Assembly: GCA_036172245.1 (NCBI GenBank)
Contig: JAYWIR010000019.1
Coordinates: 1,426,001 to 1,490,000, forward strand
Source of the DNA: Raillietiella orientalis
Taxonomy: Eukaryota
Length of the DNA stretch: 64,000 nt
Direction: 5' to 3'
Part shown: positions 1 through 64,000 of the stretch, one piece after another
Position numbering within the stretch: position 1 is the first letter of the stretch
Layout: every line of letters starts with the position of its first letter
Notes under the pieces: generated by a model
The model's input: the letters and a program-made list of their open reading frames with translations, nothing else
Databases searched by the model: none
What the model was told of the DNA's origin: nothing
Position numbers and translations under genes: made by a program

Positions 1-3000
1 ATGAATCCAGGAACAGTGCAGCTCGCTTCTTCCCCGGATAGACGTCTTCTGGGTCGCCACGCGCTTCCTTCACGTGACCCACCTCGAAACAGGTTCCGGT
101 CGTTTGGACCGGTGGTGCAGGCAGCTTCTAGAGAAGTCGAAGGTGGATTTCGGCGATAGAACTGGAATAGCGGAGGCGTTTTCGGACCGTTCCAAGTTCG
201 AGATCTTTCCCTTCTAGCACTAATCGTTCCCATGGGGAACTCCGTGCTTCCTTTGAAGTGCAAGGCAAGCATCGCCTCCTGGAGTGGGCCGTCGAGCCAG
301 GAAGGTCGTTCCGGAAGCAGTCGTTTCACGCGCACTCGCCTCTCTTCCCCCCTCATGTTTTGACCGGAAGAAGCGCGGATGAAAACGGGAAGTCCTCAGA
401 AGGCATCTCCTCTCTCCTCCCTTTCTCATTCGAAACTCTGAGCAGGATCCCCTCGGCCCTTCTTGGAGAATGCCGGAGGGTGTGTGACTCCGGGAGCGCG
501 CCTGAAAAGGCGATTTACGAGAAAGTTATATCGCGAAGAATCGGATGACAGACAGTCAAGATCGAAGGAGCATAGGTCGGGAAAGCATGAAGAGGCCAGG
601 AATAATGGCGAGTCAGGAGTGAGGAGGTTCTCGTCTTACGTGAAGCAGCAGCTCCGCTAATGAACGTCGCGCAATTATGGAAGAGATCCGCCCTAACGAG
701 GCAGACCCCAACACGAGGGGCGGGGGGGGGGGAGGAGAAAAGGAAGAAAAAAAAACAAAAAAAGAGTTTCTGAGCTTTCGTATCAAAGAGATGAGCTGCA
801 TGCGATGAGCCTTCGGGAACACTCCTTGAAATCCACTCCGCCGAACCAACTCGGTGCTTTCGGACGAGGGGGATCCGTGCTCGTTAATCAGGAGACGGAG
901 GGGACTGGCATCATCAAGGGGTAGCATGTATTCCGTTTTATGAAAGTCTCGGGAGAAACCAGAGATTTCAAAGATATTTCATCAGCTTCTGGCCGTGCTT
1001 CTGACTGCGAATCTCCCGGGACACCGGGCGGGAAGAGCGCGCACGCGAGCGGCTCCCTCGAGTTGTCCTCCCGCTTCCCTGGAAGGAACGCGGACCCCAC
1101 TTTCCACGGCAGCGGGAGAAGGAATCTTAGATCTCTCTCCGGTTGCACCCCGCTCCAGGAGAAAATCCAGGAGAGGAACTCGTTTCGAAGAGGGATGGCG
1201 TCAGCCGCCCAGGGGCACCGGGAGCCGCTCCGAGCAGCTCCGAAGCGGGGACGCGCCCGCTGCACTACGAGCCGGGACCTCTTCAAAAGTGATGACAGCG
1301 GTACACTCTTGTCCACAACTCAGGGTAGCCTCCAGCTCTTGGGGAAGGGCCGAGATGCCCTGCAAGGCGTCTCCCAGGGTGAGGATTGGGCGAGAGCGGG
1401 TTGCCCCGTGTTGAGCCCCTGGTGGGTGTGTGGCCTGTCTGCCGCCGAGAACGCCGTGTGCAAAACTCGTGAGAGTGCGGGGACACTTCCGCGTCCGTCC
1501 CTCCTGTGTAGCTGAAGCACATTCGTTCTGTCTGATTCTTCCCTGTTTCGAGAGTCACTTTCGGCTTCGCCAACGAGGACAAAGGATGGGTCGAGGATGC
1601 TGGTCAGTTTTTTCTGGGTTTCGGCGAGCCCGAGAAAGACACTCGTACTCGAGGAGAATCTAAGGAATGTAATCGAAACATCCGGGTTTTCGGCCGGTGT
1701 TCCCGGAACCGGAAGAATGTGGGATACCGACTTTCGCGGGGTCGAACATCCTTCGATTCCAAGTCCAGGATGGGAGTTACAGCACACACCCGACTTGACC
1801 AGAGTTGTGGCGAGGGGAACGCCCTCTGACGGAGGCCTGAGATGTTCCGGGAGTCCAGTTCCGGCCTCGTGATGGTAAACAGCAAACCAGCGATTTGCTG
1901 AAGGCTCTCCGCATTCCCTGAGAGGTCGTCACGCATTCCCCCTCCCCCTCCGCCCAAACGGGTCTCGCACGAGCTACGAACCACGACCTCTGGCTCGCGG
2001 CCCGGCGGTCCAAGACGAGCGGATGGATAGGCAGATCTCCTCTCCCCGAAGGCATAGCAGTTTCGGAAATCCTTTGATCCCTGCGGGCTGTTTGCCTTTG
2101 GTTTCCCCTCGTTCCTGTTTACACGGCAGCTGCTGCCGCCGCTGCTTGGTCCGCGTCCCGCTCTGGAGAGTTTCGAGACGCCTGGATGCGCCGTGCCTAC
2201 GCGTCGTCAAGGAGGTGCGTGCTCGCCGCTTCACTTCGAGCCTCGGGCGCGCGGGGAGTCTCAGAGCGCCGCCCTCCAGGAGAGCGACTATGTGCGCCTT
2301 CGGGTCAGCTGTTTTCGGAGGACCGAGGACGTGGTCACGGTCTGGCCTGAGCTCGCGCGCGGAGACCCCGGTTCACAGCATCCGGCAAACGAGCTTGGCA
2401 GGAGGATCTCGCCAAGCCCGTTTGGACCGGGAGAGGAGTTTCGAGGAGCGCGAGAAGGGGCGAGCGAGGGGCGCGCCCCTTCCCGGATTCCAGGATCGGC
2501 GACTCTCTCCCGGGTTCCTCCGCGTTTCCCTTCTTTCCTTGCCCCTCTGGACTCTGAATTCGTGTTCGCGTGAGGAAGGACGACCCAGCCGAGCAGCCAC
2601 GCAGGCGCCATGCGGACAAGAGGTTACCGAGCAGCAGGGAGCATCCCTTTGCGCGGCACGTTTCAAGATGGTAGGCTGAAAAGCAACAGCCGAAGAATGT
2701 CGCGGTTGGCTTTTTTGAATATTCTGCCTAAGGTGAGCCCGCTCCAGAGCAGGGAGACGCTGTCAGGGGAGGGGCGCTCTCTCCCTATGCCGGGCATCAT
2801 CCTCAGCTTCTTCTCGACCCTGACCTCCCGCGCCTACCGCTGAGCGGGCGCGGGGCAGCGAAATCGCTCAGGAGATGCCCAGCGGCGCGCGTTCCCTCTC
2901 GGACTGCCTCCGACCACCAGCACCGAGGGGTCGACCTAACCGACGGGCGGGTGCTGTCCAGTCAAGGGTCCCTCCAGCGGTGGCCTTGCGTCAGCCGATG

Positions 3001-3399
3001 CCAGGAGGCGAATCTCCCAGACTGGGCGCTCGGGAATGCAAGTCTGGTGCCGGGCCGAACGCTGCCCTCCCACGCGGGAGACCGATCGGCAGCCCCGGAA
3101 GAGGCGCGGCGAAGGAAAAGGAGCCGGTCACGAAAAGTCTTCCGCCCTCCGCGGCGACGGAGCTGAAGGGCTGGCTCCAGTGGGAGCGCCGGCGCACCCC
3201 TAGACGGAGAAGGGTGGAGCGCCCGGGTACCACGAGCAGCCGCGCTGAAGAGGGCTATCGTAGCCCCGGGGACGAATGCGTGTGCCGTTGCCGGACGTCG
3301 CATGCGGGCGCGTCTAGCCCTTCCTGGGGGATACGGAGGAGTCATCGGGAACGGCTGGCGGCGCGCACTCGCTCAGCTCCGCGGTCTCCGATTACCCCT

Positions 3400-3830
3400 C
3401 ACGGTCCATTCGCTTCGGAGAGTGAAAGCCGACCAAGAGTGCTCGACGCTTTGCGATGGCACAATCTCTCGTCCCCAGCACCGGGAGAGGCGCAGCAAAG
3501 AAAAGGGAGGCCGTATCCAGGCTTGCCTTTTCGCCGGCCGAGGGCCACGAGCTTCGGGAACAGCGCTGGCGTAAGGATCTGCAGGAAGGGAGGCGCCAAA
3601 AGGGTGAGGCATACGCTGGGTGGCCAGGTCCACAGCTGTTATCAGAATTCCGACCAGATGCGCTACGTGCTCCAGGACGGATCGAACTCCTGTCTACAGA
3701 GTCAAAAGCGACTCAAGGAAGATTTGAGATGCTGAGCATCCCGAATTGCCGCAACGATCCTGTAATCCCTGAGGCAGATCGTTCGACCAGGAAGCCGAAA
3801 TCCCATTCTTTGGGTGTCGATCCGCAGTGC
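3400..3830 (+). mobile_element. Decayed R2-like (RLE non-LTR) retrotransposon C-terminal region (zinc knuckle plus restriction-like endonuclease)
   Basis: Across frameshifts: GRIQACLFAGRGPR (cf. RINALPT..R..RG), CRKGGAKRVRHTLGGQVHSC (cf. CR.GC...ETLGH..Q.C) and DPVIPEADRSTRKPK (cf. EP.I.....RKPD), in the expected order. Confidence 0.5.
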
Positions 3831-4394
3831 TGGGCCGGTCTCCATCTCGGGGCCTCCAGAGTTGCCATGGAAGCATCCCACACCCTCCTTCCCGGACGGA
3901 AGAGGCACAGCACGTGAGACGTATTGCTTCCTGCGGGCCAGCGGGGGAGCAGCAAGCGAGTGCGGCGCCTCCTGTGAAAGGGAAGGAAAGGAGGAGGAGG
4001 AAGGAAAGAGGAGGGTAGGAGAAGAAAAGAGGGAGGAGGAGGAGGAAAAGAGGAGATTCAGTGCCATCTGTCTACGAGCACTAATTTTTTCAGGCAGCCT
4101 CCATCGTTCCCTGGGGCTTCGCCTTATCCAGGGCGATGGCGAGAGATCTCCTTCCAGTATATCTCCAGCCTCCCCGAGGTCGTTTGCTGCTAGGAGACTG
4201 CTTGGAGCCAGTCCGGTTCGGTGACTTCCCGGCTCCGCCAGTCCTCGCTTGAGGTTTGCCTCGAGACGGGAAGAGACGTCAATGGAGACCCGCGGACGAA
4301 CCGACGGTCCCGCGTTTTCGTGGAAGAGAGAAGGTAGAGACAAGAGGATCGACCGGTTTCCCTAAGTCGGAAGCTAAGATGCTGTTTCTTCTTC

Positions 4395-4610
4395 TTCCTT
4401 TTTGATGTCCTGAAAGGACCCCAGAGGGTCGACTTTTATTCTTGGTCAGCCAACGGGAGCATCTGGTTTCCATCAGCGCCACACCCGAACAGTCCATCCA
4501 GTGCCATCCTGTGGAGGAGGACTCGAAATCCACGACCCATGTGGTTCCGTGACTCCTTCTCCGGGAGGGATTCGAGCCCGCGACGCCGGGTGTCGCGCGC
4601 GCGGCCGCTC
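4395..4610 (-). mobile_element. tRNA-derived SINE-like family copy (head and core)
   Basis: Reverse complement reads GGCTCGAATCC (B-box variant)...GGATTTCGAGTCC...CAGGATGGCACTGG...TTCGGGTGTGGC...GTCGACCCTCTGGGGTCCTTTCAGGACATC, which aligns by eye to the copies at 8.2, 13.4 and 30.4 kb. Confidence 0.7.
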
Positions 4611-4639
4611 GACCGTTTCTTCGCGGCGCCTGCATCAAC

Positions 4640-5450
4640 CGAGGAGTTCACTCCGTGGAGAGGACCTGGACCGACCTCGGAACCTTCTGAGTAGGACTCC
4701 CGGAGCTGGAGGCTCCTCCCCGGTCCGCAGACGTGCTGCTGCCGCCCACAATTTTCCTCACGTGTTCCAGATAGATTAGTAAAACCGGAAACTGCAAGAA
4801 ATGAAAGCGACCATCTTCCGTGAGGTTGCGACCAAGGAGCTCCGCCCGGAGGGCTCCCAACCCCTGGTTTTTCTGCAGAATCGATTGCGTCCCCAAATCC
4901 GGTGATTCCTGGATTTCTTGGGAGACTCTGGCTGGCGACCCGAATGGAGTGGCCTTGCGTGAAATGACGGCGGTCGGTTAGGCGATTCGCTAGAGTTCAC
5001 CCGTCCCTCAAAGCGGATCAGTCAGGGGATGGAGGAGGGCAGCGTGCGAGGGGGCTTTGGGGATCCTGGTTTGAATTTCAAGGGATGCACTGGTAGCTCG
5101 CGTGCGCGTGCTCATGCGTCCCCGGACCTCCTCGTGATCCCTGACCTATTGAGCCGGGTTGCGTGATCTCCAGCCGCAACCGGCACGAGGTGGCTCGGCT
5201 CCTCTTCCTATTGGATCCCATCACCCTCGTTCTCGCTCCCGGCGCACTTGGGCCCTACGAAAACTCCCTGCAGACAGCCACCTCCCCACTCGGACGGAGG
5301 GGGGTAGTGGACTCCGGGCACCTCGCTGCAGATTGAGGAAGGGGCTGGGCCGCGTGGAAGTTGAAGGTTGTCCCTCTCGCCTGCGATGGATGCAAGGAAA
5401 GCATTTTCGGGTTGGTGGAAAATGCATTGGAAGATATTGGGAGTTTCCAA
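4640..5450 (+). mobile_element. Decayed non-LTR reverse-transcriptase N-terminal fragments
   Basis: RGEDLDRPRN (cf. KGD..DP.NWR), LLPPTIF (cf. I.LLPTIYK) and ACDGCKESIFGLVENALED (cf. GF.P.DGC.ENIF.L...L.D of R2/NeSL-type RT). Confidence 0.45.
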
Positions 5451-8149
5451 GCTCCTAAGCAAGAATTTCTTCTTTTGCCATCGAAGGGTAGTCTGACCGT
5501 TCCCACCAGATCTCTCTTGGATTTTACACTCCGTACCCTAACGCCCTATTCCTGTCGCTATTTCTCGGTTTCGCAAGCCCCTCTCCTTTCCTCTCGTGAC
5601 AGGACACCCTGAGGCAACAAAAAAAGGGAGAAGCAGGTGGTGGGTCGCTCTCTTCTGCTCTCCAGAGGGGCAAACAGACCTCTTTGCCGAGTTCGCTCAC
5701 ATTTGGAGCAGCAGCCAAAGCAGAGGAGGGCGCGGAAGGAGGCGAGGAGGAGGAAGGAAAGAAGAAGGGAGGTCCCTGCTCGCGGCGGACGCCCGCAGGG
5801 ACTTTCTGGAGGCCTCTTCGTGTGCTGACCCCGGCCGCCGGAAAAGTCGTAGCGCGGAAGGCTGCCGCCCCGAAAAGAGCATCGACTCCGTCCCTTGGTA
5901 ACCTCCGTCCTGAAAACGACGACTGGTCCCCTCTCCGGATTCACGGAGGAGGTTGTCGCGTCACTCAGAGGGCATAACAGCGATCCCTTTCGGTTCGCCC
6001 AGCCCCCCGCTGCAACACAGGAAATGATCCATTCAGCCATCTTTACTTTCTTTCTTCCGCCTTCCCATCATCCCCAAAGCCCGGCCGCCTACCGGTTCGC
6101 AGGAACGCCTTGTACTGCAGCAAGACTTTCAGTCTCTCATTTCGCACTCTTTTTTTCTTGGATTCCATGGATGCTTCTCTGTAAAATAGGTTCCATGATT
6201 GACTCCCCATGGTTAGCGGGGTAAACGTGGGTTTTTCTTAGCGACCACTTTTACGTGTTGTCCGTTTCGTGCTCATTCTTCAGTGCTTTGGAGCGTGGAG
6301 GTCCTCGAAGTCCACCACTGTCTTCGGCGGAGCAAATTTCTCTCCCCTCACTCGCAGCCTCCTCATCCTGAACTGAAGACCCACAACAGGCGTGCCAGTC
6401 ATTACCAGACGAAGATTACGCAGAGGCAAAGAGAACCGGCGACCTCGATCGGAAGGGTTGCTCCGGGAGCTGACAGCCTCCAGCTGGACTCTTCCGGCAG
6501 ATGAGGCACCTACACCGACCGAACAGGCGTAGCGCTCCAGGGCGGAGGAAAGGTTGCCATCCCGGGCGTCCCTTGCCCTTGCGTGCCGTCCAGCAAGCGA
6601 CCACGTGTTGAGGAAACGGAAAATTCCCCAGGGGATAGGCGGAGCTCGCACACACGTGGATGAAACACGCAGTGTTCACGGGGACGCGCAACGGCGGACG
6701 TCAGACCGAGTCGCTCCCTCTGCAACGGAGGGCTTCCAAGAATCACGAGATGGAGCTGAAGAGAAGAAAGGTGCGAAGAAAGAGACGGCGGAATCCCCCC
6801 TCGTCTGTCTGTCTTTCTGCACCTCCTATTCAGGAGCAACACGACTGAGGAGACTTCAGGGGAGGTGAAGGCGGTGTGAACTGCACTTCCTGCTTGGAAG
6901 ACCGAACCGGATGGCTGTGTTTCCGCAATCACCGGGAGGAAGCCCAAGGAGAACGGAAGTTTGAATTTTCTTCAGTTCTGACGAGGAAGCAGCAATTTGT
7001 GCACGTCGTTGCTGACCCTGAACGTCTCTGAGATCATCTACTGGAATCATATTATGGCAAAACGCCTTTCATCTCCATGCTGCTGGGGTTCCGGGCAGAG
7101 TAACGGAGGATCTCCAAGAATCACAGGAAGAATTGAAGAGAAGAGTAAAGCAAAGGAGATAATGGTAACTCTTCTTTGCTTCTCTTTATACCTTTTTTTC
7201 AACATGATTTTATCTGAAAAGATTTGAACGATGCGGACTTTAAGTGGTTCCAGAGGAGCGTAACCTGAGGCGAGGCACAACCCCTTCTGGGTGTAGCTTT
7301 CCCATATCTCACTGGATCAGATGTGCTGTGGCAGTTAACAGAAGCAGCCAATGCGGCGACGCCGGCAGAATTCAGCGACAAGGAGGAATTTGCTCATGGG
7401 CTTTCGATGTGATGATGTTGGCCAAATGGGAGAGGGAGAGATGCCATTGGAGAAGGTGCACCTGGGAGATCGGCAATCGATGGAGGATCTCCCTATCATC
7501 AGCCTCTTCAGAAGGGCAGCTGGTGTTTGTATGTTCGGAAGTTTTGCCCTATTCGGAAACGAGACCTCTCATCGAAGACGAAACGCTCCACCTTCGGCAG
7601 GGCACTCCCTCGGGATGAAGACGCCGGGAAGCTTCCGCCATCATGAGAGCTTTCTCACCGCGACTTCTGCGAGCCATGCTCTTAAACGCCATGCAGAGCA
7701 GTGGGATGGCGCAGGCGCGTGCATGCGAATACCGTGCCTCCGCGACGTTCGAACGGCAAGCGCCTATTCCTTGCCGGGGCCCGGCCTGCCCCCAGGATCG
7801 CATTTTCGAGAAACTGCCTTGCTTTGGGGTCCCCGGAAGCAGGAGTGGCGGGTGGGAGGGTCCTTTACTGCCGAACCAGCTCTGCTCGAAGTGTTCTCGG
7901 GGCGTGTGCTTCCCGAGAGCGCCGTGTGGTGGCGGCTATAGCGAAGGTCCCGGACGAACGAGGAGAGAGGAGTTCTGCACGAGCTTGCTGGACGGCCGTA
8001 GGGACTCTTGAAGCGTGCGCGCACTGACGAGCGCCCTCAAGATACGCCCCGAGGAGCATCCGCTAAGATGAGCCTCCTAATTGACCGAACGAATCCTCCC
8101 TCCGCTAACGACCCATCTGTTGGATCAAACCGGCTTCGAAAATCTGCGA

Positions 8150-8730
8150 TTGCATGGCGAAGAGACGATAAAATACTCCCGCGCGTGTTGACATCCTCAC
8201 CTGGAGGATCGACTCCCAGAAACGGGTGCGCCGTGAGTTTCGAGTTCCCCCTGCAAGATGACGCTGGTTGGCCCATATTCGGGTGCGCGGCGGTACTGGT
8301 GGAAACCGTCTGCCACCGTTGAGGGAGGGTGAGATTGGAATCTGACCTCCGGAGTCATTCCAGAAATCATGGAACTCTTCGGGGTTCCCTTCCGGATACG
8401 AAAACGGAGCTGATCAACACCCCCTTCGGGGGGTTGCCTCTCTAGAATATCAAGTGCGCTGTTCCCTTCGGGAAGCGCCCTTCAGAGAAATCGGAAGCAG
8501 CCCTTCGCAGTTCTCTTTAGAGGAGTAACAGGAAGCAGTTCCTCTACGGATTCCTTCTGGAGTAAAAAAAAAAAAAAAGCGTTCCGGAGGATCCTTCTGG
8601 AAATAATAAGGAAGAAGTTCCTTCCAGGTTCCCTCCAGACACAACCAGGACCTTCCATGAGGACTACAGCGCTGGAGAGAGCTGCTCGACATTCTCAGTG
8701 AAGTCCTAAAGTGGTCCCTGGTTCTCAAGA
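8150..8730 (+). mobile_element. tRNA-derived SINE-like family copy with internal ~40-nt repeat array
   Basis: GGAGGATCGAC...GTTTCGAGTTCCCCCTGCAAGATGACGCTGGTTGGCCC...TTCGGGTGCG core, followed by purine/pyrimidine units such as AGAGGAGTAACAGGAAGCAGTTCC, shared with 38.6 and 62.5 kb. Confidence 0.75.
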
Positions 8731-10399
8731 ACAGCAGCGTTGGAGTAGGAGCAGCGCTCTCTCTCTGAAGTGTCAGTAGTCGGCACTTCTGATGTTGCAC
8801 CGTGACCTTCCCTGAAACGCTTGCTGACACCACTGGACGCTGGGGAGCGTGAGCTCGGACTGTCGCACGTGCCGGGGACGCGAATCTTCCCTCCCACGCC
8901 TTTCCGTGGACTGTGCTGTCCTGCAGGCTCTTGTGGGAACGCTTTTCTGCGACTCTAGTAGTTCCTGGTGGCAATCCCAAGGACGTTTCACGGCTCCTCT
9001 TCGTGCAGGATGCCCTACAGCCAGCTGCAGACTTATCAGCTCTTTGATGCATCCACGGGACTACGGCGATCTGAAGAGGAGCCAACAGAGAAAGAAACGA
9101 GAGGGACGCCGTCCAGCCCGCAGTTCGCTTTCTGCGGATAGCGGCGGCCCCATGGCTCCACCCGGGACCTATTCGGATGGACCTAGCTGGCATCCTGAAA
9201 AGAATGCAGAGGACTCCAGTGGGCAGTGGTCCCTTCTCGACCCTACTCAAGATTTTTATTTATTTTTATCTACTCTTTCTTTTTGTTTTCTCCCGTCCCC
9301 CTTCACAATCGAGAAGAGCCCCTCCGGTCTGCGTACAGAGATCCGGTAGGTCCGTGGACAGACGGATTGCGGTAGGACCACGCGTCCTACCACAATATAG
9401 GAGTTTATTTTCAATTTTAGTGAACGCCCCCCGGAGTGTCCGGGTGGAAATTGGAGACGACCAGGGCGAGGGCTCGCTTACGAGTTTCCTTCCCAAGAGT
9501 GAGAGAACTGGATTCCTTCCTCCGGAGCTCTTCCTGGATCCCCGCCAGATTCGCGGGGAAGTGTCTGAGATTCCCGTCGCATACGCGTCATCAGAAAGGC
9601 TGAAAGCCAGCTTTGATCCCTGCCCATCCTCTTCCAGTCAGTTTCTCCGCCATCTGTCAATCCTTGTTTCTCAACCCATTGCTTACTTTTCTATTTGATT
9701 TCGAATGGTCTGGAAAGCGCCTCCTCTGGAAGCTCCGCTTTGTCCTCATTTATCCCATGCCACAGGTTAAACGAAACCGCTAAACAGACTCCATCTTGTG
9801 CATTTAAGCACTTTTCATGTTTTTTTTTTTTTTTCCTTCTTTCTTGTGCCGGCAAGCGCCTCCGCACGATGGTCTGGACGAAAACTCCTCCGCTCCTTCC
9901 CTCTTTGTCAGGAACGATGGACTCCACTCGAGCGGAAGGCGCGCGTTCGTATCCATTCCAAAGGAACACACGGTAGATGCAGTGTGGGCGGAATCCTGTC
10001 CGAAACATGGCTGACTCTTCCCTTCTTCTCGGACATCTCAAGTTCTTTTTTTGAGGAGGGAGGGGGGGGCTCCCTCACCTCCGCTGGAGGACTGCAGGGC
10101 TTGCACGGAGGGGCGAGCCTGGGGTCGGTTTCCGTAGCTCCTTTCTTCTCAGCAAGGACGGGAAACTTCCCGGACAAGTTGTCGCTCCTCCGCACTTCCT
10201 CTGATTTCTGGGACATCCTTCCCCCCCTTTCTCCAGGGATACGCTCCTTCTGCGCCGAACCGGAGTTTCCCGAAACTTCTTGGGTACATGAAAGGAATTC
10301 GAGGAGACCGCCCGCTGTCCTTGCGGTCTGAACTGCTTGGCCACCTGAAATCCGTGGCACAATTCTCCCGACGATGGCCTTAATACGTATAGCGGACAG

Positions 10400-10750
10400 C
10401 AGTGGATGCTATCGCGCAGCATCTTATCCTCCCTCCTGTCTTCGCGCCTCAACTGCCTCAACGTCCTGTCGTTATCTGGAGGCCCAGGAGTCCCACGTCT
10501 GCGGCTCGCGCCGGAGTGCACACTTGCTGCGCAATTCTCGACCTTCTGGAGTCTTCGAAGGTTGCTGGATTCGAAGACTTCGCTGGATTGACTCCAAGTG
10601 GACAGGTTACATCGAGAGGGATGGCCCGTTCATCTCCTCACAGCACTAGATCAGGTGTGTTTCGGGCTGCTGCTGCTGCCCCGCCTCCCTCGCACCTGCA
10701 CCTCGACCCAGCACAGCATTTACGGAACGCCCGCCTCTACCTCTGAGCAG
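10400..10750 (+). mobile_element. Decayed RTE-like LINE 3' ORF fragment
   Basis: IRRLRWIDSKWTGYIERDG resembles the RTE-clade R.RLRW.GHI.RM motif. Confidence 0.35.
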
Positions 10751-13299
10751 ACACCGCAGCACCTCCGCACGGAGGCTTCACGGACCTGGAAGGCGCTGCC
10801 ACCCTCCCGGCGGACGTCCTCTGCGACCACTCGTCTTCCTCTCCTTCCTCCTCGTCATCGCCGCTGTGATGAAGAGCGCCCGACGCACTCGAGTTGGTCA
10901 GGAGGTATTATACACGCAGTGTCTGCCGCCTTTAACGTCCGTCGCATTCCCCAGTTCCCATTTCATATTCTTCTCCCAGTGTCTGGAGTATGTCTTTTCC
11001 CCTCAAAGAGGGCCAGAGGCATTCATCTTGGACGTTATCGTAGGTTGATGCCGGTCCCGGTGTCGGCTCTCTTCTCGACCTGCATCCACCTCCTCGGTCG
11101 TGCGGCCACCCTGCAGACCCTCCTTCGTGGTGAAGATAAACCCTTAAAAAACAGAGCCTGTTCCGAGGATGGACTGGCCAGAAGCAAGCAGCCCCCAGTG
11201 TTGCGTCGCCATCCTTCTGGGCTCGTTTCCAACTCATCGTGGTGCGTTGATGATTGGCGTAGGTGATGGGAACATGCAGAAGGTCAAAGGGACCAAACCA
11301 TCTCACGAACCTGCGGTCGCTGCCATCTTCAGCGGGGACAGCTCGTGCTAGGTCCAGGCTTAATTAAGACCGCAGCAGTAACGCAACAGCCGCACGATGT
11401 CTCCACGGAAAAGGAGACCATCCGTTTCAGTGTGACCTCGAAGGCGACAAGACGAGAGGGTCTGTTACCGCGATCCCAACGTTGTGCGCATCCGCGGATT
11501 GCCAGAGCCTGCAACACGCTAGAGTGTCCAGCACCAGCAACGGCAGACCGTCTGCTCCTGCCGCCCCATTCACGGAACAGATAGTTCAGGTGGCCTCGAC
11601 TGGAAGGAAGCGCCTCCACGGAAATTCCCAGCATCTTGCAGAGGCTTCGGGGACGGAGCAGCGAACCACCTCCTCTTCAAAGAAAATTCGTCCGTTTACA
11701 CTCATTGCCTTTGAGTTGATCTAAGAGTCGGTCAGTCTCCTCCTCTGAACTCTGTGCCACGCTTCTTGTTGTCCGTCGGTTTTAAGAAACTCGGCTCCTC
11801 GATTCCGCGCATTGAAAAGACGGCTCCGTGGGGATTTCTCCTCTTGATTAACGACCCATTCACTGGAAGTGAATAAATAAATAAAAATAAATTCAGCTGG
11901 AGACTGACGTGCTGGCCAGAAGCCAAAGGCGCTGTCCTTGCTGAGGGCAGAACCAGATAGAAGTGGGAGCAGAGGATAAGGGCAATAACCAAATAGGTGA
12001 CGGAGTCGACCGGCCTTATGGCACTCAACATGATTCCCAAGGGACTGCGTCGCGTAGGGAAGGGATGGAGCGCGCCCACTGGCATCGCGTGTCCGCCCAA
12101 CATCTTCCGAAGATTCGCCTGAAACTCCCATCCCAGATGGAGCCATTCGGTTGCCCCTTCGCATGTAGGCGAACGGCGTCGACCGCGTCCCGGAAGGCGC
12201 GACTCGCACCCTTCCCCTGTCTTCACGGCAACAGCCGCTAGCGCGTGGCGGACAATAGTCAGCGAGGAGCCCACGCCAGGCCGGAGCGAGACTCAGCATT
12301 CTCCTCAGTAGGTCTCGTGGGAGAGCATCACGGAGCTGACGTGCCTCAGCAATGCTCTCCCGTCCCTAACGCATTCAACGGATGCGTGCGACAGAGTTAC
12401 CACTATACCGCAGTTGGGGCACACCCCGGACACTCTCCACACTGATGGGTGGCGCCACTTCTCGTTGCAAGGACAGTGTTCAGTGAGCCAGCAAGATGAC
12501 AGTCTGCAGGGACAAAAGGGAAAGGAGACTGAGGCGTCCATTAGGACACCCGGGATGTCTAGTGTTTCACCCGGATTAGCGAGCAGCTCCACCCACCTCT
12601 GCGTGGTCTTTAGACAGATCTGTCGGCGCGGATTCGATCCTTTTCCATTGCCCGAATGGACCTGTTGACCCTCGAGAGCAGGCAGGTCACTTCCCTTGCC
12701 GCAGGAATATCCACTTCTCTCATCGGTACACTAACAGACGCATGGAGTCCTGGATGACCTCGCGATGGATCTGGGAAGCTGGGGCGCATTCTCCAGCATC
12801 TCCCCGACAGGAAGTTTTCCTCCAGGGATGTGATGGCGCTGCGGTCAGGGAGGGTAGGATTTTTCCACGCTGCTGCCCCCTTCTCTCGGGATGCAAAAGG
12901 AACGCCTCTGTCGCGGAAGGGAACCAGGGTACTTTGGAACTTTACCAGCCGTACGGGTCTGACCTCCCTCGGAGACAACGAATCCACAAATGTTCCCAGG
13001 CAAGTCAGGACGCGAAAATCACCCCCGAGCAGACCAGTTCTCATTCACCTACGAGCGAAAAGTCACAAAGACACTCCAGCAGCCGGTCCTTCGGCCTGAA
13101 CTGGTGCCGTACCGGTACACTGCAGTCGGTCTCCCGGCGAGCTTCGACATCACGGGAGGGGATAGTGGCCCGTGCCGACAGCTTCTTTCGATGCCAGGGT
13201 TCCTGATCGCTTCAGCGCCACTCGAGGTGTCATTCGAGTTCCTCAGCCGGCATTTAGAGTCCGTGCAGTTGGTACGAGACGGAGGGTCTATCCACGAGA

Positions 13300-13575
13300 C
13301 GGGAGGGACGGCTCCTTTTCCCAAAGGGAACCAGACTTCTTGATTTTGTTTCCTGGAAGGACCCCTGAGGTCGACTCCCAATCCCGGACACTTATCGAAG
13401 GCATCCGGTTTCAACCGCCACCAGTGCCGCACCCGGATGAATGTAGGTCAACCAGAGTCTTCTTCAGTCTAGGAACTCGAACCCACGACGCACTCCTCAT
13501 TTCTCTCTAAGGTCGATCCTTTCTGAGCATTTGAACCCTGGACTCCTGGCGCTACGGCGGAGACCGCAGCCACAA
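13300..13575 (-). mobile_element. tRNA-derived SINE-like family copy (head and core)
   Basis: Reverse complement: GGGTTCAAATGC...AAGGATCGAC...GTGGGTTCGAGTTCC...CCGGGTGCGGCACTG...CCGGGATTGGGAGTCGACCTCAGGGGTCCTTCCAGGAAAC. Confidence 0.7.
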
Positions 13576-14699
13576 GGTTTCTGACGCAGGCAGACTGCGA
13601 CTCAGTCCTGAAAGGGCACCGTTGTTCCTTGTTGATCTTCTTCGGTCTCTGCTCCAAATCCAGGAGCAGCAGCTCGTTCTTTGAGCAGCCCATCTTTGCA
13701 GGCTGCTGGCAGGGAGTCGAGAAGAAGAAGAAAAAAAAAGGGAAAGGGGGGGGGGGGAGATTCGCTGAGAGTGCGGCGTTTGACTTTTACGCAGGCACTT
13801 CCTTTCATCCTTTCATGTCAGATGGCAGCTACCCATGCGAACACGCCCAGGAACCCGAAAGGCACCGTCCACCTCCGAGGGCCCGCACGTGACTTCTTTG
13901 ATACTTCCTGCGGGTGTCTGTGGCTTCCTTCCGTCCAGGAAAATCTTCGCTGCCGGTGTGAAGAAACGGAACTTCAGAAGTAAACCCTCCTTTCTTCCAT
14001 TGACAACCGATGCTTCATTATGAGAATGACTTCGTTCGATGCTCCTGGATACCATTTTCCTTCCTTGCTCCTCTTCCCCCCCCCCCCCTTTCTTGCAAAA
14101 GATTTTGAAACCTGACTCCGTCATCACACACACCTGATGGCGGAAAAATTTACCTCTTACTTCGGATAAAGGGGCACCGGAACGCAACCTTTCTCCTGCG
14201 GGAGGGAGTCCCTCCTCCTTCAAGGGAGATTTGCTGAGCTTTCATCCTCTCAAGTCATTGTCTGCGGGATCGACACGCGCGCTCACAGCGTAGCAGCGCC
14301 CAATTCGGCGTACACGCGGACGAGCACATCGCACGCCGATGGAAGGGCAGCAGCTCTGTTCCTGGGAGATGGCATCCTCGAGAGGCGGTCATCGGGTGTG
14401 TGTGCGTGCGTGCAAATTTCGAATCCAAAGGCCATCCTGGACTGCGATTACTCAGGGATTCCGCAGGAGATCCCTTTGAACTTCGAACTCCGCGGTTCCG
14501 GGATGGAATCCGCCGGGATGCTTTTCCTCCTCCACCTCCCCGCACTCGGTGCTGCAATTATGGAGTAAGTCTGCTCGCTCGTTCCGATCCAGGATGTTAG
14601 GATGAGATGAGCTGCGCGAGCGATCCCGCAGCGATAGAGCCAATCTGGAGGCATCGACGCCTTAATCGCGGGGCTCTCCGGGCAGGGAAGAGTCGAGAG

Positions 14700-15390
14700 G
14701 GGGAGAAGGACAGAGGAGGACGACGCGTGAAGCTAATGAAGACCTCTGGTTAGGACACGGGGAGTAATAATCACCTGAGTTGGCGGATTTCATGTGCAAG
14801 GCTTGGAGGTCCCTCCTACCCCCCCTGTCCTCCTTCCTTCCTTCGAGGACATGGCGCACAAAAACGCGCCCTACGTGTTTGCAGGTAGCCCTCGCGGGCA
14901 GCCTGCTCTGCAGTGACCGAGCACGCATGTGGTTGCAGCAGCAACTCCCGGATACGAAAAGGATCCACGTTTCTTCTCCCGGCAGACATGGAGGCATTGG
15001 CAACGCTGAAATCCCACGCGATCCGAGCAGCGTCCAAACCTCCCTACCGGAGAGGCGCAGCAGAGAGTGTGCCCCTCCGGAAGAAGCAACCGGGAACACC
15101 GCACGTGACTCCAGGTGCAGCATGAATTATGGTTTACCAATGAAATGGCGACGCTCGCGTTACGCAGCAGATGCCGGTGGTCAGGTTCGGTCGAGTCGAA
15201 CTGTGGTCGATCTGGGCGCACAAGTTGAATGCGGTAGGGTGGCACAAATTTTCCACACAGAAGCGAATCCCGGCAACGGGTCGGAGCGAATCGGCCGTGG
15301 GACTGCACCCACCGTGAGGAAATGCTGGCAAAGAGCGACGGCTTCAGTAGCAGCACCGGAAGCACTGGAAAAAAGAAAAGTACCATCATG
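14700..15390 (+). mobile_element. Decayed R2-like retrotransposon fragment (RT thumb region)
   Basis: DRARMWLQQQLPDTKRIHVSSPGRHGGIG resembles the R2-type R.WL.LP.DT...FHA....GGLG motif. Confidence 0.45.
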
Positions 15391-16003
15391 AGACTGTGAA
15401 GTTGATACTTTGGGTATTTCGGAACGCCGTCGTCTCGACGGAGCTCATCCGTGGAAAGTGGACGCCCTTCGAATCCAGAGTGCGGTTTCCTGCCTGCATG
15501 GCGTGAGCACGTCCACTGGGCCAGCAAACGGTCACTCGCACTCCGCAGCTGGATTTCGCGCGGTTTCACTCGGAAGGAAAAGAACGGGCTCACTCCCTCG
15601 GGAGGCTGGAAGACGGATCTTTCGAGGCTCCTTGCGAGGATGAGAGCAGCCTGTCGGCTGAAGCATCGAACTGCGCGAGGGCGCCTTGAAGTCCTGTTCC
15701 TTTCCCTTCCTCTCCCCTCCTTTAACCTGAGTAAAACCACGTAAATGGTACTTTTTCTGTCTTGGCCCAAGGCAAGCATCCAAAGACCAGACAGCATAAG
15801 GAAGGACATTTCCCTTTCAAGATCCTCATGTGCATTCGAAGCACATAAATTGGAAGTTCGGAGCGAGCCTTGGACCAAGGCGAGTCTTCTCTTTGGTGGA
15901 TGTTCCCGAAGGACGAGTTGAGCCTTGACGAAGAGGCGGTGGAGCTTCCAGCTTCCAGTTCCCCACAGGTTGCTTCTTCTGGAGCCACCTCTGAGAGAAA
16001 AAA

Positions 16004-16150
16004 ACAACACTGAAATAGCAGCAATTCCAAGTGCAATTGTACTATCATATGCTACAAAAAGTACCGATAAAATTAATCCTAGCACTGTTAGTACAGGAAA
16101 AACCCGGAGTTGACTTAAATTCTGTCATTTATCGCGTTCTTATCAATATT
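16004..16150 (-). pseudogene. N-terminal fragment of a bacterial membrane protein (possibly Wolbachia SPFH/band-7), frameshifted
   Basis: AT-rich. Reads IDKNAINDR/LSQLRVFPVLTVLGLILSVLFVAYDSTIALGIAAISVL and starts a few nt after the M23 stop codon (operon-like spacing). The SPFH assignment is from recollection only. Confidence 0.45.
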
Positions 16151-16154
16151 GTCT

Positions 16155-16370
16155 TTAAACTTCTTTTCCACCTGAACTCTCCCTGTTGACTGTTTTATCT
16201 ATCTTATTTACAAATAGTTTCAACTCCCTTAATTCGTGATCAAGCAACTTCACTTTGTTTTTGTGCGTTATTGTAAGTGGATCAACGTGTTTACCGTTAT
16301 ATATAACTTCGTAATGTAAATGGGGTTCTGTGGCAACACCAGTGCTACCAACATAAGCGATGACCTGTCC
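16155..16370 (-). pseudogene. 3' fragment of a bacterial M23 (LytM) family metallopeptidase
   Basis: Translates as GQVIAYVGSTGVATEPHLHYEVIYNGKHVDPLTITHKNKVKLLDHELRELKLFVNKIDKTVNRESSGGKEV*, with the M23 G.TG...PHLHYEV..NG..VDP motif. 5'-truncated. Confidence 0.85.
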
Positions 16371-16371
16371 A

Positions 16372-16754
16372 AGGCTACCTCAGTTGGAAAAGAAAGCAAG
16401 GCAAGGTGATAAAGAATTAAAGAGACAACTTGATTTAATGCAAGAAGTCTTAGCTACTTTAAAACTCGGTAAGCACGCAAGGAGCTTAGAACACATCGAT
16501 AAAGATGAGATGAAGTATCTTCAATTGCTGACAACAAAGCCCGTTATGTACTCTGTAATGTCGAAGATACAAATACCACAACTGGCAATGAACTATCTAA
16601 AAAAGTAGAAAAGATGGCAGAAGAGAACAAGAGCAAGTTTTATTGTATCTCAGCAAAACTTGAAACAGAGATTGCAAATCTTGAAGAAGAAGAAAAAAAA
16701 CAGAGTTTTCTGTAAGAGTTTGGCTTGCAAGAGTCAGGACTTGATGGAGTAGCG
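16372..16754 (+). pseudogene. ychF: Internal fragment of bacterial redox-regulated ATPase YchF (Wolbachia/Rickettsiales-like), disrupted
   Basis: RLPQLEKKARQGDKE...LQLLTTKPVMY/(V)CNVED...ISAKLETEIANLEEEEKKQSFL*EFGLQESGLDGVA. Contains the YchF LLT.KP..Y..NV.E, ISA..E.EI..L and GL.ESGL motifs, a frameshift near 16551 and an in-frame TAA at 16713-16715. Confidence 0.9.
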
Positions 16755-19700
16755 CTTCCGGTGCATAGTTGCCTTCTTGTTTTCCGTTTTCCCATTTTTA
16801 ATTGGACAGCAACAGAGTGAGCGAGGTAGTTCACGTTCTCCGTCTAAGCTTCTTCTAGGGAAGCACGTCTTCTCCGGTAGCTAGTTTTGGAAAAAAAAAA
16901 ACAAAAACGACCAACACCAATTTGAATGGAACATGCAAACACCATCGAATCCCACATTGGATTCCATAAACAGAAAATGGTCGTCGAAGAATGCCTTGAG
17001 TGTTGCCCACTCACACTCGTCAGCGGTTGCTCAATGATTTACACGTCCTCAGCATTTTCTTCAGTGGAACCTCATCTCTCCTTTTTCTCTCCTGATACGC
17101 TTGGAGATGGGTAATCTGTCCGCGTTCCTCCCGAGGAAAACTCGTTGCTAGGACGGCATCGGCGTCGCGGGCAGAATCTCATCGGTGAGGACATGCGAGC
17201 AGATAACGGACACCGACACAGGAATCAAAAGGCAAGCAGCAATCCCAGGAGCAGATTGTCCTGCAGAACCACGCTGCGTGGGGGGTCAGATAGCGAAAGC
17301 CGACAAGAGCATTTCGGACTCGCGCGCTCTTCGAGTGAAGGATGACGCCTTGAAGTGATCTTCGGCAATGCGGTGCTTTGGAATCCTCACCGCTGGCTGG
17401 TGGCGTCGACGGTGCGGCTGGCTGCAAACGGCATCTCCTCCTCTGCCAGCCTGGACCGATTGGGAGGAGGAGGGACTCCTGGATTTTCGGGAGGCCAAGA
17501 TTCCTCTCCGTGAAGAGTTCTGCGCTTCCCTTCATCTCGGGGCGAGGCGAACGGATGCGAAACGCCGGAGGTGCAAGAAGTCCCTACGATGGAAATTCCT
17601 TCCGGCACGTGCAGCCGCATACTCCACAGCTGCTCTTCTCCTGCCATGCTTCCGCTCAAGTAGTCGATCCAGCTGTGCATAGGCTCTCTGCTGGGGTTGT
17701 GATTTTCTGCGAGAGGAAAGCACGTGGTATCGCTCCAGAAACTTCCGCTTATCTGCATCGCAGAGGAAGCTCCTGCCTGATGGTTTCTAAGAGGGGGAAG
17801 AGGGATCCGTCTTTCCCTTTCGAAGAGGTGAGAACCAAAAAGCGATCAGCCGTGATGCAGGGCGTACACACTCAGGTGTGTATGCATTCGACGCACGTTC
17901 ATGCGCGACGAGCAGAAAGCGCCATGTGCACGCATGTCTGTCTGGGCGTGTCTGTGTGTGTGTTTGTGCGTGCGGATGCGCGACACTTGTCTTGCGTACA
18001 GTTCCGTCATCACGGCTTCTCCACATCGTGGTCCATGGCGATGGTCCTGAGGTCGCTTACTTCAAACTTCTGCCCTCCGTGGAATGGAGGGTTCTGGACT
18101 CCGCTGGATTAGCAGGTGCCAGGAGAAGCAGACAAAAAAAACGCGCTTGGCACCACAAGTGAAAGAGGTGCGAAGACATGCAGTTTTCCCGGAGACGAGT
18201 GGGTGTCCAAAGCGAACCTATTTCTCTGCCAATGGGAGCAACCAGGCTCCAGAAAAAATAAAGGAAGGCTGCCAGTGATCGGTCAGTGGGGGGAGTCTGA
18301 CCTCCCGAAAAAGAGAGGCGGAAGAGATTCGTTATCCTTCTTTCCTCCCCCTCCGCCCCTCCGAGGATCCATCTGGGAGAGGGCAGGATGGAATTCTCCG
18401 GCACGCAGAGGGTCCCGGCTCTATGAGCGTGTAGGCACGCGCGTTCGGTGGAGACGCACCGAACCGGCGCCGCTATTGGAGCTCCCTCCTCCGTAGACGC
18501 TGACGGGTCCCCTACCGTCGAGCGGCGCAGTCAACTGCGAGGAAACTGGAAATCCGGGAGGAGATTCCAGCCGCAGAACCTCGGTCAAAAAGGCCTCCAG
18601 CAAAAATTCATGGAGTCTGTCGCCCGGTGAAGCGAAGGCTTCCATTCGTACACGAACAAACAAGTTGAGAACACAAGGAAGGTTCCCGAGGGAAAGCAGG
18701 GAGAGGTTCAAGGGGAGGAGATGATGAAATAAACAATAAAGGGGTGGAACAGGGGTCTTTGGTCTCGACCGTTTCTTCGTCCTAGAACCGGAGCGTGATG
18801 CCGGCGATCTCCGAACTTGACCTGCCCTTCCTGGTACAGCCACCCGCAGCCGTTCTCGCGCAGACGCAGGCTGCGTGTCCGCACTGCCCTCCCTTCTCCG
18901 TGGTGCAGAGGGACCTTGACTTCGGTGCGGGCTCGCCATCTCGTCGCCGCCACTGAGGCTACCGAGAGAGTCCACCGCTCTCGAAGAACCGCCGCAGAAG
19001 GTCGCTCGCGGCGTCCTCTTGAAGTGGGAGCGCTGAAGCCGGCCTCCTCCTGTGTTCGTCACCGTGTTCGCAGAGACCACCCTAGTCCGGAAGTGGGTGC
19101 GGCGGGATTGATTTCTCCTTCCTCGCACCTAGCGCATGGTCCTAAGCGCTGAACTGCACCGGAAGCCCTTGCGCAGGAGCAGCGACACCTCACGCTCCCA
19201 GTTTGTGGGGAGCACCGGTGCGTTCCAGCACAAGGGAAGGACCTCGAGTTCTTCAGGGGCAGCGCCAAGAAGACCGACGTTGTACCTTCGCTTGGGTAAG
19301 CGAGGTGACAGCATCCACCAGCTCGCGCGTGGTCCAGCCGCCCAGGAGTCTGGTCTCTCTCCTGCAGTGGCTCAGGACAAGTAACAACCCGCCGGCTGGA
19401 GATCTTCGTCGCTTGCCCTTAGGGTGAACGGCGCTGTTGCAAAGGGCGTGCTGGCTAGACCTACGGGAATTCTTGGCCTTTTCCTGCAGTGCATCTTTTA
19501 TTGGATGACCCAAAAGACGAAGTCCCTCCCGAGCGTATTTCTAATGGAATCGGGACGGAAGTCGTCCTCAGGTTATAGAGGTCGCTGTCATCGAGGGATC
19601 TGCCATGTTGGGAAAAACAACGGAGCAGGATGGGCAGAAGTGAATTGCGAGGTGCCATGCGATCCAAATTTCCCAACCCGCCCCGAGGATAGGAGCGATC

Positions 19701-20899
19701 CACCTCGGACGAAGCAAGGCAGCTGAAATCGACCGAGGTCGTGGGGGGCACGAGTGACGAGGTGGAGGAAGGTTGCCAACATGGATTTTCTTTTCTCCCC
19801 CCCCCCCTTTTTTGGTAGCAGGTGGTCTAAAAGCGCAGTTTATGGCGTCGACCTTTGTCCTTTCCGTGTTCACAGTCGCACCTCTGGCGACACTTCCGGT
19901 AGCGGTTCTTCCCAGGCGCCGATAAGCTTGCCCTCGAATCATGGAAATAGCTAGTCTCGTGGGGACCAGCCCGGCCGCGGACCAAGGAAGCTCTTCCGTT
20001 CCCGCTGCCCAAGTAGGGCCTAGCTTCTTGTTCAGGAATCGAAATAAGAGCAAGATGCGAGATCCAGCTCTACACCAGTAAAAGAGTTGGCCCCCGTCGA
20101 AAAACGAGGACGCCAGCACCAAGTTTGGCACGCCACCAGACACGCCTTCAGCTCCCCCTGAACCTTCTTCCTCGAAGAAAAGTTCGTCCTCCGCGGGCCT
20201 CACCGAAAGTGCGAAAGGATGAAATGCGTTGAGGAAGTAGCTGGGACGGGGGAAGGATTGCGGAGGCGGTAGTGTCTCCAAACTGCTCTGAATGGGAAGC
20301 AAAAGTATGGGCATATCTTGTGGGTACATTCGTGGGTGAGTATATTCAGAGTTGCACACTTTTGTGGAAACACATCACAACGAAAAGGTGGCACGTAACG
20401 ACACCTTCACTTCCACCCATCATGACCTTTCTCCACTCTGCCACAGTCCCATCAGCTGATGCCGCTGCATTCCTTGCAGATCTGAATATAAGAGAAGTTG
20501 GAAAAGGCTTACGGCATGGCACTGATGACATGAAAGCAGTGACGTCTCTAGTCCCAAATGAAGAACCAGATTGAAGAGTGTTTTTGGCAACTTGATGGCA
20601 TGAATAAACTTTTCTAAGCGCTCTCCGTGGAGGACGGGACGGAGAGGGGAAGAGACAGGGCGCGCGGGGGACGTGGGGGCGAGGGTCGGACGAGTCATGG
20701 AAAAAGACGGGCTGAAGGAACCATACCTCCTCGAGAGTTGCCCGGACCACAGGAGGATTCTGGCCCCTGCGGAAGAAGGGGGAGACTCGCTCGCGAGAGG
20801 TGTGTAGGGTCAACTGGCCGCCCTTCCAAACAGTACCGGTGAGGAGACAGAGGCAGGAATTCCCTCTGCTGGAGCGTCTTTCGCGGGACATTTACTCCG

Positions 20900-21170
20900 A
20901 CTCCTTCCGTGCGCTCCTCGGAGGTGGAGCTTTCCGTCGGGCCTTCGAATCGAACCTGTCGCTAAGCAGCTGTGGACTCGCAAAAATCCACTTGTGCAGA
21001 TGAATTTATTTTATGAATCCACGGCAACACTGCCAACTCGAGATCCATCCTGTGAATTTGAAACCACTGGTGGATGCGTTTCCTGCTTTTAGTCCTCAGC
21101 ATGTTTTCGTGGTGGCTCGCGTTCCCCTGTGGTTTCCCGGCAGCCTTTTGTGCCCCCCCTGGACGCTGTC
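20900..21170 (+). mobile_element. Decayed non-LTR RT core fragment
   Basis: AFRRAFES...CGLAKIH...IY (cf. DF.KAFDS...GL...I..Y), followed by a VARVP..PGSLLCP segment resembling GVPQG..LSP. Confidence 0.35.
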
Positions 21171-21324
21171 AAGCAAAAGAAGGAGAAAGGGGAGAGGAAG
21201 AAAAGAAGGGAAAAGGCCGCAGGCTATTAGGACGCTTTCGTTTCTGTGGACGTCGTATGTTGCGAGTGCGAGCTGCGCATCATCCACCCACATCCTAGGA
21301 GATCCGGCGCGCGGTTCATAGGAA

Positions 21325-21380
21325 GGAAGCGACGGTCAGGAAGCTACGGCCAGGAAGCTACGGCCAGGAAGCTACGGCCT
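21325..21380. repeat. Minisatellite, 4 x 14 bp (GGAAGCTACGGCCA)
   Basis: ggaagcgacggtca ggaagctacggcca ggaagctacggcca ggaagctacggcct, read directly. Confidence 0.9.
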
Positions 21381-22249
21381 GGAGGCGAGGCATCATCCCT
21401 TCTCCTCCCTCCCTGCGAGGGCTCCATCAGCACGGGAAGTGACCTCTCTCGTGCGTAGGCGGGAAGCCGAGGAAGAGCGCTCGACCCTGAGGGAAACTGT
21501 GACATTACCGAGGCAGAGGATCACCCCCTGCCACCTCTCCGCTCACATCCCAGCTCCCGGGAGGGCAACAAAGGCGGCGCCTCCTGCTCCTGCCACCCGG
21601 CCCCGCCCCTTTCCTGTCCCTCTGCGAAAGTTCCCGTATCGGCTCCGCGAGCGGCGGGATCGAAAACACACGAAGCCGTGCAGATGGCGCGCCAAGGCCG
21701 GTCCCCTCGGGCCGAGGAAGGGGCGAAGAGCAATCTGATTACGGAGTCGTCGTCTCGCACCTCGCAGCTCCCGTGCGGAGCGTCCCTTGCCGTGCACTGG
21801 GTTCCCCCTGGGAACGAGGGAAATCGCCTCACAAAAGGAGCGGAATTACGGGGAGGCGGTGGCGGCCCGACGTGTAACATCGTTAGCGCCTCTCAGACGG
21901 GCCCGGAGCGCGTCAGCGTTCTCATCCGCCAGAGAGCGTCTTTGTCTTGCCACCTGGGAGCTCTGCACAAAGGACGAGCAAGGAAGAAGAGGGCCGTCTG
22001 GGGATGTGGCGAGGAACGCCGAGGGAATCGGGCAACAAACGAACAGACAGAAGGAAAAGAAAAAAAAACAGCATTGGAAGAAAGGACTTCCTTGAAGAGA
22101 TGAAAGAAGGCGCCCTCGGAGATGAGTCTTACTGTCTACGTGGAATCCACGCGAAGTCACTGGGAGAGACTTCTGGATTTCGTGGGAATCAGAGTAGACC
22201 CGGCTCTGGATCGCACGCACAAGGAAATCACCGCGAGTCGAGCAGGAAG

Positions 22250-22850
22250 CTGCCGCTCTGAAGAGCCGCCGTACTGCTGCGCTCTCCACGTGCAGTGCCA
22301 AGTGTTGTGGGTTCGAATCCGGCCCGGGGAAGGATCGACCAGCGTCGTCTCCTACGCAGGACGACGCTGGTTGGCCCCGGTTGGCTTCGGGTATGGCACG
22401 CCCCCCGTTGACAGACCGGGATTGGAAGTTGATCTTCCGGGATCCTCCCAGAAATGAAGGGGTCGGTTCTCTTCGGGTCCCCTTCCGGTTGGCAAAACGG
22501 AGCCGTCCTCTCCTTCTGGGACGGACCCCCATCGCGTACCATGGAGATGGCTGATACCCCCCTCGGTGAGTCGCCTCTCCAGAGTGTAAAAAGCTCTCTT
22601 CTCCCTTCGGGATTCTCTCCAGTGGAGGAAACCAGGAACAGCTCCCTAACGGGTGTCCTCCGGAGAAGAAATTCCAGGAGCGAATCCTTTCCGAGTTCCC
22701 TTCGGAGACAACCAGGACGAAGGCTCCCTTCCGGGTTCCCCTTCCAGGCGTAAGAGGAACGGATTCCTTACTCCAGAGCCTTCCTGGATTCATAGGGTGG
22801 TCCCTCCCGGAGTACCATCTATAACTAGAAGAGTTACGCGCGCTCTCGGG
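22250..22850 (+). mobile_element. tRNA-derived SINE-like family copy, apparently full length
   Basis: B-box GTTCGAATCC at 22311, then GGAAGGATCGAC, GACGCTGGTTGGCCC, the internal array with CCCTTCGGG hairpins, and the family 3' end TAACTAGAAGAGTTA. Confidence 0.75.
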
Positions 22851-23177
22851 TGGCAGGGACCGTGTCAAAGAGAGTCGTGAGGTCCCCCTGTGGAGACGAG
22901 CGGCTCCCCGGCACTCGTGGAAAACCGAAAAAGAGGGAAGATGGAAGGAAAGAGGATTTCCATCATCCCGAAAGTGCGGTAATTAAGGGAAGAAGGCGAC
23001 CCTTCCCCGCACCTGCTGTTGGACTGTGCTGCCCTCCGACCCCCTTGGCATCACCACGTGACGACCCTAGGATTTCCAGCGAAGGGCCCCCCAGGGGCAT
23101 TTGGAAACGCCTCTTTGAGCGTACCGCGCTGCCGCTAGCCACGTCCCTTGCGGTTCTCCGCTGCCCCGTCTGCGGGA
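22311..23177 (+). repeat. 867-bp direct duplication, copy 1 (copy 2 at 31445-32311)
   Basis: Constant 9134-bp offset. Only two substitutions seen (GGCAGGGAC/GGCATGGAC and AGAGTCG/AAAGTCG). Identical ORFs appear in the track (22454/31588). Confidence 0.95.
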
Positions 23178-24750
23178 CGGTGGTGGCTTGGAAAGTTCAA
23201 AAGAAGAGGGTCGAAACGGCAGGAACGCCACCCACTATGCGCGAATCTTCCTGAGGACTGCCTCGAGATGACCTCACCTGGGCGAGACACGGAGAGAACT
23301 TGCGGGATCCTAAACAGGATGCAGAGGACGCCTGGAAGCGTACTATGATCACTTCCTGGGTTCCCTTCCCCCCTTCCTCCCCGTGTATAGCTTTCCCTCG
23401 CCTATTTCGTTCATTTGTTTTTGCCTCCTTTTCCCCCACGCTGTCGTCCCAAACCTCGCCGGTCTGCGCACCGGTCTTCGGCAGGTTCACTGCAGGCGGT
23501 GGCATCAATGTATTTTTATTACTTTACGTAGGAAATCTCCGGGAATAACCGGGCGATTATCATCCAGAGTTTCAACAGCGGGTTGTGCCAACGGGTCACG
23601 AGAATCCTGGATTCTCCTCTGTCCAGGGAGGGGTCTGTGCTCGTATACCAAGGATCGGACGCTCCTGGAACTCTTGTGGTCGCAGTTAATCTGCACAGAG
23701 CTCTCGTTTGCTTCGATCAGGAGCTCCCTCTGGAGATTTTGGAACGCATGGGATTCCTGGCCGTCTTCCTGGCCTATCTGCGTTCCAGCTGACGCAACGC
23801 GCTAATAAATATCTGTTTTCAGCGGACGGCATGTGTTTGGCGTGTCCGTTCGCCAAGGCGTAAGGCAGGGTGACAGCCTGAGTCTCCTGCTCTTCAGCAT
23901 TCACTTCGAGTTGATTCTGAGAGCATACAGAGAGACTCTGACAACCTGCAGAGTCCGTTACCCTGGCACGCCTGCCTTGTTAGCCTATGTGGACGATCTT
24001 TTGCTGCTGCTCTCCAGGACCGTCCCGGCGTCAGCACTCGAGAGCTTCTTCGAGTTGTCAAGTCGGTGCTCAGACCTTGAGGACTAACAGGACGAAGTCG
24101 TCATCGGTACTGGATCGGTGCGGCGTAAACCGGACGGTCAGACTGGGTTCGCCTAGGGATCCCCATAGACGGGTACTTCAAGTACCACGGCGTTTCGTTG
24201 GGGGACTTCTGCGTTACAGAAGTCTGTTCCTGCCGTCTCCAAAAAGTAGAGATATCACACAGCCTGTTCCAAAACGACAGGTTTCAGTTGCCGGAACGGG
24301 CCGCGGTGTGGAACTCGTTTGTGGCTGTTCCCCTCCGCCCCCTGCTTTCTGTTTTCCCCACCCCTCTTGACATCAAGAGAAGGACCGATGACCTCCTGAG
24401 AAAAGCCCTGTGGGGCACAGGGAGTTCCCGAGTCCGACTCAAAGACTTGTGTGCTCCTCGTTGGGATGGTGGACTGGGCCTTTTACGCGGGAAAGGATGG
24501 AGCATCAGCTCCAGTTCATAAGACTCGCCCTCGCAGCGATATTGTGGACCACGCCTTGGTGCTCACCAGCACGTCTCCTCGCGAAGAGAGCAACTGGCTG
24601 CGAGGGAATTGCGTCCCTCCTCGTCACTCGCTAGGGATTGCTGAGACATTGTGGATATCAACTTCTCCAGAGAGTTGCCCTAGTGGACGACAAATGGATC
24701 TCCTCCCTTCCCGTGAACTGAACTTCCTGGTTCCAAGAGTTCGTCTTCGC
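23150..24750 (+). mobile_element. Decayed Tx1/L1-clade LINE ORF2 (reverse transcriptase)
   Basis: WKRTMIT, LEILERMGF, GVRQGDSLSLLLFSI, AYVDDLLL and ALWGTGSSRVRLKDLCAPRWDGGLGL in canonical order, with stops and frameshifts. Confidence 0.88.
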
Positions 24751-25399
24751 CTGGAGGAAGATCCACGGCGCGAGAGAGGCGGGGTACGACCTGCCTGCAA
24801 CGAGACATCAACGCTCAAAGTCGTTGGAGGCGATCGTCCGCAACCTGCTCAAGACCCGATGGGCCTCGTCCACCCCCATCGCCCCAGTGCTGCCCTAATC
24901 TGAGGAGATGAACAAAAGAAAAAATGAAAAAAAGTTCGTGGCAGCCAATCATCAGTCTGATAAAGTGATCGAAAACGAAAAGAAAAATAGCGACTCAACG
25001 GCAGGGATGGGTGCGCAACGTGTCTTCAGAGTTGCTCCCTTCATAGATGAGGCTCATAGGATTTATGGGACTTCCTCGAGATCGCGAGTATCCCAATCAT
25101 CTCGGATCATCAAACTGTGAGCGGATTTGAGGTGTGGCAGAAGGGGCGGGTTGACTGCTCAATCCTTAATCCGAATCTTCACGAAAAGGATCCAGATGAA
25201 GGAGAAAGGAAAACAATACAAAAACAAAAAAGAGATGGAAAAACCTCTGGGTGCAGTGGAGGGTGGAACCACTTGACTGAAAAATGCCTGCCCATCTGCA
25301 ACACCTGGGGCTGGATCGAAAGATACGCTCGCGAGCTATGATACCAGCAAGACCGGAATACTCGCTTTCCTTTTCAAGTGGGGTCCGGTCACCTCCTGC

Positions 25400-27900
25400 A
25401 AGAGGGGAAGTGGGCCCCCCTCTTGCAGCAGGGAAAAGGGTCAGAGTCGTTTCGTGCCTCCAGGGAGGTCTCTTTCATCGGCAGACTCCTCTCCTGGAGA
25501 ACTGCTGACGTAGATCTGCACAAACTCGACGAGTACATCATGAGAATCTATGGTGGATAATTTCCGGACGCACAGGGGTCCGCCATGACTCAGGGTGCTC
25601 GTCCCGGCGAGGGACGTAAAGTTCAAGGGCACGAGAAAAAAGTGTGAGCTTTTCCACCGCTTCGGTCAGCTTCTTTAGCTTCTGGGCTTCAACCAGCTCA
25701 AGGATTTCCAATCTGTACAAATGGTCTAAAGTGCCAAATGTTGCCACCAGAGGGAAGGAAGAGATTTGGGGCGATCGGCTGAACCCAGGATTCCCCTCTA
25801 GGAGAGAGAATGCAACAGTCATCTGCCATGGATCTGTTTCATCCACGAAAAGTGGTATTAACGGTTTTGGGTATTCGATTCATCTCCGTGTCTTCGGCTC
25901 ATCTCCAGGTCGGTGGCTCTCCTGCGGCACTAGCTCGCAGCTCCAACGGACGTAACGAGTTTGTGAGAGCTGGATCGGCAGACCGTTAATACGTTCTTTC
26001 GTTGCCGCTGACCTTGCCCTTCGTCGACCTTGGCTCCACCATGGCTCCTCCTGAAAACACTCCTTCCACCTTCCCGTTAACCCGAGCAACACTCGCTGAC
26101 GTATCCTCATCGGTTCCAACCACACAGCTTGGTCCCGTTCCTCGTCTTTTTCTCGCATCGCTGCTGTCTGCCTTTGCGGGCGGGTTCGTCCTTGGATTCC
26201 AGGAAAAGGGTGCGAGTCATCCGGTAGCCGGGGAATGTCCGTCCCCGCGGCCCGGATGACTCTTCCAAGAACTTTGATCTCAACCAAAAGGCCGAGAAGG
26301 TGGCTGACATCGCAGCTACATCTCAGTTGTCAGCTTTCCATGGAGGTCTGGGGTCATGAGTGCTCGTTCTCGAGGACGTGGTCCGATCCATTCCAGTTTG
26401 GAATGGATCGAACTGAAGTGGATGGAATGCTATTGCACCTGGAATTGCCTCCAGGTGCAATCGCGGCAGAAGACTCATTCAGATGGAGCCACTCGTTGCC
26501 TGCGTCTCTGGAGATCAACCTACCATGCGGCAATCTTGCCCGTGCGGCCTCAGAAGCAGCTCCGCCAGCCGGTAGGAAAAGCGTGACCGAAATCGGGAAC
26601 AGCCCCGCCAGTGTTTCACAGGTCAGGAACGTCTCTGCGCCCAGTGCTCACCTGGGAAGATTGTGGAAACTTCGTGGTCTGTCGGTTCAAGGTCGCCAGA
26701 ACCAGAACAAGGGGCATTTCATTTTTACATGTCCCTGATATTTGGTGGAGCATAGTGTTCCGTTTTTTATTGATTCTTTGAGGCCATAGCTGATTAGTTC
26801 TTGAACGTCTTTGGTAAGGTTAATGATGACTATTTTTTGGCCGGCGTACATGTAAGATGCATCTGCTTTTTTGCAGTTATTAAGGGAGAGGGCGTCGTAC
26901 TTTAGGTAAATATGCTTGGCTATAGTAGTTTTCCCGGAGTTTCCTTAGTAGTCGCTGTACCAGTGTATGTCTCTGTCGTTTGGATCTTTTGTTATTATTT
27001 CTATCAGGTTTTTTTGCCATATTTGAAGTTGTTTTCCTTCCATAGGGTCAGATTGGAAGTGAATCGTATACTGTCAGTTATGAAAAGTCTATGTTTGTCA
27101 TAGATTTCTCTCCAAATCCATTTTTCTGTCTTTCCATCTAATATCCATTGTTGTATCTGAGAAAAAATAGTTTTTAATGTGTTGGTTATCTTAAGTTTAC
27201 CTGTTTATGTATAGATTGTTTGGATTCTGTTTGAAGTGCACCATAGGTCCATGGATTTTCATCTTCTTTTTCGCAGTATTGTTTGGCTTGTTCTGGTGTT
27301 CTGCTGCATGATGGGCAGAATGCAAGCGTCTTGTGCGTTCTTCCCGCGCCGTGTGGCTCGAGTGGAGGTGAAAGTTCATTGCAAGCATTCCTGGTAGCTC
27401 AGCGGGGAACCAGGTTTTCAGGAAGGAAGGACAGTGAGGTTCCCGGAAGGCAAAGGAACGACGGGCTTTCGCCGGCGATCCTTTCCCGCAAACATCCCTT
27501 CCCTTTACCCTTTGGCACAGCGTCAAGGGTCAGGGCAATGCGCGATCTATTTACACATCACTGCCTTCCAAGCAAAAATCTCACAGCCGCAGGGGAAGCC
27601 GGGCTTCCCACCTGGTCCCTAGAACATCTCGTGCGCGGGTGGACCGAGTGAACTGGAGACGCCATGACCGCAGCGCTCCCTTGCCTGTTGGACAAGAAAG
27701 AGCAGCGGCCTTTCAGCTGGCTGGACATTTTCTTCTTCAGCACCGAAACACTGGCGTCCACGGAAAATATTTCCGGCGACAGATGCAAAGAATGCCTGGG
27801 ATGATTTTTCATGATGTCCCCAGTCTCGGCAACCTCTGGGCAGCGGAGGCTCGTAATTTTCTGCTTGTGGGTTGCTCACAGGGCGTCAGCCGTCCATTGC
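25400..27900 (+). mobile_element. Decayed R2-like non-LTR element interrupted by the Rep insert
   Basis: LDEYIMRIY, LSAFAGGFVL (decayed AFADDLVL), LARA..., HLGRLWKLRGLSV on the left of the insert; AFF/PAPCGSSGG, LPTWSLEHLVRG and STETLAS on the right, collinear with R2-type ORF order. Confidence 0.5.
26712..27305 (-). pseudogene. rep: Endogenous CRESS-DNA virus Rep fragment (nanovirus/alphasatellite-like), disrupted
   Basis: RTPEQAKQYCEKEDENPWTYG (HUH motif III; YCEK at 27278-27267), then after frameshifts QIWQKNLIEIITKDPNDRDIHWYSDY*GNSGKTTIAKHIYLKY (Walker A at 26944-26927)...KKADASYMYAGQKIVIINLTK...ISYGLKESIKNGTLCSTKY. Sharply AT-rich relative to the flanks. Confidence 0.88.
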
Positions 27901-28249
27901 TATCTAGTGCTGTTCCCCGGGAGCACATCCCATACCGCTTCTCCCGAACCTCTTTAGTTTCTCGTCATTAACCCTGGTTCCGTGAACGTGTCGGCGCTCA
28001 AGGAATGAGGCGTCAATGGCAAATGTAGGAAAGTGACGTCGGCAGCTCAGGGAAGAATGAGGACACGCCATTCGGAAAACTGCACCCTCAGCACAAGAGG
28101 ATGCGGCTCCTAGATGTCTCTCCGAGCATGTCGGTCTGCAAGCTGATGTTCCAGTTAGGGCGAAACTGAGGTCACCTTCGCTGACCGAATCTGGTGAGAC
28201 CTCCTCCCCCACGGAAGAGCATCCTTTCTCGAGAATACAACCCTCGAAA

Positions 28250-28520
28250 GCGCTTGGCGATCCCGTGCCCTACTCGGAACGGAACGTCGTCGCGAGCAGC
28301 TTCTTCCCGAAGATCATCATCGAGAGGTGCCAACTGGAAGGCACACGCACTCGCGAGAACCCTCGCAGCTAACTTGCTGCTGACTAGGAATCCTCCGTTC
28401 CCATCTGTTCCCATAGAAGCAAGCTCGCCCCAGAGGAACGCAATAATACATGCATTTGCACTCAGCCATAGTGGAGAGCAGCTAATGAACAACGATGCTG
28501 TGCGGGCGATCTGGAACTGA
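28250..28520 (-). mobile_element. Possible decayed APE endonuclease fragment of a LINE
   Basis: GTDGNGGFLVSSKL resembles the G..RNGVGFLV.K.L motif; weak. Confidence 0.25.
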
Positions 28521-30019
28521 TGGTGAGGTCAGGGAGACTTCGAATGCTTCACGAGTTCTGCCGAAGAGTGGTCGGTAAATGCCGACGAGTAAGCCTCGCT
28601 GGCAGACCAGAGGTGCGCAGAAAATCATCTTCAGGAAGCGCTGACCTCCCGTTGTCGTACCTGAGCGTTTGTGCGAGCACTCAGGCGTATTTTTAGATCC
28701 GGGCAAAGATCTGCAGTCTGTTTCCAGAGAGGAATCCGAATACCGCCTTTCCCTTCCCGGACTCCTACACTGCTAGCAGGGCAGCCACTGGGGAAGGTGG
28801 AGTAGATATTCCCGGATGGCAGCATTCAAGGAAACCTGGAGTTCGTTCGCTGAACAGGACGGCGGATGCTGAACAGCAAGAGTTTCCGAGGACGACTTGC
28901 AACCTCTGAAGAGGCCGGTAACTTTACCGCTGTCGATTGCTCCGAACTTTCGACCCCTCCTCACCCGGAGGCGCGGGATTCATCCCGGAGAACGCTCTGC
29001 CCGATCGCAAAGAGGCGGCAGATGCAGGTATCACCGGCGACAGGAGAAGGTCTGGGGCGTTCCGTCGTGCCCGTGGGAGATAGACCCAGCAGCAGCAGCA
29101 CCACAAGCACTCGGATGCTGGTAAGGCAGATATCCGGATCGAGGAAAACGAAGCGGACGTTTTGGAAGTACCCGGTGTCGGCGTGCGCGCCAGCAAGAAA
29201 GTCGCTCCGAGCGACGCGCAGTCCAGAGCAGGACAGCGTGGACGTCACCCGTTGCGAAGCACCCGGACCGAAGGAGGACCGCGTCCGGCACCAGGGCATT
29301 CCGACCGATGCGACGGCGAGAGCCTCCGCTTCGCAGCTTGAGGATCGATCCGCGCGACGCGACCCGAGCTTCCGCCGGGGTGGGCGTCGCCTTCCCAGAC
29401 ACGTCGCTGGCCACCCTTGCGGAAGAATCGCAAAGCACCACTTACCCTCAGCGACCGGAGGGCGGTCGACAAAAGCGGGTGACTTCGATCGAGAAGGGGA
29501 TGCGTGGCCGTCAGCACCAGACCGGACCATTCCGGGAGCAGACCGGAAGCGGCCGCCGCATCTCCAGTCCCGGGACGAAGGGACGATGGTGACGATGGTC
29601 TCTTGACCTTACGAGGGAGCACCTACGGCCCTGGGAAAGGAAAGCCAGAGAAGGGATCGGAGCTCTTTTCCTCCGAAGAGCAATGGTAGTGGGACCTTCG
29701 TGATCTCGAGACTCGGGAAATGATGAAGTGTTGAGGCAGCCGAAAATTCAAAGTAGCAAGAAGAGCATGCCATGCAGAGGGGCGTGTCCGGACCTGCAAG
29801 TTCCCGATATACGTATCCCAAGCACAGGAAGAGTCCTTCCCCTAATAAAAGGAATCCTCTAAAGACAAAAGAAGGGAATCAATGGAGCGCAGTGGAACCT
29901 GTCCCTACTCATCCGCTCATTCCCCTCATTGACATATGTTGAACAATTGGACCGCTATCAAAATGGTACCTCTCACTATTTTGTTTGACTCCTTTTTTCG
30001 ATGTAGCACACACGTCTCA

Positions 30020-30570
30020 GGAGAGAACACTCGCCCTGGTTGTCTCCAGGGAAACGTTTTCCTTGTTCTCTCCGGAGATGAAGAGAATAATGAAGTGGGC
30101 CCCTCCGGTCTCATGGAGGAGGCCACTCCATTATCCCTCTTCCGAAGGGAACCCGAAAAGGATCCTCTCCTGGGATTTCTTTCTCCAGAGGCATTCGCAA
30201 GGGAACCGCTCCTTGTTGCTTCTCTTCAGAGGAAGGATCGCTGAAGAGTGATTCCCCGAAGGGAGCAGTGCGCTTCTGACATTCTGAAGAGGTAACCCCC
30301 CCCGAGGGAGGTATGCTCCATGACACGGAACGAAAAGTCTCACCGGAGGTATTGGATTTGATGCCTTTTTCACAACCGGAGGGGAGCACCCTGGAGAGCT
30401 CCTTGATGTCCTGCAAGGACCTCGGAGGGTCGACTTTCGATCCCAGCCTGTCAACGGGGGCCATCTGATGTCTGGTTTCCAACGGTGCTATACGCGGAGC
30501 CCCTGCGGCCAACCAATGTCATCCTGAGGTGGGGGAGAGGAAGGGGACTCGAAATCCGCGATGCCTTAGG
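30020..30570 (-). mobile_element. tRNA-derived SINE-like family copy (core and array)
   Basis: Reverse complement: GGATTTCGAGTCCCC...CAGGATGACATTGGTTGGCC...CCCCCGTTGACAGGCTGGGATCGAAAGTCGACC...CTCCCTTCGGGG...CAAGGAGCGGTTCCCTTGC. Confidence 0.75.
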
Positions 30571-31444
30571 ACCGAGGCATCTTTGCAGCTTGTGTCCAGG
30601 CGATCATCTCGTGCCTGGACACAAGTGGACTGTCCAATGCGAACAAGGAAGGCTGATGGTGGACGAGAGCAGCTTTTCGTGAAGACGTCAGCCGACTGAG
30701 AAGTGGTTGATTGTTGGGTGTTCCCGTCTTCCCGTCTGTAGTTGTTCCGTTCGCTTCCGCGCCCGCCATCATCAGCGTAATGAGAAGATCGTTATGGTCT
30801 TCTAAGTCCATCCCCGGAGCCAGCAGCCTGAGTGAAGCAAAAAGTCCAAAAGTAGGGCCCTTGAACTCCGGAGGTCCCCTTGCGACGTAAAGAAAGGAAG
30901 GAGGAAAAAAAGGAAGGAAAGAAGGAAGAAATTGGCTGTGTAAAGTTTAAATTTAGGACTTCATCAAGCCCCAGCACATTTCTTAAATCACGCGTTGCTC
31001 GTAACAACCAGCCAGAAAAGCAGAAGAAAAAAAAACTTCTTCATCACCGACTTTAAATGATGATTGAGGACCGAATCTTCTCATCCAGTCTTGTTCTGAG
31101 GGAGCGAAGTAGCTTCGAGGGAACGAGAACGACGGAAAACGTCGAGCCTTGTTCTTGCGAGGGGGATAAGGGGGAGGGGCGATCCCGGATTGGAGAAAAA
31201 GTAGGCGTTCCGTTCGTACGGATTCCAGGGAAGGCGCGGCGTGCGATTTCGACTCACCTCCCAGAGATGGGAGCCGAGCAAGCTGACGAAAGAAAGATGG
31301 CAACTTCCGGGATGAAGGAGAGAGAGTCGAAGCCAGAGCAGAGGACCCACGAGACCGACCGAACGCCTTCGAACGCAAAGATCCTCCATACCAGGTGGAC
31401 ACGGTCGAGAACATGGACTCCGCTCGCGGTACCGAGCGTTGCGA

Positions 31445-32311
31445 GTTCGAATCCGGCCCGGGGAAGGATCGACCAGCGTCGTCTCCTACGCAGGACGACG
31501 CTGGTTGGCCCCGGTTGGCTTCGGGTATGGCACGCCCCCCGTTGACAGACCGGGATTGGAAGTTGATCTTCCGGGATCCTCCCAGAAATGAAGGGGTCGG
31601 TTCTCTTCGGGTCCCCTTCCGGTTGGCAAAACGGAGCCGTCCTCTCCTTCTGGGACGGACCCCCATCGCGTACCATGGAGATGGCTGATACCCCCCTCGG
31701 TGAGTCGCCTCTCCAGAGTGTAAAAAGCTCTCTTCTCCCTTCGGGATTCTCTCCAGTGGAGGAAACCAGGAACAGCTCCCTAACGGGTGTCCTCCGGAGA
31801 AGAAATTCCAGGAGCGAATCCTTTCCGAGTTCCCTTCGGAGACAACCAGGACGAAGGCTCCCTTCCGGGTTCCCCTTCCAGGCGTAAGAGGAACGGATTC
31901 CTTACTCCAGAGCCTTCCTGGATTCATAGGGTGGTCCCTCCCGGAGTACCATCTATAACTAGAAGAGTTACGCGCGCTCTCGGGTGGCATGGACCGTGTC
32001 AAAGAAAGTCGTGAGGTCCCCCTGTGGAGACGAGCGGCTCCCCGGCACTCGTGGAAAACCGAAAAAGAGGGAAGATGGAAGGAAAGAGGATTTCCATCAT
32101 CCCGAAAGTGCGGTAATTAAGGGAAGAAGGCGACCCTTCCCCGCACCTGCTGTTGGACTGTGCTGCCCTCCGACCCCCTTGGCATCACCACGTGACGACC
32201 CTAGGATTTCCAGCGAAGGGCCCCCCAGGGGCATTTGGAAACGCCTCTTTGAGCGTACCGCGCTGCCGCTAGCCACGTCCCTTGCGGTTCTCCGCTGCCC
32301 CGTCTGCGGGA
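31445..32311 (+). repeat. 867-bp direct duplication, copy 2 (SINE copy plus ~330 bp 3' flank)
   Basis: Near-identical to 22311-23177 and starts exactly at GTTCGAATCC. Confidence 0.95.
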
Positions 32312-33789
32312 TGGTGACTGCCTGGAACTCCCAGAAGAGGCTGGAATAGCAGGGATGGCGCAAATCTTCATGAAGATCGCCTCCAGATGGCCCCACTGTG
32401 AAGCCACTGTGAAATGCACCGTCAGAAGGACTAGTGAGGGATCCGGGACGCGAGCGGTGTAGGATGATGGAACGGGAATGGAGCGCCCACGACGCCGGCT
32501 CGGCTTACGAAACCCCGGAGACGGAGTCGGTTTCCAGAGATACAGCGTAGATCGTGGAAGTTGCGCGCGCATCGAGATGAAATGGGAATGGCTCCTGTGA
32601 CAAAAACGAAGTGCTTGCGATCGACGGCAACGACAGGAAATGCCTTAGCGGGGCCACAGTCGGCGCCGCAGCAGCGTCTGCTAAGGGGAGCGGCCGACGT
32701 CGCCCGTAGATGATGTCTTTACGAGTGGGAGACGTTCCGGGAAGCAAAAGAGCTGAACCGAAATCAAGTGCCGTCTCCTTCCGCGCCAATCCGATTAGAC
32801 ATCACGGAATTCTCGGGAAAGTCTCGCGCCCAAGTTATAATCAAGCGCGTCTGTGGTTAAAATACCCCGCCGTCGTGGAAGTAAAGGACTGAGAAGGAAA
32901 AAGAAAGAAGGATGAGAAGGGGAGGAGGAAAGAAAGGAACCTCCACAGTAAATTCCTTGAGGATTTGATTAACCATTCATTGGCTGTATTTTGATTGGCT
33001 CCAGAGGCTGCAGCCGGACCCTGAACCAGGTGGCCGGGATGGTGGCTGCCTGGCATTCCTTGTGCGGGAGCCGAGAGGGCGATTGACGGTGGAAACGACT
33101 GACGCCGCGGAACTTGCAAGAGAGTCCGTCCGATGGGATCCCCCCAAACCCGGCGACGATCGAAATCGCACGGAAGAGACCGATTCACGGGAAAGGAGTT
33201 CAGGCGCGCCGGTTGGGAGAGGAGCACATTCTGGGGCTCCGTGAGTTCACGGAAGCTGAAACGAGGGATGTCGAGATCGGAAGTTTCAGGGGCTCGTCCT
33301 CGATGCACGAAGAAAGCGTACGGCGGCATGGGGAATTCCCGAGGGCGACCAAAGGTGGTACGGGAACCGCAGCCAATGTGATGATGGGATCGACTGGTCT
33401 CCCCCGCGCACAGACGTCGGGGACCTTCACGAGAATACCTCGCGAGAGAAGGAGGACGAAACGCCTGCTGCGGGGAAGCAGAAGGAGCGGGAGCGTAGAA
33501 GCCAGTGGTGGGAGGGTATGGGTCTCTGAGGAAGGGTGAGGAGGCAGCCAAAACCTCGGGCCGAGATGCATGTACCTTGCAGAAGAAAAAAAACTGCCGA
33601 AGAGCTTCCTCCAAATCACCGAGAGACAACCTTCCGTATGATCCGGGGATCCTTTGGGGTTATTTCCTATCCCCCTGTTTTTTTTCCAGTTTTTTTCCTT
33701 TTGCGGGGTGGGGGTTCACCAAGTGCTGAAGAACCGTTCGCCGCCTTAGGAGAGGCGCACGGAGCTCTTTGATGCTGTTTACGCCACTC

Positions 33790-33965
33790 TGGAGTGCGTG
33801 TTAACTCTTCAATTTAGGGGTTACCCGCGAAGAGATCACCCCATGAATCCATGAAGAGCTCTGAAGGAAGGAGTTTGCACTCCTTACCTCCTTACTCTTT
33901 GAAGGGAGCAGTGCAATTTCTGACATTCTGGAGAGGAAACTCCCTCTTCGATGGAGGTGTTGATC
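33790..33965 (-). mobile_element. 3' part of the SINE-like family
   Basis: Reverse complement ends ...GGATTCATGGGGTG...CCCCTAAATTGAAGAGTTAACACGCAC, matching 38885-38910 and 62771-62785. Confidence 0.7.
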
Positions 33966-33984
33966 AGATCCGTTCTTGTCTTCA

Positions 33985-34830
33985 CAAAGCACTGCAGGCA
34001 CTCGGCCCCGTTCCAAAGAGACAGGTTTCAACTGCCAGAACGGGCCGCGGTGTGGAACACGTTCGTGTCTCTCCTTCTTCACTCCCTGCTTCTTGTTTGC
34101 CCTCAGCCATGCAGCATTAGAAAGCGGACAAAGGACCTCCTCCTGATCGTCTGTGGGGCAAAGGGAGGTCCCGAGTCCGCCTAAAGGAATTGTGTGCTCC
34201 GCGCCGAGACGGTGGCATAGGCATTTCCTGACACTGGAGCTAACGGAGCTGCATCTCCAGTAAAGAACACTTTTCCTAGTGGCGAAGCTGTGGCGCACGA
34301 ACTGGTGCCAACCTGCACGTCTTCTCGTCAAGCGAGCCACCGACAGTGTGGAACTCGCGTCCTTCCTTGCGCGCCGTCCACGTATTCTCATATACTGTGG
34401 ACTGCACCTGCGGAAGATGGTCACGCTGGCCAGGAAAAACGGACGGATCTCGTGCCGCCCCGCTAACGGTGGTGCCTGGTTGCAGGAAACCGTTCGCACG
34501 TGAGCGAGGATCCAGGAGCCAAGCACGGAACAGGTGCGACGCTCCCTGTACGCGCGTAACAACTGCACGCTCAGGTCGATCCTGGAAGATCCCGTAAAGA
34601 GTTCATGGGTAGGCAGACCCTCTCTCGCCGCCGCGCTGCCCCCCTTTAGGGAGCACATGGGCAGCAACCTCGCGGAAAAATGCGAGGTTACTGTGGAAAT
34701 CTCCGGAAGGAGAAAAGGACTGGGCGAATGGACGAAGGGACAGCCCATCGACGTCTTGCGACCCCGATTGCTCGACGTCATGGACTTTTACACTGGGGAG
34801 TGCCACTGGGTATTCCGGAGGAAGATCTTC
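33985..34830 (+). mobile_element. Second decayed Tx1/L1-like LINE ORF2 fragment
   Basis: FQRDRFQLPERAAVWNTFV and RVRLKELCAPRRDGGIG are homologous to 24265-24480. Confidence 0.8.
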
Positions 34831-35021
34831 AGTGACCCTCGATGCTCATGAACACCCGCACCCTTTTCTTAAAGTGGCAACAGTCGTTGTTGATGCTGCT
34901 GCACTAGGGCCTCTCCTGCAACGCCCGCCGGCATCATTAGACACGATTGTGTGTGGATCCAAACTGTGTAAGATGCAGAGAGCGGGAATCCCTCTCTCAT
35001 CCCCTAGTGGAATGCGTTGCC

Positions 35022-35325
35022 TTACAAGGATGAAGAAAACCCTCCAGCACCTGGTGATCCCTTTCCGAACCCACTCATTTTTTTTTACTGTATGTTTTTT
35101 GTTTTATTTTTTTCTCTTTATTTGTCTCCCCTTCCCCTGTGCTGACGAGGCGAATCCGCTGGCCTGCCTGTCAGTTCCCGGCAGGTTCCTTCTCGTATTT
35201 ATAAGTGATGTGTCGGGATCAAACGTCCTGCCACAGACATGTATGTTTATTTTTTATAAATAAACGCCCCCGCGTGACCGGATGTCAATCAGTGCCGCAC
35301 CCGAAAATAAGCTGACCAGGGTCAT
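35022..35325. repeat. 304-bp inverted duplication, arm A (arm B at 38100-38403); a SINE head abuts it on the - strand at ~35300-35450
   Basis: The reverse complement matches 38100-38403 with about two mismatches. The same peptide (KTLQHLVIPFRTHSFFF...) appears in ORFs 34832+ and 38162-. Confidence 0.95.
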
Positions 35326-38099
35326 CTTGCCCGGCGGGAGGGAACTCGAAACCCATGATGCACCCATTTCTCGGCATCGATCCTTCCCCCCCATGGGGGG
35401 ATTCGAACCTGCAAAGCTTGGCAACACGCACAGCGATGGCAGCCACGCGGTCTTCTTTCGACAAAGTGCTGAAAGTCGATCACCTGCGACTCTTGCCACG
35501 AGCACTGTATATCGGACAGAAGTTCGGGAGGAAAGAGGAGGGAGGCTGAAACCGAATCCAGCTTCCCGAAAACCTCCTGCGATAAAGGAGTGCTGGGATG
35601 CGCTGCGAAATGTTTGGGATCGCTGCATTCCAATCGGTCACAGGAGGAGGGAGTCGCTCCCTCCAAAGGCTTGCCTCATGTGAAGCGAGACTGTCGTTTG
35701 GAGGAAGCGCTCGATAATTACGAGGAAGCCGTATGGCTACCTCCGCAGCTGTCAGCAAGGAACATCGTTACTTCCGGGGGTCCCAGGGGTTTCATGAATA
35801 TGTGGAGAGTTCGGAAGGGCGGCAAGGATCGCTGGTAACTGCTTCGCAGACAGCACCAAGACGACGGTCTGAATTTTCGACCCCCCGCGGAACTGACACC
35901 AGGATGTCCAGGGAAACTGGAAGCGACAGAAAAAGAGGCTATGACTTGACACTTGACGCTGTAACACGGCAGGAGTCGACCTGCAGGTGAGAGGCCACCG
36001 CGGGCAGACCAATGGAATGAGATGCTTCCACTTGCTTCGATGATTGCTTTGACCAAGAGCTAACATTCGGGACCCAAAATATAAAGACAAGGGTTCACCT
36101 TCGCGTTCATCCTAGAAGAATTGGAAAGTGGGCAAAGTCCAGTTCGGGCTTCCCCAGTCTCGGCTCTTGAGACCATACGAGTCGTCTCGGATTCCGCTCT
36201 CAGCCACAGGATGGGAATCGTCGCTTCGTGTGACGTCACGAGCGCGTGATGCCGAAGCGCAATACCCGACCGATCCACGGAATTCCTGAACCGATTCCTG
36301 AACGGACGCCGGGGATCCAGATCGGAGACTCTGGAACGAACGTGAATGCCGTCTGCTGGAGGAAGACATTTTTCTTCAGGTGGATGGAGGGATCTGTATG
36401 AAGCTTTTCCGAATCTGTTGACCCTCACCCGTGCACATCCGTCCCCGTCGTCCGCGCTTCATCAAGCCATGTCTAAAACAAGGTCAATCATGCAGTATGT
36501 TTTGTGTACAATTAAATGTCCATTTCCGCGTACTCAGATCCAAGCTGCAAGTGCTTCAGAGTTTTGTGTGATCAAGGGACGAAAGCGAACCTCCAACCCA
36601 CTGAAAGTCAGGAATGTGACCTTCCACCGAGAACTGAGCTGCAAGAACTTCTGAGGTGCCGCAAGGATTTTGAACGAATTCTTGGAACACCCCCCGATTT
36701 CGGCTGAAGCCGCTCAGGAAGCGCACAGGGCGCCCCAAGGAGCTGAAGAAAGAGCTGGCGCGACGTGTCCCGCGTTCTTGCCATTCCAGCCTTTCTGCTT
36801 AACACCCGCTTGCCGCTCGAGGATCCGGGAAGACCCAGCCGATCCGGGAAACGATCACAGGTTTCCACTTCCGCGCCGCGACCAACGGGTCGAGTCGACT
36901 AAAAGAGACACAGTTTGGAACTTTGACTCTGAAGGAGCCTGAAACAGATTTCCAGCACATATCGTGGAAGCTGAGGTGACTTCAGAACATCGTTCCGGGC
37001 TTGGCGGGCGAAGAGACTGCGCTCTTCAACATCTCAAAACCAGGAGACCATTCTTTGACCGACTGGTCATCCATCCGATCCCACGAAGCATATTTCATAA
37101 GCCACAACAGACGCTCGTGGGACACCTTGGGGTTGCTTCTGGCTCCTTCTTTCGGATGGGGCAGTGACGAGCGCCTTCGAAAGTCCAAAGTGCACCCACG
37201 GCTGGAAAGAAAGTTGATGAGCACCGCTGATAGAGGGTGCTCGAAGACCTCTGGTCGTGTTCTTATGGTGATTCGAAAGCACGGGATCTGGAAACTTGTG
37301 GTCCAGCCGGGAACCGGAGAAGGGTACGTCATAAGAAGGCCTTGGTCAGCTTCGAATTTCCTGCTAGACGGAATGGAACACTCAAGTGACCTACTCGTGC
37401 CTCCGTCTCCGGAGCGTCCGGACTGCTCCAAATCTACATGCCAACTCCCCCGCTAAATGGAAATTTTTCTTCCAGGCGTGGATGGAGGGCTCTAAGGTCT
37501 ATTCTCACGGCCCCAGCTGCGAATGCTGCAAACGTGCACAGTCGGGCGCGTTGCTTTGGTACACGCCTTCCCAATGATAAAACTCCTACAAGATGCGAGT
37601 CACGAAAAATCAAAAGTCCTGAGTTGGGCGGCTAATGGTTTCAGAAAGACGGAGATCGCAGATCCACTTCGAAGTTCAGGATGGACTGGTTGCTGTTCCC
37701 TCCCTCCGCTTCTCTTTCCCATACATAGATGTGTGCTCTTCTGCTCCCAATCAGGACACACTCCCTGCTACCTCCTGCATCTTAAGGAGCGGTTTCTCGT
37801 GTTGAATATGCGGAGAAATTGCGGAGGTGATTTCTAACGAGATTTTTCTCTCTGCGTGCGGAGAGAAAAATTGCTACTAATTGCTACTTGCTAATACCTT
37901 GCTAATTTGTTCCTGATGGTCTGCGTGCCTGCTCCTCTTTTCCGAATCGATCTTTCCCGCGATTTCTCGGGACTGCGCTAGAGGCTGTTTGGCTTCGGTC
38001 TCCGCTAGCGGTGCCAGGCATCGAGAGTTCGAATCCCGCCCTGGAAAGGATTGAGGCCAGAGTTATGGGCGCGTCGTGAATTCCAGTCCCCCTCGCAAA

Positions 38100-38403
38100 A
38101 TGACCTTGGTCAGCTTATTTTCGGGTGCGGCACTGATTGACATCCGGTCACGCGGGGGCGTTTATTTATAAAAAATAAACATACATGTCTGTGGCAGGAC
38201 GTTTGATCCCGACACATCACTTATAAATACGAGAAGGAACCTGCCGGGAACTGACAGGCAGGCCAGCGGATTCGCCTCGTCAGCACAGGGGAAGGGGAGA
38301 CAAATAAAGAGAAAAAAATAAAACAAAAAACATACAGTAAAAAAAAATGAGTGGGTTCGGAAAGGGATCACCAGGTGCTGGAGGGTTTTCTGCATCCTTG
38401 TAA
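38100..38403. repeat. 304-bp inverted duplication, arm B; preceded by a SINE head (GTTCGAATCC at ~38027)
   Basis: See arm A. Confidence 0.95.
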
Positions 38404-38589
38404 AGGATGCCCGCAAGTTTCTGTTTCAAGACTACCAGATGGCGCCCCTGTCGTTCTAGCCTCCTCTGGCGTTGTTGCTCCATGAAGCCACCATCCCGCA
38501 AAGGGTGCAAAGTGCTGCTGGGGGTATGGCCGTTGTGAGGGAGTTGCACAGGAAGAGGCGCTTTAAAACGTCTCGGGCGTTGCCGAAGC

Positions 38590-38910
38590 GTTCCCAAAGG
38601 GGCTAGAAGGCAACACTTCGGGGAGAGCCCTTCAAAAAAATTGGGAAGCGGCCCTTTCTGGTTCTCTTCAGAGGAGTAACAAGGAGCGGTTCCCTTGCAG
38701 GTTTCTTTCGGGGTAGAGAAAAAAAGGGTGACCCCCTCCGGGGGGATCTCTCCGGACAGAATGAGGTAGAAGTTCCTTTCGAGGTTCCCTTTGGAAACAA
38801 CCAGGGCGAGGATTCCCTTCGAAGCGCAAGAGGGGAAGGACTCCTTCCTCCGGAGCCATAGGGTGGTTCCCTCCCGGGGTGGTCCCCTAACTTGAAGAGT
38901 TAACACGCAC
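38590..38910 (+). mobile_element. SINE-like family internal array and 3' end
   Basis: About five ~40-nt units (for example AGAGGAGTAACAAGGAGCGGTTCCCTTGCAGGTTTCTTTC) and the terminal CCCTAACTTGAAGAGTTAACACGCAC. Confidence 0.75.
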
Positions 38911-41280
38911 CCCCCTAATGGTGGGGCTTGTCTCTTGCAAGCTTTTTGCTGCACTCTTGCGACCAGCAAAGAGACGGCCCGGTAACTGCGGGCCATACCT
39001 GGAAAAAAAGAGTCGCCGTCGCCACCCCAGCCTCTTCGCGTCAGCGCCGCTGCATTGTTGCGTCACCATGCTGCTTCCTGGCCTCCTTGAGCGCTGCTGC
39101 TCCCTCCGCGTGTTCCTGCCGGAATTGCTCCAGACTCCCGGAGTGAGGGGTTGCACGATTCGTTTCCTACGGCTCTCACTTTGAACTTGGGGAGCTGGCT
39201 GCCTTCTTCCTTCTCCCTTGGGAACCAGCCTTTTTCCTTTTGTTGTGAAAAAATCAGTTGCTCCACTCTTTGACGAAAAAGCCAAGTCCTGTGGAGGAAA
39301 CGAAATTATTGAGTGACCCTAACGGTAACGCAGTTTTCACCGAAATACTGCGTTCCATAGGAAGCACGAGTATGACTAGTTGCCTGCAAACTGATCTCCT
39401 TCTTGTGGAAAGGTACAGGATGTCCATCATTTCATTTGTTCACAACATCATGTGAACAAATGAAAGACATACATTTGGCAAACTGGTGTAATAGTTAGTA
39501 CATAGTCATTGAAGCAGGAAGGAACGGCAACTTCTGTCCATTTTAACATGTAAACAAACGCGAGTGTACAGAGGATCAGAAACTTCCAAGGTGCAACGCA
39601 AATTCGAAAAAAAAAAAGGCTAGCATAGGGCTTATACCATGACCCCTTTCAAGAAGCGGCATTAGAAACGAATTAATCTGTGGCGTTGAAGACTTGACAA
39701 CCAGAAAGACCGCGGAGATTCCATGACTCGTTGGAAAGAAAGAAAATTTTAAAGTGAGGCTTGCAAAATTTACTCATGACTACGAGGTCTGCACACACAT
39801 TGCAGATGCCACTTTCAAGCGCTAAATGTCTGAGCAGCCACGTACACAGTGAGAGCGAGAGAAAGCCCTGGGTTTTGTTCAAAAGGCAGGGAACAAAGAA
39901 GGAGCAAACGGATGCACCCAACAGCCGCTGTAGCAACTTCAGGAACACGACCGGACATAGCACGACAGGGCCAGAACCTCCCACATTCGTGTCTCAGTGT
40001 ATGAAACATTAAGTGCACGAAAATATTGATACTAGTTGTATGAAATGTTCATGTTCTTAATAATGTAATCTACTGAGTTCACCAGACACGTAAGAGATTA
40101 CAACCCCTTGAACCAAGCCAGCTCCCTTTTTGCCGCAGGAACACACGAAAGACATTGCGTGTAATCATGTGGGCTGTGTGCGCCTCATATAATAGGGGAC
40201 ACACAGTCCTGAGGATGCTGAGAGTTGCAACACGAACGGACCATCGGGATCTGCTCACCGCAACGACTTTTTCTGCGATCACGCTGGACACCCTGACCGT
40301 TCGCAGGCGGAAGTTGTTGATGGGAACAGCACCGAGGCGCTGCCCAAGACGCGAAGAACGCTGTACGCAGCCATCGTGCCATAAACGATAATCGCACGGT
40401 TTCCAAATTTCTGTCAGGGAGAAAAGAGTGAAGGGTATGCCCGTTAGCTCAATTCTTGCCGTTCAATTTCCTGGCGCGAGTTTGCAATCTTCAAAGTTTG
40501 CAACTCGAGGGCGTGAGAACTCGAAAAACATGAGCAGCAGCAGTTTCTCGCCCGCCGCAGAACACCTACCAAAATTAGAGTGCACCCTTTGGGTGTCTTT
40601 TTTCCTTAGTTCCACAAAGCCTGCTCACGAGGACGTGGAAGAGCTGCCTTCAAAATGCCCATGCGCAGGCTTAGCAGAAGAGTTTAGAAGGCAAAGTTCC
40701 CATGCGACAAACGGAGGAGCTGCCCTGCAGGATTTGCACAAGATTTCCTGTATTGGGTTCTTAATCTCTGACATTATGGAAAAGGGGAAAGAGATACGCG
40801 TTTGTGAAACAACAATAAACGCTCAATCATATTTTCTTTATTACTATACTACTGACTTTTTCAAGTGACTATTGTACTGTCACTTCAGAAATTGTGATAA
40901 TAGGATGTGAATCACTTCACGCTGATAGGTGGCATCGATAAAAAATATTTCACATAAAGCAGTAAACATAATGAAACATTCGCTAAATCCAACAAACAGG
41001 CTTAAACCACTGCATTCATAGAACATAATTTTGTTTCACAAATGCGGCATGCACTGCAAGAAACCCTTCTAAGACTGCTGACACAAAAACCGAAATATGT
41101 CGCAACAAATCATTTCCGGGCATGGGCAATGAACATGTAAACCACCTTTAAAATCACTGTATCACAGAATGATTACTGAAAAGGAATGCCAAAGATATTT
41201 GGGCAGAAGATATTGCACATTCCAACATCAACAAAGAATCAGAATGATAAAATATTTTGAAAAATATTATTTGGTATGAA

Positions 41281-44200
41281 TCAAAAATATTTTTGTAATG
41301 GTTCTCCAAACACTTCTTCCATATGCTCTATCAACTTCTTTGTTTCCAACTCTACAGTGACATTTTCATCTTCTAATAATTCTGCTAAGAAAGGTAATGT
41401 TTCTGGAAGCAGAACAATTGCATCTTCTCCTAGGCGTGTAGTTAATTCCGAAATAATTTTCAAGGAACTAAGGCGAACCTAATTGAACTGCATGCACACA
41501 AAGAGATACATAAATTTGTTTATACCTGTACAGAACTTGATCGACTCTTTAAGAACACCTGATATACAATGGGCTTCCAGTAAGCATCTTCTCCCATTGT
41601 AACAGCCAACTGACACAGGGTGGGGCATAAATGATTAGAAACCCTATCATCTGCAACTGCTGCATTACCAAGTTCATTCTCCAACTGCAAAGTAAAGTTT
41701 AGAAATTCAAAGTAATAATTTGACAGTATTTACCTGGTCCACCAAAGGATACAGAACAAGGTCGAATCTGTTCTGATTCATGAAACCATCTGCATCATGC
41801 AAAAATATCAAACCCAGAACATCCAATACGAGCTGTACTAAAAAGCAGCCATCCACTTCCGACAAAGGCATATCAGTATGATGCTTTGAATTGAACATAA
41901 GCAACACATCTGCTGAATGCTTCAAAAAATGACTAGCACACATTACAAACAAACTTTTGAGTTTGGTAGCCAAACCAAAGCATAGTCTATAACAAGCAGA
42001 GATCAGTGAGATTTCCACACATAGCATACTACCTATAGAAAGTGATGACTGACTCCCAAGTATTCTCCAGAGTTGCCCAGTTAAAAACACAAAAAAAAAA
42101 GGGCTTGAAGGCAGCTTCTGATAATTTAAGGACATACTGTGTTATCGCGTCTATAACATGGCTCTCCAAATCTTGCAGATGATTGACACTTAAAGCTAAG
42201 CTAGGAATTGTTCTCAAATTCAGAATGTGTAAGAAAAATTTCTGGAGAATTGCAGTATGCTCATGTATGCTATCCTTGCTCATCTGCTGCAAATGAGCAC
42301 TCAAAATTTGCATAAGGGGAGTTATTGCGAAAATATCTTCCTGCAGCTGCTCGTAGCATCTTTCCAGAACATTGAGAAAAACACGGGATGGAACTCTTGA
42401 AGACACAGAAGTACTAAAATGGCAATTTTCCAAGAAAGCAACAATCTTCCTTTTACCAAACAGAAGTTAAACGACTCCTAATCTGCACATTTACTTCTTT
42501 ACTGGACATCACACAGATAATCACAAGCAACTGTTGTAAATAAGGGCTCAAGAATAGTGGTAATGCCTCTACAATCTTTTGAAGAGCAACAACTGTGCTT
42601 AGATGAAGCAAATCATGGCTGTAGAAGAACCATAAAAATAATTACGCAATTAGTCTTTTTGCCCACCTTTGCACTTTTGGCATGTTATTCAGAAGTAGCA
42701 TGAAGGATGCCATGAATTTGGGAAGATGGGGAACAGCGTGAACCTTCATGTTTTGTACAAGATCAGCCATAGCCAATACTGATGACGAAACCACAGCAAA
42801 ATTGCTATTATCTAGCAATGAACAAGTTAGCAGAAGCCCCTGCATAATTAAAGGAAATTCCCATTTTTGTCAATGTTAATGCTTACATCCTCGAAATACT
42901 GGGGATGCTGACTACCAAAAAGTCTGCTTAGCAGTCTCAGGGTGAGCAAGCCAATTTGTAAACAGCTCTGCACTTTAACATTTTCTTCACTAAGCAGATG
43001 TGGAAAAAGTGATTTACATAATTCTGTTACTCCTGGAATTAGCTGCAATAAACGATCTTCATTATTAAATTCCTCTGAAGCAGTCAGCATTCGAGCATTG
43101 AGAGTTTCCAAGGCTTTTTGTCTCACAAACAGTTGAGGATGTGCGAAAAGATGCTGTACAGAATCCAGGAATAATGTCAAAGGCAGTACAGAAACAGTCT
43201 TTTCCAATAGATCACTGGTTTTGCTAAAGCAGGCTTTCCAAAATTTATTGGTAGGATCCATTTGGAATCTCTGCTGAGCTGCAGTGATTTTTTGCATTAA
43301 TTCCAGAATTTGTTGCACCAGTGTTTGACATATATCTTGATCTTCAGCATTTTCGGTTAGCTTAATGCTTTCAATAATAGCAATTCCCAACTGGAGACAT
43401 GTAAATACAAAGAGACGGTACTGATGTGGCAGACAAGTTTGATGATTGAAGATGAAGTTATCAGATGGTTCATCCTCTTTGGGCTTATACATGCCTTCTT
43501 TGGCTGGAATGAGATAGGAGTGAACAGAATAATTCCATTCATTACTAACCTGGATTAGGCAAAAACAGAAGATACATGACTATTCTATTAACTGCTTTCA
43601 AAGCACAAGAAGAACTGTAACATTTGACAATGCTCAATGCAAATTCCAAAGTTGACAAGGGAGAACTGTCAGCATTATGGGACTTGATTTCTGCATGTAC
43701 ACTGCATGTTAAAAGTAGAAAGAGACCAAGAAACGATTCACTCCCTAAAGTGTCCAACAAACAGCAAAACACTGGACTGCGGCGATGACTGGGAATGTCA
43801 ACCAAAGCCACAAGGAAAGTGCGCAAAATTGGAGACAGCGCCATTTCTTGTCCATCAGATGAATTATGGTCTCTGATTAAAACGGGGACAACAGTTTTTA
43901 TCACGTTTTCAATTATCTGATGACTGTACAGACTATCTTGTCGAACAAGATCACTTCCCATAAATGTAAAAATGGACACAACAGACTGGAGTACAACATC
44001 CTGGAAACAATAACATAACTTTGTCATTTCGCTGAAAGAAAGAATCATTTACGGGCATCTGTTGGGCAGCCCAAGAAATCAACAGAAGTGCTTGGTGCTG
44101 GGTCTGAACGTTGGAAGAAATACGCAGCGTTTGTACTAGCATCTCCACTGGCATCAAAGAAACCATCACTTTCTGCGGATTATGAATGCAAAAAGAATGG

Positions 44201-47200
44201 ATATATGACAAAATCAACTGCTTCAAATATTCGTATTCCTCTTGATTATTTTTTGCCAAAATCCTATAATATGCAATGTCAGAAGCACAAGCACCATTCT
44301 CCACTCACATTTGCAACACTCTAAAGAAACTGCGAATCAAAGAACCATTATCACCAATTTTTTTTTTGCCCTGCAGAAATTCCAGCAGTACTGTCAAACG
44401 CTGCCATGCCCTAGAAGATAATTAATAGGATGCTAAATGAGATAACTATACTTACAAATGCTTGAAACCTTCTACTTCTAAAGAACTGGACTCTGCCATG
44501 TTCAGAACGTCCACAATCCAAGGCTCCAGCATTGATGCAGAGAGCTTCAAGCACCTCATTGTTTTCTTGACTTGAAGAGCATGCTTTGGAGAACCAGTTA
44601 TGAGAATATCAAGGAAAGCTGAGAACAGCTGATATCTGTGGTCTTCATCTAAGACTGCAAATAAATCTGGAGTCACCTATAACCAATATTACTGTAGACA
44701 TGAATTCATTGTAGCATAGATATTGCTCCTTACAGTGGACACCGCCATATGTTGCAATGATTGAATCCCATCTTTCAAAGCAATCATCACAAAGCTAGAT
44801 TTCAACATGGCAAGGAAAACTTGCCAAAAAGCTGCATGCTCTTGCAGCACTTGTACTGTTTTTGCATTTACGTGAGATAGAGTTTGTCGAATAAGTTCCA
44901 ACTGATCATTTGTCAGTGTCAACTCTTCAGACAAGTTACTGCAAAAAGGAAGCACTGCTGTCATTCTGGCAGCCAAAACCAACTGATTCGAACATGAATA
45001 ACAGATTTAATGTGCAAAAACACAAACCTCTGATGACACACCTTCAATGCACAATCCTAAGGCCATCTTTGTACGGACAGAAACATTGCTTGCTACTAAA
45101 ATACGTAAGAAACAATCAAGAACATCAGAGACCTCGGAATTATCTTCACAATTAAACAACTGCACAAGGCAGTTATTCAACTGACTAAAATACTATCAAC
45201 TGGGATTCTTAATTAGATTACTCAACTTTTTGTCCAAAATGATTTCTTCTTTCGAATTACTAACAACGCTTAACAATGGATCTAATGCACAGGAAAATTT
45301 TCTGCTCATGATATCAATAGCTTCCAAAGCCAGTTGTACTGCATTAGTTCTTCCTATAGCCATGCTCACCAGCAAGGATAGGGTAACACTGCAACTATCT
45401 TCAGAAGTGCATTTACTGGAGGACTGTGATGCTGATGCCTCTTCTTTCAGAAGAAACACCAAACACTTCAGTGCAATTGTCTGCATGTCATGACATGATT
45501 CTGCTGGTAAGACATTAATTTCCTGCCGACACAGCATGCAAATGAATTTTAACAGGATAGAAGGCCTGCAAAATGCCTAAGAACTCGGTGATATTTGAGT
45601 ATCACAACAGCTACCTGCATGAACTGCTGAACAGGTAACCAAGGTAACTTGTCTTGTTTCATGCTGCCAGCACATATGCCAACCAAAAGTAACAATAACT
45701 TGCTGAGTGTTTGATAAATAGCATAATCTTCAGAATTCACGTCTGTGAACCAAAAATCATCATCATCATCATCATGCAACAGGAATAACTGCAAATTGTT
45801 TTGACAATACAATAACCAATGACACAAAAGCTTCTTAGGAAATGCATTCTTTCGAAAAACTGGCAGTAAAGATGCGATATTCAATTTTTTTGCTTCCAAA
45901 AGCTAAAGAAATACATCAGATAAATCAAATCACATGATTCAATTACCTGAATCTGAGGGCAGAGCAGTATAGCTTCCACTATTCTCAACAGATCTAAACA
46001 ACTTGAGGAAGAACATTTTCTACATTTCTCATGTTCTTGAAACAAAATAAGTGCCAGAAGCAAGGAGGCAAAATGGCTGAAATGAGCTTGCTGCAAGTCT
46101 GCAATGACTTGACTATGGATGGTATTCTGTTCATTTAGTGGTAAGTCACAAAAATTGGCTAGAAGCATGCCAAATACGCCATTATGCCAGCTGGCAAGTT
46201 CGGTATTGTTCTTTAACACATGGAGAACTACAACAATCACACTATATGCAAAACCAGTCTTACCCTGAGGCAAATTATGGAAGAGGGGACATAAACTAAA
46301 GTTTTCCTTCTCAGCCAGATTGCAAAGAAATCTTGTCCAAGGCAAGGATTGAGGAAAAAGCACTGGTAACAAAACAGATAAATGAGTGACTTGTGAGCAG
46401 GCACATAGACTGCAAAGCTTCAACAGCATTTTCCCATATGTTTTTCTTTCTAATGTGCTATGCAAGGAGTGTATTTGCATTATTCGTGTCTTTAACAAAT
46501 TACAGGCTTGATTACAATCTTCTTCTTTCAAAAACGGAATAAACTTCAGGGCAGTCAAGCTTATTTCGGGTACTGGATCCTGCAAACATAGTTGAAATAC
46601 GGTCAACAAGCTAGATGAGAACTACGAAAAGACAGCAATTAAACAAGATAAACTTTTATACAACCTCATTTTTTTTTGCTTTCTTCAAAATGTGTTTGAT
46701 GGAAGCCAGCTTGAGATTACCTTTCTGGCAGCTTAACTGGGACAGCAGACTGCGTGTGTTGCCTGTACTGTTTGTTACTAACTTGGCAAAAATCTTTCGA
46801 AGTTGGGGACTGAGTTCCTCTGATATTTCATCCACAATGGAATCAAAAGGGTCAGGATACTGACGTTCCAACAGAGCAAGTAGTTTGTGAATAAACTGCT
46901 CTATAGCAGTCTTCTGAGAGTCCTGGCTGTTAGCAAGAATATCTAGCATGAGCCTAGGCAAAACAATGATGAAAACTTTTCTTAGTGACTCACGATAGTA
47001 CGGATTTTTGCATTTGCCGACCAATTTGCATGCAAGTTAACAGTTCCAAAATATCTTGACCTACAAAATCACTACCAATATGCAGTTCTAAATAAACCCA
47101 ACACTGTAATAGACCACACAAGGCTTCTGCATGTAACGTAGAATTACTATTAACAATTTCAATCAATAAGTTTTTGAAATCATCAGACAGAACAAGATGA

Positions 47201-48303
47201 ATTGCCTCTTTTGGAAGCATCCGGGGCTTTTGCTTCCAGCAGATTAAAATTATGAGTAGCACCATGCTTTCCTGATTTTCGCTTTTACCAAATTGCTACA
47301 ATTAGAATTAATAAAATTAACTTGATCATCATCTATTACTACCTTAATTATCAATTTCAGCAAAAGATCAACGAAATCACTTGGTAAAGGATATTTACTG
47401 CATAATTGTGTCAGAATTAACTGTCCAGCACATCTTACATTTTTAACATCACTTTTTAAACATTTTGAAACAATTTCCAAAAACACATGGAGTAAGTTGG
47501 GAGTAAGAGAAGTCCGGACATGTAAAATACCAATGCATAAAGAAACAAGACAACCAATGGTAGGCTGCATAAGCTGTTCTTGATCTTGCATTTGCTACAT
47601 TTTACACATAATTTTGGAATGTAATTGCAACCAACCTTAGCTTGAGTTTTCATCAACTTGAGAAATTTCTGCAGCAGGACAGGATGCTTTACCATTTGTT
47701 TGATGAGGATAGATTTAGGAAGCATATCACCAGATGTTTGGAGTGCTGACAACCAGGACCATATCTCAGGAGCTAAACCAAAATCCAGTATTTGCAGCAA
47801 TCGAGCAAAAATCTTGGTGTTATGATATGGAAGAGCCATGAATAACAGCTCTTTCACATTATACTGTTCCACATGGAAACGGTTTATCAGCCATTCCAGT
47901 GTCATGTGGGCAGGTTTCAAAAGAAAATATGGAGAAAGAAGTAACAAAAAAGCCTTGATCTCTTTATTAAGATCTTTAGCATCAGCTTCCAGAAGCATTG
48001 CTCTTTCAATTTTCTTTGCTGCTTCATTGAATAATGTGTCCTCAAATGGAAAGAATTTTTTATTCAGTGCTTCCAATTCTTTTAATCCTTTAAGCCCTGA
48101 AATATTTTGCATTATGCAGCAAATTGTTCTTAAGATGAAAAAAATTGAAGTAAATGTTTTTTACCAATAGAAAACGTTGTATCCCTATCCAATTTAGCTG
48201 CTTCCTTAGCATCAAACAAAAAGGAGGCTCTTTTTTTGTTTTGAACATAAATTAAACTTTGTGGAGCAGACAATTTTTTCAGTTGTAAGGCTAAACTTGT
48301 CAT
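41281..48303 (-). CDS. HEATR1: HEAT repeat-containing protein 1 / UTP10 (SSU processome), multi-exon
   Basis: Start ATG at 48303: MTSLALQLKKLSAPQ...RASFLFDAKEAAKLDRDTTFSIG. Contains LLSPYFLLKPAHMTLEWLINRF, SIFTFMGS..VRQD..YS and LKLSEAAFKP. C-terminus LLPETLPFLAELLEDE...EEVFGEPLQKYF*. GT-AG introns checked at 48097-48164 (68 nt) and 47595-47635 (41 nt); not all internal exon boundaries were resolved. Confidence 0.96.
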
Positions 48304-49100
48304 TGTGGATTTTTCTTGTTATCTGTTTTAAACACAAAAATAAAATTACGAACTACAAAACAATAGCAGGTATCTCTGAAAATTCATGGTTCCAGTTGTT
48401 TCCAATGCCAACAATGCATTGGATTGGGGCTGGAACGTAGAAAAGAGATCCAGAATGTTATCTTACTACAAAAAGTACACACAGTCCCTTCACTTGGATT
48501 CGTAAATAAGCCCTTTTAAATTTTAATGGAAATAGCAAAATTGGAACGTTTAACCACTGCATTAACAGACATCAATATAAACAAAACCATATGCACGACT
48601 CCCAATATGCTACTTTCAATTATACCACACGCAACGTACTAGCATTCGAATGTATGCATCCAGAACAAAAAGCATTGTCGGTTTGCAAACAGGAAACAAT
48701 CTCCACGAAGTGAACACTGATACGGTAGAAAATACAGAATTTAATTAAGCAGGCCACAAGATACGTCTTCATGATTTAAACAGATGGCAATACAGATAAT
48801 TCTCTACGAAGATAACTCATACACGGCCAGCAATCAGCTAACAAAGGGAGAAACGTACAATGATGAAGAAGGCAATCAGTTAAGAATTAAAATTAAAGCA
48901 TCCTTTCTATAGAAATCTATTTAGTAATTGTTGCGATTCTTCATTCATGTCAAGCGAGGAATAGAAAGAAACAATTTGAGGAACTTACTTGTCATAGGGC
49001 TTCTACGAATGCTTTCGCGCAGTCAGCATCCCGAATTCTCGCGCTGGATCCCATAAGACACAACATGCTCAGCAGCGTTACCCAACACATCCGAAAAAAC

Positions 49101-49469
49101 ACAACGACAGAAATCGTGAACAGTTAGATAAAAGTCGTCTCGAAGCCAACACTTTCATACAGAAAGGATACTAAATAGAAATAGTACTTCTATACCGAAG
49201 AGCGTCACATTTTGAAATATTGAAAAGGTTTTTCCTTATGAATTTCCTGAGATTTTAATGGGATATTTGAATAAGCGATGAATACTTGCAAGAAGCATTA
49301 CTCAGTGATTCATGACTGAAGAAACTGGTATTGATTTATTAATTACGACAACAAGTCTACTGATTTTATGGAAATTATCGTTTATGACTTGCTGGAATTT
49401 GATACATTACTTTCATTTGATGAATGCATTTGCCAAATTGCAAGGATTGCACTTCCTTAAATGAGAATC
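49101..49469. repeat. 369-bp inverted repeat, left arm (right arm at 50237-50605)
   Basis: ACAACGACAGAAATCGTGAAC...TAAATGAGAATC is the reverse complement of 50237-50605; one mismatch seen. Confidence 0.96.
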
Positions 49470-50099
49470 ATTGCTTTAGTTAACCAATATCATGCCTTCA
49501 AAGAATTGTAGTGAAAAACATTTGCTTGTTTTTGAGCCAAGGTTTCTATTAATATTAATTTTTCTGATACAAATACATATTTTTGTGAGGCTCATGATTT
49601 ATTTTTTGCATAAAGGAGAATTCCATTGGAAATCAAACTACCCATTGAAAGATAAAGGGAAAAATTGATGAAACAAAGCATTGACTCCCATAATTTAATA
49701 GAAAATTCTCAGCAACCGAAGAGAAGAGCATTTCATTGCACATTTTTTGAGATGTCAATAAGGAAGGAAAAACCCTGCTTTTCTTATTTTGCTGTCTTCC
49801 AAACCATGATGTTAATATTTTTCGTTACATCTTGAAATACTCAAAGAATGACTGTATCTTGGTCTGAGGCTTATTCACACGGCTTCTTGTGCAAGCAAAT
49901 TTTGATAGAATTTACATTACTCATCGGAGTTCGGTAGCATTTTTGTCTCAATATTCAATATTGGAATAGGAGTGTAGCGAGGTGGAAGGAGATGGTGATC
50001 CTACCGTCAAAACAAACATAAGGCATGGAATTAGGAAAAGTTTGATCTTCGACTTGACAGTTACCAAAGGTTCAATTGATAATTGCGAAATGAGTAAGA

Positions 50100-50195
50100 T
50101 TAATGAACAAACAGAGTCACGTTGGTTAGGGTATCTTTCTCAATTAAGTATAATTCCTCATATTCCAGGGAAGAAAAATATGTTCAAGACTGATG
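50100..50195 (+). mobile_element. Possible decayed Ty3/gypsy RNase H C-terminal fragment
   Basis: SRWLGYLSQLSIIPHIPGKKN resembles the RW...LSQF...I.HIPGK.N motif. Confidence 0.45.
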
Positions 50196-50236
50196 TAGCT
50201 ACAGATACACAAGATCATTATTCGTACTTCGTAATC

Positions 50237-50605
50237 GATTCTCATTTAAGGAAGTGCAATCCTTGCAATTTGGCAAATGCATTCATCAAATGAAAGTAAT
50301 GTATCAAATTCCAGCAAGTCATAAACGATAATTTCCATAAAATCAGTAGACTTGTTGTCGTAATTAATAAATTAATACCAGTTTCTTCAGTCATGAATCA
50401 CTGAGTAATGCTTCTTGCAAGTATTCATCGCTTATTCAAATATCCCATTAAAATCTCAGGAAATTCATAAGGAAAAACCTTTTCAATATTTCAAAATGTG
50501 ACGCTCTTCGGTATAGAAGTACTATTTCTATTTAGTATCCTTTCTGTATGAAAGTGTTGGCTTCGAGACGACTTTTATCTAACTGTTCACGATTTCTGTC
50601 GTTGT
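50237..50605. repeat. 369-bp inverted repeat, right arm
   Basis: See left arm. Confidence 0.96.
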
Positions 50606-52192
50606 TGTGATTCCAGCATTTCCTTTGTATGCATAGCTTTCATATTTACGCACATCTACGAAAAAAGATATGAAATGTCTTTATACATGTGCCTGCTATT
50701 TTTTTATTTTAAGAACTGGCTCCAATAACTAAAGAATTTTCTTTCCATGGAGAGAGATGACTATATGTATTTTTAGTAGTGGATGGTTTCTTTTGTTTTA
50801 TTTGCATTTCATACTCGCAAATCTGTAGATGCATTTGTGAGTAGTGCCGTATCGGAAGTCTGTTGATCCATTAATCTGATATTTTTGTGGACAAATAGCC
50901 TGTTTTTTGTCACTGTCTCGGTTGCTTCAAAGAAATTGGTTGCTTAGACTCAAACGCAAACCTTTAATTTATTTTTGTCCTTTCAATCTATATTCTTGAC
51001 TTTTAGAAAAAACACTATCAAACTCATTATTTATTGTAACTGTTATTTATTTTCCTCTTTATATGGATTTGAAATTACTTATCTTTTGTTTGTTTTTTTG
51101 TTTCATTTCGATATGAATATATATGTTGCTAAGGAAGTCATTATTGTATTCGTATATCAACAAACGGAACTGAGTTCTCGCAGTTTACTTTGACAAATTA
51201 TGGTATAACAAATACTAGTCCTATCAAACTTATTGGACTATTAAGCATGTGAAGAAATGTGGTTTTGATTTGCATTGACACTACGTTCTTCATCTACATG
51301 AGTATTCAAATAAGATTAATTTGCTCACTTTGAGAATTAGAAGTCCAGGAGCTTATATGCTTTTTATCTCCGTAGTGTGTTACTTATGTACTTCATTATA
51401 TACAAACTTCTATTTAGAAGACTGCTATAGGATATCTAAAATTCTGGTCAGTTTTTATCTGGCAATGTTGACTGACAATGGTTCAATGTTTTGGGGTTGC
51501 AGAATGGTACACGTGGAATTTCGAAAGTGTATCAAGTTACTCAAAGGTGGCTTCGACAAAAAAAGAGTCAAAAGTAACAATCAGAGTTAACAATGTTGTA
51601 TTCCCCTTTTTTGTGTGCATGCTATAAGGTTTTGGGGGATGCATGAACGCAGCCCGCTAACAAACCTTGTCCACTTGTGAGGCATCTCAGATACTCCAGC
51701 AGAATAAAGGATTTAGTGAACTCGACCGATTTGGTTGATGCACGTTTCCATGTCTGTTGTTTTGGGCAGCCCCACGTCATTAAACAGCTAAGATTTTAAT
51801 CCCAAACATTGACATACGTATTATTATTACTTGCCTTGAGAAGTCAGTTGGGTTATGTCTAATATTGGTGTTTCATGGAGACAATAAGAAAACACTGACC
51901 ATCGGCTATATTCACACGTGGTATATTTGTAAACAGTACATAGGATTTTTTAAATAATAAGTGATTGCTCGAGTATAGTAGACAAAGTAGCATCAAGTAT
52001 TTGGCGGATGTATGGGATGTTAAACTGTGAATCGGATATACATTTGGATGTTCGAATAAATCTAGACTGCTTTATTAGGGGCATTAAGCAAAATTGCCAT
52101 TATGTACTTTTAGGAAATTTATTATTAAAAATAGACTTACTTTCATAGGAGCTATTGGTCTGCTAGTTTAGAATTTTTGAAATTCGTCCCAC

Positions 52193-54007
52193 ATGGAAAG
52201 TTCTCTCCCAATTGACATACACTGCAGTAAACTTTTAGACTGGATAATCAGCAGGAGACATGCCAAAACAAACTGGATGGAATCACTGGAAATAATCCGA
52301 AAAAAAATAAAAGATGCCCTTCGTAATATGCCTGCAGACAATGAGATGACAAAATTGCTTTCAGGAACATGTAAATACTGTTAACATAATAATAGCAGCA
52401 AAATGGAAATGAACATAATTTCTGACAACTCTTGTTATTTATAACTTCATTTGTCGTCATTTTTACTAAAACAATGATTCTAGATATCAATTATTTCCAC
52501 TGTTGTAAAATAATGGAAATTTTGAAGAGGACAGAAGCTGACAGCAAAAATGTCCTTGGCTTTTACACCTCTCAGCGAATGAAGGACTGGCAAGAAATTT
52601 TGAGGCTGTATGAAGAGGAAGGAGTATTTTTAGCAGAAACTGCACAGCTGCTGATGAGAAATGTCACTTATGAGATACCCGGTTTAAAGCGCAGCATTGT
52701 GAGATGTGGAGAACTTCAAGAGGTATAGTTTGTAAGGTATTGAACACAAATAAATCCAAGGGACAGGAATGCCACAGAAAGGAACAAGAACTGCACAAGA
52801 TTATTAACACCACACATAGTCAGTATCTTAATGGCTGTAAACAGATAGGTGTTATTGGAAATCATCTCAAGGAAGAATTATTGGAATTGGTGAAGCAGCT
52901 GCCCAAGATTTTGGATGAGATTGCATCCAAAAGCCAGTGCTTGCAGCATGCTAGAGAATTTTATCAGAGTTTTGTTAGCTTTTCATTAGAGTCTGCAACT
53001 CAGAGACAGGAATGTCTATCCATGTTGGCCTTCTTGCAAAGTGAGAAGAATTGCTGTAGTACTCATTATAATATAATATTTTGAGATAAGGGAAATTGTA
53101 CTGTTTATGAATGGAAATATAAAGTGGCTCCCACATGTGTTAAAAGACCAGACATCAGTAATTTTCCTGATGCAGTTTCTTGTGATAATGGTGAAGATCT
53201 TCAGGCAGGTCTGTAAGAGGTTTACATTGGATGTAACAAATGTATAGATCAAGGGATTGATTGGGGTGATTTGGAGGAAATGCAGCCACTTTCAAATGAT
53301 GTGCAGCAGGATGTGCATTTCATATCAGCAGCACAGGATTCAGGTATCACTCTGGAGGAATTTGGTGTGCAGGAAAAGGGTGTAGCAACAGATTTAGAAG
53401 CTTTGACTGTATTGGAGAACCAAGTAACTAGAGACCTTGTGCTGAATGATCTTACAGAGGTGAGGGCGAAATTTGTTTGTACTTTCTTTGTGAGGGAAAT
53501 AATTGACTACAGCTAAAAGGATTTTTGGAGATTCGCCTCTGGGAGATGAAAGCTGGAGATAATGTGTTATCTCTTAGTCAGCTCCAGTCTGCTCCTGCAC
53601 TAGTACAGATGATGAGTGTTGATGTGATTGAAAGCATGCTAGGCCATGTAGCATGCATCTGGCAGCAACTGACTTCTGTAAAACTGAAGCATCTGTTACT
53701 TATTCAGTCTTCACCACGTTATGTGGATCGACTAGTACAGTCTTTACAGCAACCACATCAGTTAGAAGAAAAACTTGTGAAGGAACTACAACATCTTCAG
53801 AATAGAAGTAAGCAAGCACAAGATGAAGTTCAACATTTGCAGCCACAATTGACACATCTCATTAGGCAAAGTCGAGTATTGCAAGATCAGGTAACTTTGG
53901 AGTCAAATATATTGTTTTTAGCTTTGAATATTCAGGTAGAACAGGAGATCTCAAAGAAGTATCACTCTCGGTTAGTGAATATAATGGGAGGTGTGCCAGC
54001 AGCCTAA
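52193..54007 (+). CDS. CDK5RAP3: CDK5 regulatory subunit-associated protein 3 (C53/LZAP), 7 exons
   Basis: LPIDIHCSKLLDWIISRRH, INYFHC..I.EILK.TE...KN..G.Y.SQRMKDWQEI, KGNCTVYEW, IDWGD, SPRYVDRL and ISKKYHSRLVNIMGG. Introns at 52371-52483, 52723-52766, 53041-53085, 53209-53247, 53460-53512 and 53891-53935 restore one reading frame. Confidence 0.96.
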
Positions 54008-57000
54008 TTTATATGAGAATTTTCCTTAGTGCAGCCTAAATTGAGCTGCCAAGAACCCAGCACAGTTTCATGAATTGACTTTATGCAGAACTTTGATTTT
54101 CGGAAACGTGTTGCATTTATATGCTAATTTTCTTATTATATTCAAGCTCTATTTAAAGATACATAACATGTTCGGACTTTTGGGTAGTTGTTGATTAATT
54201 TTTTTCGTTTATCTCAAAAGACATGAAGGTTGACAAATACTGCTCTGCATCCTGTAGTAAATGAAAAGGTCACATCTCAAACAATGAGAAAATTGGTTTA
54301 TGCCAAATTTATTGATTATAGTGAGTAAAAGCAGCTCACACAGCAATCTTGAAGAATAAAATGAGAGGAACATTTTAAAACAGTGCTCATTCAATAATAA
54401 AATGGGAAAACCACACAAAAATGGTAGCTTCTGGATGTTTTCAGCCAAACATGAGACTGAAGAAAACCAGCATAACAGAGAACAAAGGAACCATAACAAC
54501 TCGGCATTGCATTATTACTTTTAAACTGACAAAGCAATAGAAACTGCAGTTATAAGTCGCAATCCTAGAGAATAAAAGTCCACTCGTTGAGAGATGAAAG
54601 TGACTTTTAGTGTGGACTAACTATGCAAAAAGAAAAAAGCATTCTGTAAAGATGCAGGAACTGTTGAATTGTCTTATCCACAAAGGAGAACAGGATTGTA
54701 AAGATTATTAGTATAATGAAATTTTCAAAGAAAGACATGCTCTGTACAGCCCTCACAGATATGGATCTAAATAAAATGCTGATGAAAGTTGAGGTAGGCT
54801 ACTTTCACCTACCCAGTGAAAAAATGGGACCTAAATTTGGGGGGATTTCAAATTTGATAAGTTCTTGTGGTCATACAGGTGCGCGATCATTGTAATGTTA
54901 CTTTGCCCAAAGTCCAATTCACCAGCTTAAGAAATGCTTGAAAGTAAAAATGTTCGGCGTGATTCCAATTCCGTTTTGTTTGTTTTCACGTAATTTGTTT
55001 GATTCTCATATCTCGTGCGTCCCACTCTAAACATTGCAGCACGTGTGCTCTTCAAACTTTGTTGAAATTATTGTTCCAAGTCTTTCGTTCTCGAAAATTC
55101 TGTGCTGCCCAAAAACCTTGATGTGTCCCATGAAAATGTCATCAGCGATTTTGCGGGAGTTCGTCTGAATTGATTTGGTGGCGTACATTTGTCTTTTCTC
55201 GAACTCTTGCTGCAAAGGAAAGTTTTTTTTTTTGGTGTGTGTGTGTCTTGCTTTTGTATGTTCTCGATCGCGTTGTCGTTTTTCCTGCCCAGACTGCCCG
55301 CCAACTAACCAGGCTTCCCACTACGAAGACTCGGAAATCCCTCACGGTTCGCATGGCGAACGGGGGGAAAGCTTTTTGCCTGTTAGGCCGATTCAGAAAA
55401 CAAACGTGCCTTCCATCCTCTTGCGTGGAAAGGAATTTAGAGTTTTCGTTTGATCGCCGAACCGGAAACGGGATGAAAAGTCGGGGGTCGAGATTTCGAA
55501 ATGGCTCCAGAACTAATGAAGCAGAGGGCCTACAGTGTGGGAGCAGAAGCAGAAGAAGCATTGCACTTTTCAGCCTTCCGAAAGTCTTGGACATCAGCAA
55601 GTGCCACAGAAGCGGCGTCCGACGGTGGAGCACACTCTAAAGAAGAGGATTAATTGACGGCTACGTCACGATTCTATTCTTTTTCTTTTTTTTCTTTTTT
55701 GGAAATGCGAATGTGCCATGTGTGCAACTTGGCATCGGTTCATCATTCACAGTGAACACAAGCGGATCTTGAAGAATATTCCAAACTTTTGCTCGTAGAG
55801 TCTAAGGAAGCTGCTTGAACTGTTTGCAATTATTCGGTTGCATCATCTTTTAATGGCCCCTTTTGACCTGAAACTTGCAGCGTTTGCTTATGCTATCAAT
55901 GCATCAGTCGGAACGGGTATTGTAGTTGCTGATCTGAGAAGCAGCGGAAGAAAATCCCTTTAAATGACGTTATAAAGCCTGGGAATCACCTTTTTAGATG
56001 CTGCACTTTTTTCCCGTTTACTAGTTCTTGGACTGTGTGAGACTTGTTCCTCTCCAGGAAAGCATACGTGGACGATGAAGGGCAAATGATAGTAATTTTA
56101 AAGATTCATTTGGGGGGTTGTAAACTGTTGTAAGCTTTTTGGACACCATACATGTTCTGGAAATACATATATACATACAGCACTGCTTTTGTCACGTTGT
56201 GAGGATGCTGTTTAGGCCTCGTATACAGTTCTGTTCCTACTTGACCGTACCCAGAAAAGGATAATGTATCTAGGTGTTTTGATTCACAATGTCAAACGCG
56301 GTTAATATGGATCTGTTTATCAGAAGCACCGCACGCTTACTATAAAAAAATAAAAGTAAAAATTCAGGGTGAGAGGGATTAATGTCAGAGCCAGGCATCT
56401 GAGCAGAATTCAGAATGAAAACTTTGAAAGGGATTTTCCATCGGTAAGCCCATGTTCGTGTTGTTTGTGATTTATTTTTGCATGACTCTAAAAGTATACT
56501 AAATCAACTATTAGTAGCAAGTAAAATTCACTTTTTGTGTGAAAAGCCTGTTTCGTATCAAGACAGCCGCAGAGAATTTGCATATGTGGTGCACACAGTG
56601 GTAAGTACGGTTTGAGGACAAAAGAAAGCATTTTCCATTTCATAAGCATTAAAAAGCAAGGAACAAGGTCCATTAATCGGCATCGAGATGGACCTAAAAA
56701 CCGAGATGATAAATGATAGCTTATTTTGATTTCAGAGCTTTCCATAAGAAGGCGGCAAAGTGGATCAGGGCAATAAATGGAAAACGCGCGGGTTCTACTT
56801 CATTCTCCTTGAAACGTGGATTACCTGGAAAGCAACAGATGTAGTGCCACACTAACGATCAGAATCACATCGTAAATGATCACGGAGTGAAATCACTTGT
56901 TTGCACATATTTCAAAGTCACATCATGCACGCAATAAAACGATCAATCAGAAAACTAGGAAGATGTAATTCTACTTCCGACGAAAAGACATTTAGATGGA

Positions 57001-60000
57001 GAATTGTGAATTTGTTCTTCGGCAGATTCCTCGAAACACAACAGATTTATACAAAAAGGAAGGTAAAAACTCCGTTGGTGGAGCTGATGCTTTTCTATTT
57101 GCTTTCTGTCGTGGACGTCAAATGCTCGTACGCGTTTATATACACGAAACTTCACCGTACACGTGCTTCCATCCCGAGAGGAAGGATTATTCGGGCACCG
57201 AGATGAAAATCAAACAGCTGCATCGTGCATGGGGACCCGGGCATCCTCTCGGAAGGATGAATAACTTCAAAGTGGCTTCCTCGTCTTTTTGGAGAACACG
57301 GGAAATTTCGGAATGGAAATTGCAAATTCGGGAACGAACTCCTTCGAGTGCTTCGAAGCACCGAGGGCAGATTTAGCCATCTCGAGCCATCTGGCAAGTG
57401 GGAGATCAGAGGGTGGCTCTTGCAGGTTTCCTCAGGGCATCTGATTCACATTATGGGCGGTGGTGCTCTTTCGGAGAGACCGATGTTGCGTTGAAAGTCT
57501 TCCTCCTCTTTGCAACTTGCTGCTCTGATTACCAAGCTGTTGCAGCATCCCGCCAGAGTGATTTCTTCCCCACCATTGGGTTTCAGCCGACCTTCGCCCA
57601 GGATGCTTCTTTCCTTTTCCAGCTTCCGATTTCCTTCTTTCCGAAGACCGGCTAAACCTGACGGACAGAGGCCGCGGCTGAGGAAGCATTTCAGCCGTCT
57701 CCCTTCCCCCTCGTCTTCCTCGGCAGCGATCCTCCGCCTCGCCGCTCGTCCCATCCTGCGCTCCGGGGACGTCGGGCGCTCGTGAGGGCTGCGCCGATTC
57801 CATTCCCCTCCCTCCCTGGACGGATGGCCGTCCGGAGGTCTGTTCAGTCCCTGACGGCCACTCGCGCTTCTATCGGAAATAGCCCGGGACGGAACAGTGC
57901 GGCCTAGCGCAGTCTCCTCGCCCCGGCCGCTACGGGCTCGCCGGCGAATCCATCCCCCGCCTCGCTGGCATCCCTGCCCGCCTCTCCTGAGACGGGAGCG
58001 GTGGCACGCGCGCCCTCCTCCTTCGCAGGCGGGTCGTGCAGTGCACAGTGCTGCCTCCCGGACAAGACGAGACTCGCTCCGAGCCAGGGAGCGAAGGTAG
58101 AAGAAAAGAGGGAGGAAGAGGAAGGGAGGAGGACGAGAAGGAAAGGGGAAGGAAGAGAGAAGGACGACAAGGAAGGGTGGAAGAGGAGGAAGGGAGAAGC
58201 AAAAGAGGAAGGACCAGTGACTGTGGTGACCAGTGACATCCCCTCCAGCAGCGCACTCTCCGTACCCGCCTCATCACGCTGCTTACCCACCGGCACTGCT
58301 GCTCAGCTAGCGAGTGGCACTCGATCAGGGGCGGACGGTGGCTCAGATAGTCGGTGCCAGCAGGAAAAAGTAAAGACGGGTCTCCCCTTCGCAGGGTGCG
58401 CAGAGGAGACGAATGGCGGCGCAAGCGCTTGGTCCACCTGGCCCGCCTATCGCGACCAGAAGCCCGAGGGTGCACCAACGATGGCAACTCCTACTACCTT
58501 CGAGAGCGGTATTCTCTGAGGATCCTCCCTGCCCTCTAGCGATCCGACCCCCCGGTGCCACGCTTTGAGGGATTTGAATGTTCCCCCATGTTCCGTTTCC
58601 ATCGCCTGTCCGGTTCCCGTGGTTACCCAGGGAACACCGTTTCCCTGGCTCCGGCCCTGGGCGCCGCCACCCGTCTGGACTCACGAGGATGCGGGAGCGG
58701 GCGTGAGTCGGATAAGGTTGCCACAGTTACCCCGCCGCGTCCTCGCAGAGGGAAAGCTCCCCCACGCCGGATTGGCGCCGATGGACGGAGCAGGAGCGGG
58801 GCGCGACCAGCGACTGCCGGTGGCTCGAGCACCCCCTCGACGGATCTTGCCCCGAGGCGGAAGCGGAACATACCACGCCAGGACCCGGGATCCTCCTCGA
58901 AGGCGAGTCCCGGGTCTCTCCTTCCCCCCTCGGGGCATGCTCTTGACGTCGCATAATGCACCAGACCGCAGCAGTCAGGGGAGGGTCCCCTCCCTCCGCA
59001 CGAATGGCCAAGCGGTAGCAGGCTCTGCTGTTTCCGCTCTCCCGCGCAGGGGATACCTTGCGTGGCGTCGCGCACGCAGCGGACCACTGGGGACACTGCC
59101 CATCCACCCCTCCTCCTCAAAACAAGCGCCCTGAGGCGAGGGCATCGTCCTTCCTTCGCCAGCGTTGAAGGTCAGGTCGCCCCGCCCAAGCCCGCCCCCG
59201 CGTCTCTGCGGTCACTCTGCGCAAGCGGATACCGCGGACCCAGGGTCAGCAATGCCGCTTCGCTGCCTCCTCCCGCGCCCGCCTCCACGGTCACCGACCA
59301 CCGTCCTGCGGCGGTTGCCCAGGAAAAAAAAGGCGAGGCTTCCCGCCGCCGCAAACGCGGTCGGGGCTTCCGGCGGCGGCGGCGCTGTGAGCCGACGTCC
59401 GCCCCTGTCCGCGACGGGTCCGACCGCGCGCTTCCGGTCGCGTGCCCCGACCTCCCCCTTGTCCGCGCTCTGCGGGCAGGCGGCCCGTTCCCGCCCAAGG
59501 ACGGACGGACGTCGCGGCGGCGGCGAGCTGCGGTTGCGCACCTCTCCCTTTCGCTCCTGCGCGGAACCGCCGCGAGCAGGCAGACTGCAGCGCCTCTGCG
59601 GCGCGTGCGCGCACTCCCCTTTCTTCGTTCCCCCGCCGAGAGGGGGAGAGGTGAGGGGGTGGGGATCCCTCCCTAACCGAAGGTCTGTCCGCCTGGGTGG
59701 TGAGGAGTGGAGGAGCGTCGAAGTCCCTTCCTCAGCTCCCTCCACCCCCGTGCTCCATCCTCGACCCGCTCTTGACCTCCTCCTGCCTTGACGTTGCCGA
59801 CCGGGGTTGGAAGTAGGTGCCATCGTCCGCGCCCCTTTGAAGGTCGCCCACCGGGGAGCGAGCGAACTGTCACGGGGGGAGGGGGGAGGAGCCCTCTGCT
59901 CCCCCTCTCCCCCCTCTTTTGTCTCGCTCCTTCCCCGTCAGTTTCCGCCGCCGTCACAGAGGCAACGTCCGGCGCGCGCCCTGAGGCGACAGCATCCCCC

Positions 60001-62191
60001 GCAGCATCCCCTCCACACCGGAAGCGCACCGTCGCGGCAGCCGCTGCTGCCGCCTGGAGAGGCTGTCCGGAGGCCCCGATATGCGCGCGCGCTCGGACCC
60101 TACCCCACTCTCCCCCCGACGACCCAATCTACCTGCTATCTAGACTCGCAGGAAAATAGAAGTCTTTCGCAGCTCGCCTTCCGACTAGCGCAGGTGGTCG
60201 GCCCCTCCTGGCCCTCCAACCCACCCGCGGGAGGAGGAAACGGCTGCCGCCTTGCCGGGAAAGGGGAAGGGGGAGGGGGAAGGACGATGAGGAATTCGTT
60301 TCAGGTCGGGCACGGGCTACCCTGGCGCGTGTTGCCCGCGCCACCTCCGACGGCGCCTCCCCGTAAGTGTTCTTGAGGGGAGGAGAGGGGAAGGGACGAA
60401 AGAATCGCGTCTCTGGGGCGTGCCGCTCTCTTCCCGGCGAGGCGGCCAGGGGATCCTCCTGTGTAGTCGTTCGATCCCGCGAGCGAAAGGCGGGAAGAGG
60501 ACAGCAGTGGACTCGAAAGAGCCCGCCGGAATCCCGGGCACCCAAGGATGCCCTCCTCCAGCTCCCCGGAGGGGAACGGCCCCTTCTCGGGAAATGCCGT
60601 CCCTCCCCCGCGAGCATGGCGGATCCGAAAGCTGGGGCTCCTGGGGTGACCGCCGGTGAGAAGGAGGGCCGGGCACCGGCGGCAGCCCTCCGCTAGCCTT
60701 CTAGTAGCCACCGCGCCGCGGCAGCCTCGCGGTCTCCCAGGGCGACCGCCGGTACGCGCCGGCGGGGACCGTAGCCCCGCGGCGGCGTGTCGGCGGGCGC
60801 AGACGGGCGGAACGGAGGTTCGGGCAACGCCCACCGGTCAGACATCACTGGGTGGCGCGCACTGCCGCTGGACCGTGCCCGGTTCTCCCCTCGGGAGGGG
60901 GGGGGGAGCGCACTCGAGCGCGCGCGGGCCGGTGACCCTCGGCAAGGGGCCCACGCAGTCGTCTCTGGTGGCTTCTCACGGGCGATCGAGCGCCCGGCGC
61001 GCGCACGCGCGGGGGGCCGCCTCGGGGCGGCGGCGCTTCCTTTCCCGCTTTCCCCAGGTCCCGCCTCCTTCCCTGCGCCCCGCCTTCCTATCCTCTCGGC
61101 CTCTCCGGCTCCTCCCGCATAGATCGCCAGCGGCCAACCGCCCGCCCGTTGGGGGGATGCGGAGATGACGGAGTTGCCCCGAGCGGTGCCGATCGGGTCC
61201 TCCTGGGAACGCTCCTAGCGACCGCGGCCCGGGCTGGGTCGGCTTCCGGGGAGCGGCGCGGCGCGCCCAACAGCCCTGACTGAGGCCTCGGCCCCACGGA
61301 CTGACCTCCATCCCTTCCTATCCGTCCGTGCCGAGTTTCCCATCGCGCCGCTTGGAGGCGACACCGGCGGTAACCTGACAGGAGTCCCGCTGGCGGGGCG
61401 ACCCGACCTGGACTCGCAAAAAGAACACCGAAAGTCCCTCGGGGCATCCCGGCACAGGAGGGATTGAATCCCGGCTGGTCCCGAGCAGGGGGACGCGTTG
61501 GATGCGGAGTCATTGAATACTTCGCGGGCTTCCCGCCGCCGACGTGCCGGGGGGATCCAAGGGGGTGCCGAAGGACACGCTCGACGGCGAGGAGGAAGGG
61601 ACGTGGTTAGGCGGAGACATGGGGCGGGACGACCCGGAGGCGACGTCCCACGTCTGATGCCAGAACGGGACCGACCTTTCCGAGATGACCACGGCCTGTG
61701 GCTTTCCGGCGCCGCCGTGCGCCGCCAGCGGGAGAGAAAAAAACCCGTGGAGGCCATTTGGAGAGGAGAGGAGTTTTCGGGTCAAAGGCTGGCGAGGTGG
61801 TCGCTCCAGAAGAGAGGATGTGGCGCCATCCGCTCGCAGCCCGCGCTCGAGCGCGTATCGCGCGCGCTCGACGGCGCCGGCTTGCTCCTCCGCGACGTCA
61901 TTGTTCCTGTGGCACCGGAGGACGGTGTCACGCAGGCACTCCCGACCAATGGAGAAGCGCGAAACGGCGCGCCGCCATCCCCTGCCTCTCGATGAAGCCG
62001 TCCAGCAAGGGCCGGGTTGAAAGCTGAGCTCTCGGTTTCATGGCGACGGGAGGACGATCTACCAAGCGAAGGGGCAGTTCAAGAGAACTCGGCTACACCC
62101 CTCCACTGTTATATCACCATGACAGGATTCCGCCGCCCCTCTACCACGATTCTATTGCCATCTTCTACCGCCATTCCACTACGATTCCCGC

Positions 62192-62787
62192 CCGCTCTGG
62201 CGGCCAAGTGAATGGTGACCTCCTCACGTTGTAAGAAGCGTTGTGGGTTCGAATCCTGCTAGGGGAAGGACCGATGCTAAGAATAGGTGGGCACGCCGTG
62301 GGTTTCGGGTTTCCCTCCCCGCAGGATGAGGCTAATAGGCCTATTCGGGAGCGGCCTTTGAGGAAGCAGGATGCTTCCGTTGAGTGGCCTTCCGGGAATC
62401 GAGTATCCCAATCGAGTATCTCCTCCAGTTGTGAAGATGGAAGCGTTCCGTGAAGCTGATCGATACCTTCCTCGGGGGAAGTTCCATTCCAGAGTGTCAG
62501 GAAGCGCGCTGATCCCATCAGGGAGCTCCCTTCAGAGAAATCGGGAAGTGTTACTTCCCGGTTCTCTTTAGAAGAGTAAGAGGGAGCGGTTCCTTTGTGG
62601 GTTCCCTTCGAATAAGAAACAAGTGTGCCCTCCCCTCCGGGGGGTCCCTCCAGGGAAAATAAAAAAGAGGTTACCTTCGGGGTTTCTCTACCAAGCTTGA
62701 GAGGAACCGACTCCTTTCTCAGGAGTCTTCCTGCATCCATGGGGTAGTCCCTACAAGCTACAAGGTGGCTCCCTAAATTGAAGAGCA
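62192..62787 (+). mobile_element. tRNA-derived SINE-like family copy, apparently full length
   Basis: A-box-like TGGCGGCCAAGTGAATGG, B-box GGTTCGAATCC at ~62246, GGAAGGACCGA, the internal array, and the 3' end CCCTAAATTGAAGAG. Confidence 0.75.
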
Positions 62788-64000
62788 CTGCTACTATTCT
62801 ATTACAATCTTCCTGCCGTTCTATCACCATCTTGCTTATGTTCAAGTGCCATTCCGTTACGATCCTGCTGGTGTTTTCTTTTAATTTGAATGCGTATCGA
62901 CTGGGCGGATGTACTGCGTGTGCTGCTGACTTGGTGTTTGCTGGTGTGGAAGACCTGCTGCGAGTGCAGGAGACCTCAGAACCGGCCATGAGGAGGGGCG
63001 CGAAGGGGGACGTCAGCAGTCTCGACGCGATTCCTAAGCGTGGGACAGGAGCGCACGCTCGCTTGTGTGCGCGCGTCGGAGGAGCCAAGTGGCAGGGCGG
63101 CGAGGGAGGCGCAGATGTGGGGCGCGCGGCGACTGTAAGGAGGGAAGGCGCTCCAGGGGGTGTTCCCTCACGGAAGAAGGGAATCCTGCTGGAGGAGACG
63201 GGAGGGGTGGGCGTAGAACGCCCCACCCTCTCTCCGTTCGAGGAGGGGGACGATGACGACGAGACCGGAGGTCATGCTTCCGGGAAGCGCCGCTCAAGGC
63301 CGCGAAGGGGGTCACGCCCGCCCCCTCGCTGCAAGAAAACCGGACTGCGCCTCGCGGGGCGGCGCACGCACCCGGACGACCTCTGCTGCGGGAGGTTACC
63401 CGGCTGCCCAAAGGGCCGGGGAGCAGCGCCCGCTTCCCGCGTACCTTCAGGCGAAGCGGAGGTGGTCTCGATGCCCTTCCGCCTTAGATCTCGGGGGAGC
63501 CCTCGCATCGAACCCCGGGCGACCAGCACGGCGAGCACTCAAACGCTCTCAGCCGTGGCAGTGCGGTTGGCATTCCGTTGTTGGTGACCGCGGGTCACGC
63601 TCCGAGCTGACCGCGGCAAACGAGAGCGAGAGCTGGCACGAAGCTCCCAGTGGAGCCTGGAGGGCAGCTCCCAAAGAAACGCAGAGCTCACAAATGCGTG
63701 CGGCCTTCCTGAGAGGACCAATGGGAGAGGAGGAACAAACGCGAAGGGCCCATCACCGACATGGGGCCCCAAAGGCAGGAGGAGATGCGGGGAGGGTCTG
63801 GTTTCCCGGCTCGCACCGGCGCTGCACCACCCTATTCGAGCATTCCTCCCTTCCAGGCCGGGGTCGCAGCATCCTGGACGTCGGTCATCTCGCCCGGAGG
63901 TACGGTCGACCGGGCTGGACTTCCGGGACCTTTCGCTGGTTGGGATCCCCCAGGCAACCGCACGGAGGATGAGAACCTGTAGTCTCGGGACGGACTCACC

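Follow-up and report, generated by a model that had tools for sequence, protein, structure and literature searches.

How does a short block of bacterial DNA come to lie in an animal contig, and was it put together in the nucleus, in its bacterial donor or during sequencing and assembly? These questions are raised by an AT-rich island in the window, by which we mean the whole 64-kb stretch of DNA that was analysed.

Results

Composition of the AT-rich island

A preliminary description had placed the island at 16004–16754, in GC-rich repeat DNA, and had read it as a nuclear Wolbachia transfer (nuwt) with three bacterial-type fragments, frameshifts and a stop. Matches to Wolbachia genomes and to aligned sequencing runs shift the limits of the island to 15995–16755 (761 bases). 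The base composition agrees with the earlier account. Both halves of the island have a GC content of 36–37%, compared with 51–55% on the left side and 58% at 17101–17600, and the first 350 bases to the right of the island are intermediate (42–44%). The island is the lowest-GC segment of 761 bases in positions 1–39000 (0.368), and the next-lowest elsewhere has a value of 0.405. The flanking DNA is GC-rich, as described, but a self-BLAST of the window finds zero repeat copy in the immediate flanks. The features of the island and its borders, in window coordinates, are as follows.

15992–15995, no strand: left host junction, at which a few bases fit either side
15995–16370, minus strand: piece A, a contiguous Wolbachia fragment running from the end of an M23 gene into the start of an SPFH/band 7 gene, with the natural order kept
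15995–16171, minus strand: N-terminus of an SPFH/band-7 membrane protein, the first ~59 codons of ~289, including a hydrophobic N-terminal stretch
16155–16370, minus strand: C-terminus of an M23 family peptidase, the last 71 codons (259–329 of 329) and the stop, with the N-terminal part absent
16370–16371, no strand: joint between pieces A and B, blunt, with zero shared or inserted bases and in mid-gene on both sides
16371–16755, plus strand: piece B, an internal ychF fragment, codons 143–271 of 364
16751–16764, no strand: right host junction; the donor match ends at 16755

The island is Wolbachia DNA that consists of two unlinked pieces joined end to end. A DNA search gives matches to the island in 58 of 60 genomes from the genus Wolbachia, with best identities of 92–95% and E values that reach about 1e-170, far beyond chance. 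The nuwt reading is retained and refined to two unlinked pieces rather than a single stretch. All three fragments of the earlier account (M23, membrane protein and ychF) are visible in the six-frame translation and are identified by Pfam or TIGR profiles, the membrane protein through its bacterial counterpart. In the phage and plasmid collections, zero match to the island was found, and the phage collection likewise contains zero match to its right flank. An Rfam search of the window gave 0 matches. Against five Wolbachia genomes, the window contains no further Wolbachia DNA (best other E value of 0.012).

Piece A is 92–94% identical to the five nearest genomes, with one 1-base gap. Its M23 fragment matches Pfam PF01551 above the cut-off (E 1.9e-7) and is 91% identical to Wolbachia proteins. 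The glycine just before the HxH motif is replaced by glutamate through a change at 16327, in a column that is invariant in 20 of 20 rows. The bacterial counterpart of the membrane-protein fragment matches PF01145 with an E value of 1.6e-23 (donor-locus open reading frame L115:1726–2592), and the fragment itself carries a 1-base deletion at 16119, within a T run. In the donor loci, the M23 and SPFH genes are consecutive and are preceded by a gene that we take to be yebC-like. The SPFH/band-7 gene of one Wolbachia locus, L090 (G041:C8:1287-4665), is split into two frames at a T run, which reflects either a pseudogene or a sequencing error.

Piece B is 93–95% identical to the five nearest genomes. 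Its two frames match the ychF profile TIGR00092 with E values of 1.5e-7 and 0.0086. The fragment carries a 1-base deletion at 16551, outside a homopolymer, and a stop at 16713–16715. Over codons 143–271, each of the 21 Wolbachia rows has an open ychF frame, and the island alone has a broken one. Two further Pfam candidates were rejected as chance, namely a weak match of the second ychF frame to T4_RIIA1 (E 0.003, below the cut-off) and one to BT_3928.

Placement of the donor

The sequence matches identify the donor as Wolbachia, in line with the Wolbachia/Rickettsiales origin that had been proposed. The named top protein matches are all from Wolbachia or from metagenome-assembled genomes labelled Rickettsiales, the DNA identity reaches 95%, and the best matches of the M23 fragment in the genome collection are Wolbachia. 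Among the named M23 matches, 329-residue proteins rank first (85–91%) and include those of Wolbachia from Melophagus, Penenirmus and Alcedoecus; types of groups A and B do not exceed 84% in this ranking.

A comparison with Wolbachia had been suggested as a means of assigning a supergroup, and it points to F. In a protein tree built from 25 of the 59 matches and the island, the M23 fragment (67 residues) groups with the strains of Melophagus, Penenirmus, Alcedoecus and Mansonella perstans with a split support of 98.7/100, a placement that extends to the F level only, from one short fragment. These strains belong to supergroup F according to published strain descriptions (PMC9903615, PMC10195089). 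A DNA tree that draws on 20 of the 60 genomes provides placement at clade level: the island is nested inside one Wolbachia clade with a bootstrap value of 98. Supergroup F is thus a well-supported assignment for the donor, on short sequence. The terminal branches of the two pieces are nearly equal (0.039 and 0.043) and lie within the same clade, in agreement with a single donor and a single time.

The inner joint

The bluntness of the joint between pieces A and B was judged from the donor context beyond each end, using 15 matches at an identity of at least 88%. Among the 60 Wolbachia genomes searched, 52 contain two separate matches, and zero rows span the joint. The aligned sequencing runs, which cover the two bacterial pieces only and at up to about 95% identity, have loose ends at the joint (16367–16371) and at both outer limits in all four cases. 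The spacing between A and B ranges from 22 to 963 kb in 11 single-contig genomes that we chose. The fragments therefore come from distant places in the donor and meet at a blunt joint, a combination that is described for complex insertions by end joining.

The joint could also have been formed inside a Wolbachia genome, in which both genes were broken before the DNA was transferred as one piece. Wolbachia genomes are rearranged, and many pseudogenes are reported for some F strains in the account of PMC9903615. However, the joint is unspanned in the 60 genomes and the four runs, and ychF is intact over the fragment in all 21 rows. We regard a bacterial origin of the joint as highly improbable.

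The two pieces could alternatively be the remnant of one long insertion whose middle was later deleted, with or without inversion, so that A and B were brought together. The gene order varies widely between Wolbachia genomes, and in the genome G001, A precedes B on one strand at a distance of 45 kb, so that one deletion would produce the order of the island. In contrast, A and B lie on opposite strands, 99–963 kb apart, in four of four single-contig genomes of the donor clade (G012, G031, G042 and G043), an arrangement from which a simple deletion does not work. A shrunken long insert would also need three clean trimming events, and the window contains zero other Wolbachia remnant. This history is rather unlikely.

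The host junctions

The island ends were searched for traces of the insertion mechanism. No target-site duplication was found, with a longest flank duplication of 2 bases over shifts of ±8, and no terminal inverted repeat was found at the island ends. Transposon- or retro-mediated insertion was rejected on these grounds and on the orientation of the genes, which lie on opposite strands and do not form one transcript. The right junction is crossed by a 14-mer whose inverted partner, matching at 13 of 14 positions, lies at 15353–15366, 1.4 kb upstream. This partner was noticed after the fact, and one within 1.5 kb is equally present at 25 of 1500 random host sites; it is at most a weak hint of a short microhomology. 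The joined flanks align weakly with a nearby host motif (score of 36, as compared with a maximum of 34 in 200 shuffles), and the left flank by itself scores only 1 point less than the alignment across the junction.

Among 22 sequencing runs, none of which is an RNA run and four of which were aligned, the host flanks were not found; the best share of words was 0.07–0.09. The host junctions are accordingly without read support in these runs, as they would be if the island were a chimera that arose in the library or the assembly from host DNA and a co-sequenced live Wolbachia, for example through the amplification of a tiny animal. Blunt joints also form by ligation in libraries. The decay of the island and the quality of the surrounding assembly both bear on such a chimera.

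Decay and substitution pattern

In comparison with 6–7 close genomes, the changes private to the island amount to 24 substitutions and two 1-base deletions (16119 and 16551). Both deletions are also observed against four of four aligned sequencing runs. One private substitution creates the stop at 16713–16715. A second apparent stop in the substitution scoring was rejected as an artefact of treating two adjacent changes separately, and one real stop remains. The frameshifts and stop of the preliminary description are thus accounted for by these three lesions.

The substitutions tell less of decay. Over M23 and ychF, with the SPFH part left out of the count, the substitutions found only in the island comprise 8 silent and 12 changing ones (pN/pS 0.39), which is indistinguishable from the 27 silent and 26 changing substitutions of live strains (Fisher p 0.44). 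The changing share of the island is below the neutral expectation (p 0.048). Substitutions from AT to GC (13) and from GC to AT (10) exhibit no clear shift, and a live genome, G027, has 31 private changes as compared with 26 in the island. Decay had been presented as an argument for integration; the two deletions and the stop bear this argument out, but the pattern of substitutions does not. Because this pattern is live-like and sub-neutral, part of the 5% divergence would belong to an unsampled donor. Some of the divergence would then predate the insertion, and the island cannot be dated.

The substitution pattern is also compatible with the live strain of a chimera. The ychF lesions are not: a stop plus a frameshift away from homopolymers, in a frame that is open in every Wolbachia row, would not be found in a live strain.

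Host genes and local assembly quality

Two host genes were identified on the same contig, about 25–38 kb from the island.

48303–41281, minus strand: HEATR1, 2015 amino acids, 20 introns of 38–84 bases, identified by named homologues
52193–54007, plus strand: CDK5RAP3, 506 amino acids, 5 introns of 39–113 bases, identified by Pfam

The host is an animal, as these intact spliced genes share the contig with the island. Both genes read through with GT-AG introns and zero indel repair, in an intron search that could mask an indel as a false intron. The ordinary intron ends and the lack of indel repair indicate that the assembly is locally accurate, and the breaks in the island are therefore probably real. 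Host genes free of indel errors also stand against a chimera, which would need three false joints fixed in the consensus. We consider a chimera improbable.

The best matches of HEATR1 are only 48–50% identical and come from a sea spider, stick insects, a water bug, a locust and a tick. In a tree of 41 rows, with no ostracod among the 30 proteins that were named, HEATR1 falls outside the insect clade (support of 1.0); its long branch stands next to a tardigrade, a horsehair worm and a sea spider. The grouping with these three animals is probably a product of long-branch attraction. From this protein, the host is probably not an insect. A homologue search with CDK5RAP3 gave zero matches at an E value of 1e-8.

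The introns of HEATR1 and CDK5RAP3 are very small, mostly 38–57 bases. The gene block has a GC content of 33–40% and a CpG observed/expected ratio of 0.41, and the surrounding non-coding DNA has values of 50–70% and about 0.9; the genes in the window are rich in AT and the DNA between them in GC. The larger AT-rich region at 41–57 kb is not bacterial, as it holds the host genes. HEATR1 and CDK5RAP3 are divergently oriented, and a 369-base inverted duplication (49101–49469 and 50237–50605) with 1 mismatch, no gap and arms 767 bases apart lies between them. It represents a very recent duplication, transposon ends or an assembly artefact.

Repeats do occur elsewhere in the window according to the self-BLAST. 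A ~1-kb repeat is present in two copies that are 95% identical (22284–23277 and 31418–32396), with shorter relatives at 8400–8650, 30140–30310, 33720–33970, 38620–38900 and 62450–62680. An inverted pair (35022–35408 and 38027–38403) is 92% identical over 388 bases, with its arms about 2.6 kb apart. Two stretches at 24263–24621 and 34007–34367, within the 23950–24620 / 34007–34367 region, are 70% identical. A YVDD-like motif was seen by eye near 23990, and we presume that it marks decayed remnants of a LINE reverse transcriptase; one open reading frame tried there had no Pfam match. Ten long open reading frames in and around the island flanks and elsewhere in the window, including the ~1-kb repeat, gave Pfam matches in 0 of 10 cases.

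Discussion

The island is most likely a dead nuwt of the complex kind and a trace of past or present infection. We infer a true integration from the decay and the genomic context. As to how the insert arose, the account that we hold to be probable, by analogy with organelle insertions, is that two DNA fragments from lysed symbionts were ligated together and inserted at a chromosome break through end joining. A supergroup F Wolbachia would have resided in the germ line of an ancestor of the host. Two fragments of ~380 bases, from distant places of its chromosome, would have been ligated blunt to each other, and end joining would have sealed the pair into a double-strand break of the host, probably all as a single event. 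From the start, the insert would have lacked a complete gene; the two 1-base deletions and the nonsense change would have come later. Against this course of events stand the position of the 16119 deletion in a T run and the SPFH gene of L090, which is also broken in frame. End joining and a single event are inferred from the joint and the branch lengths rather than seen directly. As a functional acquired gene, the island has no complete open frame to offer; its three genes are partial, and two of them are broken. A function of the insert is unlikely, as no gene is complete, and the insert presumably has none.

Short, disabled nuwts are common, including F-derived ones, and F-derived nuwts are described in many filariae in the reports consulted (10.1101/2025.03.17.643741, PMC3849323, PMC2882956). 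Like the filarial and arthropod nuwts portrayed there, the island comprises gene fragments that are a few hundred bases long and carry disabling mutations, lies outside host genes and can be assigned to a supergroup. Unlike them, it consists of two unlinked fragments with a base-resolved blunt joint; inner joints are not analysed in the relevant passages of those reports. The present host, moreover, is probably neither an insect nor a filarial nematode. The island also resembles the Wolbachia fossils of Dictyocaulus viviparus, which are described as frameshifted, stop-bearing nuclear Wolbachia DNA that records a past infection (PMC4046930) and have been attributed to supergroup F (10.1101/2025.03.17.643741). 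Unlike the one 761-base locus presented here, those fossils are reported to amount to about 1 Mb with junctions checked by read pairs.

The closest mechanistic parallel comes from organelles. In complex organelle insertions, distant fragments are reported to be joined blunt or by microhomology of 1–7 bases, either ahead of integration or in its course (PMC6215612). The island is like these complex numts and nupts of non-homologous end joining in that distant fragments of a cytoplasmic genome are joined blunt. It differs from them in that the donor is a bacterial symbiont and not an organelle, and that study concerns plants, so that the mechanism is carried over by analogy. A literature search for base-level joints of nuwts found nothing on point, and the supplements of the nuwt papers may list joined fragments.

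The host may be a non-insect arthropod, possibly an ostracod crustacean, and the island may belong to a set of dozens of patchworks of finely shredded supergroup F DNA; this combined proposal is a possibility that we put forward with reserve. There are reports of Wolbachia in two ostracod species, both non-marine, and it is described as seldom found in non-isopod crustaceans (PMC3335409); supergroup F has been reported from terrestrial isopods (cited in PMC9903615). In the literature searched, no report of supergroup F in ostracods or aquatic crustaceans was found, and the main text of an ostracod genome paper (PMC8049415) does not mention Wolbachia.

The island alone matters little, as nuwts are common and it encodes nothing and dates nothing precisely. 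It does indicate, at the strength of the supergroup assignment, that the germ line of the host lineage was entered by Wolbachia of supergroup F. Should the host prove to be a crustacean other than an isopod, supergroup F would have a wider host range than is known so far. If shredded patchworks in a non-insect arthropod are confirmed, they would provide genomic proof that supergroup F infected the germ line in a host group for which no report was found, and they would constitute a natural set of base-resolved joints with which the ligation of symbiont DNA into chromosome breaks could be tested.

Follow-up and report, generated by a model that had tools for sequence, protein, structure and literature searches.

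A decayed Rep gene fragment, very probably an endogenous element of an unclassified CRESS-DNA virus, in a gene-free GC-rich chromosomal stretch

Results

The window, i.e. the whole 64-kb stretch of DNA analysed, contains spliced HEATR1 and CDK5RAP3 genes, the GT-AG introns of the spliced host gene measuring 51-55 nt, and a 47-kb GC-rich stretch that holds dispersed repeats and is devoid of recognisable genes (0 Pfam matches among 152 ORFs). The C-terminus of CDK5RAP3 had a single database relative, a bird protein with 32% identity, and the ESM Atlas yielded bacterial clusters alone, all of them below the threshold. No Rfam match was obtained in the whole window. Two AT-rich islands only are present in the GC-rich part, one derived from a Rep gene and the other from Wolbachia. 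According to direct reading of the sequence, the Rep-derived island occupies window positions 26711-27305 (about 590 nt) of the minus strand and is read over three frames; over 26 kb of non-viral DNA borders it on either side. Its GC content is 31-40%, and that of the GC-rich flanks on both sides is 55-60%. Both truncation points of the Rep homology coincide with this change in base composition, and the onset of the homology, at about 27299-27305, is the point where GC rises.

All motifs quoted in a preliminary description of this DNA were found by direct reading on the minus strand, in the region it had named: HUH motif III, WQ...DR.I.W, Walker A, Walker B and KNG...STKY. The linker is read there as well. 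The pieces into which the fragment is broken are listed in Table 1.

Table 1. Features of the Rep-derived island in window coordinates (profile positions refer to the profile of relatives, length 347)
Feature	Positions	Strand	Evidence or remark
Rep piece A, end of HUH endonuclease domain	27204..27305	-	profile 99-132, E 1.5e-4
Rep piece B, variable nuclease-helicase linker	27064..27198	-	other frame than A and C
Rep piece C1, start of SF3 helicase domain, DPMEG..IWQKNLIEIITKDPNDRDIHWYSDY	26948..27061	-	profile 181-216, E 9.5e-12; relatives' alignment
In-frame TAA stop	26945-26947	-	three residues ahead of the first glycine of Walker A; direct reading
Rep piece C2, Walker A to KNG...STKY	26711..26944	-	profile 218-292 of 347, E 9.2e-31; relatives' alignment
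Inverted repeat, 11 nt, perfect	left arm 26701..26711, right arm 27287-27297		at both island edges; repeat-pair search

In piece A, motif III reads YCEK (27267-27278), matching YC.K in the relatives, and is followed by ..PWTYG. The sequence TPEQAKQYCEKEDENPWTYG (27299-27240) lies in a single frame of the minus strand, and dozens of relatives align over 27299-27213 in tblastn, while IWQKNLIEIITKDPNDRDIHW is found in a second, distinct frame. Piece B gave no profile match; it showed one collinear tblastn match, to residues 107-151 of the relative P0228, which continues the match of the same protein to piece A (residues 68-107). Motif III and WQ are 85 codons apart here, versus 82 positions in the profile. 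In piece C2, which is 37% identical in BLASTP to the best match, P0001, the Walker A motif GNSGKT corresponds to 26927-26944, its G and GK being invariant in the alignment of relatives, and the Walker B position IVIINL to 26816-26833. In the latter, N replaces the D of most relatives, as it also does in P0047, P0023 and the second copy of P0001. Further along, YGLKESIKNGTLCSTKY covers 26738-26788, and the last residue of the homology is the proline at 26711-26713, which in the alignment faces the P of PHV...N in the relatives.

The reading is interrupted by the TAA stop and by two frameshifts, in agreement with the one stop and at least two frameshifts reported previously. Two frameshifts are counted because the linker sits in a third frame (~27198-27064); they are located near 27204-27198 and near 27073-27061 and both have the same sign (-1/+2). 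Neither falls within a homopolymer run, and an assembly error could still be their source. The fragment had also been called invisible to the ORF track, which is fair because its longest open piece has 85 aa. No active nuclease or helicase can be made from such a fragment.

A phmmer search with the 128-aa helicase piece as query, the stop being entered as X, against 1.84 billion proteins resulted in 3497 matches at E ≤ 1e-3 and 721 at E ≤ 1e-10, with a best value of 4.2e-35. The profile built from 116 matches was run over every stop-to-stop segment of the window, 2198 in number, and matched three of them only, all within the island and collinear, from about position 99 to 292, which is 56% of the Rep profile. 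The match at motif III is independent of the helicase query used to gather the profile. By these values the Rep homology is far beyond chance. An HMM or BLASTP comparison with Cressdnaviricota Reps had been suggested as a check, and among 24 sampled matches Viral_Rep (PF02407) was present in 20 and RNA_helicase (PF00910) in 13. The number of matches, the three collinear profile matches and the Viral_Rep domain of the relatives together bear out the earlier identification of a degraded CRESS-DNA virus Rep. The best identity to any sampled relative is 44% at the protein level. Source names among the 120 matches listed were only "uncultured marine virus / CRESS-DNA virus Rep" and "Cressdnaviricota sp.", many Logan contigs have 1.0-1.4 kb and may be partial, and a tree of unlabelled relatives did not resolve the placement of the fragment.

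Other searches were less productive. Neither the four pieces taken singly nor the 128-aa read-through matched a relevant Pfam family, NCBIfam likewise gave none, and a phmmer comparison of the 85-aa and 128-aa pieces with PDB returned nothing relevant at E ≤ 10. When the 128-aa piece was used in a word-indexed protein search, 0 of 131 candidates scored at E ≤ 0.01, where the exhaustive HMMER search succeeded. The 85-aa piece alone found one weak locus in IMG/VR, on a 30-kb contig. An AlphaFold2 model of the fragment had a pLDDT of 83.5; Foldseek against PDB gave no match at E ≤ 1e-3, and the best VIA-align match was the SV40 large T helicase (Z 5.6, rmsd 4.8, 111 residues), on a par with many AAA+ proteins at Z ~5.

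Several parts of a CRESS-DNA virus are absent. Profile positions 1-98, corresponding to HUH motifs I and II, were matched nowhere among the 2198 segments of the window, the fragment being cut upstream of motif III. At the other end, the homology stops at profile position 292 of 347, and the relatives' PHV.VF.N...DRW, comprising motif C along with the arginine finger, has no counterpart in the window. No capsid remnant was detected when 137 non-Rep ORFs of small IMG/VR relatives were compared with the window by tblastn (best E 0.07). Regarding an origin, six NANTATTAC sites occur in the window, with stems of at most 3 bp, and none is close to the island. The window also contains no second Rep copy (profile search of the 2198 segments), no transposon terminal repeats and no transposase. 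A longer element split by insertions of GC-rich repeats was considered and rejected, as no further Rep piece was found elsewhere in the window. In a few tblastn alignments the homology ran on into the GC-rich flank, with GRTHKTL at ~27350-27324 facing ..AH.E.. in the relatives; this extension was taken as chance because the profile alignment gives it no support.

Relatives in IMG/VR were gathered with a small alignment of helicase relatives, and 341 of 434 stretches encode relatives of the Rep fragment. Among the best 80, 71 loci are shorter than 4 kb; 52 of these 71 have NANTATTAC on a stem of 7 bp or more and 65 show terminal redundancy, while most of the 12 small loci viewed have a second ORF of ~250-300 aa. 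The nearest relatives are circular genomes of 2.0-2.7 kb with a TAGTATTAC-type stem-loop, Rep and a second ORF. The relatives are unclassified CRESS viruses with true circular viral genomes. The helicase half of Rep in such circles (e.g. L082-L093) is 31-42% identical to the fragment and has the same order of features, WQ...PDDR.I.W, GN.GKT, IV.FD..R and NY..E..KNG..S.KY. However, the circles are complete, with a stem-loop origin and a second ORF, whereas the window holds part of Rep and neither origin nor second ORF. In addition, the island is more AT-rich than its IMG/VR relatives (GC 35-38% versus a median of 46%).

A mosaic of Wolbachia-derived DNA, at 15995-16745, lies 10 kb from the Rep island. 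Over 15995-16370 it runs collinear with three loci of the Wolbachia clade, the nucleotide identity being 82-85.5%, and this segment directly adjoins a YchF fragment; in those three genomes YchF is not found within 3 kb.

Discussion

The fragment described here is very probably a non-functional endogenous viral element, i.e. the middle part of a Rep gene from an unclassified CRESS-DNA virus (Cressdnaviricota) that was inserted into a chromosome and decayed, the integration being read from the assembly alone. In regard to the mechanism, a double-stranded replicative form, or part of one, would have been captured through end joining, at a break in a chromosome of a germline nucleus. The chromosomal stretch in which the fragment lies is gene-free, GC-rich and repeat-bearing. 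Rep would not have catalysed the integration of a whole genome, because no more than an internal piece of one gene is present and because the neighbouring Wolbachia island is similarly a mosaic of short fragments unrelated to one another. The inverted repeat at the island edges may be a junction signature, but this is uncertain, as 67 of 19,950 random window pairs with equal spacing score as high; its right arm falls within the Rep coding sequence (TPEQA).

Alternatively, reads of a contaminating CRESS virus, from gut content or reagents, could have been misjoined into a host contig. The abrupt switch in composition at both edges would fit such an artefact, and so would the inverted repeat, since repeats of this kind can come from chimeric amplification. 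Yet the island is internal to the 64-kb stretch, with long non-viral DNA on each side, and an internal gene fragment carrying a stop and two frameshifts is unexpected in a replicating contaminant. Moreover, the Wolbachia island of the same block is equally fragmentary and differs by 14-18% from known Wolbachia, as for old insertions, and we consider a misassembly very unlikely.

A non-viral source, either a CRESS-like plasmid of a bacterium or symbiont or a Rep-derived host transposon, is likewise hardly probable. It could be proposed from the best match, P0001, a hypothetical protein with two tandem helicase copies from a Methylococcales metagenome-assembled genome, although its contig is just 3.9 kb long, and from the contigs of 18-30 kb that carry 8 of the 80 best relatives in IMG/VR, the two examined (L111 and L143) having ORFs of 440-462 aa without any Pfam family. 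Plasmid-derived Rep-like genes are also discussed in Liu et al. 2011 (PMC3198968). On the other hand, most relatives are 2-2.7 kb circles with a nonanucleotide stem-loop of the eukaryotic CRESS type and a second ORF, and the window lacks the terminal repeats, the second copy and the transposase of a transposon. Helitron Rep/Hel proteins are excluded in kind because the relatives, proteins of 260-400 aa with PF02407 on 2-3 kb circles, have the SF3-type PF00910 and not a Pif1-type helicase.

As for the named virus groups, the helicase half of the M-Rep of Nanoviridae and of the Rep of Alphasatellitidae is characterised by WQ..L....PDDR.I.W, G..GKT/S, a Walker B with one aspartate and then ..R, as well as S.KY. 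The style of the fragment is the same in this general pattern. No nanovirus or alphasatellite name appeared among the 120 matches listed, so the nanovirus/alphasatellite type given in the preliminary description is a tentative label only. The profile of relatives matched the 94-aa nuclease domain 2hwt in PDB (E 1.9e-22), which we take to be that of a nanovirus. Rep circles of nanoviruses and alphasatellites are ~1-1.4 kb long and the capsid gene is not on the same molecule. The nearest relatives in IMG/VR have 2-2.7 kb and two ORFs, versus nanovirus components of ~1 kb. Regarding Circoviridae, the nuclease domain of the relatives matched the PCV2 Rep (PDB 7lar; E 2.3e-29, profile 5-157), but this match ends at the nuclease domain, whereas the fragment is mostly helicase half, and PCV2 Rep showed no match to that half at E ≤ 10. 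In these comparisons the helicase half is not circovirus-like.

Such a helicase half fits the "nanovirus-like" class as presented in Liu et al. (2011; BMC Evol Biol 11:276, PMC3198968). There, endogenous "nanovirus-like" and "circovirus-like" Reps are described as Rep-only and mostly truncated, with stops and frameshifts, falling outside established virus families; their hosts range from protists to animals, nematodes among them. Our fragment resembles them, at the level of description, in being Rep-only, truncated and interrupted by a stop and frameshifts. In Kinsella et al. 2020 (PMC7493932), complete Rep+Cap integrations in Entamoeba and Giardia shared 73-84% of their nucleotides with exogenous viruses, by which the host could be firmly assigned. 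As there, an endogenous element ties an uncultivated CRESS lineage to a host, but here it is a fragment alone, with at most 44% protein identity, in contrast to the whole genomes reported in that work.

The integration had been proposed to link such a virus lineage to an animal host. The link holds at the family level or above at best; the fragment is flanked by chromosomal DNA, carries lesions and has viral relatives. The host is tied just to a broad unclassified group because the fragment is short, dead and so distant from the sampled viruses. The animal nature of the host is sustained indirectly, through the Wolbachia mosaic and the spliced host gene. Wolbachia-derived DNA and short introns point to an arthropod or nematode, and since both are present here, with the mosaic only 10 kb away, the host is probably a Wolbachia-associated invertebrate of one of these two groups.

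It could also be proposed that the 47-kb gene-free GC-rich DNA acts as a germline trap for invader DNA, of the piRNA-cluster type, storing CRESS and Wolbachia fragments. In that case the Rep piece would amount to a heritable memory of a DNA virus in the form of small RNA, and it would be the first to anchor a large, uncultivated clade of CRESS viruses, with genomes of 2-2.7 kb and a TAGTATTAC origin, to a host; we regard this scenario as unlikely. Its narrower form, in which the fragment has been retained as useful, the block being a piRNA-type source locus and the Rep piece giving rise to antisense small RNAs, appears extremely improbable. In line with a small-RNA locus, DNA of a CRESS virus and of Wolbachia, unrelated to each other and 10 kb apart, forms the only AT-rich islands in 47 kb, this stretch holds dispersed repeats without Pfam matches, and endogenous viral elements of arthropods commonly yield piRNAs. 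However, neutral persistence in gene-free DNA gives the same pattern without function.

To our knowledge, most CRESS-DNA viruses are known from metagenomes only and their hosts are not known. Read as an endogenous viral element, the fragment would be a germline fossil, indicating that a virus of the CRESS type once reached the germline nuclei of the invertebrate lineage of the host. Since 2010-2011, endogenous Rep fragments like this one have been recorded from many eukaryotes, and the one described here is real but ordinary; its co-occurrence with a Wolbachia mosaic in a gene-free GC-rich block is the one feature that may be worth pursuing.

A degraded Rep fragment in three reading frames

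Direct reading of the minus strand confirmed the Rep observation of the preliminary description, as all the motifs quoted there were found in place, distributed over three frames, and the claimed breakage was borne out in the form of one stop and two frameshifts, both of the same sign (see the table). The longest open piece of the remnant is only 85 aa, which explains why it was missed by the ORF track, and an active protein cannot be produced from it. The island has a GC content of 31-40% (200-nt windows) within surrounding DNA of 55-60%, and the switch in composition coincides with the limits of the Rep homology at both ends.

Features of the window, with matches of the 347-position Rep profile
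Feature	Position	Strand	Details
Rep island	26711-27305	minus	pieces A, B and C
Piece A	27305-27204	minus	..SRTPEQAKQYCEKEDENPWTYGALQTESKQS.., direct reading
Piece B	about 27198-27064	minus	KLKITNTLKTIFSQIQQWILDGKTEKWIWREIYDKHRLFITD.., direct reading, separate frame
Piece C, start	within 27061-26711	minus	..SDPMEGKQLQIWQKNLIEIITKDPNDRDIHWYSDY, upstream of the stop
Piece C, TAA stop	26945-26947	minus	direct reading
Piece C, after the stop	ends 26711	minus	GNSGKTTIAKH...KIVIINLTKD...YGLKESIKNGTLCSTKYQGHVKMKCP, direct reading
Profile match, positions 99-132		minus	E 1.5e-4, motif III
Profile match, positions 181-216		minus	E 9.5e-12
Profile match, positions 218-292 of 347		minus	E 9.2e-31
11-nt inverted repeat	26701-26711 / 27287-27297		perfect, ACCAGAACAAG / CTTGTTCTGGT
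Bacterial island	15940-17044		AT-rich
Dispersed repeat	22284-23277 / 31418-32396		direct copies, 95% identical
Dispersed repeat	24263-24621 / 34007-34367		direct copies, 70% identical
Inverted pair	35.0 / 38.0 kb		92% identical
HEATR1/UTP10 gene	41.7-48.2 kb	minus	Pfam U3snoRNP10, HEAT_HEATR1, BP28CT
369-nt inverted repeat	49101-49469 / 50237-50605		767 nt between arms
CDK5RAP3 gene	52.4-54.0 kb	plus	in AT-rich stretch

In regard to homology, the Rep pieces were recognised neither by Pfam, NCBIfam or PDB sequences nor in a word-indexed protein search. An exhaustive phmmer search of 1.84 billion representative proteins with piece C (128 aa, the stop written as X) found 3497 proteins at E<=1e-3 and 721 at E<=1e-10 (best 4.2e-35), with identities of 34-47%, the proteins matched being mostly 260-400 aa long. 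Viral_Rep (PF02407) was present in the N-terminal half of 20 of 24 matches sampled down the ranking, and RNA_helicase (PF00910) in 13 of them. A profile built from 116 matches of 260-400 aa was run with all filters off against the 2198 stop-to-stop segments of the window and matched three, all of them collinear on the minus strand of the island. The match to motif III (YCEK of the HUH nuclease) represents independent evidence, because the members of the profile were gathered by the helicase piece alone.

Furthermore, dozens of relatives place T..QA..YC.KE....GPW.YG on 27299-27213 by tblastn, and residues 68-107 of one related database protein (P0228) fall on piece A, followed collinearly by residues 107-151 on piece B. 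Motif III and WQ, the start region of the SF3 helicase half, are 85 codons apart in the fragment and 82 positions apart in the profile; the frames as exons were therefore rejected and, judged from sequence, they constitute one unbroken ancestral reading frame. The homologous part spans profile positions ~99-292 of 347, and its final aligned residue, a proline at 26711-26713, corresponds to the P in the motif PHV.VF.N of the relatives. The profile search found no further Rep pieces in the remainder of the 64-kb window, in which the island is present in one copy. Piece C was modelled with confidence by AlphaFold2 (pLDDT 83.5), and the model matched only generic P-loop/AAA+-like folds, with SV40 large T helicase first (Z 5.6) and tied with many, a result that is consistent with a Rep and non-diagnostic.

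Relatives and family placement

The ten best matches sit on contigs of 1.3-4.4 kb. Of the 120 matches listed by a name-returning profile search, nearly all sit on contigs of 1-4 kb, and those bearing a name are called either 'uncultured marine virus / CRESS-DNA virus Rep endonuclease domain' or 'replication associated protein [Cressdnaviricota sp.]'. In IMG/VR, relatives are encoded by 341 of 434 candidate stretches, and 80 loci were retained from these, 71 of them under 4 kb (one being the end of a 12.6-kb contig). Among the small loci, 52 carry the NANTATTAC nonanucleotide atop a stem of 7 bp or more (TAGTATTAC in 29, CAGTATTAC in 12) and 65 show terminal direct redundancy as in circular assemblies, while most of the 12 loci listed have a second ORF, about 250-300 aa long. 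Small size, stem-loop nonanucleotide, terminal redundancy and second ORF identify the family as real CRESS-DNA viruses with circular genomes of 2.0-2.7 kb. A Helitron origin was rejected on these grounds, the relatives showing the wrong helicase class and the wrong size for it, and derivation of the fragment from a plasmid is unlikely, given that its relatives form such a viral family.

The same helicase type is also present on IMG/VR contigs of 18-30 kb (L111, L131, L132, L143, L145, L148, L158, L160); the ORFs that contain it in the two inspected, L111 and L143, are 440-462 aa long and, like their neighbours, have no Pfam family. Capture of a Rep or helicase by larger viruses may account for this. 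In the best database match, P0001 (354 aa, 3.9-kb contig), the helicase half occurs twice in tandem and the nuclease domain is missing. Its entry lists it as hypothetical and assigns it to a Methylococcales MAG; it is probably a CRESS element that was mis-binned or has been rearranged.

Similarity to PCV2 Rep (7lar, E 2.3e-29) and to the 94-aa nanovirus nuclease domain 2hwt (E 1.9e-22) was found for the nuclease half of the relatives, while the helicase half has no match in PDB. This contrast agrees with the nanovirus-like pattern described by Liu et al. 2011 (PMC3198968), in which nanovirus-like Reps resemble circoviruses in the N-terminal and not in the C-terminal half. The nearest relatives have two-ORF genomes of about 2-2.7 kb, and the best identity of the fragment to its relatives is 44%. 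The fragment groups with the database proteins P0062 and P0111 in a FastTree of 272 helicase segments, where support for this placement is weak (0.38 and 0.81) and the deeper nodes are without resolution. According to Kazlauskas et al. 2018 (PMC5923481), chimerism between the two domains affects 71% of unclassified Reps, which further limits family inference from a helicase-dominated fragment. The reading as an endogenised CRESS-DNA virus Rep stands, while the nanovirus/alphasatellite label originally attached to it is over-specific.

Genomic surroundings

The window is split in composition into an AT-rich stretch at 40.7-57.2 kb (37-40% GC) and a GC-rich remainder of 47 kb (1-40000 and 57200-64000; 52-71%, with the maximum at 59-61 kb). 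The AT-rich stretch holds HEATR1/UTP10, whose GT..AG introns of 51 and 55 nt were read directly, and CDK5RAP3, whose C-terminus has a single database relative at 32% identity. Between them lies a 369-nt inverted repeat, 100% complementary by repeat search and 99.7% by blastn, which could have arisen as a foldback element or through misassembly. The GC-rich 47 kb has no recognisable coding content (0 Pfam matches in 16 + 136 ORFs). The Rep island lies between two direct GC-rich repeat copies, about 4.4 kb from each, and both copies have an open frame of ~378 aa without Pfam family.

Apart from the Rep island, the GC-rich matrix is interrupted by just one AT-rich island of more than 300 nt, which is bacterial DNA. 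Within this bacterial island, 15995-16370 comprises the end of an M23 peptidase gene and downstream DNA, collinear at 82-85.5% nucleotide identity with three Wolbachia-clade loci, which belong to an uncultured Wolbachia, the Wolbachia of Litomosoides sigmodontis and a Rickettsiales MAG. Beyond these three, the best relatives reach only about 50% protein identity. Adjoining it on the other strand are YchF fragments (TIGR00092 positions 144-258, with a frameshift), and in the three Wolbachia-clade genomes YchF is not within 3 kb of the M23 peptidase gene; 15995-16745 represents mosaic Wolbachia DNA inserted into the nuclear genome. Nuclear insertions of Wolbachia are not known outside arthropods and nematodes, which makes the animal host proposed earlier reasonable, at the level of arthropod or nematode and not of species. 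The host genome that carries the Rep fragment is very probably that of an animal.

Insertion and significance

The simplest account would be that double-stranded viral DNA was fragmented in a germline nucleus, that end joining sealed one internal piece into a chromosome break, and that the inserted piece then decayed neutrally. Support for end joining is indirect: an internal Rep piece alone is present, both its ends are blunt in composition, neither target-site duplications nor transposon ends were found at the island, and the neighbouring Wolbachia island is likewise a patchwork of short unrelated pieces. The window yielded no origin-like stem-loop and no capsid remnant (137 non-Rep ORFs of small relatives, best E 0.07). 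The 11-nt inverted repeat exactly at the island edges, with its right arm inside the Rep coding sequence, may represent a templated ('snap-back') junction or chance; an equal or higher score at the same spacing occurred in 67 of 19,950 random window pairs, and little weight is placed on it because the edges were chosen after the repeat was seen.

Truncated, decayed Rep-like insertions outside named virus families were catalogued across eukaryotes by Liu et al. 2011, and the use of CRESS endogenous elements of invertebrates and protists as an established host-assignment tool is shown by Rosario et al. 2018 (PMC6186406) and Kinsella et al. 2020 (PMC7493932). The Rep fragment is a non-functional addition to this well-known class of genomic fossils. 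Its sole unusual aspect is its occurrence together with a Wolbachia DNA mosaic in one gene-free GC-rich block, which invites, and does not establish, the idea of this block as a locus collecting invader DNA.
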